A stretch of 56,070 nucleotides of DNA, filler included, from Sluysia triapertura (lineage: Eukaryota), in assembly GCA_046118255.1 (NCBI GenBank). It is 4 parts of 4 records of this genome, joined end to end, with 100 filler letters (N's around TTAATTAATTAA, not from the genome) between each part and the next. Parts side by side here need not be neighbours in the genome. Positions count along the whole stretch, not along the records: positions 13,885 to 30,632 come from JBJNIA010198153.1; 3 more parts are not named here. The stretch is one strand, 5' to 3'. Below are positions 1 through 56,070 of this stretch, piece by piece. Within the stretch, counting starts at the first letter, position 1, and each line of letters starts with the position of its first letter. The notes beneath the pieces are model-generated. The model ran no database searches, was not told the origin of the DNA, and saw nothing but the letters and a program-made list of their open reading frames with translations. Made by a program: the position numbers and the translations under genes.

Positions 1-903
1 ATTTGAGATTATTAAGATGGAGTTCGCGGCTTTTATTGTCTTATTTTAAAGTTATTCGGAAGAATTTTCAATTGAATTTTATATCCGTTATTACAAATCG
101 GCAGAAGTTATTAAACAATAAATCTTATCTTTAAAGGAATTACACGATCTGTTCTTTCCATATTTCGTATTTCTTACGTATGTAAAGTAGAAAGGAGAGT
201 AAAAACGGTTGTTGTTACATTAAGTAGCGACGGTAACGAGATGTGCTAAACTTCGGTTGCAGTTGCTGTTTTATAGTAAGATAATGAATTTTTGAAGGCT
301 TTGTTATGTTCACTTAGGAAGATAAAAGAAATAATTTGAGTTGTGTTTGAAACGACGAATGTTAGAATAATTTGTTGAGATTTATTCAAGATTTATGCAT
401 TGAATATAATGGTTTGAAATGCTTATTGCAAGGTTGGAGCTTGTTTAATTTAAAAGATGATTACAAAATAAATCTTAGCGTGTTTGTGATGTTGTTAAAA
501 ATACGTGTTGATGATGAATATGTATAAATGAAGTGGGTTTGGTTTGGTGTAGTTTATTCGAGATTTTAGCGTAGATGTTTTCTATGTCTGGGGTACTTGT
601 TAACGTTGTTAAATGGTGTTAATGTATTTATGGTTTCTCTATTATGTATTATGGTTGTGGTTTGTTTGATAGAATAGCTTTTGAGTGAATGTTGTAGATT
701 ATTCGGAATTAATTATCTGAGTATGTTGTGAAGTAGATGGTTGAGGGTGTTAGTCGAATTGTTGGTATATATGAGTTGTTGAGATATTATAAATGTCGAG
801 TCTTGTTTATGATGATTGAGTTGATGTAGTTCGGTAGTATGAAATGTGATTGCTTTAGATATTATGTTTTAGTGAATTTAAATTATGGGTGTTGGCCACT
901 ACA
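1..903 (-). repeat. LTR-like family member (terminus TGTRGTGGCCAAC..., read on minus strand)
   Basis: Strand-skewed G/T-rich tract ending GGGTGTTGGCCACTACA; the same terminus recurs at 5742, 33516, 40787 and 46506. Confidence 0.5.
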
Positions 904-2599
904 CGCGATAAGCCTTTTCATAAAACTAATTGAACTATCACCAGACAAACCATTGCAAGAAACTAAATGGATCGTTCATGGTTTTACATCTTTCCATACC
1001 ACTGCAAAACAAACAACTGTAATTTCTACTTCAAAAACATGTATAGATGAAATCATGATAGCACAAATAGGATGATCGTTTAGTGCAAATTTTTTATAAC
1101 TTCAAAATCTGATTTAAAATCGTAAAATTCATCGACATCGATATTAACTGAAGTTTGTAATAAACATTTATTCTATCTAGTAATTTTAAAGTCATCACTA
1201 TTGATGATTACGAAAATAATTGTGTAAATAAAATTTGTAATCAAGTTTGCCTCATTCGTGTTGGATGTACTTCTAAAATTGTCGCTTTCACTGGTCTTTC
1301 GTGTTTGACTTTACCTTTAGAATCAGATTAGTTCCCATCTTCAGCCCTGTTTCTACATTTAGTTTTTTATATTTAGACTTTTAACTCTACATGCACTTTA
1401 TTTTCATATTTTATTTTATTTCTACATCTAGCCTAACCTTAAGCTTTTTATTTAACTTAGCACTTATAACTAAGTTAACTTATAATTACGTTTTCTTTTA
1501 TGCTTGTTTTTTGTTTCGCGTCAGTATCCGAAAAATAACACAATTCAGAGAAAAAATTGCATCAAAAAGTTTATAACAATTGTAACCCAAACAAATTAGT
1601 TGTGTTCAGAATTAACAATATTTCACCTTTCGCCGATTCATATCTTCTGACTAAGAAAGTAGTTGGATCATCACCGGTTTCAATGGTGACTTCGGTTTTA
1701 CATATAAATGACCACAAATGGCGCGAGGTTGGGTTCATAAAGATTTACTGAATATTTTACGGACAGGCATATGATTTGGAGAAAATGAGATGGTGTTGTG
1801 CACTATTGAGTACTGCATGTATATTGATATATGTTCGTGACATGTTTGTGTTTCATGTTTCTGATATAAAATTGTCTGAAATGGGTTGGACCACCGCAGT
1901 TATACTTATTAAATTCATTTTAAAAGGTACGTTAAACTTGGATTATTAATCGAATTACTCTTAAGAACTATTGAAAAATAAATTGTTGCGAATTCTGCAT
2001 TTAGAATTTTCTGTTTTAGAAAATTTAGAATTTGGAATGTTTTTTACAAGATAAAATTCAAAAAACATTATTTGCCTTACGTTAATTTTTTTACTAATAT
2101 TACATAATATCTGAATTGTGTTTCACATCTATTTTAATCTTAATCTCTTTGACTGCTACGCGATTCTTTTTCGAGAAGCTGTGAAAATTTTGTCTAAAAA
2201 ACTAATCCAGATTATTTTTCAAGTCCTACGAAGTAAAGTTTTTTCTTTGCCGTAAGTTATTAAGAAAAGATTGGAAAAGTATGTGATCTGGGCCACAACA
2301 CTAATAATAAATGGTTTTATTACTTTATAAATTTCTTTTTATTTCTTTAAATGAGACTTGAAACTCATTCGTTATTAAGAATTAATTACTTTTACTGACT
2401 GCAAATAAATAAAACTTTTATTTATTCGGGTTCAACTTAGTTACTTTTAACCATTAAATGCCCATACTATTAAACCAAGGTATATTCCCATGCGGATATA
2501 AATATATTTTCAAAGAAAAATGAATTTAGACAATATTTTAAACATTTTTATTATGATTAATACAAGAAATTTTCATACATGAATCATTTGGACAAATAA

Positions 2600-4918
2600 T
2601 TTGCAGTTTTCTATGCCTTCACAAGCAAATTTTTTACAGTTGCTACGGGTTGTGCTCACCTTTATCATATTTCCGTGGACACTGATAATGTCTTCCATGT
2701 TTATTAGGCAGATTCATGTTCTACAACATCATCTAATACAATTCCACATTTGTCATATTCTTGAGAGTAAATCTGAGGGATTCTGTGTTAGTTACTTAGT
2801 TTTATGTTCTCGTTGCTCCTAGAATATAATTTTAATATTTTTTACTATATTGATACTCGATTGTTTCTTTTGGATTTTATTTGTTTTTAACTTAAATTTT
2901 AAAAAATTTGAAGCAGGCTTAAGGCCTGACAAAACTAGATTGACGGAATTTAGATGACGAGTTAACCCTATATAAAAAATAAGGAAAACGAAAGATAAAT
3001 TATAACACAAAAAACGTAAATCTAACAAATATATCTTACAGTTTTTCTAATTGTTCTGAAATGGCTTTCGTTAAAGCAGCTCGCGGAATAAATAAGCAGT
3101 TTCTTGATGATTAATTAAATGTGGACATGTACAATTTAGTCATAGTTAATTTTTTAACAGAATTTTTCAAAGCTTTTAAAATGCGTAGTATAATGTGTAA
3201 CGCTTGCAGAATAACAAAGTTAATAGTTTCTAATAATCAAACATTAAACAGTTTACGTAATTGCTATTAATTAATCAGTTGAAGTTACATATATGCGCAG
3301 TTGCCTCGAGCCATTTTACACAATGATGATAAACAAGTAAATCGTCGTTATTGTAGAGTGGTACAGCTTCTTATATATCAATTGCAATTGACATTAAATC
3401 AGATATAAATGGTGGAAATGGTTCAATATTACTTCCTCTAATATTGTAAGTAATGGATCTGATACAACTTTATCCATATTTGTTCGCTCATTCGAATTAT
3501 TTGATACAATTACTCTTATTTAATGGCCATATTTTAACATAAGATAATGGTGATAACATGCTTACCATTAATAAATTTATGGTAAAATAATAAAAATTAT
3601 AATGATAATATAATAATAATATTGCCATGATAAAATAATAATATCCTATTATCTCCATTTAAATAAGTATTAGTAAGAGCTAATTTATCGCGTTATGCGA
3701 AATTTTTATGCACTATTGTGATAATCCTTGTACGTACGAAATTCAATTCTACTATTACTTAAAACGTAACAAAATTCGTCTATAGATGATTCTTGCACAA
3801 TACATTGATATTAATTGTTCAACTTTCTTAATATTATCACTGTTGTTTGAAGGCAAAGGGATACCATATAAAGATTCTAATTCTCTATAATTAAAATCAA
3901 AATTTTGTAAGATAGTAAAACTTTTTGTTAACCTTGTTATGATAAATAATTTACAAGTTATGAACATGCGCTGTGTATGGGTTGAACTAACCCATAAGAA
4001 TGAAAAAAAATAAAACATTAAGAATTTATGTAAGACAAATATTAAAATAAAATTGAAGAACAGAAAAATTTACGCACTGCAGGATATTGCATTGGTTTGT
4101 TTAGATTCTTCATCTAAACATTCATATTTGCATAGAATAGCTTGCTCATGGTGATCATCGATTTTGATACATGTGCGGGTTTAATGAATAAATAATATGG
4201 TAAAATTTGTTATCATTAAAAAAATTTATTATTAAATTTATTGATTAATAGACTAAAAACATAAATATAGTGGTAATAACATTTATTAAGATAATTTTTA
4301 TCAAAAATTTTATAATGTAAATTATAATTTTGTTCAATGATTGAATGTACCAGCGAATATATAAAAATACGAACATCAGTAAAATTCAAAGTAAAAAAGA
4401 AATTTTATCTCAATATTGTAACATATCGATGGACTTAGAATATTATTAACTTGTCCTTTCATAGATATTGGATGCATGTCGAATGAATTCTCTATGTGAG
4501 ATAAAAATATAAGGTTTAATGCTGCATTCTTAATGTGATGATGGTGATCATCCATATTCGGTACATACAAATTTGATATTTCGAGCTCGAGCAACTTAAC
4601 ATAATTATAATTTTCTCAAAATTTAATAGACTTCGCTTTTTCTGTTATGACGTACTTAAATGAAAATATCTTTTAGCGTATAGAATATAGGTTTTGTTTG
4701 ACCTGATTATTTGAAGATATGTGAATCTCCATATACAAAATAAATTCTTTTGAATACTTTAAAGACGATTCTGATAGTGATATAGAGCAAATAATAAAAA
4801 ACCAATTAGTAAACGATTTCTTTAAACTAAACGAATGAGAGATTAAATTATATTTCCTTTGAAACTCAATATCGTTAACGATTTCATCATTTACGAGTAG
4901 ATATAATATATTCGCCAT
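2600..4918 (-). pseudogene. Decayed multi-exon gene of unknown family
   Basis: Co-oriented ORF pieces (4673-4918, 4376-4594, 3755-4018 and smaller) separated by AT-rich intron-like gaps; in-frame stops; no recognisable domain. Confidence 0.3.
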
Positions 4919-5429
4919 ACGAGGAATTTTCTAAGTATTGTAATCAATCAATTTATTCTAATGTACATTGACCAAATTCCAATTTTAATTGACAACTATT
5001 AATGCCGACTAATAAAATTTAAAATTGTGTGTATATAATAGAATTGAGTTTTGTTATCAGGGGTTGACAACTGCTTTATTTAATTAACTGTCAACCACTG
5101 GCAGTTACTGGAATTATTTTGAGGTATTAATAATAACATTAAATGACATGAACTAAGAATAATAATAATAATGGTGATAATAATAATAAAATAAAATTAA
5201 TAATAAAAGTTCTTTCACTTAATCTATTTACTATAAATCTTTTCTTTCTCAACATAATAAAGCCAATTTTAAAAATGCAATACGATATCATTAATAATAG
5301 AAACATAAAACATAAATTCTTATTATCTTTACAAGATCTGTATTTTATAATTCTTGTTTCTCGAAATATTAAAATTCTTTACTTAATGCTTTGAAATAAG
5401 ATAAAAATTGAGCATAAGTCTTTTGCTTA

Positions 5430-5742
5430 TAAGTGTAAATGTTTGTTGCCCAAGATGTAAATTGAGATTCTAATGTTATGAATTAAGAAATAAAAATGTT
5501 TTGCATGAATTTTAATGTATAATGATGGTTTAAAATGTAAATTGTAAAAAAGCTTATGAATTAAAATGTTTTGAACAAAATTTACTGTGTAATAATGGTT
5601 TTTAAATGAGAACAGTTTTAATGGATCTGAAAGAAATAAAATATAGAAAGGTTTTAAAGGTTTTGTGTGTGATATGTTATTTGAATTTGAAATGTTGTCA
5701 AGACAAAATGAAATTTGTTAAAGTAATAAATTGGCCACCACA
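5430..5742 (-). repeat. LTR-like family member
   Basis: Ends TTGGCCACCACA. Internal AAATGAGAACAGTTTTAATGGATCTGAA matches the reverse complement of about 41041-41070 in another copy. Confidence 0.6.
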
Positions 5743-8700
5743 ACTTATGTTCAGGATCATTCATATACAAATTACGCATATTATGACGTCTGTTTGCTTC
5801 AGTTTTACGTCTTCGCGTCATAGTACATTTCTCTGAACTTTATATAATTTAATAACATTCTTGCAGTCACTTTTTTAAATTCCTCAATTTATTTTTATGC
5901 CAAATAGAATATTTTATATGTTACTCTTTTGTTTACTTTTTCCCTCTAAATTTTTTAACTACATGATTTTTTCTTTAAAGTCTGCAGTTAAAGAAAAGTA
6001 ATATTTTTTAATGTAAATTTATATTATATTATGTTGAATATTTTACAACTTATTAATCGAACGATATAGTAACAGCTTTTTGTTTATTGAGTTTTCTTTT
6101 TTATAAAATTCCTTATATACTGTTTTAATGTTTTGTTTATTAATATTTACAAAACTGAAGTGTATTATTACAGTATATTAATTATTCAATAAAATAGATT
6201 CGATAAAGTAAATTGTAAATAATTGATTAAATTTTAATTAATAATTTTTAAATAATTACAAAAATAATTCAAATTTGGATTGCATGTAATTGTTATTTAA
6301 AACTTATGCCTTTCTATTTTAATGTAAAATTTTCAACTTGGGAGTAAAGTGTAAACTTTATAATTATCTGTTCTCGTAAAAAACTGTAACCTTTATATGG
6401 ATATTTTAATAGTTTAGAGTTATTGCTTGTCTTATCTTTATATCTTTTTATTTACCTGTTAATTCCTTTTATATAAATGACTTAAAGTTTATTCTCTAGG
6501 ACTATTCTACTCATTGAGTTCTAAAATCTAATTAATAGAATAACTGTTTATATAATTTCCTTACGCCTTAACAGCCTTTTTCTTAACGAATATTAAACTG
6601 TATTAGCTTAACTCTAAAATAACTTCTCGCTTAGGTCATTCAAAATATCTTTTGTAGATTTAATTTAGAGATTGAGTTCGATACGTCTCTGTTTTTAAAG
6701 ATGGGAGTGCTAATTAAAGGTTTTATAAAAGAATTGGTTGCCATCTCATTTTTTAAAATTCGTTGCAACCTTATTTTGAATCAAAAGTAAAGAAACAAAC
6801 TCTAATTAAAAAATGTATTAATATAATTAAATGTTATTAGTAAAACAAAAAACAATCAAAAAATTCATTAAAATTATTAATTACTATTAATAATTTATAG
6901 TTTATATTAATTAAGTTTAATAGGGAAATTAATAATTTTGATTTGTCGATGGATTATCTCGACCAATCTTCACTGCAACTTGTGCCAAATCTTAATTTGA
7001 ATTTATAATCTTCGGGTAAATCATCAGAGTCGACGAAATCGTTTCTTGAAATTTTTTTTATAATAATGGTCCTTTTTATATGATTTTGTTAATAATTTAT
7101 AATACATTGTTAATTCGTAATGATGTAGATTGTTAATATAAATTTATAATGTTATTAATAATAAATAAATGATACACAATAAATATATAATCTGTTAATT
7201 CCCGTATGTAAAAATTTGCTTAAAATTTTTTTTTACATAATTTAAGTTGTAAAATTATTCATCATATTACTTTTATTATTAATTTAATATCAAACAGATT
7301 TATTATTAGAATTACATATTAACATTATTTCTTTACTAAATAATTATTCAGCATACATGATGATAGACAAAGTTTATTATTTATTAGTAAACATTTGCAG
7401 TGTTGTTCTTTATTCATTATATTCAATATGATCATTCAGCATACATTTAGGCATTCTTATTAAATCATTTAACACGTTCACGGACACCAAAAATGTTGGG
7501 TTCGTGATATGACACATTATTTTTGATTGATCAATATCAATTTTACTTTAGTAATGCTAATTATTATAATATTGTTGAATTTAAAATAAAAATTCAAGTC
7601 AAATAATTATTTTTTACAAAACTTAAAATGGTTCTGGATACTTTTTTGTGTCAATAAATTGTGTCAATACTTTGTATATACTTATAATAAATGTAAACAA
7701 TTAGACTTTAAATACAAATTCTGTAAAACGTTACTATTCCTCAATATCTTTAATTTACTTTATAATAGATCTCCACTTTAGTCCTCAATAATACTTTAAA
7801 TATCTTCACTTAGATAAATTATTGTTCAACAACTTAAACTCTTTATTGTTTTACTATTCAATTAATGTTTGTTTATTCTATCTAGAAGTCTGAGTTTGGA
7901 TACTCGTTCCGATGACGCAAGTAAATTTTTGTTTTATTTGCGAGGATACTCGAATTTGACTTTGATTGTTATATGAATGTTATTTTGTCTTAACCTTCCT
8001 TTGGGATTCTCCTTTTCTATTTAACAATTAATTAATAAATTAATAAATTCACAAGAAATTTTATTCAACAAAGATTTAAACACTTGATAACAAAATATAA
8101 AATGACAAATAGTTTAATAATGATAAATTTTAATGTTAATGAAATACAATATTTTAATTTTTCATACAAAAAGCAATACGTTCAATGTTTGATGAAGTTA
8201 ATGATAAAATATTTTTTGAATTGTTCTAATAGAGTTCTGGATACTCGAACGAATTACGCTAATTATAATTTGTACTATCCAAAATTCAATAAAATTTCAT
8301 AACAATTCGTCGGAATACTGTGCCAAATTCTGTGTCAACTACTGTTAAATATGACGAAAATTTATTAAATTCTGTGTAGAAGTAATAAAATGAGTAATCT
8401 GCAAAGTATCGTTTAATAGTAATAATTTACAAGTAGTAATACTAGTAAAATTAATAATAATTTACTAATAATAATACACATAATAATAATTATTTTTTGT
8501 CTGAAATTGTTAATACTAAAAAATTTATAAGTATTAAAAAGTAATACATAAGTGACACAATAATTATTGTTTTCTGTCTGAAATTGTTGATCATTTTTAA
8601 TTATATACTATTTATATTGAATCTCACTTCAATATGATTTTTTTTCTATTATAACGCTTTTAAATTTGATATAACATTATTCTATCAATCTTTAATTTAA

Positions 8701-9950
8701 GTTAATTTGAAAGAGAATAATGTATACTGGTTTTACTCAATCTCAATTTAATATAATTTTAACTCTCAGAATAATCATTATGTTCTTAAAATTTAATGTT
8801 ATATTGTCATTATATAATCTCATTTTAAAATGATTAATTATTTTATTTCAATCTAAAACTAATTGTTATTTGTTATTAAATTTTGAATTTGCATTGACTA
8901 TTAAATCTCATTTTAAATTGATATAAAGCATTATAATATTAATGATAATAATTTTAATGTTACTTTGAAATAATTTTATTTTTAAATTAAATAAATTTCA
9001 CATTTAATTTGAAAATTTAAAAATTAAATAATTGAAAAAATTAAGAATTAAAATAAAAGGTTGCATATTATGTACGGCTGTAACCGTACACGGTTAACGA
9101 GAAAGGCGGCTATAGCCGTCGCTGTCCGTAACTAGGCAAGTGCAACTGCACAGGGCTCAGGCCTGAAGGGAGTCCTTAGAGGGCTGACGAATGAATGTGC
9201 TCCGCCGAAAATTGAAGTCTGCTGACGATATTCTTATAATCGCTTTCTAATCCAAGAATTTGCTGTTTGGTTTTTATTTCAAATGTACTTTTTGAACATG
9301 AATACTGTTCGTTAATGAACTGCTTCGCACAAAATGTAAACTGAATGAGCTTGAATCTCTAGAGTTAGATTGACACAACACATTTTGTACGTATTACATT
9401 TTGCATTTATATAATCATTCTTTTAAAGTGGATCCATTTTGATAGAAATGTAATGCAGCACCTTGGTATTGTTGACTGGTTGATTCAAAGAATTTAATTT
9501 ATTTTTGAAATTACGCAATAATCAATTTAATTATAACTTCATTAATCTGTTTGACAACATTTCTAGTTGTAAGTTTAACATAATAAATGTGTATTATATA
9601 TTTTAAATCCATAAAATCATTGTTAGTGTTTAGTTTTATTAACATTTTAATAATCAATAATGTAGATCAATTAATAAGTGCACAAAAATAAACAATATTA
9701 TGTTTCCAATTTAATCTATTTCTAATATACGAGGTGATTATTCGTGATTTTCGGAAAACTGGCTATTGCCTTATGTTATTGATTAGAATGGTTAAAGAAT
9801 TTTGAAACAGTAACAATGTTTAACGGGTTTAATATTATAAAATCATATTTACTTTAATGTCATATTTCGAAAAATAATTTTACATTTTATTTTACTACTA
9901 TTACAAAACTAGTAATGCAATGTAAATAAATCTATTGCTTTAATATTTAG

Positions 9951-10131
9951 GCATTTTATTGTCTGGCTTGAATATTTTATTCTTTGGTGCCGTGTTTAAT
10001 ATGTTTTTTGGATCGAAAACCTTTATGACGGTGGAACTATATTTGGGTTTGGCTATTTTCAGTTTATTGATTTTGTTTGACACCCAATTGATTATTGAAA
10101 AGAAAAGAATGGGTGATAATGATTTCATTTG
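9951..10131 (+). CDS. TMBIM6: Internal exon of Bax inhibitor-1 (TMBIM6); other exons not found
   Basis: tttag|GC...TG|gttagt. Translates (G)ILLSGLNILFFGAVFNMFFGS...LYLGLAIFSLLILFDTQLIIEKKRMGDNDFIW, matching the BI-1 signature FDTQLIIEK...GD.D.IW. Confidence 0.85.
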
Positions 10132-13100
10132 GTTAGTAATTTATTTGAAAATGAAATACTTTTTCTATATATATCTACGCAAAATTAATTACTTCAGGTA
10201 AATATGTATTTTCTAAACTGTATTTGCATTCACAAACTCAATATTCAATTACAGCTTCATGATAAAATTAATGAAATAATATCAAATATATACACAAATA
10301 CAGAATGACAAGTTAGCAATTCTAGTAATTAGTGGCACGGCGTTTATTGTAATTTAATTAATTTTGAAAAATTAATATGGAAAATGTGACAGTGTGTTGG
10401 CCCATTAACTAACACTTAAGACATATTGACATCATCTGAACATGCCTTCCTATTTCGTTTCATGAAGAATACGAAAAAGTTCTGCCTATGAAAAATAGAA
10501 TTAACACGATGAATGCCACGCTAATTTTACGTGGCTTACCCGTCTAGTCAAAATGAATTTCTCACTATATGTTGCATATTTTGATGAAATATTATTTATC
10601 ACAGAATTTACAAAAATTTACTCGAATTATGTGTTTCTAATAATCTTGGCTTCGTCAGTCACAGCTGACCCCATGGCATTCAATGTGTTAAATAAGACAG
10701 CGGAAGAAATTTAAAATGTGTTATAATATCCGCCGAAAATATAAATGTTGTATTAATAATCGATGCAAATAAATGCTGCTTACTAATAATCAATTTGTAG
10801 TTCAAATAAAACAAATTTCAATGACTTAATAATTGTGTATCTCTACATTAGTTTGAATGCATATTATGAAACAATAAAGTTTATTTTTAGTTTAGTCTTG
10901 TACAATATATTCAATATGCGAAATTTGCTAGCATATTCAAGTTGTTGAATATGTATTAATAATAATAGTAATAATAACAATAATAATAATATTAAAATAG
11001 TTGAGCTTCTATATTGTGTTGATTATGATTTATACTTAATAATCAATAAATAATAAACTAAGTGCTATAATATTGATTTTATGTTTACGAGGCTAAAATT
11101 TACATTTTAAAATGGACGTTTTGATATTTTTTATTGTTTTTATACTTGTTTTAAGTACACATTAAAATTTTCTACAAAACTACTCGTAATTAACAGTGAT
11201 TTTAAGGCACATATTACATTATTAATTAGAAATACAAGATATTTCCAGACCAAATTATGTCTGGTAGTTCTTGCCTTTTACAGAATATTCAAATAATTTC
11301 AACAAACTAATAATACTACATGAATAATAAATATAAAATCAAATATTATCAGTACTTATTCATAAAAATAGGACAATTATAAAAATAGCTCAAAATATCT
11401 CTTCGAAGGATTGTTTATGGCTTTCAATAAATGTATCCGAGTTCCCTTTTCATTTTTGTGCTATATTTTAAAAAATTATCGTTCCGTATGTTTCAAAATG
11501 CCTTTGAAATTATTGACAACAAATGTGAAAAACTAAGTGCGACGTTGTAACAAATTTCATTTCCGTCCAAGTTAAGAGTGATATGAAAAAATTTTTAATA
11601 CGAATTTAATTGCGCTCGCGAAATTTTGAAAAACGTGGTTCGAACTATCAAGGAACCATTTGGTATCCTCATCTATCGACAGCCATGATTGATGCAAGAA
11701 TTCTAAGGTTTAATTTAAGAAAATATATTAACATTGATCATAAGAGATTGTTCAACAGCATTGCTACATCCTTTTAAACAATATTTAGAAAAGTGTGCAA
11801 GACTACCCTTAAGTACTTCTAGACGAAATGCATTTTCATTTTTAATACTAGCATATCGATTGATTTATATCCTTTATTAATGTTTATTATACATATGGCT
11901 ATTTGAAAGTGATTTGTTTTATAACCATTCTTCAATTTGTGGAATTATTCATTACATTTTTCGGCATCGAAATCAACTGAAATTTAAAGTATATAATAAT
12001 AGCATAAAATTAAATTAATTAGGTTAGATTTTAGTAATAACTTAAAATAGGTTCTAATAAATTAAAAGGTTGATATAATCTAATTTTAAAAATAAATAAA
12101 AATTTTTTTATAAATGTGAAAGATAAGCTTTTATAAATTTAATATAAATTATGCATAATACAAATGATTTTACGAAATTGAAGAGGTCATTTTATCCGTT
12201 CTAAACTACTCTGGTTTATCTGGTTTATTCGCTTGTGCTTAATTTGAATTGGTATAGATAGTTAGATTAAATTCGGATTTGGTGTTTTAGTTTTTGATTT
12301 ATTGTAATTGCACAAGTATGGAACTTGTCATATTTGCACTAGTTTTATTTAAGTAGTCAAAGTCGGTTTAAATGGTCAATTAATCACAAAAGTGAGTTGA
12401 ATGTCACTACAACTTCTGCTATAATCTGTTATACCTGCGAAGGTTTCAATGCCTATCGTAGTTTCGATACTTTAATATGTACCAAATATTGCAGCTTTGA
12501 CAATTACACTGTTTAAGAATTGTATGACTGTCGAAAGAAATCTCTATCGCCTTAAGCGGTATATCATCGTGATCACAGAAGCCGATTTATGCAAGAAAAA
12601 TGGATATCATTCGAATGTTATGATCGTCCGAAGAAATCTCCATCTTTGAATAATACCAATCAAATATTGTGATATTGCTAAAAGTTATTAAATATTACTA
12701 AATAATAATAGAAAATCATCACCACCACAAAACCTATATATTTAAGATTATGATTACATTTTAAGGATAATAGAAAATTGTTTTCATATCCTTAATATAA
12801 AATCACAAATCTTAAACGCCTGTAAAGCTATAGTATTAATAAAAATGTGTAATTTACAAATTCACTAATATTAAAAACTTAACGGAAAGGAAAAACAAAT
12901 AAATACATAAATTGAAAACCGTCATCATAATCAGAAAAAGATTTATCATCATCATTATCATTAAGAGGAACTGGCTTAGGACATAAAATAATACATATAA
13001 GCTGTTTTCATTGTAGTTCTGTAAATTAACAGTAAAGAAAAACTTGTGATAAATAACTGGTTATCTTCATTGTTGAATACTTACATAGTATCCAGCATCC

Positions 13101-13784
13101 AATAAAAACAAATACTTAACGCCTTTACGTTAATTTTTATTAATAATATACTACTATTATTGCAAGTAGTAAATTATTGATAAAAATTTATTTTAAATAA
13201 TTTTGAAGACAAAAATTATTGAAGCTTCCTTAAACTTTAGAAATAAGTTACTGATAATAATTAAAAAGACAAATTATATACAAACTATTTTGTGTGAAAT
13301 AATGTAGGTATAATACTAAACATTTAAATATGAACAATGATTGTTATGAGAAAATGTGCGTGATGTTTTATGCTATTGTTTATAAAATTATATATATAAA
13401 ACTATTTTCAACTCTGGAATAACTTCACATGCGTATATTTTTTCTACACCATATATATAAAATACTGTGTGTTTAATATTGTATTTGAATTTGATTTTTC
13501 TGCAAAAAGTTTTATTTCTTACCATAATAACTATTGTACGTGCTTCATTAAATACTTGTTTTAGCTTTATTGACGGTAAGTATAATACCCATTATGAAAT
13601 GGGTTAATCCAGAATTTCACATTCATCATGTAATTCTTTGATAAACTAGAATTTTTATAGTGCATTTGTGAACGCAGTATATCATTTTCTTTCATTTGGT
13701 ATTTTCCAATTTAACCTCTTGTCGCCCGAATTAATTTTCAAATCTAATAAAAAATTTTCGAAATTACTACTTTCGAAATTACTT

Positions 13785-13884
13785 NNNNNNNNNNNNNNNN
13801 NNNNNNNNNNNNNNNNNNNNNNNNNNNNTTAATTAATTAANNNNNNNNNNNNNNNNNNNNNNNNNNNNNNNNNNNNNNNNNNNN
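13785..13884. other. Artificial contig-joining spacer
   Basis: 44 N + TTAATTAATTAA (stops in all six frames) + 44 N = 100 nt; occurs three times identically. Confidence 0.97.
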
Positions 13885-14641
13885 TACCATAAGCGCTTTT
13901 GAGTACTTTCGCGGTAGATATGAGCGCAATATAAATTAATATATTATTATTAATATATTATCTCAAATTTTACAAAAGTAAATTAATTTTGAGTGTAGTT
14001 TATGATCAATGTAAATTTTGAACTTAATAATAATAATGCACTAACGATTTATGATAATAATAAAATTGTTTTTATCTTCTATGGAAATTGTAATCTCCTT
14101 CTATAAGAAATTTTTAAATGTCTTCTCGTTAATTTATCAGGATTTTAAAACAAACTTCTCCAAATAAAATTTTAATACTTTAAAAACCAAATATCTTATT
14201 AATTTATAAATATTTTAAAATAATCTTCTTCAAATAAAATTACAGCATTGAAAACTAATATATCAATTTGTTATTGAGAATTTATAAATATCTTCGTTAT
14301 TTTTATACTATTTTTTCGTTTACCAACAATTGGTTGGTATAGAAATATATCTAGTAGATTTAAACAATAAAATTTTTGATAATAATAATTTTTAAAGTGT
14401 TTTGATAATAATAATAATAAATTTTTGATAATTTAATAATAAAAAATAAAATTTAAATATTTTAATAATTTTAAATATTTAATATTTATATTTCAAATAT
14501 TTTAATATAATTTTTAATTATTTTACATAAATTTCAAATAAAATATGAAATAAAAATATATAAAATATCTTTACCAAATAAAAATTATCATAAGAATTCA
14601 AAACGAACCATAAAAGATAAAACGATAAAAATTAAAATTAA

Positions 14642-15919
14642 TCAGATGTTAATAATGTAATAGTCATCGTTATCAAAATCCAGACTGAAATAATCATCGT
14701 CAAATAATTCATCCATTAACACTGTTTCTTTATCCACTGTATCGTCCAATGAATTTTAAATTTTCCGCTTCTTTGTCGCAGTCACGTTGCCCATATCATT
14801 TAATCCGGTGAGTGTTATGTCTTTATGTTTCATGCTTTTATGTGGAAGATTTTGTGCAGAATTTGTACTATGTAATAGAGAAGAAAATGTAGAAGTAGAT
14901 GGAATTTGATTATTCAAATGTTGATTAATCATTTAGGGTAAAAATGATGCATCTCTCTGCTTAATCAATTCAAAAAGTGATGTATAACCTTGTGCTAATT
15001 TTGTGCAAGTATTTCTCGGTGGAAATGGATACAACAGTTTTACTACTTTCCTAGCACGATTTGACGGATGAAATGATGAGTATGAAACTAAATTTGTAGA
15101 AGTTAAATTGATAATGTCACGTAACCATCCAAAAGGTATTTGAAATGTCCTAATAATAAATTCCGGTCATCAAGCTACAAGTATATGATCATGTAATGTA
15201 ATTAACCAAAATTTTCTTATTTCTGCAATATCTCTCGCATCTTTTAGATCATTTTCTCTTAATCCATGTTCTACCTTGAGAAAATCCTTAATTATCATTC
15301 TTGGTTTTATAAGTTCTTCGGAATGATATTGTTTATGATATGGTGTAAAACCAGCTCAAATAATTTGATGTCTATCATGAAAATCTAAAGCCAAATTAAT
15401 TGCTACAAATATTAAATAATCCTTATTAGCTTTATCTTCGTAAGGTAAATTCGTGAAATTTAAACCTTGTTGCCAAATATTTATGTTATCAACATCAGAT
15501 TCATATAATAATGGAAAAATTGTTAAGTCTATTATATCCACAAGTTTTTCGAAAAGAACAGCAAATGTTGTTGGTAGTTCTTCGGCTTCTACTTGGATTC
15601 TAAGATTTTCCTTTATATTAGAGAGAAGAATCCTTGTATACCAGAGTGTAAAGGAAGATTATTAATGAATAACGTTACTTTCAATGCTCCTCTAGCTACT
15701 GTTATTAGGATCATACCTTTTTCTACTGGAAAGCCTTCTAATGCTTTTACTCCGTAAAGATAAGTAATAAAATGTATCCATTTCATTCTTCAGAAAATTT
15801 GGAGTTGATTTTGAATCTAAGAATACAAATGGAGTATCATTGTTACCACAAAATCTATCTATTCCATTATAGAAGGAATTAATATTGTTTATTATATGCG
15901 CATGTGGATAATCCGACAT
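14642..15919 (-). pseudogene. Cassette copy 1, ORF-B: about 420 codons, frameshifted; beta-rich (possibly cupin-like) N-terminal region, KKRK, acidic tail
   Basis: MSDYPHAHIINNINSFYNGIDRFC... / ITVARGALKVTLFINN / LSNIKENLRIQVEAEELPTTFAVLF... continuing through stops to TKKRKI*...DELFDDDYFSLDFDNDD. Homologous to 20355-21015. Confidence 0.65.
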
Positions 15920-16088
15920 TATAGCTTCTTCGAAGTATAAGAATAATACATAAAATATATAAATATTGTTAACAATGAAAAAATAATCGTTAGTTCAATA
16001 TTGGTAATTTTTTATTTCTTTATTAATATACTCTTAAATCCTATGTATTTTAGGAAATTAAAATAAAAAAGAATTGAAGGAAATTAAA

Positions 16089-16553
16089 TTATTGATTGTT
16101 CTTCTTTAAAAATTTATGTTTTCTTAGTCTTTGATATTTCTTATATAATCCTGCCTGCTTGTAAAATTTTCTCACTTCCCTACGTCGGCGACTGTGCTTT
16201 TGAGATTTCTTCAACCCAGGAGGGAAATTTGTTGGAGGAACAACTAAAGTGTTTGGAGTATTTTTATTGAGTTCCTCTGGTTGTATTATTTCCACTTCAT
16301 GTACTTCTATACCTCTTTCCAATATATGCGGTGGAATTTTCTCAAAGATGTATTCGTAGAGAAAGGTTGTCTTACGGAATACATTCATACTTATAAGCTG
16401 AATCCTACAAAGAGGACAGTCTACCGTTTCCCCTACAGAATGTTTGAAAAGAACTACCATACATTCAAAGTGAGCTTTATGATCGCAAAGTGACATCTTT
16501 ATGTACTTTTTGTGAATACTTTTTTGACATATGGGGCAACATGTGAAAACCAT
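16089..16553 (-). CDS. Cassette copy 1: intronless RING-H2 finger protein with basic C-terminal tail (putative E3 ligase)
   Basis: CPIC...CDHKAHFEC...CPLC gives the C3H2C3 ligand set; tail SRRRREVRKFYK...KKYQRLRKHK; intact 154-aa ORF. Confidence 0.85.
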   Translation of the reverse strand: MVFTCCPICQKSIHKKYIKMSLCDHKAHFECMVVLFKHSVGETVDCPLCRIQLISMNVFRKTTFLYEYIFEKIPPHILERGIEVHEVEIIQPEELNKNTPNTLVVPPTNFPPGLKKSQKHSRRRREVRKFYKQAGLYKKYQRLRKHKFLKKNNQ

Positions 16554-16879
16554 GTTCTGAAATGCAATACAGAAATTAAAAAAAAAGAAATAAAAAAATA
16601 TAATAATATTAAAGTTTTTTATAAATTATATATTAAAAATCATATTTTATATTTTTACAAATTAAAACTATATAAATTAAAACTGTTTATATTAAAAAAC
16701 TTAAAAACTATGTTATACATGTAAAAATCCTAACAGCTAATATTGACATTTTAAATGACAGTATTAGAATTTGGCAGCCTGTCAGACAGAAGAAAACCGT
16801 ACTGATTACTGCCTATTTTTCATACGTCATTATACCCTACACTTTAATGGTCTTTAAATAATTATTTTTGTATCTTGGG

Positions 16880-17647
16880 TTATTTTGGTTTAGTACAAAT
16901 TTTATAATGTTTTCTATAATGATATTAACCATAAGTGTAGAATAAAGCATAATTATTAAGATGTAAAAATATACGTTAATTTTAATATCATTTGGTTGAA
17001 TGTTAATCGATGTTAAATTATTATAGTTCTGAAGGTTAGTTATTTTAGTATTGTCTTGAGTTACTGAGGATTTTAATGTCTTCTTCTTGTAGTACTTACG
17101 AACTTTTTTACTTTTTATTGTTATGTTTGTGATAGGTATTACTAAATAGGTATTTAATGTTTCATTATTTGTAAGTATCCATGCGTGTATTATTGATAAT
17201 AATGAATCAGCTTGATAATTTAGTTTGACTGTTTGTTTTGGTGCTATGAATCCATAAGTATATCCTGTGTTTATATAATATCTGACAATAATTAATTGTT
17301 TTCTAATGGATTTGTTATCTTAACAAAATTATGACCATACTTTTTTGCTAATATTAAGCATTTCATCGCTATCTTATCAAAGAATATATAATGGTTAGTT
17401 TGAATCAATGATCTTGTGTATATATTGTCCTATCTATTAATTCAATAGTTATCGTAACTTTATAAAATTGAAATTCGAATAATTCGTCACAATTAATTAT
17501 CCAGTATTTAGTAGTTTTATAAGGATTGTTTGATGTAATAGACCATTTTTCCAGGCAACATCGTATTGATAAATATATCAGTTTCTTGTCTATTATTTTA
17601 ATAACAGCTATTATCTCATCTGTTTTCGATTGAATTGATAGTTGCAT
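16880..17647 (-). pseudogene. Cassette copy 1, ORF-C: membrane-anchored protein with S/T-rich stalk (frameshifted)
   Basis: ORF 17405-17647 continues across frameshifts into IIHAWILTNNETLNTYLVIPI...KSSVTQDNTKITN...VYFYILIIMLYSTLMVNII. Matches 21925-22441. Confidence 0.5.
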
Positions 17648-17721
17648 ATTATAATAATAAGGAATTCTTTTATTTATACTATTTTTTGTGATTTTTGATG
17701 CATAAGTATCAGAAATTCAAG

Positions 17722-18258
17722 TTAGACAGATACAGAGTAAAACATAGACACCTGTATTCCACTATAATGTGTAGGAATTCTTGTATTACTATTATAATCA
17801 TAAATTACTTGTGGTATCATTGGTGGTCCTGGAGGAGCAAAGAATGAATGATTTCGTGAAATTGAATAGTGATTATTGTTATCATCATTGTTTGACGAAT
17901 GCGTATTTTTGCACTTAGTAGTAATAAATATATCAATCATTAATAATGCTATTATTATTGCTATTATAAATAAAGTACCTGAACTTAATAAAATTATTAT
18001 TGATGGATCCTTAGTCAACTTCTTTAGAATAGTTGTTTTTTCCCGTTTACCTTTTATTGAATAGTGTAACTGTTGAATAGCTTTAGCATGATTTTTTACA
18101 AACATAACTATGTGTCTATCCTTCGTTGCCATAAAATCCCTGCAAATTGTTATTGGATACATAGTTTTAGGTATACTTTGTTTGTAAACTTTCCATATGC
18201 TGAAATTAAATCTTGCGGGGTTTATACAAATATATTGTGCTTCGATACTGTTATCCAT
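17722..18258 (-). CDS. Cassette copy 1, ORF-D: single-pass membrane protein with Pro/Tyr-rich tail
   Basis: Intact 178-aa intronless ORF; hydrophobic run IIILLSSGTLFIIAIIIALLMIDIFI; tail APPGPPMIPQVIYDY. Confidence 0.6.
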   Translation of the reverse strand: MDNSIEAQYICINPARFNFSIWKVYKQSIPKTMYPITICRDFMATKDRHIVMFVKNHAKAIQQLHYSIKGKREKTTILKKLTKDPSIIILLSSGTLFIIAIIIALLMIDIFITTKCKNTHSSNNDDNNNHYSISRNHSFFAPPGPPMIPQVIYDYNSNTRIPTHYSGIQVSMFYSVSV

Positions 18259-18395
18259 TATTTTAACTTATATCTTTGTGTCGTAATTATAAAAATCAAA
18301 ATATTTGGGTCGATAAACTCTTTATGATCCATCCTAAATGGTCATTAAAAATTAACAACACTAATAACATTACATCTCTTTTCATATTTGAAGTT

Positions 18396-18397
<2 letters not shown>

Positions 18398-18461
<64 letters not shown>
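18398..18461. repeat. (AAT)n microsatellite
   Basis: About 21 perfect AAT units; explains the poly-Ile ORF. Confidence 0.95.
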
Positions 18462-18464
<3 letters not shown>

Positions 18465-18910
18465 TTCTAATAATGTAATAATAATTTTAAATATAATAAT
18501 TTTAATAATAATAAAAGTATTACTAATAATAATATTAATAACAACTATTTATTTTACATCCTATCTAAAATTATTTAATATTTCCTTATGAATTTACAAA
18601 AAGTATACATTTACATATACAAAATCATTTAATTACTTTTGCAAGACTAGATTTATTCATAATACCAATAACAATCATTTATTTTAAAGATTTTAAATAC
18701 TTTATAAGATTACTCGAAGATCTTAGATGCCTAACAAGGTTTCAAGAATACTTAAAGGTTAATAAAGTCTCAGATTCACAAGCTCAAAGGTACTCTAATA
18801 TTTTCAAATGTTTTTCAAGTCCATTTTGTATTGATTTTTCATATACTTGTAATTTCATACGTTTTCCATCCATATTCAGTTTTACATTTGGGCAATGGAT
18901 TCAGCTGCAG

Positions 18911-18950
18911 ATATATATATATATATATATATATATAGATATATATATAT
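18911..18950. repeat. (AT)n microsatellite
   Basis: Direct read. Confidence 0.95.
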
Positions 18951-20200
18951 GAGCCAGAAGCTTATCAAAAACGAATAGAATTCTAGAATGTTCTATTTTT
19001 AGAAATTAGATCTCCTTTTAGAAAACAACAATTTTAAATGATTTTAGAGAGTTGCAATGACAAGCTAACAACATAAACATCTTTTTCTTACTAGTACTTT
19101 ACACAAAGAACCAAGACGGGAATGTAGTACATAATATTATATATCACACTTTTGAATAAATTATTATAGCATGGTTAGTTGTCAGATTAAATTCCCATAG
19201 ATTATAACAGGTGTTCCAGTGATACGTGGATCACTTTTCTGATTAATTGACCATTAAAATGAACTTTGACTATTTAAAATATTACTCAATGCAAACACTT
19301 TAATTTCCATAGACGTGCAAATAAACTAAGCTCTCCATGCTTGTGCGAATATAATTCTTAACATGTTATAAAATATTTTTGATCAGGATACGGCTACAGT
19401 GTACGTCTTGTAATTTGAAGTGGTCGTATTTGTAACTAAAATTCGATAATGATCAATATAAAATCGCTTTACTTGTGTGAGGATTGGTGAGGATTGGTGA
19501 GGATTGAGGATCAGAACACTATTTTGATTATATTATTTAATAACTTATTTTATTCATTATTTATTTGTTAGCTATAATTATTTAATGATCATTTATTTTA
19601 TTTATTCATTTTATAAAAATGCTTATTATTATTACAAAAAATAAAGGAAGATTTAAAAAAAATTAAAATTAAAATCTAAATCTAAATTAAATCTTAAAGA
19701 AGTAGAAAATAATCATATTTAAAAAATTAAAATTGTCTAAATTTTGTTTCATTAGACAAAATTAGTATATTTTGTTTTAATGGAACAATTATTTAAATAT
19801 AATAAACACCGCAATATGGCGGTTAGAAATTCTGTATATAAATTGGTGACTTTGCAGAATTTCTACCAGTCATTAGCAAGAAAATTTTATTCTACAGGAC
19901 GCAGATTAATTTTCCATGAAAGTAAGATTTTTAATTGTATGTTTTTTCATCTTCTCACCGTAAAAGGGAGAGTAAATTCAGACTTAAAATCTTTGTCATA
20001 GTTTTGCATATACCGTAATTTGGATAAGTCAAAATCATCAAACTAAATTCATTAAATCGAATTTAAGTATCCTAAAATAATTATCATTATTATATATTTA
20101 CACCTTGTATCTATTTTGTATAAGTCATATCTTTGAATAATAAAACTTCAGGCTAATTACTCGAGTTTTTTATTACTTAAAGACAAAATCATCATTAAAC

Positions 20201-20322
20201 GCTAGACCGTAATAAGGCTAGCTTAAAATCATAAAATAATATCAAAAGCTTTCAACGATTAGACCGTAACCGGCTAATTTAATATTTTATTTTACTAAAG
20301 TTAGACCGTAAAAAGGCTAACT
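20201..20322 (-). repeat. Array of three bulged hairpins 3' of cassette copy 2
   Basis: GCTAGACCGTAATAAGGCTAGC, ATTAGACCGTAACCGGCTAAT, AGTTAGACCGTAAAAAGGCTAACT. Confidence 0.8.
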
Positions 20323-20354
20323 AAAAATCATTTAAATTACATATATTTAAAAGT

Positions 20355-21015
20355 ATTAAAATAACTTCATATTCGTCGTACGTAATCCTCGCCTTAAGTT
20401 GATAATCTTTACGCGATCTTTTCTAAGTTGAATGAAATGCTAACAGACCGCCGTCGTTCAGACTTAAGCCGTTTTCTGTTAGGCGAACTCTTTCCAGGTT
20501 AATATTTGCATCGTAAGTTAGGTGATAACAACTTTGCATCAGTATCCTCAGCAAAAGGAAGAAAGGATGGGGCAAAAAGAGGGATTGGTGGTAATACAAA
20601 GAGGATAGCGATGTGGGTTGGAAACTCGAGAGCTTCCACTAAGATTTCGCAATCTTTTGTCTACTCGGAAAGGTGGAGAATTGACAAACCTTCTATACGC
20701 AAAATCAACAGAGTCCCTTCGACAATTAGTGTAATTTTAACAGATCCCCGTGCGGATACAACATACATAGTGTCAAACATAGCTGGTATATTGGCTAGAT
20801 TTCGCGAAGAGATGAGGCGTTGTTTTGGGGTTAATGAAGAGATATGAGTCGTCAGGTTCGGACTTTAATTTACACTCGGTATCAAAAGAATTAGGGAAAA
20901 AGGTAGGGGTGGGATTTTCGGAACAAAAGCGATCGATAGAATTATAAAAGGCCCGAATTTGATTGATAATGTTTGCTTGTGGGCGCTGGGTATGTTGGAG
21001 TTGTTGTTGTTGCAT
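20355..21015 (-). pseudogene. Cassette copy 2, ORF-B homolog (frameshifted)
   Basis: MQQQQLQHTQRPQANIINQIRAFYNSIDRFC... / VVSARGSVKITLIVEG...LSE*TKDCEILVEALEFPTHIAILF aligns with copy 1. Confidence 0.7.
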
Positions 21016-21166
21016 TGATTTTGGACTGAAGAAAAATAAAACTGTAGTATAATAGAATAAGTATATAAAAATTATAAAACGAGGGATTCCGTACAAGTAA
21101 TTTATTGTCGATTTATAATTGTTATTTTATTACAGTAAATAATAATATTTAGGAATTAATATTGCT

Positions 21167-21585
21167 TCAAAAAGGATTATCGCACAATCGTTTATTCTTT
21201 ATATAAAATTTTCTGAGTTGGCGTCGTCGGTAATTACGTCTGGGCACCTGAAATTCGTTATACAGGAAGGTAACACCTGGGGAAGTTGGAGGTTGATATC
21301 AACACTCGTGTTTTCCTGGAGCCCTTGAACAGCTACAACAGGAGTTGAATTTGGTTGGATGTATTTTATAGTAAATTAATAGGATCTACGAAAAACTTTT
21401 TTTATAGTAGATGTCACATTCCGTAATTGTGGCTCGACATAGAGGACAAGGAGGTAAAGGAGTTAAAGCGGAGTCAAATAAGAAATAGAGACATCGAAAA
21501 CGGAAACGGTGCTTACAAGGTATTGCTATGGCATAATATTTGTGGATTGGTCTATGGCATATCGAACATAGTGTAAATCGTAATA
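21167..21585 (-). pseudogene. Cassette copy 2: RING-H2 homolog (absent from ORF track)
   Basis: FTLCSICHRPIHKYYAIAIPCKHRFRFRCLYFLFDSALTPLPPCPLCR...RRNYRRRQLRKFY. One His ligand is Arg, no ATG, reading frame disrupted. Confidence 0.8.
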
Positions 21586-21924
21586 AAGATTGTTTTTTTG
21601 CTAAAAAGTAAAATTGTATAATAAGATAATAACTACTTAAAGGAAGTAAAATTAATTTATCCTAATAAAATATATTGATAAAATTTATTCCTAACTAGAT
21701 AATTAATGCTATGTATGATTTTAATAAAATATGAGTTCCAACACCATCCTTCACACAACCGAAAATGGATAGTTAACAGCCATCACATATGTTTAGTAAA
21801 CAGGGAAATGCTATAACTCATATTTTATACTTATATAATTTATACATTAACGAAAAAATGATTTTTATGCCTTATAAATATGTAAAACTTATGAATTTGA
21901 AATACAATGCGTATAAATGAAGTA

Positions 21925-22441
21925 AAACTTAATAAAATGCGATAACTAAATATAGCATGATATAGATTTACAGAAGTAGTAGGAAATTTAAACGTGAATG
22001 ATTATATGATTGTGAACTTATATTTTTACTTCGTACCGTAATGTAATTAGTAGTCCTGACATTATTTGTAGTATTTAACATACTTAACGTAGTAGTGGTA
22101 GTAACTGGTGTTTGATAATTTATGACACCTAATTTGTCTAAAATAGGTACCACTAAATTGCACGCTCTATACTCTGGTCAAAATCCAAGAGTATCGTGGT
22201 GAATCTCGTTGTAACGTAAAATCCAAATTTCAATAAATGTGAGGTTACGTTCTGGCACAAAAAATAAATGAATACTTGTGTTGGGAAGTATTCGCGCGTA
22301 ATGTTGTTCTTTATCAAATATTCCATCGAAGTTTTTACTAGAATGATTCTTTTTATTTGCTTCATAACTTATTAATATACTAAGTTTCGTTAAAAGATTC
22401 GATACACGAACGAAGTTATTATCCTCCATATACATTATCAT
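21925..22441 (-). pseudogene. Cassette copy 2, ORF-C homolog
   Basis: ORFs 22178-22441 and 21968-22153 are in one frame across a TGA: FIEIWILRYNEI...NLVVPI...VTTTTTLSMLNTT...LNFLLLL*IYIMLYLVI. Confidence 0.55.
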
Positions 22442-25400
22442 TGAAAATTTAATAGTTGTTGATATATGATTAAAAGTATATAGTTTGTTCTAATTCTGTA
22501 ATTATATATATTGGCATAAATCCTAAATATAGAGTGACATTGAATAATTGATTTTCCATAAGACCATCTGTAGTGTCCTACTCACTCACCCATCTTCAAC
22601 ACAGGCATTCACAAACATCTATTACACATTACATCAACATATCATAACTTAAATAAAATATAATATCTTTTAACTTGAATAATATATAATATACTGTAAT
22701 TTAAACAGATTATAATATATTTAAATTACAATAATTTATTATATAATATTACTTTTAATTCGCCGTGATCACCTTTTCCAACTCCATCAACATTGCGTAA
22801 ATTTTCACATCCTTTCTTTTTGTTATTATTAGTAACATTATATGTTTATTATTATTGTTACAACTTTTATTATCTCCTGAAATGGTTACAACCTTTACAA
22901 CAATTTTATTTTCGAAATCAGGTACTTATTTTATAATGGTCCTTTTCAGTAATTATAGAGTTGTTTTTTGTGTACGGATTGAATACGAAATCAATGTTAT
23001 ACATTTGAAACATTATTATATAATTTAATTTGTCAAATCTACCAACGGATTATACTTTATTAATTTTATTCGGTGCATGTTTCTTCTTTTTTAGTTATAT
23101 CTAATCATTTCAATTAAAAGGTAAGTATATTTCATACTTATTGTGTATTATATATTTTCTTAGCCATATTTATTATTGCACATTGTCAAATTGTTGGCCA
23201 CAGATCAATATTAAATATCACTATACAAATGTACATAAATGCAATGCACACACACACTCACTACATTCACATAGAAAAAGTGTACACATTGGAGAATATT
23301 TCATTGTTTTTAATAATTGCAAAAAAATCTTTTAAACTGCTTCATCAAAAAGTACGGAAATGCATCTTTTTAGACGAAATCTTCTCTATTGTGTACTTGT
23401 ATGTTTTAGATCATGGTCTAGTTATTTATTTTCTATTCGGTAGAAAACATTGTGTATATTTTTAATGTGTATAAAGTGTAATATTAAACATTTTGTTTTC
23501 CCAGGAATTTGTATCAAAGTGTGATAAATCTGTATAAAACAAAATTTTAAAATTTATTTTTATCGAAATGATTATTTTATCTATGGGGAATTATACATTT
23601 ATTCCTTTAATTTTGGATTGCTTTGCTTCTTTTGTTAAATGCTATATATATTATACATTATATACTTGTTTTTTATTAAAAGCAACAAATGAATTTGTTT
23701 TTTGTTAATTTTTGTTTGTGTGGGTGGAAGATGATGATGTTTTGTTATATTATTTCGATGAGTTTTTGAAAAAATTAGAAAATTTCTCGATTTTACTTTT
23801 TCAATAAATAGTTTATTTTATTATTTTATTTGTATAATTCGCGCATTATCTATTCATTTATCTATTCATTTATTTTGTCGTCATATCTTTGAAAACGGTA
23901 CTTTTAGATGTTTGTTAAAACAAGAACATTAAGTTAATAAAAATTATTATCAATTTAGTTATTAATATTATTATTTTGTTGGAAAATATTATCCAGTTAT
24001 TCTTTGTTAATATTTATTTATATATCTTACTTGTTTTGACTAACATTTTACAAATATAAGTGCTAATTTATATATTGTATTGTTTTTTTCTGTTGTGATT
24101 TTTGATTTGTGAGATTTTGATTGTAAAAATGTATATGATATATTTATATAATTTAAACTTGCTCTATTCAAAAATATTACTATATTATCATTAATATTAT
24201 CCAGTCTCTTATATATTTAAAAATTTAACAGGTGTTTAGTATATAAAATGTGTTTTTAATTATCTTTTTATTTGAATAATTTCTTCTAATACAAAGATAA
24301 TTTTTAGTTGAAATTGTGAATTGTTTGAAATATTTTCTATTTTTATATATTTGTAAGGAAGTTGCAGTTGTTTTATTTTGATTATAATTACGATGTTCCT
24401 CAAATATTGCATTTGTTTAATGATTAACTGCCAGTAATATATCCGAATAAGTAATTAATGGAAAAATAAATATAAAAAGCACAGTAAATACTTAGCAGAT
24501 TTTAAAATAATTTTTGAGTCAGTTGGAGACACTTAATATTACAAATTAGTAGTATTATGGTTCACGACTCAGTAAAACGTTGTAAAGAAAGAATTATATA
24601 TATATTTTGTGCCCCGAAATGCAAAATTGTTTCTAGAACAATAGAAAAAGAAATAAATTTAATTTATAGTGCTTTTTGATTATGTGGGGTGCCAGGCTGA
24701 GGTTAAGATTTCGGCACGACACTGGTACTGAAATGTGAATAATTACCCGAGATATTTTTAATGCAAGGACAATTGAATTTTGAGTCTTGCAAATTAAAAG
24801 TTAATATCCCATTTAGAAATATATGATTCGGTTTGAAAATGAGTAGCAAAAATAAATTATATAGAAAATAGTGATGGATACACGTTTTTTAAATGTAATT
24901 GTGAACAAAATTTGTTAATGCTCTAAATTGAAATGGCTATTAAAAATTAATATGGTAAAGTAATTCTTTTATGATAAGAAATTGCAGATGTATAATCAGA
25001 ATAAAAATATTAAAAATCAAACTAAAATGGCAATAAATGAAATCTCAAAATAATCAAATAAGTAATATCGTCGTTTCTTGTCATTTATTATTCTGGTTGT
25101 TTTGATTAAAGATCCATCTACTGTAAGCTTTTTGTTTCAGTTTTTTTTATAAATAAACAGTTTTAATATTTTCATGATTTGGACCAACATTAATCTTAAG
25201 TATTAGATAATACTTTCAATGTCATCTTAGTTTTCATCTAAATTTAATTATTACTAATTTTTAACTTAAAAAATAAATACATCAAAAGTTAATGAAAATG
25301 TAAGAGAAATGTAACAATGTATCTCCTAAGGATAAAGGTGTCATTACGTGGCAATTTTGTCTTATCACTGTGTGGCGTGTAGTGATGCGTTTATTGTTAT

Positions 25401-25659
25401 TTTAATATGGTAAAACGTTACATTAATTTCTGATGATATAAAAGATTGTGAGGGCTTGAAATTATAAATAACATTGAACTGTTTATAAAGTTTAAACCTT
25501 AAGATAGTACATTTACAATTGAAATTCAGAACCTTATCTAGTATAATATTATGTTGTAATGGTTTGATGGGCTTTATAATTTTAATATTTTTTGTGTATT
25601 TAATGTTATTGAAGTTAGTTACATCACTACTATTATAATTTGTTCTAGTATATAAGAGC

Positions 25660-27321
25660 TCACCCTCAAGCTGGTCGATACTCTCTTCGGAACACTTGTC
25701 GGTAACATCACATGCAATTATTTGCAATATCTCATTGAGCTCTTGTGCGACGTATAACTGAACATCTCTTTGAAGCATTTTATCAAATATTTTAAGATAT
25801 TTCTGGGCTTCTCTACTATTCAATTTAATCTTTTCGATTGTATTAAGTAAACTAAAAATCTTAAGACTTAAAATTGCTATTTATTAAATAAAAAATTTTA
25901 TTAAACACTAAATATGTTGGTTCTAATTTTATTGTAGTGTATAACTTCTTGTCGTCCATGAATCCCGTTTCGTTGTTGGTGGAACAATTATACCTAGAAT
26001 AAATAACATAAATATAATAGTTATAAGACAAAGGATCAATAGATATTATGGTGAAATTATTACCTTGTTTAGTCATATGATTGATCAATTCTTCTTTATC
26101 TTCCATTTTACCTTGCTCATCTCCAACTTCAATATACTCTTTGAACAGTCGATGGACGAAATTGTTACTATCAAAATCTTTGTCTAAGTCAGGAATTACA
26201 ATCGCCGGATAACTTTGGTGCCCATATTCAACAATTTTTTTGTCCACATTACAAATATAATTACCATTGTTTTCATATATCATTAAATGTTTTGACTTTG
26301 ATACTGTTTTTGTGAATTTCATTCCTTGGCCTCTACTAATTAATTCGCCACATAATCTTGCTCTTTCGGTTATTAAACACTGTCTCGAGATAAGATCATT
26401 AATAGAGTCTCGTCTAATCGACTCCAAATCAACATTTGTAGGAAAACTTTCATTAGGGTGCATGAACTTGGTCTGTCTAATATGTACAACTGTTTGCTTA
26501 GCATCTGGTATATAATTTCGGTTTTTAAATTGTATTTTTCTAAATTTTTTTCTTTTATTTCTTCTAATACAATTATCATCTCGATGATATCTTGACTTGG
26601 TATCTCGATATGCATGGTTAGAAAAATTTGCATCCGTAAATTTACCATCTACTGTAGAATTTGTCACTTTAAACTTAGTGTGATTAAATGAATTATTCTG
26701 AATCATTTGAAAAGCTTCAATTGCATCCATAGATAAATTAAAACATTCCAGAATTTTGTCAAGATATTCTTTAACATAGTGTATATTCTTCATGAAGAAT
26801 TGTACATGCCATAGCAAAAATGTTCCCAGGGAGATTACGATTATATCCAATATTATGAATAAAGAACTAAAGATCTTGAATGTAGCATTGATAAGTATAC
26901 TTGAAATATAGTACATTTGAACGAATCTTTAAAAAATAATTTTGTTAAGTCTGCTTTTGATCTTTTGAAAATTTTTCTTTTTAATTTTTTTGTTTCTCCT
27001 TTTCTTTATTTTTGCATGATAGTTTTTAATTATAAATTTGTGATCTAATTTTAGTTTTAGCTGCTAATTGGCCGTTCAGCTAGAATGTTACTCACCCAAT
27101 CAGAGTATTTTGATTATGAGTATAACTGAGTTCATTCTGATTGGGTGAAAGTAATTAACATAAAATTTGCATACTTGTGTGGCGTCATCAGCACAGACAT
27201 TATTAACTTTAAAAATAACTCCGACTTCATCTGACTTTAAATTATCCATCAAGCAAATATTTAAATTATAATGAGAAGGTCGTAGTTTATAATCATCTAT
27301 TGATGTAACTTTATTTGACAT
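25660..27321 (-). CDS. Multi-exon gene or young pseudogene, unknown function; N-terminal hydrophobic segment and basic patch
   Basis: 351-codon ORF (25861-26916) is unlikely by chance at this AT content. Flanking exon-like blocks end in GT donors (DDATQ|gtatg; SIDQLE|gtgag). Stops upstream of the long ORF. Confidence 0.55.
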
Positions 27322-27699
27322 TAATTAATTATTCAAGTCTGATATATCAACTAATATAAAACATTGATAATCGGTATTAAAATTAGACACAATCAAAAAA
27401 GCAGCCATTGTGATAATGATAATCTATTTATAAAATACCATTTATAAATACCACATCAGAATAGAAAATTGTGATAATGATGATAATAATTTTATTTATG
27501 ATTATGATGATGGTGATATGCAATTGTGATGATGAAGATAACGAAAGTGATAGAGGATAAAGAAATGATGATGAAGATGATAATAATTATTATTAATGAT
27601 AGGAAGTAGCTACTTTGGGAGTATTAAACTCTGATAGCATTTATTCAAAACATTTTTATTTATATATTTAAATAATAAAATTGAACTAATTAATTTACA

Positions 27700-28657
27700 T
27701 GATCTTATTAAAAAATTGTAGCTATAAAACGTAAAACATATATTGACTAAAACATAACAAGAACTAGAATTTTCAATTAGATGATAAAGATATGATAAAT
27801 AAAGTTGTTTAATTTCCTTTGAATATGCCGCCGAAAGTACTTTGCTTATTTTTCTAAATAACAATAAGAACATAATTATAATCATAAAATAAAATTAACA
27901 AAATGTAAGGATTTACCTTAAGTATGTCAAAACTTTGAGGACTGAACAAAGTGTGGTTTTGTTGGTTATAGGCAATTGCATGACAAACTCTAGTATTGTT
28001 CTTAGACTTTATAGTAAGTCTTAGATTCGTTTACCATGATCATCGATATTTGGCATGGAGTAAACAGAATGTAGCCTTGGAGATCAAAAGTACCAAGTGA
28101 ATAGATACATTTATAGCCGTATTTGATACATTCGCCTGCTTCTGTTGACTCATAAATATACAGTGCAGTTTTATAAAATCTTGGATGGAATTTGTTTTCA
28201 CTGTTTCAGATCTTGATACGCGCGTATTGTTGATTGATTTCATTTGCCATACTATTTGATTTTGAAGGGATATCAGTAGCCGATAGGACTTGGTTATTAC
28301 TTATTCTGATAAAAGTGTTAGGCGTTAGCGTTGAAGTTGAAATTGAATGATTAATACTTGCTACGTTTCTAACGACATCGTGACCAATATTTGTACAAAA
28401 AACATCAGGTGAAATCGCCGCGATACTATCATTAAAATTAATTGAAGTTACTTGATTTTACAGAATTTATTTTCTATACTAACATTTTTCTTTCTTTTAG
28501 TTAATTCATTATTATATTCAACAGCCTTTTGTAGCAATTTTGAAAGGAATGCCTCATTATTTCTCAAAGTTTGAATGAACTCATGTAATTCTGTATAAAT
28601 ATTTTTTATACTGACTTTTCGCTTTATTTCTAATTGAATAAAATAATCGTTTCTCAA
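27700..28657 (-). pseudogene. Decayed gene with Unkempt-type CCCH zinc finger
   Basis: About 28075-28192 reads FHPRFYKTALYIYESTEAGECIKYGYKCIYSLGTFDL, versus remembered Unkempt YHLRYYKTGICIHETDSKGNCTKNGLHCAFAHGPHDL (C-x9-C-x6-C-x3-H). Two ligands mutated; stops nearby. Confidence 0.65.
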
Positions 28658-29469
28658 TCTATTTTCAAATGATAAATGATATATTTGAGCTTAAGTAAGT
28701 ATGAGCTTGATGATGTTCATCGTAGTCATAATAATATTCATAATCATCATTATCATAATTGTCGTCACAAGTAGTTATTTCTTTATAAATTTTGCGTGAC
28801 ATTTACGATCAAAGTTCATTTTGAAGTATATCTTTTTAAATCTAAATTTTGTAACAATAATCTTTTTAAAATTCTAAGTAAATATCAATTAAGTGAGCTC
28901 TATAACTGAATGTATTTTTCTTTTTCATTAATTTTGAGTAAATAATAATTGTGGTATCAACAATAATGGTGAACGAATTTTATTGAACTACAATTAAAAA
29001 TTATTGCTATTAGTTGACCGATTACTGCGTTGTGTTGCTGCAAAGGCACAAGTACTGTTACTATGCAAAGTCAATTTATACTGATTCTAAGCTGTCAAAA
29101 TTGACGGAAACTCGATTTTTTTAATAATGCAAATCTGTCAAGAAGGACAGTTAAATAGTTGCCAAGAATACATAAAATGTTAATGATAGTTAATAATTCG
29201 ATTTGTAATAATGATAGTAATAATAATAATGCAAAATTTACTCTACTATTGCAAAGTGTTTCTGAAGGTCCGTCCGACTAATTAGGTAGGATTTATATCA
29301 GAAAGAAGACGCCCTAATTATATTTAAACTTTAGAGGAATTTGTTAGTGCTATGATATAATAATACTGGTAGAGAATGCCTTAACAATTCAGGTTGAAGA
29401 AGGACTAATTTGGCCTTAGACAAATAATGCTTTAAAAAATAATATTAATATACAATAGGTACTCGTTGA

Positions 29470-29753
29470 ACCAGCATTTTTACGGTCTGGTCAATTTCTA
29501 ATTATATTAAGCTTTAAACCAGCCTTTTTACGGTCTGGTCCATTATCAATTATTTTAAATATCACGAAAATCAAACCTAAATAATGGCTTTTATTTGTTA
29601 TGTTACACGAAATATTGCAAAACAATAGGATAACGTTACAATAAATAATATTATAATAGATATACTGATTTTATCAACTTAAGCTTACTGCTTAGTTGAA
29701 TTCAAAATTCTTAGATTTTAGTGGAATTTGACCTAGCCTGTTACGGTCTAGGT
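29470..29753 (+). repeat. Second array of three bulged hairpins, inverted relative to 20201-20322
   Basis: ACCAGCATTTTTACGGTCTGGT, ACCAGCCTTTTTACGGTCTGGT, ACCTAGCCTGTTACGGTCTAGGT. Confidence 0.8.
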
Positions 29754-30632
29754 ATAAACAAACAATTATTTTAAGTAAAAATTTTAAAATCTCTATTAGA
29801 TTACAATTAGAGAAATGTTAATATACGACCTTATATAAATAAAATTACTTCTGCATGGATGGAAAAAATTATATTTTCGTTGGAAAAATTATATCTTCTT
29901 TGAGCCGATATTTTTGTTATTCCCTTATTGCCTTTTTCCTAAATTTCGCTTGTCAAATTTTTACTTAAAATCTTACCTATTTATACTATTTCAACTCCTC
30001 CATTTTGGAATTATTTCATTAAAACAATAATAAATTATTGAAACAAAAGTTTTCATTTTAATAAATTTTTTACTTTTACTTTAATACTAATAATATTTAT
30101 TTTTCTAAAATAAAAATAAATAAAATAATTGCTAATAATAAATAAATAAAGTAATTGTTAATGACAAATCAAATTGTTATTTATTATCAAATAATTAAAT
30201 CATTTGTTTTCTGCTTATATATCCATTACCATTGTCCATTTTATTTTTTATTAATCCAATCCATTCTAACAAATAAAAAATCCATTCTAACAATAATAAA
30301 AGTAAAAATCAAATAAATTCTTTTAACACATTCTTCTTTTATTTAAAAATTTCTTAATAAAATGTTCTTTATTAAAATATTAATTTGTGAGAAATAAAAG
30401 TCAATAGAATAAAATTTAAATTTAAATTAAAGCTGTGAGTTCACCAACATAGTGGACTCACCAGCGAGTGCCAGCCGTTGGATTTTGTAAAGTAAAGTAA
30501 TGGAGGTCAAGTCAAAAAACGATTAAATTTTCTTAGATATATATTAATTGTTTCAAATTGTAGGGAACTCGTCATTCGGTAATCATCACAATTCATCACA
30601 CAATATTCATAATAACTCATCTCATAAAATTC

Positions 30633-30732
30633 NNNNNNNNNNNNNNNNNNNNNNNNNNNNNNNNNNNNNNNNNNNNTTAATTAATTAANNNNNNNNNNNN
30701 NNNNNNNNNNNNNNNNNNNNNNNNNNNNNNNN
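30633..30732. other. Artificial contig-joining spacer
   Basis: Same N44-TTAATTAATTAA-N44 structure. Confidence 0.97.
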
Positions 30733-31159
30733 TTGTAAGGTTTATATTATGATTGCGATTTGTTTATTGAAATGTTTGGTGAATGAATATTGTGGATTGT
30801 TTTAGCTGAGTATTGAAGTTTGTTATGTTAGAAATGATTGAGATATTAGGTGCTTTGTTGCTGTATACGAGTTGATGAGGTGTAATGATTATCTGATGTT
30901 GATTTATAGTATTTGCGCAAGTGTATTTCGGGAGTAAAAAGATGATTATTATGAGAATTGTATTTTAGTGAAATTTGATTTATGAATGTTAGGTGTAGTA
31001 TTTTGATTGGGCTTGGATTATGAGTGTTGACTACAACATGTATAACGACTAGTGTCACAAGAAATGTGGTTATTCATGTTGTAATATGAATAAAGAAATT
31101 TTAAATAGAATTTCGAATGTGTAAATTTTATTTCTTAATAATCTTTATAATTTAAATAT

Positions 31160-32390
31160 ATTTTATTCTTGAAAAACATCGTTTATGTTTGATTAAATGA
31201 ATAAAGAAATCTACTTTTATTACATTTATTTTTAAAGTTTGATATACAAATAATTTTAAGATCGATTTATAGAGTATCTTCTTGACATGTTTCGAGGTCA
31301 AAGTTTTCAAGTCTCTAAATAACAATAGAGGATAAATAAACTTTACTATAAGAATATAAGTGTAATAGTTAATAATAATTACTTTTAAACTTTGAGAATT
31401 ATAATTGTTGAAAAATTGCTCGTTTAAAGTAGATATTAATTGTTGAATCCTTTGGTGATGATCTGTTAAATAAGACTTAACGAAATTTTCCGACAATTGA
31501 GCTGTGTTATGTGAGTATGGACAATTATTTCCGTATCTTGAATAGCTTCCATCTGGATTGCTAGTGTAAAGACAGCAGCCCGATTTGAACTGTCTTAATT
31601 TGTCAACTAGATCTAATCGCTTTATTTGAGTATCAATAGTCGAAACATCATTTTGAACTATATTTTCCTTTAAAAACAATTCGTCAATGAATATAGAACC
31701 GCTAAATGAAAAATTTAAGGGGTTCCAATCTCCAGATTGGAAAACTTGTATTCGGTTATGTTGTATTCGTTTTTTATTTCCAACATAATGAAGTCATCTT
31801 GTATATTCATTAATATTATATTCAAATCATGTTTACGAATTAAGAAATGATAAAAAGACCATTATTACTTAATTTAGAACTTTTATAGATAATTCTTAAT
31901 TCATTTTCATTACTAACAATTAACATTAATAAAATAAAACTTTTAACATTAATTTTCAACAAATTTACAAACAAATAACAAAATCGTTTTCTATTAACTC
32001 CAAAATAAATGTAATTACATAAATTTATTTCAAACTTTCTTTTAGAAATATTATCTTTGATGACTTTATTTGCTTCTACCAAAATACATTCACCGCTAAT
32101 ATTTTTTAGACCATAAGCATTTCGTTTGATCTTATATAAATTTTCTTGGAAATATGAACTAAACTGTTTCAAAACTCTTCGAAAAATTCTGAAATATAGT
32201 AAACTTGTTAAATTATATTCTACACTTAGAACAATATTGTTTCCAACAAAATGTATAACACCGTTATCTAAATCTTTATTGTCGATGTATCGATTATTCA
32301 CAATATTGTTTTTATTTCGGCATTTATTCCTTTTTCCTTTATGATTTTAACTCGTACACTGTGCCCATCAATGACGTCATGAAATTGTAG
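31160..32390 (-). pseudogene. Decayed intron-containing gene with a second Unkempt-type CCCH finger
   Basis: KLRQFKSGCCLYTSNPDGSYSRYGNNCPYSH has C-x9-(Y for C)-x6-C-x3-H spacing. After a gt...ag intron, a further remnant KIICISNFKNKCNKSRFLYS. Confidence 0.55.
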
Positions 32391-33199
32391 AGTAATTAAT
32401 TAAAAGTTTTCTTTATAATTTAATCTTTACACTACTGTAACATGTGATTCAGTATTTGAAAAGCATAGTAATTGGTGTTCTTTGATCATTAATTGAAGAG
32501 ATAATAAATAATTAAATAATAAATCCCATTATTTAAATTTTTGTCTTCTGACAACTTTACAGCTTTAATTTCCTCTTATTTACAGTATTCTTTAGCAATA
32601 ATCATCTTTGAATTTATTTCATAAACACTAGCATTTACTAGATCGAGTATTCTATTTAAAACATCAATGTCATCGACAGAGAGCATGTTTGAAAATTTAC
32701 AATAAACGAAGAGTGAATTACGACGGAGCACTGTACACTTGTTTTTACCACCTTAAAAAATTAACTATATAAAATTACTACTATATTTAGTACTATGATG
32801 ATAAACTGTTGTAACTGGCTATCCAACCAGAGGTATAAAAATAATGAAAACGATCACTCTGGTTGGACGCATACTAATAACACCATTTATGTTTCACAAT
32901 GAAGACCAACCACCATTAACAATGACATCGAACTGTATATACGAAATAATAGTGTCATCGTCAATGCTGGTAGTTACAAAATTGATAATTAATAATTTAA
33001 AAATAATGAAAAATTAAAATGATAATAATAATAACAATGGTGTTATTATTATTGTTATAAATACATAAACCCTGAAAAATGCTTTAATAAGCACGAACTT
33101 ATCTAGACATATTTAAAGTTCTTAACATATTTGAAATATCTTTATTTACAGTAATGCTAGTTCTTTTTGATTACTATGTCTTAAATTGATTTTATAATG

Positions 33200-33516
33200 T
33201 AACTTTAATATTCGATGAATGTTGGAAATTATGATTTGGATTATGAAATGTTTTGGATTAGTTTGATAGTTTATTTGATAGTTTAAGATGTAAATTGTAG
33301 TTTTAATGTTCTAAGATTATCAATTAAAATGTTCTAAATGTGTATTAATGATTTTGGATGTAAGTATGGTTTTGATGTAAAGTTGTGAATTTTAAAATGT
33401 TTTGATATGAGGAAAAGTTTTAATATGTTGGAGAAGGTGAGATGTATGATGTAAGAAGATGTGATATTTTGTACGAGTTATTAGTTTAAATTCCAAGTGA
33501 AAAGTTGGCCACCACA
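33200..33516 (-). repeat. LTR-like family member
   Basis: G/T-skewed tract ending GTTGGCCACCACA. Confidence 0.55.
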
Positions 33517-33936
33517 ATTCACAATTATAATATCTTAATCTGTCTCAAGTGTTTAACAGGCCAAGATATGAGCGTGAAGTTAGCTTAAGAAGACAATATA
33601 AATGAAAATCAATTAGTCTCCAAAATCATTCATGTAACTTTTGGTAACTTCCATTATGTTATTTTATAATTATTTTCAAGTTTAAGAATTTTGTGTGTTT
33701 AAATATTTTAAGGATTTGATTTAAGGTTTAGTTCGTTATGTGTGACATTTTTGTAGAAATATAGTTTTAAGTTCTATATTCTATAGTTATATATTCTATT
33801 TTAAGCAAGCAAATTATTTAAAAAAAGCAAAATATTTTTTAAAAGTAGTGAATACGAAAAGTTGATCATATCATGTACAATTTTAGGTAATTTAAATAAA
33901 AATAAAAAACTTTAAATGTTTTCATTTTAATTTCAG

Positions 33937-34125
33937 GTGCTGTAACACTTTTCGTGGCCTTGATCATTTTGGCAATTCTTTATTATTTTAAATACGTATC
34001 TGGAACATTATTCGTAACTTATTATTATCATATAGTGGCGAGTACAATAATACTATCGTATTTCATGACAATCATAGTATTCTTAAAATCATTTAATAAA
34101 TCGGCTATTTTAATTAATAAAAATG
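33937..34125 (+). CDS. Isolated two-TM exon, possibly ERG4/ERG24 family (LBR/TM7SF2-like)
   Basis: tttcag|...|gttag, 189 nt, open: (G)AVTLFVALIILAILYYFKYVSGTLFVTYYYHIVASTIILSYFMTIIVFLKSFNKSAILINKN. Family call rests on hydropathy pattern only. Confidence 0.3.
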
Positions 34126-35879
34126 GTTAGTATTCTTTTTGATGAATAATTTAAACATACTTGACTTGAGGCTTTGTCAGGTCTATTTTTACAAATTTCC
34201 AATTATAAATTTCATAATTTTTTTTACTTTTGAAAAAATTTAATAAGTTAAATAGAGGCATCCGAATAACTCTATTTAACTATTTTATCGAAATAAAGAA
34301 ATTTTATTTTTTGTGGGGAGGACTTCATGCTCTTAATAATTTTATCGTTATAGTAAAATTTCATTTTTTGTGAATTATAGAAAAGATTAAATTTAATTAA
34401 ATCTCGTATTATTTTTATTTTAAAATTGTTAACAATTAACTTAACTTTATTAACAAAATTTTTAGACTTACAGCCTTTAACAAAAGTTAAAAATTTATTC
34501 TAAATAAATCACAACTTTTATTTACGAAAACATAAAATAAAATTAATAAGATAATAGTTATTATTATGACAATAATTATGATAATTAAATTCATATTTAA
34601 TTAAATATTTAATTCTACTCCTGATCGTCGATGGGGACACTACAACAATTTCTGCATAACATTAATACAAGTTGAAAGTGCGACACCTCGCAACAAAATT
34701 TGATGTCGTCTTTCATAGTTCTAAAAAGGTTGTATAAAAATAAAGATAAAACATACTGTGCAAGTTTTGTATAGGGAAATTCCAGATAAACTTTATCGCA
34801 TGATAAAAATTTCTCAATGATTTTGAAATTCGCATACAAAATCTTAAATCCATCTTAATACACTAAAAATCAAAATCTTATATCTAAAATCATTAAAATT
34901 ATATTTAAGATATTAAAAACATTAAAATTGCATTTTAAATCTCAAAGTAATAGTAATATAAATGGAATTTTTTTATACCTTTAACTTCATTAATTCTAAT
35001 TCACAACTCTTTCATAATTATATATTATTGTAGTGAACAATATTCACCACCAACAAACATGTCTTATCACAGCGATCAAAGCCAATAACTTTTAGCACAA
35101 TTATTCTAACATAGGAACTAAATAGATAAAAGGTCAGAAAAACATTTGAAAAGTTGAGATAATTTGAAACCATAAGAAACTTATTCATCTAAAAAGATTT
35201 AAGAAGTAAATAATTAAGAAATTAAGCAAATAAAGATATTGAATTTAATGAAAGAAATTAAAAGAAAGAATTGTGTTCGAGAAAGACTTTCATACAATTT
35301 TACTTTATTTCACTATTTCATGTATTTGTATTTTGAAGATTTCAACAAAAAGACAAAGAATTTTAATTTCAAAGAAAGAAAGAAAAATAGCTTATGCGTT
35401 TTTTAATTTTTATTAATTTTATTTTTATTCTATTTTTATATTATTTTATTATCCACACTACTACATTTTTATTACTAATCATTATTGTCATTATCAATCA
35501 TGACTACATTTATTATTTTTATTTTTAATTACATTATATGTCAGACATTACATAAATCTGACATATTTCCGACATGAACAATTATCAGCTGCCGTCATTG
35601 CACAACTTTATTGAAAACTACATCGCAACAATACAGTTGCCTTATTATTGGTCATTAGATTTCATGTTAACTTTGTGCTTTTCATTGACCAATACATTGG
35701 AGTACAATAACAATTAATTAATTAGTCAATATTAAGTAAATGATAGAACATATAAGATAAACGTGTACAAAAACACACGCACAATTATTTTAGTAGAAAC
35801 ACGGTTAAAAGATTCGTGCGCAAACTGGTAAATTCTCAAAGATATAATTTAGAAATTATAAAATTATTGATTTGATTTA

Positions 35880-36780
35880 AAATGAAAAGTTGAGCATTTT
35901 TTCATCAATATCATCTTTTATTTGATCTATCGTGTTCAGGAATTGAATTAAATCAATTGTTAAAGATAAGAACTGTTCTCCAGATTACGTCACATCAAGT
36001 TAACATTTTTAACAAATGTTAAAGTTTTAACAAATTTTAATACATTTTCAGATATTCGAAAAAAAGTGAGATATATATCCTTATTTAATGCGACATTATT
36101 CATGTCTTCAAAATAAATCAATACATTTTCAAAATTATACAAAACAAAAGTAACAAAATTGTTATTTCTTATCTCAGACGGATTCGCAATTAAATGTTTT
36201 TAACATTAATGTCATTATGAGTACATATGGTATTATCAGTTAAATAATATAAAGCTGACAGAGTATTAAAAATCATTTTTATTAGCAATACTTTAATTTC
36301 AGAATTGTTGCTTTGTTTTAAACAGTTATCAATGTGATCATAAATAAAATACCGAAAAGGATATTCCAATTGCTCAACAATTGATTGAAATTCAATCTGA
36401 ATTCGGTGATACTGAACGATGTCTAACTTTTGATTACATTTCGATTTCATGTAAAAGTTGGCTACCACTTATATCTAAAACATGCACATCATTTTCTTTG
36501 AAAAGTATTTTAAACATAGGCGTATCTGTACGAATCTTCAGAAGAAACGAACTACGATTAAAATCTGATAAAAATCGTTGAGAATTTTTAAATGTTTGTA
36601 GATTAGCTTGAGATATTACACTTAATCTCAACTTAACTAATTAACACTTATCATCTCAGGAATTAGGATCAATTAAATTGGAATCATCTCTAATTTGTAC
36701 TAATGTAACTTCGATATGATTCAATTTTAAAAAGGTCTCTATTGCTGTTCTTTCATCATCTTCTACTAATGTACCTAAAT
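35880..36780 (-). pseudogene. Protein-kinase-fold pseudogene
   Basis: Subdomain remnants in order: LLHEIEM*SKVRH (III-IV), IVQYH...IVEQLE (IV-V), LSALYYL..ICTHNDINVKNI (VIa-b), FVLYNFE (DFG position); frameshifts. Confidence 0.65.
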
Positions 36781-37371
36781 AAAGCATAAGATCAATCAAT
36801 TATGACAAGGTTTAGTTTCTTGACTTTCTCATATACTGACGGACAAATGTGTTATAGAATGATCAAACGAAGAAAACTATCATGTTCATCATCATCAGTA
36901 GTTGCTTAATACTTCAAATCATTTCAAAATTTTTTAAACTGAATAACTAAGTTAATGTTTAAATTATTTATAAAAATGCACATACCTCGATCAAGCACAA
37001 CAAATCTAATTGGTTTATTCCATCGACATCATTATCATCATCACTATCATCATAATCATCATCATTATTCTTATTATTATTCTAATTAAAAAAATATTCA
37101 ATTAAAATACAAAACTCTGTTTTATAAAATGAATTGGCTGATATTTAAGTTTTTAAAAATACAATATTGATTTTTCTATGTAGTGAGGTGAAATTATGCA
37201 AATTTGTGATTTAACAATGATGAAATTGTCTGTAAGTTGATCAATCAGCTCTTAGATGAATCAGAATGTGCAGATGCTTTTGTTTTATAAATATAATGTG
37301 TAAATTGGAAAGCTAGACATTTAAAAATTTGAATTTGATAACACCAATTTCCAAATAATTCATATCGTAAA

Positions 37372-37681
37372 AGCATCTTTCCGGACTACAAACCATATCA
37401 TTAAAATACAAAAGCTAAGATGCTGGTCTCTGTATTAAATAAATCTACTTAGGAATACTCTACCGGTGACTCTGCGGAATATAATATTTCCCAAATTGAA
37501 TTAAGTTAAGTAGTAATGATATATTAAAAAGACGAGGTAGTTTATTAGAATAGGACTTTGCATTAAAAGTGACATTTTTTATTTATTAGAGTCAGGAAAT
37601 TTTGAGGATTTTAAACATCAACGTATAAGCCGCATCCCATAAATAAGTTTTTGGGTGCGGCTTATAGTCCGGAAAAAACGG
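37372..37681. mobile_element. Tc2/pogo-like MITE
   Basis: Right TIR GGTGCGGCTTATAGTCCGGAAAAAACGG|TA; degenerate left TIR TTTCCGGACTACAAACC; internal inverted TATAAGCCGCA. Confidence 0.7.
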
Positions 37682-37899
37682 TAAGTACATCTATTCTTAA
37701 ATACCATTTTCGTTTAATTTCAATTTTCTAATATTAAATCACTTTCGTTATACGAAATAGTCAATTTACAATCTAATAAATCAAATTGAATTACTGTATG
37801 AATATTAATTCAAAAGTAACAGAATTTCCTTTTAAAACATTATTTCCATCGTTAAACTTCTTTTTATAAAATGCATTTTTAAGGTGTTCAGTAAAGTAG

Positions 37900-38346
37900 T
37901 GATATACTTACGTATTCGGTAGATAGTCACAATATTTGTACATTGGCATATCATTGAAGTACCTAACTCTGAGCAGTATTTACATAGTATTAATATATCT
38001 TATGATTTCAAATTATTCTTACTGTTTCTTTAGTGTTGTATTTCGGATACGAACATTTGTAAACATTTTGCTTTTGTATTGTTTAGCTGGTTGCGAAGTA
38101 CAATTAGTTAAAATATACTTATCTATAAATACATCAGGTGGTTGACTTCTATCACTAAGTGGAATTGGTGTTTGACCTAAAGGACATTGATATTTTCACA
38201 TCGTTTGGATTTGAACAACCATGCTGTTCATAAGAATAGTGATTTTTACAAAACATTTTCTTGCGTGATTAGCACGTAATTGGCAAAAAGTCTAATTGAG
38301 GACAGTCTGGTTTTGAGCAATATGAACTTAAATTTGGAAATTCTAT
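37900..38346 (-). pseudogene. ZFAND2: AN1-type zinc finger ZFAND2/AIRAP pseudogene (absent from ORF track)
   Basis: (ATA)EFPNLSSYCSKPDCPQLDFLPITC*SRKKMFCKNHYSYEQHGC.../QCPLGQTPIP...QPPD..IDKYILTNCTSQPAKQYKSKMFTN matches MEFPDLGAHC...LDFLP..C..C...FC..H....H.C...CPLC..P.P....PPD. Start lost, stop, frameshifts. Confidence 0.88.
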
Positions 38347-40059
38347 TTAAATTAAAGTCCAACAAGTGTAATAATCATTTTACATTATAGATATAAAAAG
38401 CATAAAAATATAAAATAAAAAATTGCGAAACAGAAGCAAGAAAGCAGTGCATCATAATGATGACAAGATGACAATGAACGTTGTGATTAATGTTTTGGTT
38501 TAAGATGTTAATATAAATAATTTTACTGGACATCTGTAATTTTGTAATCAAGAGTAATATAATGTTGTGAATGATATGGATAAGACTTGTTATGATGTAT
38601 TTTTTGTGATGAGGTTTGTGTAAATGATCGTTATGATTTATGTGATATGTAGGTAGGTGAGGGCTGAGTCACCACAGAGAGATAAAATGTTCACGAATGG
38701 GTTTGAAGTGAATTGTATTTATGCTAATGCCTATGCTTATAAATGGGTGTATTTAATAACAAAAATGATGTGTACAGATGTGACATCTTTTTACATGTGA
38801 TATTTTGTATTATTTGCATCAGTACAAGATGCTGTTTTGATGAATGATTGGTGGCAGCTCAAGATTTTTAATTACTATAAAATATCTGAGGTTGCTATGC
38901 AGTGCAAAAAATCTTATATTAACAAAGAAAATTCTTTCACAATATGATTAATTAATTTTGAGCAACATTTGCATTGTGTAAAACAGTGTTATTCGAGATT
39001 TGTTTATAATGGGTTTCAATGAAATGTTTCAAAAAACAAACATATTCCTAAGCTAAAATGAAACTTGTAATAAACAATTTTTAATAAATTGGCTGTTTTA
39101 TTTTATTACATTCAAAAATTCAATTTGGCATTTTTGAGAAAATAGGATCAAAAAATTCTTTCAAAAAGCCTTGATATTATCCAAGAAAAATTACGAAATA
39201 AAAATATTCTTTGAATTACTTTACGAAAATTATTACTTGTAATCTTAAAAATTATTTATGCCGAGTAAACATATTTTATGGTAGCGAGTAGACTATTTTA
39301 AATTCGATTTTGTTTCGTGTTTAAATCAAATTACTTGTAAAAGTGTAAACTTTTATGCCGCTCAATTTATAATCCAGTGTCTTTATATCGTGGTAGTTGC
39401 CTTTTAACTTCACCGTTGGTAGAAATAAAAGTGAACATTTTAGAATTATTCGCAAATTTCGGTAAAGCAGTTAAATAATTTAGAAATGGATTCGGGTTAC
39501 AATTCACGATTTATAACATTCAGTATGTGAGTCAGTAATCAGTACGATTATTTTAGCGAAGGGTCTTAGTAAAATTAATACAATGAATACAATAATTAAT
39601 ATTTTTACATAAAATTTTTTTACAAACATAATGTAAAGCGACAAATGAAACATAACAATATGAAATATTGTTATAATATGATTGTTATAATATGAAATAT
39701 AACAATAATTTTATATTAAAGGTTTATAAATTTTAATTTCTTTTGTGATTTTAGAAACTTTGATCTTGTATAATTGTTTAAAATATCCTTTTAAAAATAT
39801 GATTTTATGTATTATTTTATTCTTTAATAATACTTAAAATGGAATTAAACTGACGCAGGTATTTTCCGTAATACCAAATTACCAAGATATTAACAATCTA
39901 TAGTCTTGATTTTGATGATGTCGTATGTTTAATACAATAAATTTACTGAGTGTATATACTCATTTCTTTTTATAATGATTGGTTACCAATTCATTCATTT
40001 TCTATTATCAAAAAAGAATATGTTTTTTTCCTTAATTATTTTCATTTTTATTAATATTA

Positions 40060-40061
<2 letters not shown>

Positions 40062-40116
<55 letters not shown>
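40062..40116. repeat. (TTA)n microsatellite
   Basis: Direct read. Confidence 0.95.
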
Positions 40117-40117
<1 letters not shown>

Positions 40118-40786
40118 TTAGAGATGTTTTATATTTATAAATGTTTGATTTATGAAACATGGTTGGATTGAGATTTAGTGAAATAACCTGAACTGTCTTA
40201 GAATGTGGAAGGATCGAGAATTTCTTATCACGTAGTCATGAAGATGCTTTGTATTAATAGCATTATTGCCAGAATGTCGGAGTTCTGCATTAAATATATT
40301 TGTAAATGTTGTAAGACGGAAGGCCTTAATAATATTTACACGTACTTTACAAATAAGTCTTGTTAAAAGATATAAGAAGTGCTTGACTTTTTTGTTTCAT
40401 CTTTTATTGAATTTATTGTCAAGTAGTGATCTGTGATAGTAACATCTCTTCGTATTTTACCTTTTGACCTAATAGCTATTCTTTTATTTGAATCTTTTTT
40501 AAGTGTCTGCCTTCGGCTCAGATTTATTTCAATCAGTGTACCGGGTATTTGATATTTAATTTTATTTAAGGTTAGCTTTTATTTTGTTCACAATTCTTTT
40601 ATTTAAGCTTCGTGAGGGCATCATTTTAATAAGATTAGGGTGAAGTCAGAACCAATGTTTCCTCCATAAACGCACGGGCGAAAATTTGTAGCAGTCAGCA
40701 AATTTTTAAAATGTATAATATTTGTACATTGTAATTTGTTATTGTTTAACCAAATTTATATGTTTGCAATAAAATGAGTATTAGTG

Positions 40787-41290
40787 TGCGGTGGCCAACC
40801 CAATACTTTAAGAATTTTATTTCAACAAGATATAAATCACTCTTCAGAATGTTTCATAATTGTTATTACTGTCAAACATTTTAAACATAAAATTTCATAA
40901 CAGCAAAATTTTATTCGACATCGAAAATCATCAAACATACACTTAAAAATTAAATTGAAACATTTTAAAATTAATTCAACATATTGCACATTCTTAATAT
41001 TGTACCTATCTTTCTATCAAAACCTTTTCATGTTTTATTTCTTCAGATCCACTAGAACTATTCTCATTTTTAATACATTTTAAGTTACAAATTTACAACA
41101 CCGAAATCACTTCTATATTCAAAACCATTAACACACATTAAATTTTATTTAAAACATTTTAACCCATAATTCGTAACATCAGAATTACAATTACATTTAA
41201 AACTATCAAGCTATATTTTAAAGTATATTTTAATTCACAAGCTTTCAATTTCCAAACCATAATGTTTAATTATAATTTTTTTTATGTTTC
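40787..41290 (+). repeat. LTR-like family member nested in the hAT element
   Basis: Starts TGCGGTGGCCAACCC; C/A-skewed body shared with 5430-5742 and 46506-47521. Confidence 0.6.
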
Positions 41291-41533
41291 AAGAAATTTG
41301 ATCTAATTTGTTTAACGGAATTTTAAAAAAGAGATCAAATTTATTAATGAACTAAAGATATTATCTAAAATCAAATATAACATTTTTAAATGTAACACAC
41401 TACTAAATAGTGTTTTGCACATATTTCCGGTGAGAACTAAAAACAAAGATAAATATTTAAAATTTTATTAATGATGAAGTGCTTGCTTATTTAAGTAATA
41501 ATTACTGAAATTTAAAATTTACAAATTTTATTA

Positions 41534-41684
41534 CAGGGTTTTGCGAATTAATATTAACAAATATTTTTCAAAATAAATTAAATTTTTACCAAAAATAATA
41601 TATATTTTAAAAATAGTATTTACATCATTTAGTTAATTTAATTTATTTGAAAAATATTTGTTAATATTAAATTGCAAAACGCTG
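41534..41684. mobile_element. TA-flanked fold-back MITE (Tc1/mariner type) nested in the hAT element
   Basis: About 50-bp near-perfect inverted repeats: TA|CAGGGTTTTGCGAATTAATATTAACAAATATTTTTCAA ... TTGAAAAATATTTGTTAATATTAAATTGCAAAACGCTG|TA. Confidence 0.8.
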
Positions 41685-42651
41685 TAAATTAATTTTTGTT
41701 TTAAAATAATGTGTTTGCTTTAATATACTGTGCGGCCGTGCAGTCGCTCAGCTTAGAGGGAACATTGGTCAGAACGAATAAAATACGTAACTTTTATAAT
41801 CACAAAAAAATCTAGATACATGAAACACTTACGAAAGTTACTGAAAAGAAGTCACGATAATTATTAGAATATGATGATGAGCATAATTTGAGATTGCATG
41901 AATAGCTTGTCAGACCTTGTATTCTTGAATTGCCACAAAAAATATTTCAGTGGCAATTCGTTTCAAGCATTCGTTCATTAAGTCAAGATATCTTAATATT
42001 TGTAGTGCCATCGTTTATTTATGCTCTGGTTCTATCATTTGTTCTCTTATGTTTTTTGTATATTTCTTATAAATCTCTTTGATAATAACATTTCCACCAT
42101 GTCGTCTTGACTTTGAAATATCTTGCATATTCTATGATTTCATAAATAATAATGGAATATTACATTTGTATTTATTCGATGGATCTTTTTCGTGTTGCAT
42201 TTGGATTTTAGGTATACTGTTTGTATCTGTTTATGAATTTGTTAAATGAATGAGATATTTTAAGGTGTGAATTTTCTTCTGTGAAATGTTCGGTGATCTG
42301 GAAACGTGGATTATTTTGTAATATTAATTCAGTATTGTATATGTATAAATTGTTTCAGTTTGTGGATGATTTGTAGGATGATTTTGTCTGGTGTAACATT
42401 AAATGGTTGAGAGTTAGGAGGTTTTATCGAATGACATTGTGAATTGCTTGCTTGTAAAGTTTGTACGGTAGAAGATGAATGAAAGATTTTGAAATAATTA
42501 AGGAGTGTGTAGTTTAGATTGGGAATTAAAACTTTAATATGCGCTGATTGTATAATGAAATCAAAAGTCACAAGTTGAGCCACAATAATAATGATTATTA
42601 TTATATTGTTAATTTGACACTGTATTATATTATATCCATCCATCTACCTAT

Positions 42652-42751
42652 NNNNNNNNNNNNNNNNNNNNNNNNNNNNNNNNNNNNNNNNNNNNTTAAT
42701 TAATTAANNNNNNNNNNNNNNNNNNNNNNNNNNNNNNNNNNNNNNNNNNNN
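42652..42751. other. Artificial contig-joining spacer
   Basis: Same N44-TTAATTAATTAA-N44 structure. Confidence 0.97.
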
Positions 42752-42752
42752 T

Positions 42753-44084
42753 TCTAATCAGTCGACTGATCCAGAAAAAAGAAAATTAATACAACAGCAA
42801 TTATTACTGTTTCTTCATGCGCATGAAAGTTCAATAATTAGTACAATGTTATCAAATGAAGGTAAAATTAATCTTTTTAATTCAGTGTTGTTAGACAAAT
42901 ATAAAGTTAATCTTTTTAATTCAACGTTATTAAACAAATACGAATTTGATCTTTTTAATTCAGTGTTATTAGACAAATATAAATTTGATCTGTTTAATTC
43001 AAAGTTATTAGACAAATATGAATTTGATCTTTTTAATTCAAAATTGTTAGACAAAAATAAATTTATTTTTTTTAATTCATCGTTATTAGACAAACATGAA
43101 TTTAGTCTTTTCGATTCAACGTTATTAGATAAATATGAACTTAGTCTTTTCAATTCGATGTTATTAGATAAATATAAGATGACGACAAGACGACCTGATA
43201 TATACAGTCGTAAAGCAATGATGAAGTGGTTTGATATGTATAATAATAAAATAACAATTAGACGACCCAAAATACGAAAAGACGGTCTATTTAGTACAAT
43301 ACTGTCATACAGTCGTGATATGGCGATAGTGCAGTCGTGTTCACGCAAAGAAGATAGCGTATTAGAATTCATTAACAACACCGAACCGTTCAAGTTAATC
43401 ATTTCATTAGATCGAGTTACCTACACATGTATTAAATCTATTATTAACTTAGGTAATTTTTTTACATTAGAATTTTATTATAATTCTTATTATATTATCT
43501 ACATATTTATTATTCATAGTAGTTCTATCAATGAGGAATTCAACAAACTTGGGATCCGCCAAAGGAAGATGTATGCAGAACTATTCATAAACTTCAGAAT
43601 GAATATTGAACAATATAAAATTAATAAATTAATTTGCTTTAAAAAATTTTCATCCAATTTATTAATAAATAGATATAATTGTTGGTTTTATAAATTTAAA
43701 TGCAACAACGATAGAATAAAAATTGTTTATATTGAGTTCGTCATTTATAACAGATTATATGTTAAGGGGGTAGATGAACTAATGAAGACCACAACTAATA
43801 TTCATAGGTATGTTGTTGGAAGTAGTTGTAGGATCTATGACACAATAATACGTTTAAATCTAAAAATCGTCAATACGATTATGGCTAGAAATCTGATTCC
43901 TTCGTCTTGTCTAAAATCTAGAAAACTTTTTACAAAGATCGCCGCTCATATAATTAATACTAAATTTCTACAGTTCAAATTCGATATGATTAATTCTAAG
44001 GACATCCTTCACAAATCAAGGTGTCAAGCCTTCATTCACTCGGCATCAACCACAAACATTTACCCCATATTAAGCACTCAATAA
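42753..44084 (+). CDS. 5'-truncated ORF: degenerate CBP/p300 TAZ1 split by 8 x 13-aa repeats, followed by a KIX-like segment
   Basis: Frame is open from the contig edge. [21 protein letters not shown] (CBP: [21 protein letters not shown]) lies in frame upstream of the 412-aa ORF; later weak TAZ1 and KIX matches. Confidence 0.7.
   Translation, partial: [443 protein letters not shown]
42867..43178 (+). repeat. Coding minisatellite, 8 x 39 bp
   Basis: Unit approx. FDLFNSxLLDKY[KE]; all units frame-preserving. Confidence 0.92.
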
Positions 44085-44199
44085 TGTGTTAAAAAGGAAA
44101 CCAAAGATAAAGCAACAATCAGCAAAATTAAAATACCAATATCTACAAAAATTAAAGTCGATAACAATTATATTTGTCTTGTCAAATATCTTTATTTTA

Positions 44200-45170
44200 A
44201 CGTAATAACCAAAAACTACAAAACATAATTTTGGAAGGGAGTCTACACAATTCAACTAAAATCACTAACTAAAAGTTAAAAAATTTAAAATTCAAACTTA
44301 AAATAATAATTAAATATATAACTTAAGACAATTAAAAATAACTCGGGCAAGGAGTCGCCCTAATAAATCAATTAAAATAAAATAAAGTTATAAAATCAAA
44401 TAAAAATCAATTTATCCTTAATTTAACTTATTTAAAAAATTATAAGAAAATTATTGTATTTTTATTTTAATTAATTAAAATCATTAAATAAATAAAAATG
44501 TTAAGCTATATCGAATAATTAACATAAAGTAAACAAAAATGTTACCATCATCTTGGGTTTTCTTTTTTCTCGTAAACGTTGTCTCAAGAGTTGAGTTGAA
44601 AAATTTTCCATGTATTCGCTTTGATATCTCCGTATCGTCAAATCACTTTCAAACTCACAATCAGGAATTACCTTTAAACAAATCATCAAAATCTCTTTTA
44701 AAGATTAAACCGACTAAAACGACTTTGACACTTACATAGTGTTAGATTTCATAAAATGGACTGATCGGGATCGAACCCGGAACCTCTCGCTGCGTAGTTA
44801 GATGCTCTATCATTGAGCTATCAGCCCTGTCTAACAATTTTATATTATTATAGTTCATTATACCAAATGGCACTTTCGACCTGTATCCCAACAATAGTAA
44901 GACTTGTCAATGAAAATAAAACAATTCGATTAACAATAAACTATCATTTTTTTCTTCTACTCTAATCGATCTATTTTTTCATGAATAACTTCTTACATTT
45001 AAATAACATTTATTATTATTATTTAAAAATAATGAATTTAACTTTAGTTTTTGCAATTTAATTAATTTTCAATTCCTCATACTCAATTTTTTAATGGAAA
45101 ATGTTTAAAGTTCTCATTCCCAAACAAATCATTTCAAAAACATTTCAACCTCACTTTCGGAATTCCTTAT
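44200..45170 (+). repeat. Dispersed non-coding repeat, copy A
   Basis: Near-identical blocks with 52890-53580, e.g. AAGATTAAACCGACTAAAACGACTTTGACA and TTTAACTTTAGTTTTTGCAATTTAATTAATTTTCAATTCCTCA. Confidence 0.85.
44740..44836 (-). mobile_element. 97-bp TGTTAGA...TCTAACA element containing a tRNA-like core (44757-44827)
   Basis: Minus strand: acceptor stem GGGCTGA/TCAGTCC, D arm GCTC-AATGATA-GAGC, B box GGTTCGATCCC. Anticodon stem does not pair (ACG in loop). Absent from paralogous copy B. Confidence 0.7.
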
Positions 45171-45289
45171 TTTATTAAAGATTTTAAGTCTTATTTTCAT
45201 ACCTCCTAATAGAGATGGAACCTAACATAAAAACTTACTGATAGTTTTTTTAAAAATTTCAGCCACAGTTTAAATAAATTTTTGTTCAG

Positions 45290-46170
45290 GTCACGCTGGA
45301 ACTAAATCTAATTTTATAATTCAAGATACAACCAAATTGCACTGGACGTAGTTAGATTAACTGTCCTATGAGTCAATCTCCACCAAATAATTTCACGTAA
45401 TTTCTTCAAAGAACGGATTAAATATCACCAACTGATTCGATTTACCAAATTATTAAACGATCGAGTCACTAAGTTAACCTCTACCAACTAATTTCAGGTA
45501 TTCTTTTTCTTGTGACCTCAAATTCTTGCGATGACTTATTTATAATTTCTGCATGTATTTTTTTAGTGCTATTATTAATTATTTAATTTTAGCAAAAACA
45601 GAAAGAAGCATCGGTCAAATGAGGTGAGTGATGTTATTTATTTTCTTTATTATTATTACTCATTTTTTATTATTCATTTAGGAATGTCATTTGAGGTAAG
45701 TTTAATTTTATTATTATTATTATATTTTCAGAATCAGATTCATCTACCATGACAATATGATTTATATATGTAATTATGAACATTGTGACAAAACGATGAT
45801 TGTAGTGAACATTTCATCACACATCAACACTTCATACATAAATAAAGTGATAAACAAGTTACTCGACACATTCAAACTAAAATACAATCATATTTTCATA
45901 ATTACCATAACAAAAACGTGGTAATTACCATAACATTTCATCACACATCAACACTTCATACATAAATACAAACTAAAATACATTCAAACTAAAATACAAT
46001 CATATTTTCATAATTACCATAACAGAAACGTGGATTCAACTATTCAAAGGTGAAGAGTCACCAAACAGTTGCATTTGTTCTGGTGAAATAAAATTCGATG
46101 AAAATGTTATTGTAAATGGTTCCAAAAATTACAATACGCGCTTGCTATACATCTGCAATAACTAGTTATA
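45290..46170 (+). pseudogene. Decayed gene with micro-exons and zinc-finger-like remnants
   Basis: ag|31 nt (45593-45623)|gtgagt; ag|14 nt (45682-45695)|gtaagt; 58- and 36-nt introns; then YICNYEHCDKT...SHINT and an internal ~120-bp duplication. Confidence 0.4.
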
Positions 46171-46505
46171 ATGCCATTTTAGAATATTTTACAATATACT
46201 AGTGCTAATCAGTAATACAAAAATAACAGACAATGTCTATATTTATTTATTACTTTTTATTTTTCTAGTGTATATTGATAAACTTCTTCATATTATTGGC
46301 ATTTCACAGCCTGTAATTATGATATAATATATTATATATAAAAATTAATATTAATTGATAATCTCTTAATCAACCTAAAAAAAATCAATAATAATGTATT
46401 ATGGTGTTTAAAAATCTTAGTATACCTTTTAATACTGATTATACAATATATAAATATAATTTATTTAATCGCATACCATATTTAAGACGAAATATTATCA
46501 GGAAT

Positions 46506-47521
46506 TGTGGTGACCAACCCAGTATCTTGGGGTTTTGTTTCAAAAAAATATACACCAAAATCACCTTTCACAACATTTCATAATTCATAATATTTTCAAC
46601 ATTACAAATATAAAATTACATAACATCAAATTCACATTTAATACCGAAAATCATCAAAGATTTACTTAAAAAAATTAATTCAACACACTTCACATAAAAT
46701 CACATTCCATAACATTCTAACTATTTTTCATATTTTATATCTTCAGATCATTTTCCATATCTCAAAACATGTAAATTAATATTCTGTCAACAACCAATTC
46801 TTAATTACATTCAAAATTATCAATCCTTATCTAAAAACACTTATTTACAATTTAAAACATTTACAACAATTATTTAAAACACTTATTCATGATATCATAA
46901 CGTTTGAATCACAATTACATCTCAAACTATCAAATTTACATCTTAAATTCAATCTAAAATATTTCAAATTTACAATCCTCAACACTCAATCACTGAAAAC
47001 ATTAAATTATTACTTTGAAACCATTTTAGATGTTTTAATCAAAATAACATTCTTTAAAAACTGTAGTATCGTCACTTCTTTTAAACATTATCTTAACAGC
47101 TTTTTCTATAATTTACACCTTTAATCACCAAAACATTTAAAAATTTACTTAAAACAATTTTATCATTATCACATAACATAAAAATCACAATCACATCCTA
47201 AATCACAAATAGATACCTTCAAATCAACCCAAAACATTTCAAGCTCACAATCCTTCAACAAACATTATTTAACATTCTAAGTCAAGATTATATAACGAAA
47301 CTAAACAATAGAAACTCAAAAGGACAAGAATTTTATTTTGAGAAAGTAGATCAATGTTAAAAGAACGCTCATGTATTAGATTTTTAAAAGTTTATGCATT
47401 TAAAATTATCACAAATATTTTACATAAGTTTATTATCATTATTGTTAAAATTATTGTCACTGTCATTATTTTACTACCATTTTTATTACATTTTATCTAT
47501 ACATTCTGCCATCAATCGACA
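46506..47521 (+). mobile_element. Probable solo LTR (best-delimited member of the TGTGGTGGCCAACCC family)
   Basis: GGAAT|TGTGGTGACCAACCC ... TCGACA|GGAAT: TG...CA ends with candidate 5-bp TSD; internal subrepeats. Confidence 0.55.
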
Positions 47522-47901
47522 GGAATCTAATTAAATTAATCTTTTGTTTCGTATAAACTACATCTCATTTCTGTAAATATATAGGAGTATTACATACGAA
47601 CAGAACACTAAATAAACTACTTGACTCATTCAAAAACAAACATAGTTATAGTTATTGTTATCATAAACTCCATTGTAATAATAATTCTTATAATAATACC
47701 ACAATGCCATCAACATCATCATATTAAAATATATAATAACTCTATTATTGTTATCATTATTATTTTTGTATTGTTATTGCGCTACATCGTTATATCCGTT
47801 CAGATTTGATATTCTCAATAAGCGATTTCAATGTAAGTGATATTTTTCGAGTGTACTATAGTGAATGTCAAAATAATACATTTCAGAGACCAGCTGCATT
47901 T

Positions 47902-48594
47902 ATGAGTGACGTAGATGGGAATACAGTTCCATTAGAAAAAAATTCTGAATCTTTCTCATCGCATGTATTATTATCTAAATCAATGTCAACTCTTTGGGCT
48001 GAAGGTAAAGAAAGAGCGGAAAATTTATTGAAATCATGTGCAATTGTAGAATTTTTTGCGTCCTTATTTTAATGTAGAACCGAAAGAAGTTTTAGTCTCA
48101 TTTGTACCAATTAACTAGAAAAATGCGGATTTTCCTGTACCGGCCGAATTTTATGGACCTACAATGATATGCTTTACTTTAATTGCTTTTATTTGAAATG
48201 AAATCATCGATACTATAGTTCAAGAGGGAACTTTAACGGGTATTGCAATGTTTACTTGTTTCAGTTATTGGTTTGCTTCTCGTGATGTAATGTGGGTTAT
48301 TTCTTATGTTGGTTTATATAGTTACGACAGGTTCAGATCAATTCTTTAATAGGTTATGTATTAACAGGTCATTATACTGTACTATTAGTAGGAAGCTTTT
48401 TACATACTGGTAATAGTCACATGAGTTTTTATGTGGTATGGCTAATTTTTGGTGGTCTGTGTTCTTGTAGAGTGATATCAATATTTTGGGCTCGCAGCAT
48501 GGACACGTTAAAAATAGTTGCTACTATGATAATTTTATTTTTACATATGGGATTTCTTCTGTACCTACGTTTTGCGTATAACGAATGTAATTAA
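47902..48594 (+). pseudogene. YIPF3: YIPF3 (Yip1 domain) pseudogene, no introns apparent
   Basis: LWAEGK.../LRPYFNVEP...AEFYGPTMICFTLIA.../DTIVQEGTL.G.A..TCFSYW...FYVVWLIFGGL...LHMGFLLYLRFAY matches YIPF3 motifs; stops and frameshifts. Confidence 0.9.
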
Positions 48595-49216
48595 GAAAAT
48601 ATGAATTTTGTCATTTAGTGTTTCATCGGATTAATTTATTATTGTTTTATTATCTTTATTATTACAAAGATTAAAATAAAGTTTATAAATTTTATTATTA
48701 TTATCATTATTATTCAAAGATTATTATTATTTTTTTATTTTACTTTTAATTTTTAATTAAATTTTAGCTGCTTAAAACAATCAGTAACTAAAATATAATT
48801 AAAAATGTCTATTATTATGGTAATTACTGTTACAATTATTACTACAACTACTATTATTGTGAATACTATTACCATTACTAATATCGCTATTACTATCATT
48901 ACTACTATTATACCACTAGTACTACTACTAAAGTATTGCGATTACCACGACCGCTGTTGCTACATCTAAAAATTATAAAATATGCTAAAAGTAAAATTAA
49001 AATTAAGTTTAACTTATTAGACAATTTATTTTATGATATCATTTTTTACGTCATTTTAGGCAATCAATTTAAAATAGTAAAAAATTATCTAAAATAAATA
49101 AGATTATTTTCTTCATAGCACTCACTTCACAACATTCATCACACATTCGTAACTGACTTTGTAATACCATAAAAATCATTTAGAAAAATTTATCATTTTA
49201 CTTTATCTATCTTCCC

Positions 49217-49772
49217 TTAGCATCTTCTTTCTTTATTAGGAAGAGCATTGACAATATCATTTCTCTTTCTCAACTTGAGAAATACTTAACGAATATATTG
49301 TGCATCTTGAATACTATTATGTTCAGTTGAGTGTATATCTTGATGAAATAATCCCCTCACACTCTTAATACAATCTTTTGGCCTGGATGTTTGAATATTC
49401 TTAATAACTGTTTATTAAATCTTAAATCAGTTATACCATATAAAATATTTTTAATTATTTCTAAAACTATTAAATCGTTATCAAGTCCATATCCTAATAA
49501 GATTTTTCATTTTAATAACAATCCTACATAAGTAATAACCTCTTGTTTATTATATTAATTAAATCAGTAAAATGTGTAATTCTTGTAATAAACTCCGTAA
49601 TATTCTGAGGTGTAATTTTAGTGGCAAATATTTCCTTTCCTTCATAATTTAATATTGCTACACTTTCCAATCCTAATTTTTTATACTTTACTTGGACAAA
49701 TTCAGCGTCAAAAAATACCAATCGTTCTTTAATATTTTCAAATCCTAATAAAAATTCATGATTATTTCCCAT
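49217..49772 (-). pseudogene. DEDDh 3'-5' exonuclease (REX4/ISG20-like), intronless, frameshifted
   Basis: ExoI VFFDAEFV, ExoII ILLGYGLDNDL, ExoIII HNSIQDA in order. Confidence 0.85.
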
Positions 49773-49937
49773 GTGTAATTTTCTATCTTCAGATCTTGTA
49801 GTCTTAATATAAGGAATATAAAAATTAAATGTTTTTTATAAAATTTTAAACAGAATAAATTTTTTATTGAAAAATACAAAGGATAACGAGTTATATCAAA
49901 ATTTAAGATTCAGTATTTGATTTTGACTTATAATATA

Positions 49938-51795
49938 TTAGGTTGGTGCATAAATTCACGCAAATTAAAATTGTTGCAATTATTTTAAGTGATTTGAGTT
50001 ATATTCATTCAGCTGAATTATCTATTTAAATCATTTTAGACTAACGTTCACTATCATTACTGTTGGGATTTGTGAAGGATAAATGTAGATGTAAGGATCA
50101 AGACTCTGGATAATAGAATAAGTTCAACATTATTAAAAAAATTAATATGAGGTATTATGATGAACTGTAATGGTAAGATAAGTATATATAATACTTAAAT
50201 CAAGATAAAATAATGAGAAATACGAAGAAATAACCATGTGCATGGTTTTGTTTGTTAAAATATTAAAGTATATTTGTTAATTAACTTAATTAAAATTTGT
50301 TTAATTTGACAAGTCAATAAAAATGTTTGTTCATGAGAAAATGATATTGGATTTAGTGTTTATAGTTGAGTTTTATTAATATTTTTAATGATGAAGTATG
50401 GCAAAGCACGTCAACATAGATAACTTAAAAATTATTAATTTTAATTAATTTTTTTAATTTAAAATTAAAGTTAAATAGGTTCCGAGTCTAAGTACTAATA
50501 AAGTATATATATCAAATTGATGTTTATAAAGATACTAATTCAAATATCTTATTGAACTTGACGTGCAACGTATGGCTGACGCACAATACTCCTGTGAGAA
50601 ATAGATATATTATTTCATAAATTTTATCTTTAAATTAAGTTGACAAATTACGTTATTAGCATATAGCAATGTAACAATAGTTTTAAATTTTAATTATGTG
50701 ATATTAAGAAGATAAGGGGATTGTTTGCCACAAATTAGATCATTTAGATCATTTAGATAATGAAAATGAGATTGAATTTGCATATAGATGGAAATTGCTG
50801 CCGAAATTCAATAAGTAAAATTAGTCGGCTTTTTACCGACTAAAAGAGAATAAACAGCTTTAATTTCCGTATTGTTAAATTCCTGATTTTTAATTTCTTA
50901 AAATCATCATAAACTGCTATATAAGCAGTTAAATTTTTGCATAAAGTTAGAAAATAGAGCTAAGAATTAAGAAGATTAAAGAAAACTTTCTAGCTATAGG
51001 GACGCTGCTTCAGTTCATTATTGGATAACGGTGGAACTGAAGTTATTTCTTTAGCAATCAGCTAAAATCAAATAGTTTAGTATAAAGTAGTAATAAAAGT
51101 TAGTGAATTATTTTGTATTGATTATATTTTGTATTAATACGGATGCGAAAATTTAAATAAGTTGTGTCACTCTTAGTTTTGAGTTGTTTATAAAGAATCA
51201 TTTATATTGATATTGTTATAAAGAATAATTTGTATTTTGTTATAAAAAGTACTTTGTATTGTCGTTGTTATAAAAAATAATTTATATCTTTTAGTTGTAA
51301 TTTTGTGATAATCCAAAGAATATATCGAGATTCTGAATTTGTTCACTTATTGAGTTTTTAATCGATAATTTGTAATATAAAAAAAGTATAAAAAACACAG
51401 CATTACCATCATTAAAATGGAGTGTCAGGTAGATAAAAATGAACATTTCCGTTATCTACTCCTTTTCTATTTTAATCAAAATTTAAACGCTTCAGATGCC
51501 ACCAGAATGATTTAATTTATGGAGAAAAGATAGCTAATGAATGAACAGCACAAAAGTGGTTTTGTCGACTAAAAATCACCAAGCTTCTTGAAACGTGGAA
51601 TTGACAAACTGCCGGAATGGTTGACGCCATCGATTTTGGCGGAGAATATCTCACCGATTGAGACTGAGATATTTGTTTTTCTAATGATTTAATAAATTCA
51701 TTTTGTTATCTGGATTTTTTGCATGGTTTTTATTCTTGATCAGTATCCTTTTTTCATAATTGTAAAAAACCGCACGAACTTATGCACCAACCTAA
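49938..51795 (+). mobile_element. Internally deleted mariner transposon
   Basis: TA|TTAGGTTGGTGCATAAATTC ... GAACTTATGCACCAACCTAA|TA. Transposase remnant 51417-51661: MECQVDKNEHFRYLLLFYF...TAQKWF joined to KRGIDKLPE...GEYLTD*. Confidence 0.93.
50061..51402. mobile_element. Solo LTR inserted in the mariner 5' UTR
   Basis: TTAC|TGTTG ... CAGCA|TTAC (TG...CA, 4-bp TSD); removal restores a short leader ...ATCATTACCATCATTAAAATG. Confidence 0.8.
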
Positions 51796-52889
51796 TAACT
51801 TCTTTCCGCTGTTTGAACATTAATTTCATTTCTTATTGAATAAATTTGAATCTCCACAGCTTATGATAAATGAATTTGTGATGCTTCATAAAACAACTAG
51901 AGTGATAATTAATCAAAATCAGTGTCCGGTTTCTATTATTAAATTTTAATAAATTTGGAATTTTAATTACATTGTCAGACTTGAAAACTTTAGACTGAGC
52001 ATTTTATAAGAATTCACTAACTTTATCAATAATATCTAAGTCCAATACTTCTACCATGCCAATTTTATTTTAATGATTTTTATGTAATTACAAAGAAAAA
52101 TGATCAAATAATAAAAAAGTTAATAATAAAAATCAATTAGAAATAAAAAGTCAAGATAATAAAAATGTTAAAATGAGAAATAATCAAATAATAAAGTAAT
52201 AAAAATAAGCATCTTAATAAATAAAAAAGACGAAAAATCTCAATAAGCAAGCATGAGCTAATAACTGTTAAATATTGTCAAGACAATTGTTGTGTCTTTA
52301 TTTAAAATTATTAACAAGAACTTAATAATTAAATTAACTCAAAATTTTCAATGTATCTTCAGTAATCGTAAAATGGTTAATAATTATTGATTATTTTCTA
52401 AATGCAGTAACTTTCAATAAATGCAAATTCTAAGTATATATTTTAAAATACTTATAAATTCATTTAACAAGTACAATAGTGTTATCTCTTAAATCAATAA
52501 CACTAATCTAATATTAATTTAATTCACTTAAATAAAATCTCAAATGAACTCAATAATCACTAAATCAGGTAAACTTATCACAAATTTTTTATCCTAATAA
52601 TGATATATATATATTCAACCCAAAAATTATTTATTATTTTCAAATCAAAAATACTATAATCAATTAAATACTATAATAACTACTAAAATCAAATACAAGA
52701 TTATGAGTAAAATAACTATAATAAAAAATCAACAATAGTTCTGTTTCATAACGATATTAAGCATGCAATAATTTGTACAAAGAAAAACCAGAGGTGACGC
52801 AAAAACACTTAAAAAGAAAACATCAATATCTAAAAAATTGATGATAATAATTATTATTATATAGTTTCAAACAGTTTTGTTCTATCTTA

Positions 52890-53580
52890 ATAGCAAAAAA
52901 TGATTTACAAAAATAATCGGACAGGAAGCCTTCCAAAATAAAATTATTCAATCACTTAATAAAAATCAAATTTGAAAGTAAATTAAATTTATAACTCAAA
53001 ATATTTCAAAAGAATTCGGGCAGGGAGCCTCCAAAAAATTCACGTTTAAGTGACGATAACTTAAAAATAAACTGAATATTTCCCCAAAAGTTATTTTCTT
53101 AATAAAATTTTATTAATGATTAAAATAATAAAATAATTAAAATAATTAAAAAATTACCACAGTCTTGGATTTTATTTTTTCTCATTACATTACGCTATGA
53201 TTGATTGTGTTGTTAATTTTTTAAGTATTCGCTTTTATATCTCTATATAGTCCAATCACTTTCAAACTCATAACCAGGAATTACTATTAAAGATTAAACC
53301 GACTAAAACGACTTTGACATTTACATGCTACGACCTGTAAATCAAATTTCATTTTTTCTTCTACTCTACTTGATCTATTTTTTCATGAATCACTTCTGAC
53401 ATTAAAATAACAATTATTATTATTATTGACATACTTAAAAATAATGGATTTAACTTTAGTTTTTGCAATTTAATTAATTTTCAATTCCTCACACTCAATT
53501 TTTTAATTGAAAGTGTTTAAGGTTCTCATTCCCAAACGAACCATTTCACAAACATTTCAACTTCATTTTCGAATTCTACT
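52890..53580 (+). repeat. Dispersed non-coding repeat, copy B (lacks the tRNA-like insert)
   Basis: Homologous to 44200-45170. Confidence 0.85.
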
Positions 53581-54449
53581 ATTTCATAGCAATCACTCTA
53601 TACCAACTCATCATCTCTTCATCATTCTAAATATGAAAATTTCACCAAAATTCTTCGGTTTCAAAATGATTACAAACATTTTACTTTTCATTACTCTTGC
53701 TCTGAAAATATTTCATTATGTTTATATTATCAAATAATATATTATATTATTTCACTTTTTCTTATATGTATTTTGGATTCTCTTACCTTTAAACCTATTT
53801 TTATACACTAACTGGACAATTCCAACACAATGACGATAACGGTGGTAATAAGCCTCCGAGTTGATTCAACTCTGAAATATTATTTGCTATCAAACTATTG
53901 GTTAAGCGGTACCTTTGGGTATTTCGTATTGGGTATTGACTATTAATGCATTTTTATCCGCAGTTTGTGTTTCCAACAATTTTTTTAGTTACCAATAAAG
54001 TCTGTAATATAAACAACTCAAAACAACTATTACACAAAATTCCGAGATAATAATAATATATCGATTGTGGGTCGACCTCTTTGTCCCAATTAGATATTGG
54101 TTATAATATATTATTGTGGGTTTCGCAGAAAAATCTTTCGTTGTTGTAAATTCGGATAAATATGTAAGCACAAATGACTTTTTATCCAAGATGAACAAAC
54201 TTTATTTGGTGCATATTTAATTTTAACTTACTGGTAATTTTCTGCAAGAGATTGCTTATTAAATTCTTTGAATGGCTTCCTTGCCTTATAACGACAGAAT
54301 GGTTCTGATTTTACGACTTAACTGGGAATATTAAATTCCTATTATCAAAAAATCAATAAGTGCTTTTAGCTAAAAACATTGTAATTTTGTTTTCCTTGGT
54401 CTGTATATGTAAAGATTAATTTTTACTTTGAAATAGCTAGCAGTTGTAA

Positions 54450-55530
54450 AACTTCGCCACTTTACAACTAATTCTGTAATTCCTATTTGTTCAATTTTTA
54501 AGAAAGCGGGCACTTATAAAACTGGTTAATTTATAAGCTTCTTCTTTTTCAACATAGTCATATTAATATACTCAATTTCAATATTGTAAAATGTATCCGG
54601 ATTCAATTCTATGCATTTTGCTTTTCTTGATATTTAGCTAAATATATTTCGTTCTTATTTTTACATATTATAGATATGTTGGGATTGTCCAACTGTTGAT
54701 TAGCAGGTAAGTAAGAAACATATAGAACTATAAAAACAAAGAAGAACTGATACAAGTGATGGATTAAACATTATAAACATTGTTGAAATTTGAATCATGA
54801 AAAAGAAAATATTTATAATATCAAAATTATTAAAATTAAATCACCTTTTTATATGATTCAGGTGTTGGGTATGATTCAGTAGTAGAGCCGGGTTCGATCC
54901 CCAGTTTGGACATTTTATGAAGTCTAACACAGGTTTTAATATTATATCACAATATTCCTTATACGATTCTTGATTAAATTTAACATTGAGTTTGACTTTC
55001 ATCCAAACTTCTTTTAATCTTTCTTTCATTTCTTTCTCTAATTCTTTTGATTGAAATATTTATATATATTTGGAGTCAGTGTTAAATCCACTGGTATCTT
55101 GATTCTTGTATATACATAAGATAAAAGGAGTCTCTTCAGTTGATTCGTGAATTATATTCATTATATATTCATACCAATTATTCTGTTGATCATTCGTAAA
55201 TGCGATTAGCATTTGAGCTAATGTTCTATTAACTCGTTCGACTAAATCATCAGTTTCTAGATGATAAGCAGAAGTATATATTTTTTATCACTTTGAAAAA
55301 AGGAATGAATTTCTATCATAAGTTAACTTAAAAAGTTTGCTCCTTGGTCTGTAGTTAACTTTATGAAACTGCATAGCGAAATATAATTTTTTGATAAAAA
55401 TTTTAGCTATTGTTTCAGTTCTCTGATCAGGAATAGTTTTTGCTTCGGGTTATGTGGTAAAATAATCAGAAAATACCAATATTATTTCCTTTTATTGTTT
55501 CCGGTCACGGTCACTAAATCTACAATAAAC
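54450..55530 (-). mobile_element. Ty3/gypsy integrase remnant
   Basis: EAKTIPDQRTETIAK...TTDQGANFLS...TSAYHLETDDLVERVNRTLAQML...QQNNW...ETPF...ERLKEVW...NQESYKEYCD; possible GPY/F remnant near 54500-54535; frameshifted. Confidence 0.88.
54863..54929 (+). mobile_element. Shorter copy of the tRNA-core TG...CA element, inserted in the integrase
   Basis: CAGG|TGTTGGG...TCAGTAGTAGAGCCGGGTTCGATCCCC...CATTTTATGAAGTCTAACA|CAGG; 3' tail matches the 44740-44836 copy. Confidence 0.72.
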
Positions 55531-56070
55531 AAATTTGTCAGAATTAATTATTAATTGTAGTGTATATATTAATTGTAATGTATATTTGAATAATTATTTA
55601 TTTTATATTTGTTTTACAAATTATTATCATTATTATATAATAATATTAATTTACAAAATTATAAAATATTTAATTTAAGTAAATTAAAATATTTTTTTTT
55701 AAATTTAAATAAAATAAAATTTAAATTGGAACTTCAGAAATTAATAAATTAAATTAATTCTAAATAAAAATAAATTTTAAATTTAAAAAATTTTAATAAA
55801 GAAAAATTTTTTATTTTGTTTTATTAAAATAAATTAATAAAATGGACAAAGAGAAAATGGAGGATAATAAAATGCCTATAAATAGAGTAAGAATTTTATT
55901 TTAAAGACACAAAAATTTTTTAGAAAAATTTTAAAGAAAATTTAGAAAAGAAGATTCCAGCATCCGAAGAATTTTTTAGCAGTTCCATGAATGAGTAATT
56001 TGTTAATTTTTTAAGGGCGATTCACCGTCAGGGAATCATAAAATCAGACTCAAAATATTTTTTATTTTAA

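Follow-up and report, generated by a model that had tools for sequence, protein, structure and literature searches.

Two gene runs on one contig

The window, by which we mean the whole stretch of 56,070 nucleotides analysed from Sluysia triapertura (Eukaryota; GCA_046118255.1), consists of 4 contigs joined by N-linkers, and both copies of the cassette described here lie within positions 13885-30632, a contig of 16.7 kb. On its minus strand we found two runs of genes in the order ORF-C, RING, ORF-B, where a first-pass annotation had placed them, and all of the peptides quoted in that annotation are present in the six-frame translation. The runs had been described as a head-to-tail duplication, which holds for strand and order but not for a simple duplication, as 2.1 kb of unrelated DNA lies between them and the copies represent old subfamilies; the 5' and 3' flanks of copy 1 and copy 2 align at chance level. 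The earlier gene list had also overlooked ORF-E (17405..17647), as well as clusters of a motif and a pair of inverted arms that flank copy 2. TATA-like words in the spacers occur at chance level (p 0.10) and AATAAA in marginal excess (7 vs 2.9, p 0.025). None of 10 window proteins was found by exact look-up in the protein collection, and PHROGs and NCBIfam searches returned nothing meaningful.

All of the cassette genes share one strand. They number four or five, are unrelated to one another, seem to lack introns and are separated by spacers of only 37-370 bases. Such compactness argues against a host gene cluster (surface proteins, a RING ligase and a pseudo-nuclease) spread by segmental duplication or by passive carriage on a non-autonomous DNA transposon and leaving birth-and-death pseudogenes, a reading that we consider unlikely. 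What speaks for it is that the window holds other decayed host-like genes, BI-1 by Pfam and what we take, by eye, to be YIPF3-, CBP- and kinase-like remnants, and that no viral relatives were found in IMG/VR, metagenome or phage collections. Ordinary genes, too, have left decayed copies in this genome, as judged by eye, so being a pseudogene does not by itself identify a mobile element.

Upstream of copy 1 only, as first annotated, lies ORF-D (17722..18258, minus strand, 178 aa), with one strong transmembrane segment (residues 87-105, hydropathy 2.89), a Pro/Tyr-rich C-tail, no family match in Pfam, PHROGs or NCBIfam and no counterpart found near copy 2. ORF-E (minus strand, about 80 aa, no Pfam family match) may once have formed the N-terminus of a single E-C membrane gene that is now broken. 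ORF-C of copy 1 (16837..17370, minus strand, stops at 17331 and 17322) has a Thr/Asn-rich stalk, 5 NxS/T sites and a hydrophobic segment at its C-terminus, and ORF-C of copy 2 (21932..22441, minus strand, stops at 22180 and 21970) likewise ends in a C-terminal hydrophobic segment. An ORF-C is thus present in both copies, as had been proposed, but its homology between them is weak, with no tblastn cross-match and a shuffle p of 0.016.

The RING-H2 ORF of copy 1 (16089..16553, minus strand) is open, encoding 154 aa with a complete C3H2C3 ligand pattern at residues 6-49 and a basic tail; in its counterpart (21152..21580, minus strand) Arg occupies the fifth ligand slot and the tail is broken by stops at 21388 and 21301 and probably by frameshifts. 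Pfam RING matches of both copies fall under the curated cut-off (E 1e-5 to 6e-5; copy 1 against zf-RING_2, E 5.7e-05). These ORFs are paralogous between copies: they share 35% identity across 62 aa (E 1e-9), and their tails, also said earlier to match, align better than shuffles (p 0.005, 2000 shuffles). Word-based protein searches over limited length ranges gave no close relative of the copy 1 RING. By its family, the cassette protein would presumably be an E3 ligase.

ORF-B and its predicted dead exonuclease domain

ORF-B of copy 1 (14642..15919, minus strand, about 425 codons) comprises an N-terminal helix and beta region, a DnaQ-like domain, a Ser/Thr-rich linker, a basic KKRK and an acidic tail. 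It is interrupted by 5 in-frame stops (15358, 15172, 15169, 14935, 14758), and its frame shifts twice, near 15770 and near 15620. Copy 2 (20360..21015, minus strand) retains the N-terminal half only, with a stop at 20663 and at least two frameshifts, and terminates where the exonuclease-like domain would start. The previous description of ORF-B as beta-rich fits the N-terminal third and not the remainder, which is a DnaQ-like alpha/beta domain. That ORF-B is common to both copies was confirmed, the N-termini being 53% identical over 47 aa (E 5e-9) and later pieces beating shuffles (p 0.001-0.004, 2000 shuffles each), and the two are paralogous.

Among 1.84 billion proteins, ORF-B has 2 relatives, P0006 and P0007 (E 2.7e-17 and 1.7e-9), the first of which is stop-free, with the entire ORF-B architecture in one open frame; none of 1000 shuffles scores as well against P0006 as the copy 2 N-terminus does. 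Word-based searches with broken ORF-B and with P0006, over limited length ranges, found no relative beyond P0006 itself. A programmed frameshift, which came into question as both copies shift frame at about one point, is disfavoured, since other contigs have indels there and P0006 reads through in one frame. Neither Pfam nor PDB profiles supported a cupin-like reading of the N-terminus, and dUTPase and family-1 uracil-DNA glycosylase readings, prompted by motifs picked out by eye, were rejected, as they stayed within the shuffle range with HHalign at most 0.3%.

Having fixed the DnaQ reading before its profile test, we assigned positions 14960..15415 of copy 1 (minus strand) to a DnaQ/PolC-type (DEDDh) exonuclease-like domain lacking most catalytic residues. 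HHalign of the ORF-B family against a 38-sequence DnaQ-family profile gave a probability of 88.5% and a score of 42.4, whereas 150 column shuffles never exceeded 21.3, and single family members scored 5-8 bits against the DnaQ profile, with 0-2 of 500 shuffles as good. The ORF-B rows align collinearly with DnaQ-family proteins; Pfam RNase_T did not match the ORF-B family. When a 3-row ORF-B profile was run against 177,635 PDB sequences with E allowed up to 10, it matched just 1, namely 2p1j, a PolC-type polymerase exonuclease (E 2e-4), so that the nearest solved relative is bacterial and no eukaryotic DEDDh structure scored, which counts further against a host gene cluster. AlphaFold models were of low confidence (pLDDT 32 and 37), and fold searches with them, too weak to inform on an RNase H-like fold, had no match.

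Within the family alignment, the ExoI Asp and Glu are missing in both of the 2 rows covering them and the ExoII Asp and ExoIII His in all 3 rows, so that the stop-free relatives also lack most DEDDh catalytic residues. These comparisons demonstrate, at the level of sequence, descent from the DEDDh (DnaQ-like) exonuclease superfamily, and ORF-B is predicted to be catalytically dead; a point against this is the Glu that both P0006 and P0007 retain at the ExoIII Asp position. By contrast, 2p1j is an active proofreading domain inside a polymerase, whereas ORF-B is a separate protein. ORF-B may work in the manner of Maelstrom, a host piRNA factor with a DnaQ-family domain that is without DEDD residues and carries an EHHCHC zinc site (PMC2628886); EXD1, another host piRNA factor with this fold, has lost its DEDD residues according to PMC5408684. 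ORF-B is likewise DnaQ-derived and lacks most of the catalytic residues, but its domain has no EHHCHC site, with 0 Cys in P0006, 1 in the window copy and 0 in P0007.

A multicopy family under selection and then decay

We evaluated how far the cassette is repeated in one sequencing run of unrecorded kind, possibly the window's own source, that contains only 0.44 of the words; the comparison covered only the RING, spacer and ORF-B of copy 1. Across 1856 bases of copy 1, 1075 contig records align, most at 80-95% identity (102 at 99% or above, 182 at 95-99%, 407 at 90-95% and 384 under 90%). Depth, which sums all contigs and is not a copy number, ranged over 265-4768 in each bin, with a median of 1806; the 8 long pieces listed have 15.7-25.7. 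Coverage does not drop in the spacer that parts RING from ORF-B, and record 5 links RING to ORF-B through a 977-base deletion, so that the two are still neighbours in one other contig. The cassette is therefore a multicopy family, highly repeated in the run and not a local duplication of two copies, and its RING, spacer and ORF-B were amplified together; the refuting condition set with the first-pass annotation, that there should be just two copies, was thus checked and went in favour of its reading.

These copies are decayed in their own ways. Each of the 5 ORF-B stops is specific to copy 1, with 93-99% of depth having another letter there; the two frameshifts, by contrast, are bridged by indels in only a minority of depth (3 contigs each), which counts against this reading. 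Between copy 1 and copy 2, DNA similarity is at chance level and third codon positions are saturated, yet identity by codon position is 79/102/52 of 165 (Fisher p 1e-6); the 34 listed private differences of copy 1 fall evenly at 11/12/11. In line with the first-pass annotation, these patterns demonstrate, so far as codon positions record it, that the copies diverged under protein-level selection and that copy 1 then decayed neutrally, as a dead copy would if the element had once been active. The wide spread of copies at 80-99% identity, with lesions peculiar to single copies, again speaks against a host gene cluster, and many dead copies would fit retrotransposition.

It is very improbable that part of the depth stems from a virus or episome existing freely, or from a second organism in the run, and that the window has only a few integrated relics. 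The kind of run is not on record and the depths of all contigs are summed, both of which leave room for such a source. Set against it, 791 of the 1075 records are below 95% identity to copy 1, the long pieces listed have single-digit gaps or deletions at low depth, and transitions prevail among the changes (263 vs 116), indicating a cloud of decayed copies, not one replicating genome.

Inverted arms around copy 2

A degenerate left arm (19348..20297, plus strand) comes with three exact copies of a motif, TAGACCGTAA-N2-3-GGCTA, at 20203, 20260 and 20302, which adjoin the truncated ORF-B of copy 2 (4 matches, 0 expected). A degenerate right arm (29443..30381, minus strand), inverted relative to the left, has motif copies near 29750, 29534 and 29486. 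The arms align with a score of 250, where local shuffles reach no more than 198; this signal narrows to 181 against 176 once the common motif is masked, and stricter gap costs split the alignment. Neither sharp ends nor a target-site duplication was identified at the arms, and copy 1 has no comparable arm downstream. Copy 2 may belong to a unit of 11 kb that these weak inverted arms enclose.

Between the arms lie two long stop-free ORFs (25365..26916, minus strand, 351 and 171 aa) with no family or database match and, in a decayed ORF, an Unkempt-like CCCH zinc finger (28080..28187, minus strand; Pfam zf-CCCH_UNK, 32.4 bits, cut-off 31.1), for all of which location does not imply membership of the unit. 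Another CCCH finger, related to the Unkempt-like one, occurs on a different contig. The pair of fingers would suit a host gene cluster.

The carrier of the cassette

As first annotated, no pol, capsid or polymerase is linked to the cassette, by Pfam scans of ORFs and of six frames of 22.5-29.4 kb; integrase, PolB, RT, ATPase and protease likewise had no Pfam match in cassette ORFs or between the arms. This lack of a linked core mobility gene is a further point for a host gene cluster. No hammerhead ribozyme was found in the contig at gathering score or at E up to 1, a search that divergent ones can escape; TRF found no telomeric array; and no LTR or long direct repeats stood around either copy among those shown, in a contig of 16.7 kb that is possibly too short. 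What we take to be an integrase-like remnant (55.0-55.5 kb) is on a different contig and was read by eye only.

The earlier proposal of an accessory module of an undescribed retroelement or endogenous virus stands as to the module, supported because the cassette is highly repeated, keeps RING next to ORF-B elsewhere and underwent selection and then decay; as to its kind, our searches yielded neither a core gene nor an LTR, a target-site duplication or a hammerhead. Both gene runs are probably broken copies, of two old subfamilies, of a highly repeated cassette that likely travelled as an accessory load on a large mobile element or endogenous virus not yet described, with ORF-B a DnaQ/PolC-type exonuclease derivative predicted to be dead.

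One doubtful form of this carrier is a giant retroelement, a Burro-like LTR element or Terminon-like PLE whose 3' accessory region we would be seeing, with ORF-B a dead counterpart of DEDDy ORFs. Bdelloid Juno and Vesta LTR retrotransposons and Terminons carry DEDDy exonuclease ORFs (ORF3 in Juno/Vesta) and transmembrane ORFs as extras on repeated mobile elements (PMC5408684, PMC6431247), and Terminons typically form head-to-tail arrays; the cassette genes, for their part, share one strand. Those exonucleases retain their catalytic residues and have gag-pol or Athena RT as neighbours, whereas ORF-B is DEDDh/PolC-like with most of these residues lost, has an extra N-terminal domain and a RING-H2 partner, and has no RT linked. 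The high-copy planarian giant gypsy element Burro offers a second likeness, its RING-related and ubiquitin-linked domains being thought to interfere with host pathways, but these are mostly in one polyprotein of 4,900-5,100 aa with gag, env and pol (PMC6431247), whereas ours are separate small ORFs with no gag or pol seen. The contig's lack of RT, integrase, LTR, hammerhead and telomeric array also weighs against a retroelement.

We rank above it, if tentatively, a carrier that resembles a DNA virus and has inverted ends, given that each gene is a small ORF of its own and that copy 2 lies between inverted arms. Polintons/Mavericks, which have several separate ORFs and terminal inverted repeats (PMC6431247), are a possible match to the 11-kb unit, and this unit or the cassette may be a deleted derivative of one; here, however, the scans turned up no PolB, integrase, ATPase, protease or capsid, the ORFs are unidirectional and the arms weak.

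Proposed role and meaning

Intact master elements would have used the products of the cassette to manipulate their host cell. As an E3 ubiquitin ligase, the RING-H2 protein would remove host restriction factors; the dead exonuclease fold of ORF-B would bind nucleic-acid ends after nuclear entry via its basic motif, and would either shield the nucleic acid of the element or, as an RNA-binding decoy in the manner of Maelstrom and EXD1, jam host silencing; the products of ORF-C/E and ORF-D would sit at the cell surface or be associated with an envelope; and inserted copies would afterwards have decayed.

Large mobile elements of animals are already known to carry accessory genes, but the exonucleases described on them, in the literature cited above, are catalytically intact. 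The present combination is undescribed in the full-text literature searched, a scope without subscription papers, Repbase entries or supplements, and there is weak evidence that it is new. The ORF-B and RING sequences can serve as a probe for the carrier in a better assembly. ORF-B, a conserved DnaQ-type exonuclease predicted to be dead, with no Pfam family and two relatives, carried with a RING on a highly repeated cassette, is a candidate element-encoded counter-silencing or end-protecting factor. More speculatively, and with a low expectation on our part, this AT-rich animal genome could have hosted undescribed virus-like large elements equipped with a host-subversion kit of RING-H2 ligase, surface proteins and a dead bacterial-type DnaQ exonuclease, the last a mobile counterpart of Maelstrom that would blunt silencing at nucleic-acid ends.

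A diverged pair of cassette copies

Translating the window in six frames, we recovered both minus-strand gene runs (copy 1, about 14640-18260; copy 2, about 20350-22440) and all of the peptides cited in the first-pass annotation, which had taken the two runs to carry the same genes in the order ORF-C, RING, ORF-B. That equivalence held by tblastn within the window for the RING ORFs (35% over 62 aa, E 1e-9) and for ORF-B, whose N-termini matched at 53% over 47 aa (E 5e-9), but not for ORF-C, which gave no tblastn link. Between-copy shuffle tests (2000 each) returned p values of 0.0005 for the RING and 0.005 for its tail, 0.0005, 0.001 and 0.0035 for pieces of ORF-B, and 0.016 for ORF-C. Upstream in copy 1 lie the transmembrane ORF-D and an ORF-E that the annotation had overlooked, neither with a clear counterpart near copy 2 on comparison with 2000 shuffles each.

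Four blocks picked from the between-copy alignments yielded 165 ungapped codons, and base identity within them was 79/102/52 at codon positions 1, 2 and 3 (Fisher p 1e-6). This bears out the earlier suggestion of protein-level selection and indicates, at the level of codon comparison, that copies 1 and 2 come from lineages that diverged under such selection. Divergence of this kind rules out a recent tandem duplication as their origin.

A multicopy family and the decay of copy 1

To look beyond the window, we used one public run, of unrecorded kind and possibly the window's own source, in which a 0.44 share of the words sampled from 14600-22500 is present, and aligned its contigs at 80% likeness to 14690-16545, an interval confined to the RING and ORF-B stretch of copy 1. 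Placing 1075 records there (102 at ≥99%, 182 at 95-99%, 407 at 90-95% and 384 below 90%) shows a family that is highly repeated in this run, well past the two copies from which it was first described. Summed depth per bin was 265-4768 (median 1806), whereas each of the eight long listed pieces had 15.7-25.7; because summed depth is no copy number, as the tool itself warns, we take it to indicate no more than tens to hundreds of cassette variants. Up to 32 contigs disagreed with the window sequence at a single position, and the RING-ORF-B spacer was covered as deeply as the genes. One record (record 5) has a 977-base deletion and joins RING to ORF-B across the gap, so at least one further copy keeps this part of the proposed gene order.

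At all five in-frame stops of copy 1 ORF-B (15358, 15172, 15169, 14935, 14758), another letter made up 93-99% of the depth; both ORF-B frameshifts had indels nearby in run contigs, but in just 3 contigs each. Among the 40 differences listed (339 more exist), the 34 private to copy 1 that remained after leaving out 6 in the spacer fell 11/12/11 across codon positions, and changes overall comprised 263 transitions versus 116 transversions. Dead mobile-element copies are expected to show selection between lineages and neutral decay once inserted, and the cassette fits this expectation. We conclude that the cassette is real, multicopy and decayed, and that it was probably cargo of a mobile element; a passively amplified host gene cluster is an unlikely alternative, and an origin of the signal in a free virus or in foreign reads is very improbable.

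ORF-B as a putative pseudo-exonuclease

The broken ORF-B found nothing in Pfam, PHROGs, NCBIfam, PDB or word searches, and the first candidates for it, dUTPase and UDG, both failed when tested. A DnaQ-like pattern, first noted by eye, was then tested with a 38-sequence profile from bacterial RNase_T-family matches, giving 7.8 bits (1/1000 shuffles) and HHalign 8% (0/150 shuffles). Searching 1.84 billion proteins in full with HMMER, we found two relatives, P0006 (365 aa, 31% identity, E 2.7e-17) and P0007 (176 aa, 32% identity, E 1.7e-9), both unnamed singletons from short contigs and both without a Pfam match. P0006 is a single open frame that matches the main domain and, in both copies, the N-terminal helix of ORF-B (2 and 0 of 1000 shuffles).

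The resulting three-row profile (window copy, P0006, P0007) matched the DnaQ profile at HHalign 88.5% (E 2.7e-6) with a score of 42.4, where 150 column shuffles reached no more than 21.3. A search of 177,635 PDB sequences with this profile, run to E 10 and independent of the prior DnaQ guess, gave a single match (2p1j, E 2e-4), a PolC-type polymerase III exonuclease. The family aligns collinearly with five DnaQ-family proteins; its predicted folds are of low confidence and uninformative. Pfam and PDB profiles gave no assignment for the N-terminal beta region of ORF-B. With the usual motif names of the family assigned from the DnaQ sequences of this alignment, neither of the two rows that cover ExoI has its Asp or Glu, and all three rows lack the ExoII Asp and the ExoIII His; the last Asp position keeps a Glu in both relatives. 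Because this loss is common to the stop-free relatives, it is, as read from the alignment, a family trait and not decay. Elsewhere in the window, a broken stretch at 49300-49835 (minus), which we take by eye to be a REX4-like DEDDh exonuclease and which had no Pfam match, resembled ORF-B no better than chance. Maelstrom is excluded as the identity of ORF-B by the 0-1 Cys in the family's exonuclease-like domain (PMC2628886).

Surroundings of copy 2

The motif TAGACCGTAA-N-GGCTA occurs in four exact copies with 0 expected, three on the plus strand at 20203-20319, exactly where ORF-B of copy 2 breaks off, and a fourth on the minus strand near 29750; the minus strand also has two near-copies, at 29534 and 29486. 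The stretches 19348-20297 and 30381-29443 can be aligned to each other as a pair of inverted arms (247 versus at most 160 in shuffles, with three control pairs at chance; 250 versus at most 198 in local shuffles, the top block of the whole window); with the motif masked the score is 181 versus 176, and stricter gap costs keep 100 bases. Whether the arms bound a unit of 11 kb that contains copy 2, a pair of long ORFs and a CCCH finger is about evenly balanced, and they could instead be two separate regulatory repeats.

The two ORFs (351 and 171 aa; 25365-26916, minus) are stop-free, unusually intact within a decayed region, and without a match in Pfam, PHROGs, NCBIfam, PDB or IMG/VR. Six-frame Pfam searches of 22.5-29.4 kb gave a meaningful score to the Unkempt-like CCCH finger alone (28080-28187, minus; E 8.6e-08), and Rfam found no hammerhead. 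This finger is weakly alike (1/1000 shuffles) to another Unkempt-like one on a different contig (31152-31793, minus; Pfam E 0.0011), and the two possibly represent another repeated family. Separately, a short dispersed repeat of 130 bases (73%) pairs, in inverted orientation, 19199-19329, adjoining the left arm, with 12299-12427.

Window and host setting

The window has a G+C content of 25% and consists of four contigs joined by N44-TTAATTAATTAA-N44 linkers (13785-13884, 30633-30732, 42652-42751), so linkage across the linkers is meaningless; both cassette copies lie in the contig at 13885-30632. The host is a eukaryote and likely an animal, given a seemingly isolated Bax inhibitor-1 exon (9944-10135, plus; Pfam E 1.7e-11) and remnants that we take by eye to resemble YIPF3, CBP and kinase genes, none of these remnants confirmed by Pfam. 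The presumed YIPF3-like gene (48040-48594, plus) is broken and apparently intronless, and a 443-aa open frame (42753-44084, plus) starts with what we take to be a CBP TAZ1-like fragment, followed by a 39-base tandem repeat (x8). A broken stretch at 55000-55530 (minus), on a different contig from the cassette and presumably a gypsy-type integrase remnant by eye, likewise had no Pfam support. The fourth contig also holds a dispersed direct repeat pair of several hundred bases (44600-45175 and 53215-53590; 84-92%) and a tRNA-like Rfam match (44757-44827, minus; 39.6 bits) for which ARAGORN makes no call and which may be a pseudogene or the head of a SINE.

Comparison with known elements and a proposed role

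Bdelloid LTR elements and Terminons carry transmembrane ORFs together with DEDDy exonucleases whose catalytic residues are intact, and Maelstrom and EXD1 are inactive DEDD derivatives that retain RNA binding (PMC5408684); the Burro polyprotein contains RING-related and ubiquitin-linked domains, and Polintons have 5-10 ORFs including PolB and integrase (PMC6431247); viruses reuse inactivated enzymes, e.g., herpesvirus UL8 (PMC11599850), and DEDDh exonucleases also occur among the gene products of RNA viruses (PMC11796362). In its presumed working, the cassette resembles the accessory regions of bdelloid LTR elements, Terminons, Burro and Polintons, but within this contig it displays the defining features of none. 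As to what carried it, a DNA-virus-like element is a tentative candidate, a giant retroelement a more doubtful one, and any other carrier highly improbable. The cassette would be a new accessory cassette with a predicted new pseudo-exonuclease family, and could already be listed in Repbase or paper supplements.

ORF-C/E and ORF-D, with one hydrophobic segment each, are putative surface proteins, and the RING-H2 protein, with its basic tail, is a putative nuclear E3 ligase. ORF-B combines a predicted dead exonuclease fold with an acidic tail and a KKRK motif; its role would be to bind the ends of nucleic acids and to shield the element or disturb silencing. Master elements of the family would have expressed these proteins as a host-manipulation kit.

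Follow-up and report, generated by a model that had tools for sequence, protein, structure and literature searches.

Bulged hairpins with a TTAC-ending loop in two inverted non-coding blocks of Sluysia triapertura: possible recognition sites at the ends of a dead mobile element

Introduction

End hairpins that are read through their structure and carry a flipped-out base are a bacterial theme, represented by the IS200/IS605 and REP systems. IS608 has hairpins of about 22 nt near both ends (IP_L and IP_R), each with a single extrahelical T that the transposase TnpA uses for strand specificity. REP elements and REPtrons form clusters of short palindromes flanking a coding region, and the REPs of E. 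coli require a bulge. The locus analyzed here lies in a window of 56,070 nt (the whole stretch of DNA that was analyzed, filler included) from the AT-rich eukaryote Sluysia triapertura and resembles both systems, since short hairpins are found near both sides of a coding region and all nine copies have an extrahelical T on one strand (hereafter the T strand, its complement being the A strand), a likeness of shape only. It differs from IS608 in that the hairpins of the latter are single and both on the top strand, TTAC is the flanking target and not part of the loop, and the system is prokaryotic; the end hairpins here are inverted, not on the same strand as in IS200/IS605. REP systems have a GTAG-type tetranucleotide at the hairpin foot, whereas here the feet differ, the conserved tetranucleotide lies in the loop and the context is eukaryotic. 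Neither the Y1 HUH transposase TnpA that IS608 needs nor TnpA_REP was found in the ORFs and six-frame stretches scanned.

We read the hairpins tentatively, with a confidence that stops just short of even, as subterminal recognition sites, recognised in single-stranded form, of a single dead element some 10.7 kb long (at about 19.5-30.2 kb of the window), two non-coding blocks being its homologous inverted ends.

Results

The Hairpins and Their Conservation

An earlier note had described six hairpins, all of which lie where it had placed them with the stems it had given, c1-c3 on the minus and c4-c6 on the plus strand, c4 being the copy with CA for CC (table 1); its loops of 5-7 nt measure 6-7 nt. 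Together with the newly found c7, c8 and c9 the set amounts to nine, each with a 2-bp neck, a one-base bulge, a stem of 3-6 bp and a loop of 6-7 nt. The supposed invariance of TTACGGTCT is true of the first six copies; over the nine, only the TTAC loop end and the one-base T bulge are constant, while all stem positions vary. Sixty of the 63 stem pairs are Watson-Crick, with no G-T pair on the T strand and one wobble pair on the other.

Table 1. Hairpins, non-coding blocks and ORFs of the locus (window positions)
Feature	Position	Strand	Remarks
ORF-B copy 1	14933..15994	-	full length, interrupted by stops and shifts of frame; beyond bracketed segment
RING copy 1	16089..16553	-	154 aa, open; beyond bracketed segment
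Left non-coding block	19495..20297	-	inverted homologue of right block; hairpins on inner side, outer side AT-rich
Hairpin c8	19953..19971	-	newly found; TCTC/GAGA stem; block-alignment partner c9
Hairpin c7	20009..20026	-	newly found; 3-bp stem, then mismatch; block-alignment partner c6
Hairpin c1	20201..20222	-	block-alignment partner c5
Hairpin c2	20258..20278	-	block-alignment partner c4
Hairpin c3	20299..20322	-	T bulge, stem of 6 bp, neck CC/GG, loop of 7 nt with TTAC at its end; unmatched in right block
ORF-B copy 2	20423..21126	-	broken, several frames; N-terminal half only
RING copy 2, basic (arginine-rich) tail	21149..21661	-	broken; PF13639 E 1.4e-5, below curated cut-off
Orphan ORF	21968..22489	-	one internal stop; no Pfam
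Orphan ORF	25365..25880	-	171 codons, stop to stop
Orphan ORF	25861..26916	-	351 aa, hydrophobic N-terminus
Unkempt-like CCCH zinc finger ORF	28002..28457	-	some ligands lost, one internal stop; PF25427 E 8.1e-8 (above cut-off)
Short orphan ORF	28448..28690	-	starts minus-strand run; about 780 nt from c4
Right non-coding block	29443..30231	+	
Hairpin c4	29470..29491	+	CA for CC; one neck pair broken
Hairpin c5	29518..29539	+	
Hairpin c6	29731..29753	+	
Hairpin c9	29790..29813	+	newly found at place matching c8; TCTCTA/TAGAGA stem, neck TT/AA not CC/GG, loop AGATTAC, T bulge

Chance does not account for this set. Hairpins of the type CC/CA..TTACGGT with a stem of at least 3 bp number eight, against a mean of 0.05 (maximum 1) in 200 Markov simulations, and the nine best matches of the hairpin model in the 56 kb all fall in the two blocks, three of them having been held out of the model. 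Positions 1-8499 and 54601-56070 were covered by scans rather than by reading by eye. The covariation claimed for the outer stems is borne out, for permutation of the right arms among copies equals the observed pairing in just 2/720 cases with six copies and 2/40320 with eight. Among 28 pairs in matched copies, 17 are the same, eight show double Watson-Crick changes and three are broken, compared with 0.7 double changes and 12.6 broken pairs expected (P 3e-7 and 1e-4), which argues that the fold was under selection, with the reservation that c7, c8 and c9 were chosen partly for their pairing and that the nine copies are non-independent and come from one locus. The first-described copies on their own (two matched pairs) give double changes in 4/14 pairs (P 3e-4). 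Covariation in a first alignment (0.352 vs 0.175; 2/500 shuffles) was set aside since it had misaligned three copies whose loops measure 6 nt, and an UNCG-type tetraloop for TTACGG was rejected because the flanking pairs fail to hold across copies. One further 3'-bulged TTAC hairpin, at 31559-31577 inside an ORF of another contig, was dismissed as chance (0.79 expected per window).

Searches elsewhere returned no related array among the listed matches from IMG/VR, GTDB and JGI metagenomes. The single-hairpin pattern occurs in 99 stretches of IMG/VR, the two-core pattern in at least 120 stretches each of IMG/VR and GTDB, and nine stretches were obtained from JGI metagenomes; among 339 listed loci from IMG/VR and GTDB two hairpins are present in just one, an identical duplicate with a 3-bp stem, and the hairpin model applied to 11 loci gave no E below 0.11. 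Arrays of 51 nt in Cohnella have TTACGGTCT in common but a different fold and were discarded. At the gathering score of Rfam (IRE, viral packaging signals, hammerheads and others) the sole match in the window is a tRNA elsewhere, and none of the ten matches of a loose hammerhead-core scan lies in either block.

Two Inverted Blocks

The left and right arrays belong to inverted copies of one 0.8-kb non-coding block, about 70-73% identical (73% outside the hairpins). Their alignment scores 192 vs about 95 in shuffles, ranks first among 184 stretches of the window (143 for the next) and keeps a score of 175 vs 115 +/- 14 when the CC/CA-type hairpins are cut out. Within one array the spacers and flanks of the hairpins are unrelated to each other. 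No exact outer terminal repeat was found at the block ends, where only two AT-rich inverted 9-mer matches occur; TIR DNA transposons end in near-identical inverted repeats with a target-site duplication, and here the identity of the blocks is about 70% and the contig ends 400 nt beyond the right one. A repeat common to another contig sits just outside the left block.

The fold and the TTAC loop end were kept while the ends drifted to about 73% identity, which points to a reader that recognised structure, loop and bulge, not the sequence of the stem.

Genes between and beside the Blocks

The approximately 9 kb between the blocks hold broken genes, mostly on the minus strand: RING, ORF-B in truncated form, a CCCH finger like that of Unkempt, and orphans. 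Ten of the 14 ORFs of at least 80 codons are on this strand, three of the four plus-strand ones lying opposite minus-strand ORFs, and minus-strand coding cover of the contig is 0.28 vs 0.01 simulated. A second RING/ORF-B cassette lies outside the bracketed segment, and thus the genes are not confined to it. We found no relatives of the 351-aa ORF or of RING copy 1; small viral RING proteins make up most of the nearest feature look-alikes of the latter (top score 0.91, a lead only). Another CCCH ORF lies on a neighbouring contig, together with a kinase-like relic. No transposase, HUH/Rep protein, recombinase, reverse transcriptase or viral core gene was found in the scanned ORFs and six-frame stretches, and contig 13885-30632, which may be part of a larger element, has neither gag, pol, integrase or RdRp nor direct LTRs. 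Recoding of TGA as Trp was considered, four minus-strand junctions being TGA; the two relatives of ORF-B have other residues opposite the TGAs of copy 1, which argues for decay instead.

Those two relatives are the only ones found for ORF-B. Through them its C-terminal half is weakly similar to DEDD exonucleases (weak matches, with E 0.076 and 0.082 vs NF005906 and 0.051 vs the PolC exonuclease 2p1j), and structure predictions for the family (pLDDT 29 and 37) are too poor for a fold search. Inspection by eye of the expected strand shows no acidic ExoI motif (DEDDh) in the relative P0001 or in ORF-B copy 1, and an HDH stretch suggestive of an HUH protein is not conserved in the relatives. That ORF-B might bind the hairpins is speculative.

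The earlier note had placed three of the hairpins just 3' of ORF-B copy 2 and had read the motif on the sense strand of the cassette. This describes the left array, which follows the C-terminally truncated copy 2; the right array lies on the other strand, where it is upstream of the genes of the minus strand and has no ORF-B relic before it, and behind the full-length copy 1 the contig runs on for 1,050 nt with neither hairpin nor block. The proposed tie to the 3' side of ORF-B consequently fails. The wider idea of a cis-acting structure fares better: the evidence supports a single-stranded fold under selection, specific in the sequence of its loop end and bulge, that belongs to a mobile or virus-like element.

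Discussion

The element, as we picture it, would have inserted in a eukaryotic chromosome, probably that of an invertebrate animal, and is now apparently dead. A protein encoded by the element or a helper may have bound four to five hairpins per end on a single strand, so as to replicate, excise, join or package it. With the inverted layout, T-bulge hairpins would lie towards the 3' end of either strand and A-bulge hairpins towards the 5' end, giving the two strands the same marks. As the enzyme is absent from the contig, the copy would either be non-autonomous or form a segment of some larger system. For the form recognised, single-stranded DNA is slightly favoured over RNA in a nearly balanced judgement, owing to the Watson-Crick character of the stems and their lack of G-T pairs; this wobble test assumes a G-U share of 5-15% and is weak at 5% (P 0.04-0.17), and template switching can produce double changes restricted to Watson-Crick pairs in RNA hairpins as well. 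Pointing the other way, the first unpaired opposition past the stem is G-U in 4/9 copies on the A strand vs G-T in 0/9 on the other (P 0.026, for non-independent copies), an extension that hints at RNA on the A strand.

It is possible, if rather unlikely, that the hairpins are RNA cis-elements (for packaging, export, localisation or translation) of a large family derived from a retroelement or RNA virus, the blocks being two related insertions in opposite orientation; the T strand would then be a 3' trailer (left block) or the A strand a 5' leader (right block). All nine hairpins are predicted to fold on either strand, as RNA and as DNA, and in context as RNA the outer-pair probability is at least 0.9 for 8/9 on the T strand and 7/9 on the A strand. 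The MS2 operator has two pairs between bulge and loop, and on the A strand, likewise, two pairs separate a 5' bulged A from a loop starting with GUAA. A protruding A is also required in the encapsidation signals of yeast L-A/M. Besides the G-U extension, the CCCH finger, the arginine-rich RING tail and DEDD-like ORF-B are RNA-related neighbours, and accessory RING or DEDDy genes occur in giant invertebrate retroelements. Against this, whichever strand is chosen one block would be left gene-less, and a second family member would have to lie inverted less than 800 nt from the other end of the gene run. Full-length ORF-B without an array, the T-strand stems without wobble, the contig without gag, pol or RdRp, and a block whose larger fold is not better than shuffles (z -0.95 as RNA, and -1.28) speak against it as well.

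We consider it improbable that the arrays are homologous-region-type repeats, that is clusters of imperfect palindromes acting as origins or enhancers, in an integrated and decayed stretch of a large DNA virus. The blocks are AT-rich, intergenic and 9 kb apart, with short imperfect palindromes at a spacing of 40-60 nt, and the viral RING look-alikes (as a lead only) and the genes of the neighbouring contig would fit; yet there is no viral core gene in the stretches scanned, no relative in IMG/VR and no mutual repetition of the spacers, and a double-strand binder would not permit freely varying stems. Homologous regions of baculoviruses are tandem arrays of almost identical units, each built around a palindrome, and the viral genome that holds them has core genes, whereas here flanks within an array are unrelated and core genes are missing.

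That the hairpins are a functionless relic, an old inverted duplication with small palindromes kept paired by template-switch mutation, is very improbable, for although such switching makes and repairs stems in single events, all eight double changes run from Watson-Crick to Watson-Crick and the surrounding genes are dead, it does not explain why nine hairpins have the T bulge, the 2-bp neck and a loop ending in TTAC in common, would be expected to erase the bulge, and does not account for TTAC plus T forming 8 of the 26 3'-bulged hairpins of the window when every other class has at most two.

Returning to the ends of one dead element, further described systems can be compared. On the A strand only, the hairpins share a 5' bulged A and a free stem sequence with the MS2 operator and yeast L-A/M, as predicted; they differ by their 6-7-nt loops starting with GUAA, by inverted arrays at two ends and by the lack of coat or Gag-Pol. 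The MS2-like bulged-A geometry is found on the other strand than the one described in the earlier note, and there is no Rfam IRE match. The usual nonanucleotide of CRESS-DNA replication origins ends in TTAC. Like these origins, the hairpins hold a conserved motif 3' in the loop that would be protein-read in single strand; the origins are present in one copy, whereas here nine copies have 6-7-nt loops with only the four bases of TTAC invariant and bulged stems of 3-6 bp in a linear 10-kb context, and no Rep endonuclease-helicase gene was found nearby. Burro and Terminons have many accessory functions including RING or DEDDy exonuclease, and decayed copies in AT-rich genomes; the contig differs in having no gag, RT, integrase or hammerhead, and its ends are inverted, not direct LTRs. 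Helitrons and Replitrons are eukaryotic with terminal DNA hairpins, and Helitrons capture fragments of host genes; they have a single hairpin, or else short direct repeats, at one end, in contrast with the present locus, where each end has an array, the two are inverted and no Rep was found.

No tested family matches arrays of this kind at the two inverted ends of an element that carries several genes in a eukaryote. The locus may, though we think this doubtful, represent a class not yet described, either of eukaryotic mobile elements or of segmented virus-like replicons, with diverged inverted end blocks of four to five bulged TTAC-loop hairpins each, read single-stranded on either strand, and with RING, CCCH and a pseudo-exonuclease family, of which two other proteins are known, as cargo. 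If the hairpins act as RNA, they would constitute a new type of compact hairpin bound by protein; should the blocks be unrelated insertions, the hairpins would still form a structured motif with good support, though of modest interest, in one repeat family. The definition of the motif (2-bp neck, TTAC-ending loop, one-base bulge and free stem) is tight enough to seek intact copies and the missing enzyme.

Hairpins and Homologous Blocks

The bulged hairpins constitute a real, structured motif that is stronger than first reported, with a stem of 3-6 bp, a neck of 2 bp, a loop of 6-7 nt ending in TTAC and a single T bulged on the 3' arm. The six copies of the earlier note (c1 to c6) lie where it had placed them, and a scan fixing only CC/CA..TTACGGT added two more with differing stems (c7 and c8), bringing hairpins of this type to 8, where 200 simulations averaged 0.05. 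A ninth (c9), with a TT/AA rather than CC/GG neck, occupies the site matching c8 in the block alignment. In a covariance model built on the six copies, the three held-out ones rank 7th to 9th of 15 window matches, c8 being the weakest and at background level (15.9 bits vs. 15.4 for the next); no Rfam match to the motif was found.

All hairpins reside in two blocks of the second contig that are inverted homologues, their alignment scoring 192, while local shuffles give about 95 and the runner-up among 184 window stretches 143. Once the CC/CA-type hairpins are cut out the score is 175, against 115 +/- 14 (maximum 148) in shuffles, and core identity outside the hairpins amounts to 238/328 columns. 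Whole-block folding revealed no larger fold.

The block alignment pairs c2 with c4, c1 with c5, c7 with c6 and c8 with c9, leaving c3 unpartnered. Among 28 pair positions in these matched copies, which are related, come from one locus and include c7-c9 picked partly by pairing, 17 are the same, 8 are double changes that put a different Watson-Crick pair in place of the first and 3 are broken; independent drift at the divergence of the blocks would give 0.7 double changes (P 3e-7) and 12.6 broken pairs (P 1e-4). The c2-c4 and c1-c5 pairs, restricted to the original six, show 4/14 double changes (P 3e-4, rising to 0.017 when the most generous null is taken), and permuted arms reached the observed pairing in 2/720 cases with six copies and 2/40320 with eight. 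The covarying stems previously claimed are upheld by the double changes and the arm permutation. Selection acted on a small fold of the single strand whose loop end and bulge are specific, and which sits in two inverted homologous blocks bracketing a decayed gene run.

Gene Run and Genomic Setting

Between the arrays, 10 of the 14 ORFs of at least 80 codons lie on the minus strand, where ORF-B copy 2, RING copy 2, an Unkempt-like CCCH finger and orphans are found; a 351-aa orphan in this interval returned no relatives. ORFs of at least 100 codons cover 0.28 of the minus strand of the contig vs. 0.01 in simulations. The scanned ORFs, together with six-frame scans of 22492-25362, 26921-28000 and 28451-29470, yielded no transposase, Rep, recombinase or polymerase. 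Further members of the element family may be present in the window, given a second CCCH ORF on another contig. Unkempt fingers 1-3 favour A/U-rich RNA, according to PMC12136788, a preference too loose for tying the CCCH gene to the hairpin loops.

A search of 1.84 billion representatives with ORF-B copy 1, its stops read as X, brought up two unnamed relatives: P0001, an uninterrupted protein of 365 aa (E 8e-17), and P0002 (E 6e-10). Comparison with these proteins shows the stops to be decay, and recoding was rejected. Their C-halves give weak, concordant matches to DEDD exonucleases (E 0.05-0.08); copy 2 aligns with no more than the family's N-terminal part, the C-half being present in copy 1. 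In both copies, whose proteins are just about one-third identical, the reading frame moves to +1 at a roughly equivalent position, where P0001 is continuous; this may be a shared old lesion, a programmed shift or a coincidence.

The proposed link of the arrays to the 3' side of ORF-B fails. The 1,050 nt from copy 1 to the contig end contain neither hairpins nor block (scores of 101 and 112 vs. shuffle means of 112 and 108), and nothing resembling ORF-B lies ahead of the right array on that array's strand. It is therefore the two ends of the gene run that the arrays follow. As to the source, the window has a G+C content of about 25%, and its Bax inhibitor-1 exon, together with microsatellites and low coding cover elsewhere, points to an intron-containing eukaryote, which we take to be probably an invertebrate animal.

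Coordinates of features in the window
Feature	Position (strand)	Remarks
Contigs	1-13784, 13885-30632, 30733-42651, 42752-56070	N-linkers between
Left block	20297-19495 (minus)
Right block	29443-30231 (plus)
c7	20009-20026
c8	19953-19971
c9	29790-29813
Second RING + ORF-B cassette	14933-16553	Outside bracket; aligned protein segments 28-48% alike
ORF-B frame changes	15760-15790, 20815-20850 (minus)
CCCH ORF	28002-28457
Second Unkempt-like CCCH ORF	31152-32346 (minus)	Pfam E 0.0011; alike to preceding (z 5.9); orphan ORF upstream
Bax inhibitor-1 exon	about 9944-10135	Pfam E 4e-12
AC-rich, strongly strand-skewed dispersed repeat	5455-5655, 30560-30632, 33244-33520, 40787-41209, 46506-47260	Common to several contigs; possible member begins about 330 nt past right block (by eye)
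G+C-rich island	9060-9230	Short palindromes; rest of contig very AT-rich
Duplicated stretch	44067-45165, 52754-53576
tRNA-like sequence	44757-44827 (minus)	Rfam 39.6 bits; within one duplicate
Integrase look-alike	55060-55284 (minus)	Fragment resembling gypsy-type; no matching Pfam hit
Kinase-like relic	36190-36468 (minus)	Stretch resembling protein-kinase catalytic loop; no Pfam support
412-aa orphan ORF	42846-44084 (plus)	N-terminal 13-aa (39-nt) tandem repeat
ORF fragment	49524-49835 (minus)	First motif DEDD-exonuclease-like by eye; no family/structure match, no ORF-B likeness by profile

Nature of the Element

The hairpins fold on both strands with RNA and DNA parameters alike, so that energy is not decisive. 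We tentatively favour, at somewhat less than even probability, the blocks being the ends of one dead, unclassified element, whose hairpins a protein would have bound while the strand was single, so as to replicate, excise or package the element, with the two strands carrying like marks. This reading is preferred since it explains both blocks, whereas RNA cis-elements of two separate insertions, a less likely alternative, leave one block without genes in any one-strand version. Such RNA elements would accord with the G-U extension of the stem possible in 4/9 hairpins on the A-bulge strand (none on the other), and with the geometry there, which is that of the MS2 operator. Against them stand the 60/63 Watson-Crick stem pairs, the T-bulge strand lacking G-T altogether and its complement having a single wobble, a near-absence that counts for DNA or both strands with a weight depending on the assumed G-U share; template switching can also yield a Watson-Crick-only pattern in RNA genes, as PMC8794818 indicates. 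Of the cis-acting RNA element originally proposed, the structured motif stands by covariation and chance tests, its role 3' of ORF-B does not, and the hairpins are now read as element-end signals. Origin-type repeats from a relic of a large DNA virus appear improbable, and a functionless relic more so.

Comparison with Known Systems

Scans of prokaryotic, viral and metagenomic sequences gave no related array among the matches listed, and keyword searches of open-access titles and abstracts found no description of the motif, which is weak evidence of absence. Cohnella genomes (entries L261, L264, L278, L292 and L295) carry 51-nt tandem arrays with a small perfect palindrome per unit around TTACGGTCT..AGACCGTTA; these are unrelated to the hairpin blocks and possibly REP-like or coding repeats. 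The reach of our finding is limited to a single decayed locus in which no enzyme was found.

The TTAC letters resemble those of the CRESS origin motif. CRESS origins have a similar loop end (PMC8780604), but neither their nonanucleotide nor Rep was found here; the A-bulge strand recalls L-A encapsidation signals (PMC5666360), the cargo of the gene run is similar to that of Burro and Terminons (PMC6431247), and Replitrons have short direct repeats at their ends (bioRxiv 10.1101/2022.12.15.520654). Although membership tests place the motif outside both IS200/IS605 and REPs, the end hairpins of the former and REPs are the closest in working, a protein reading a short single-stranded DNA hairpin via its bulge (PMC5934647, PMC5027513, PMC8266576).
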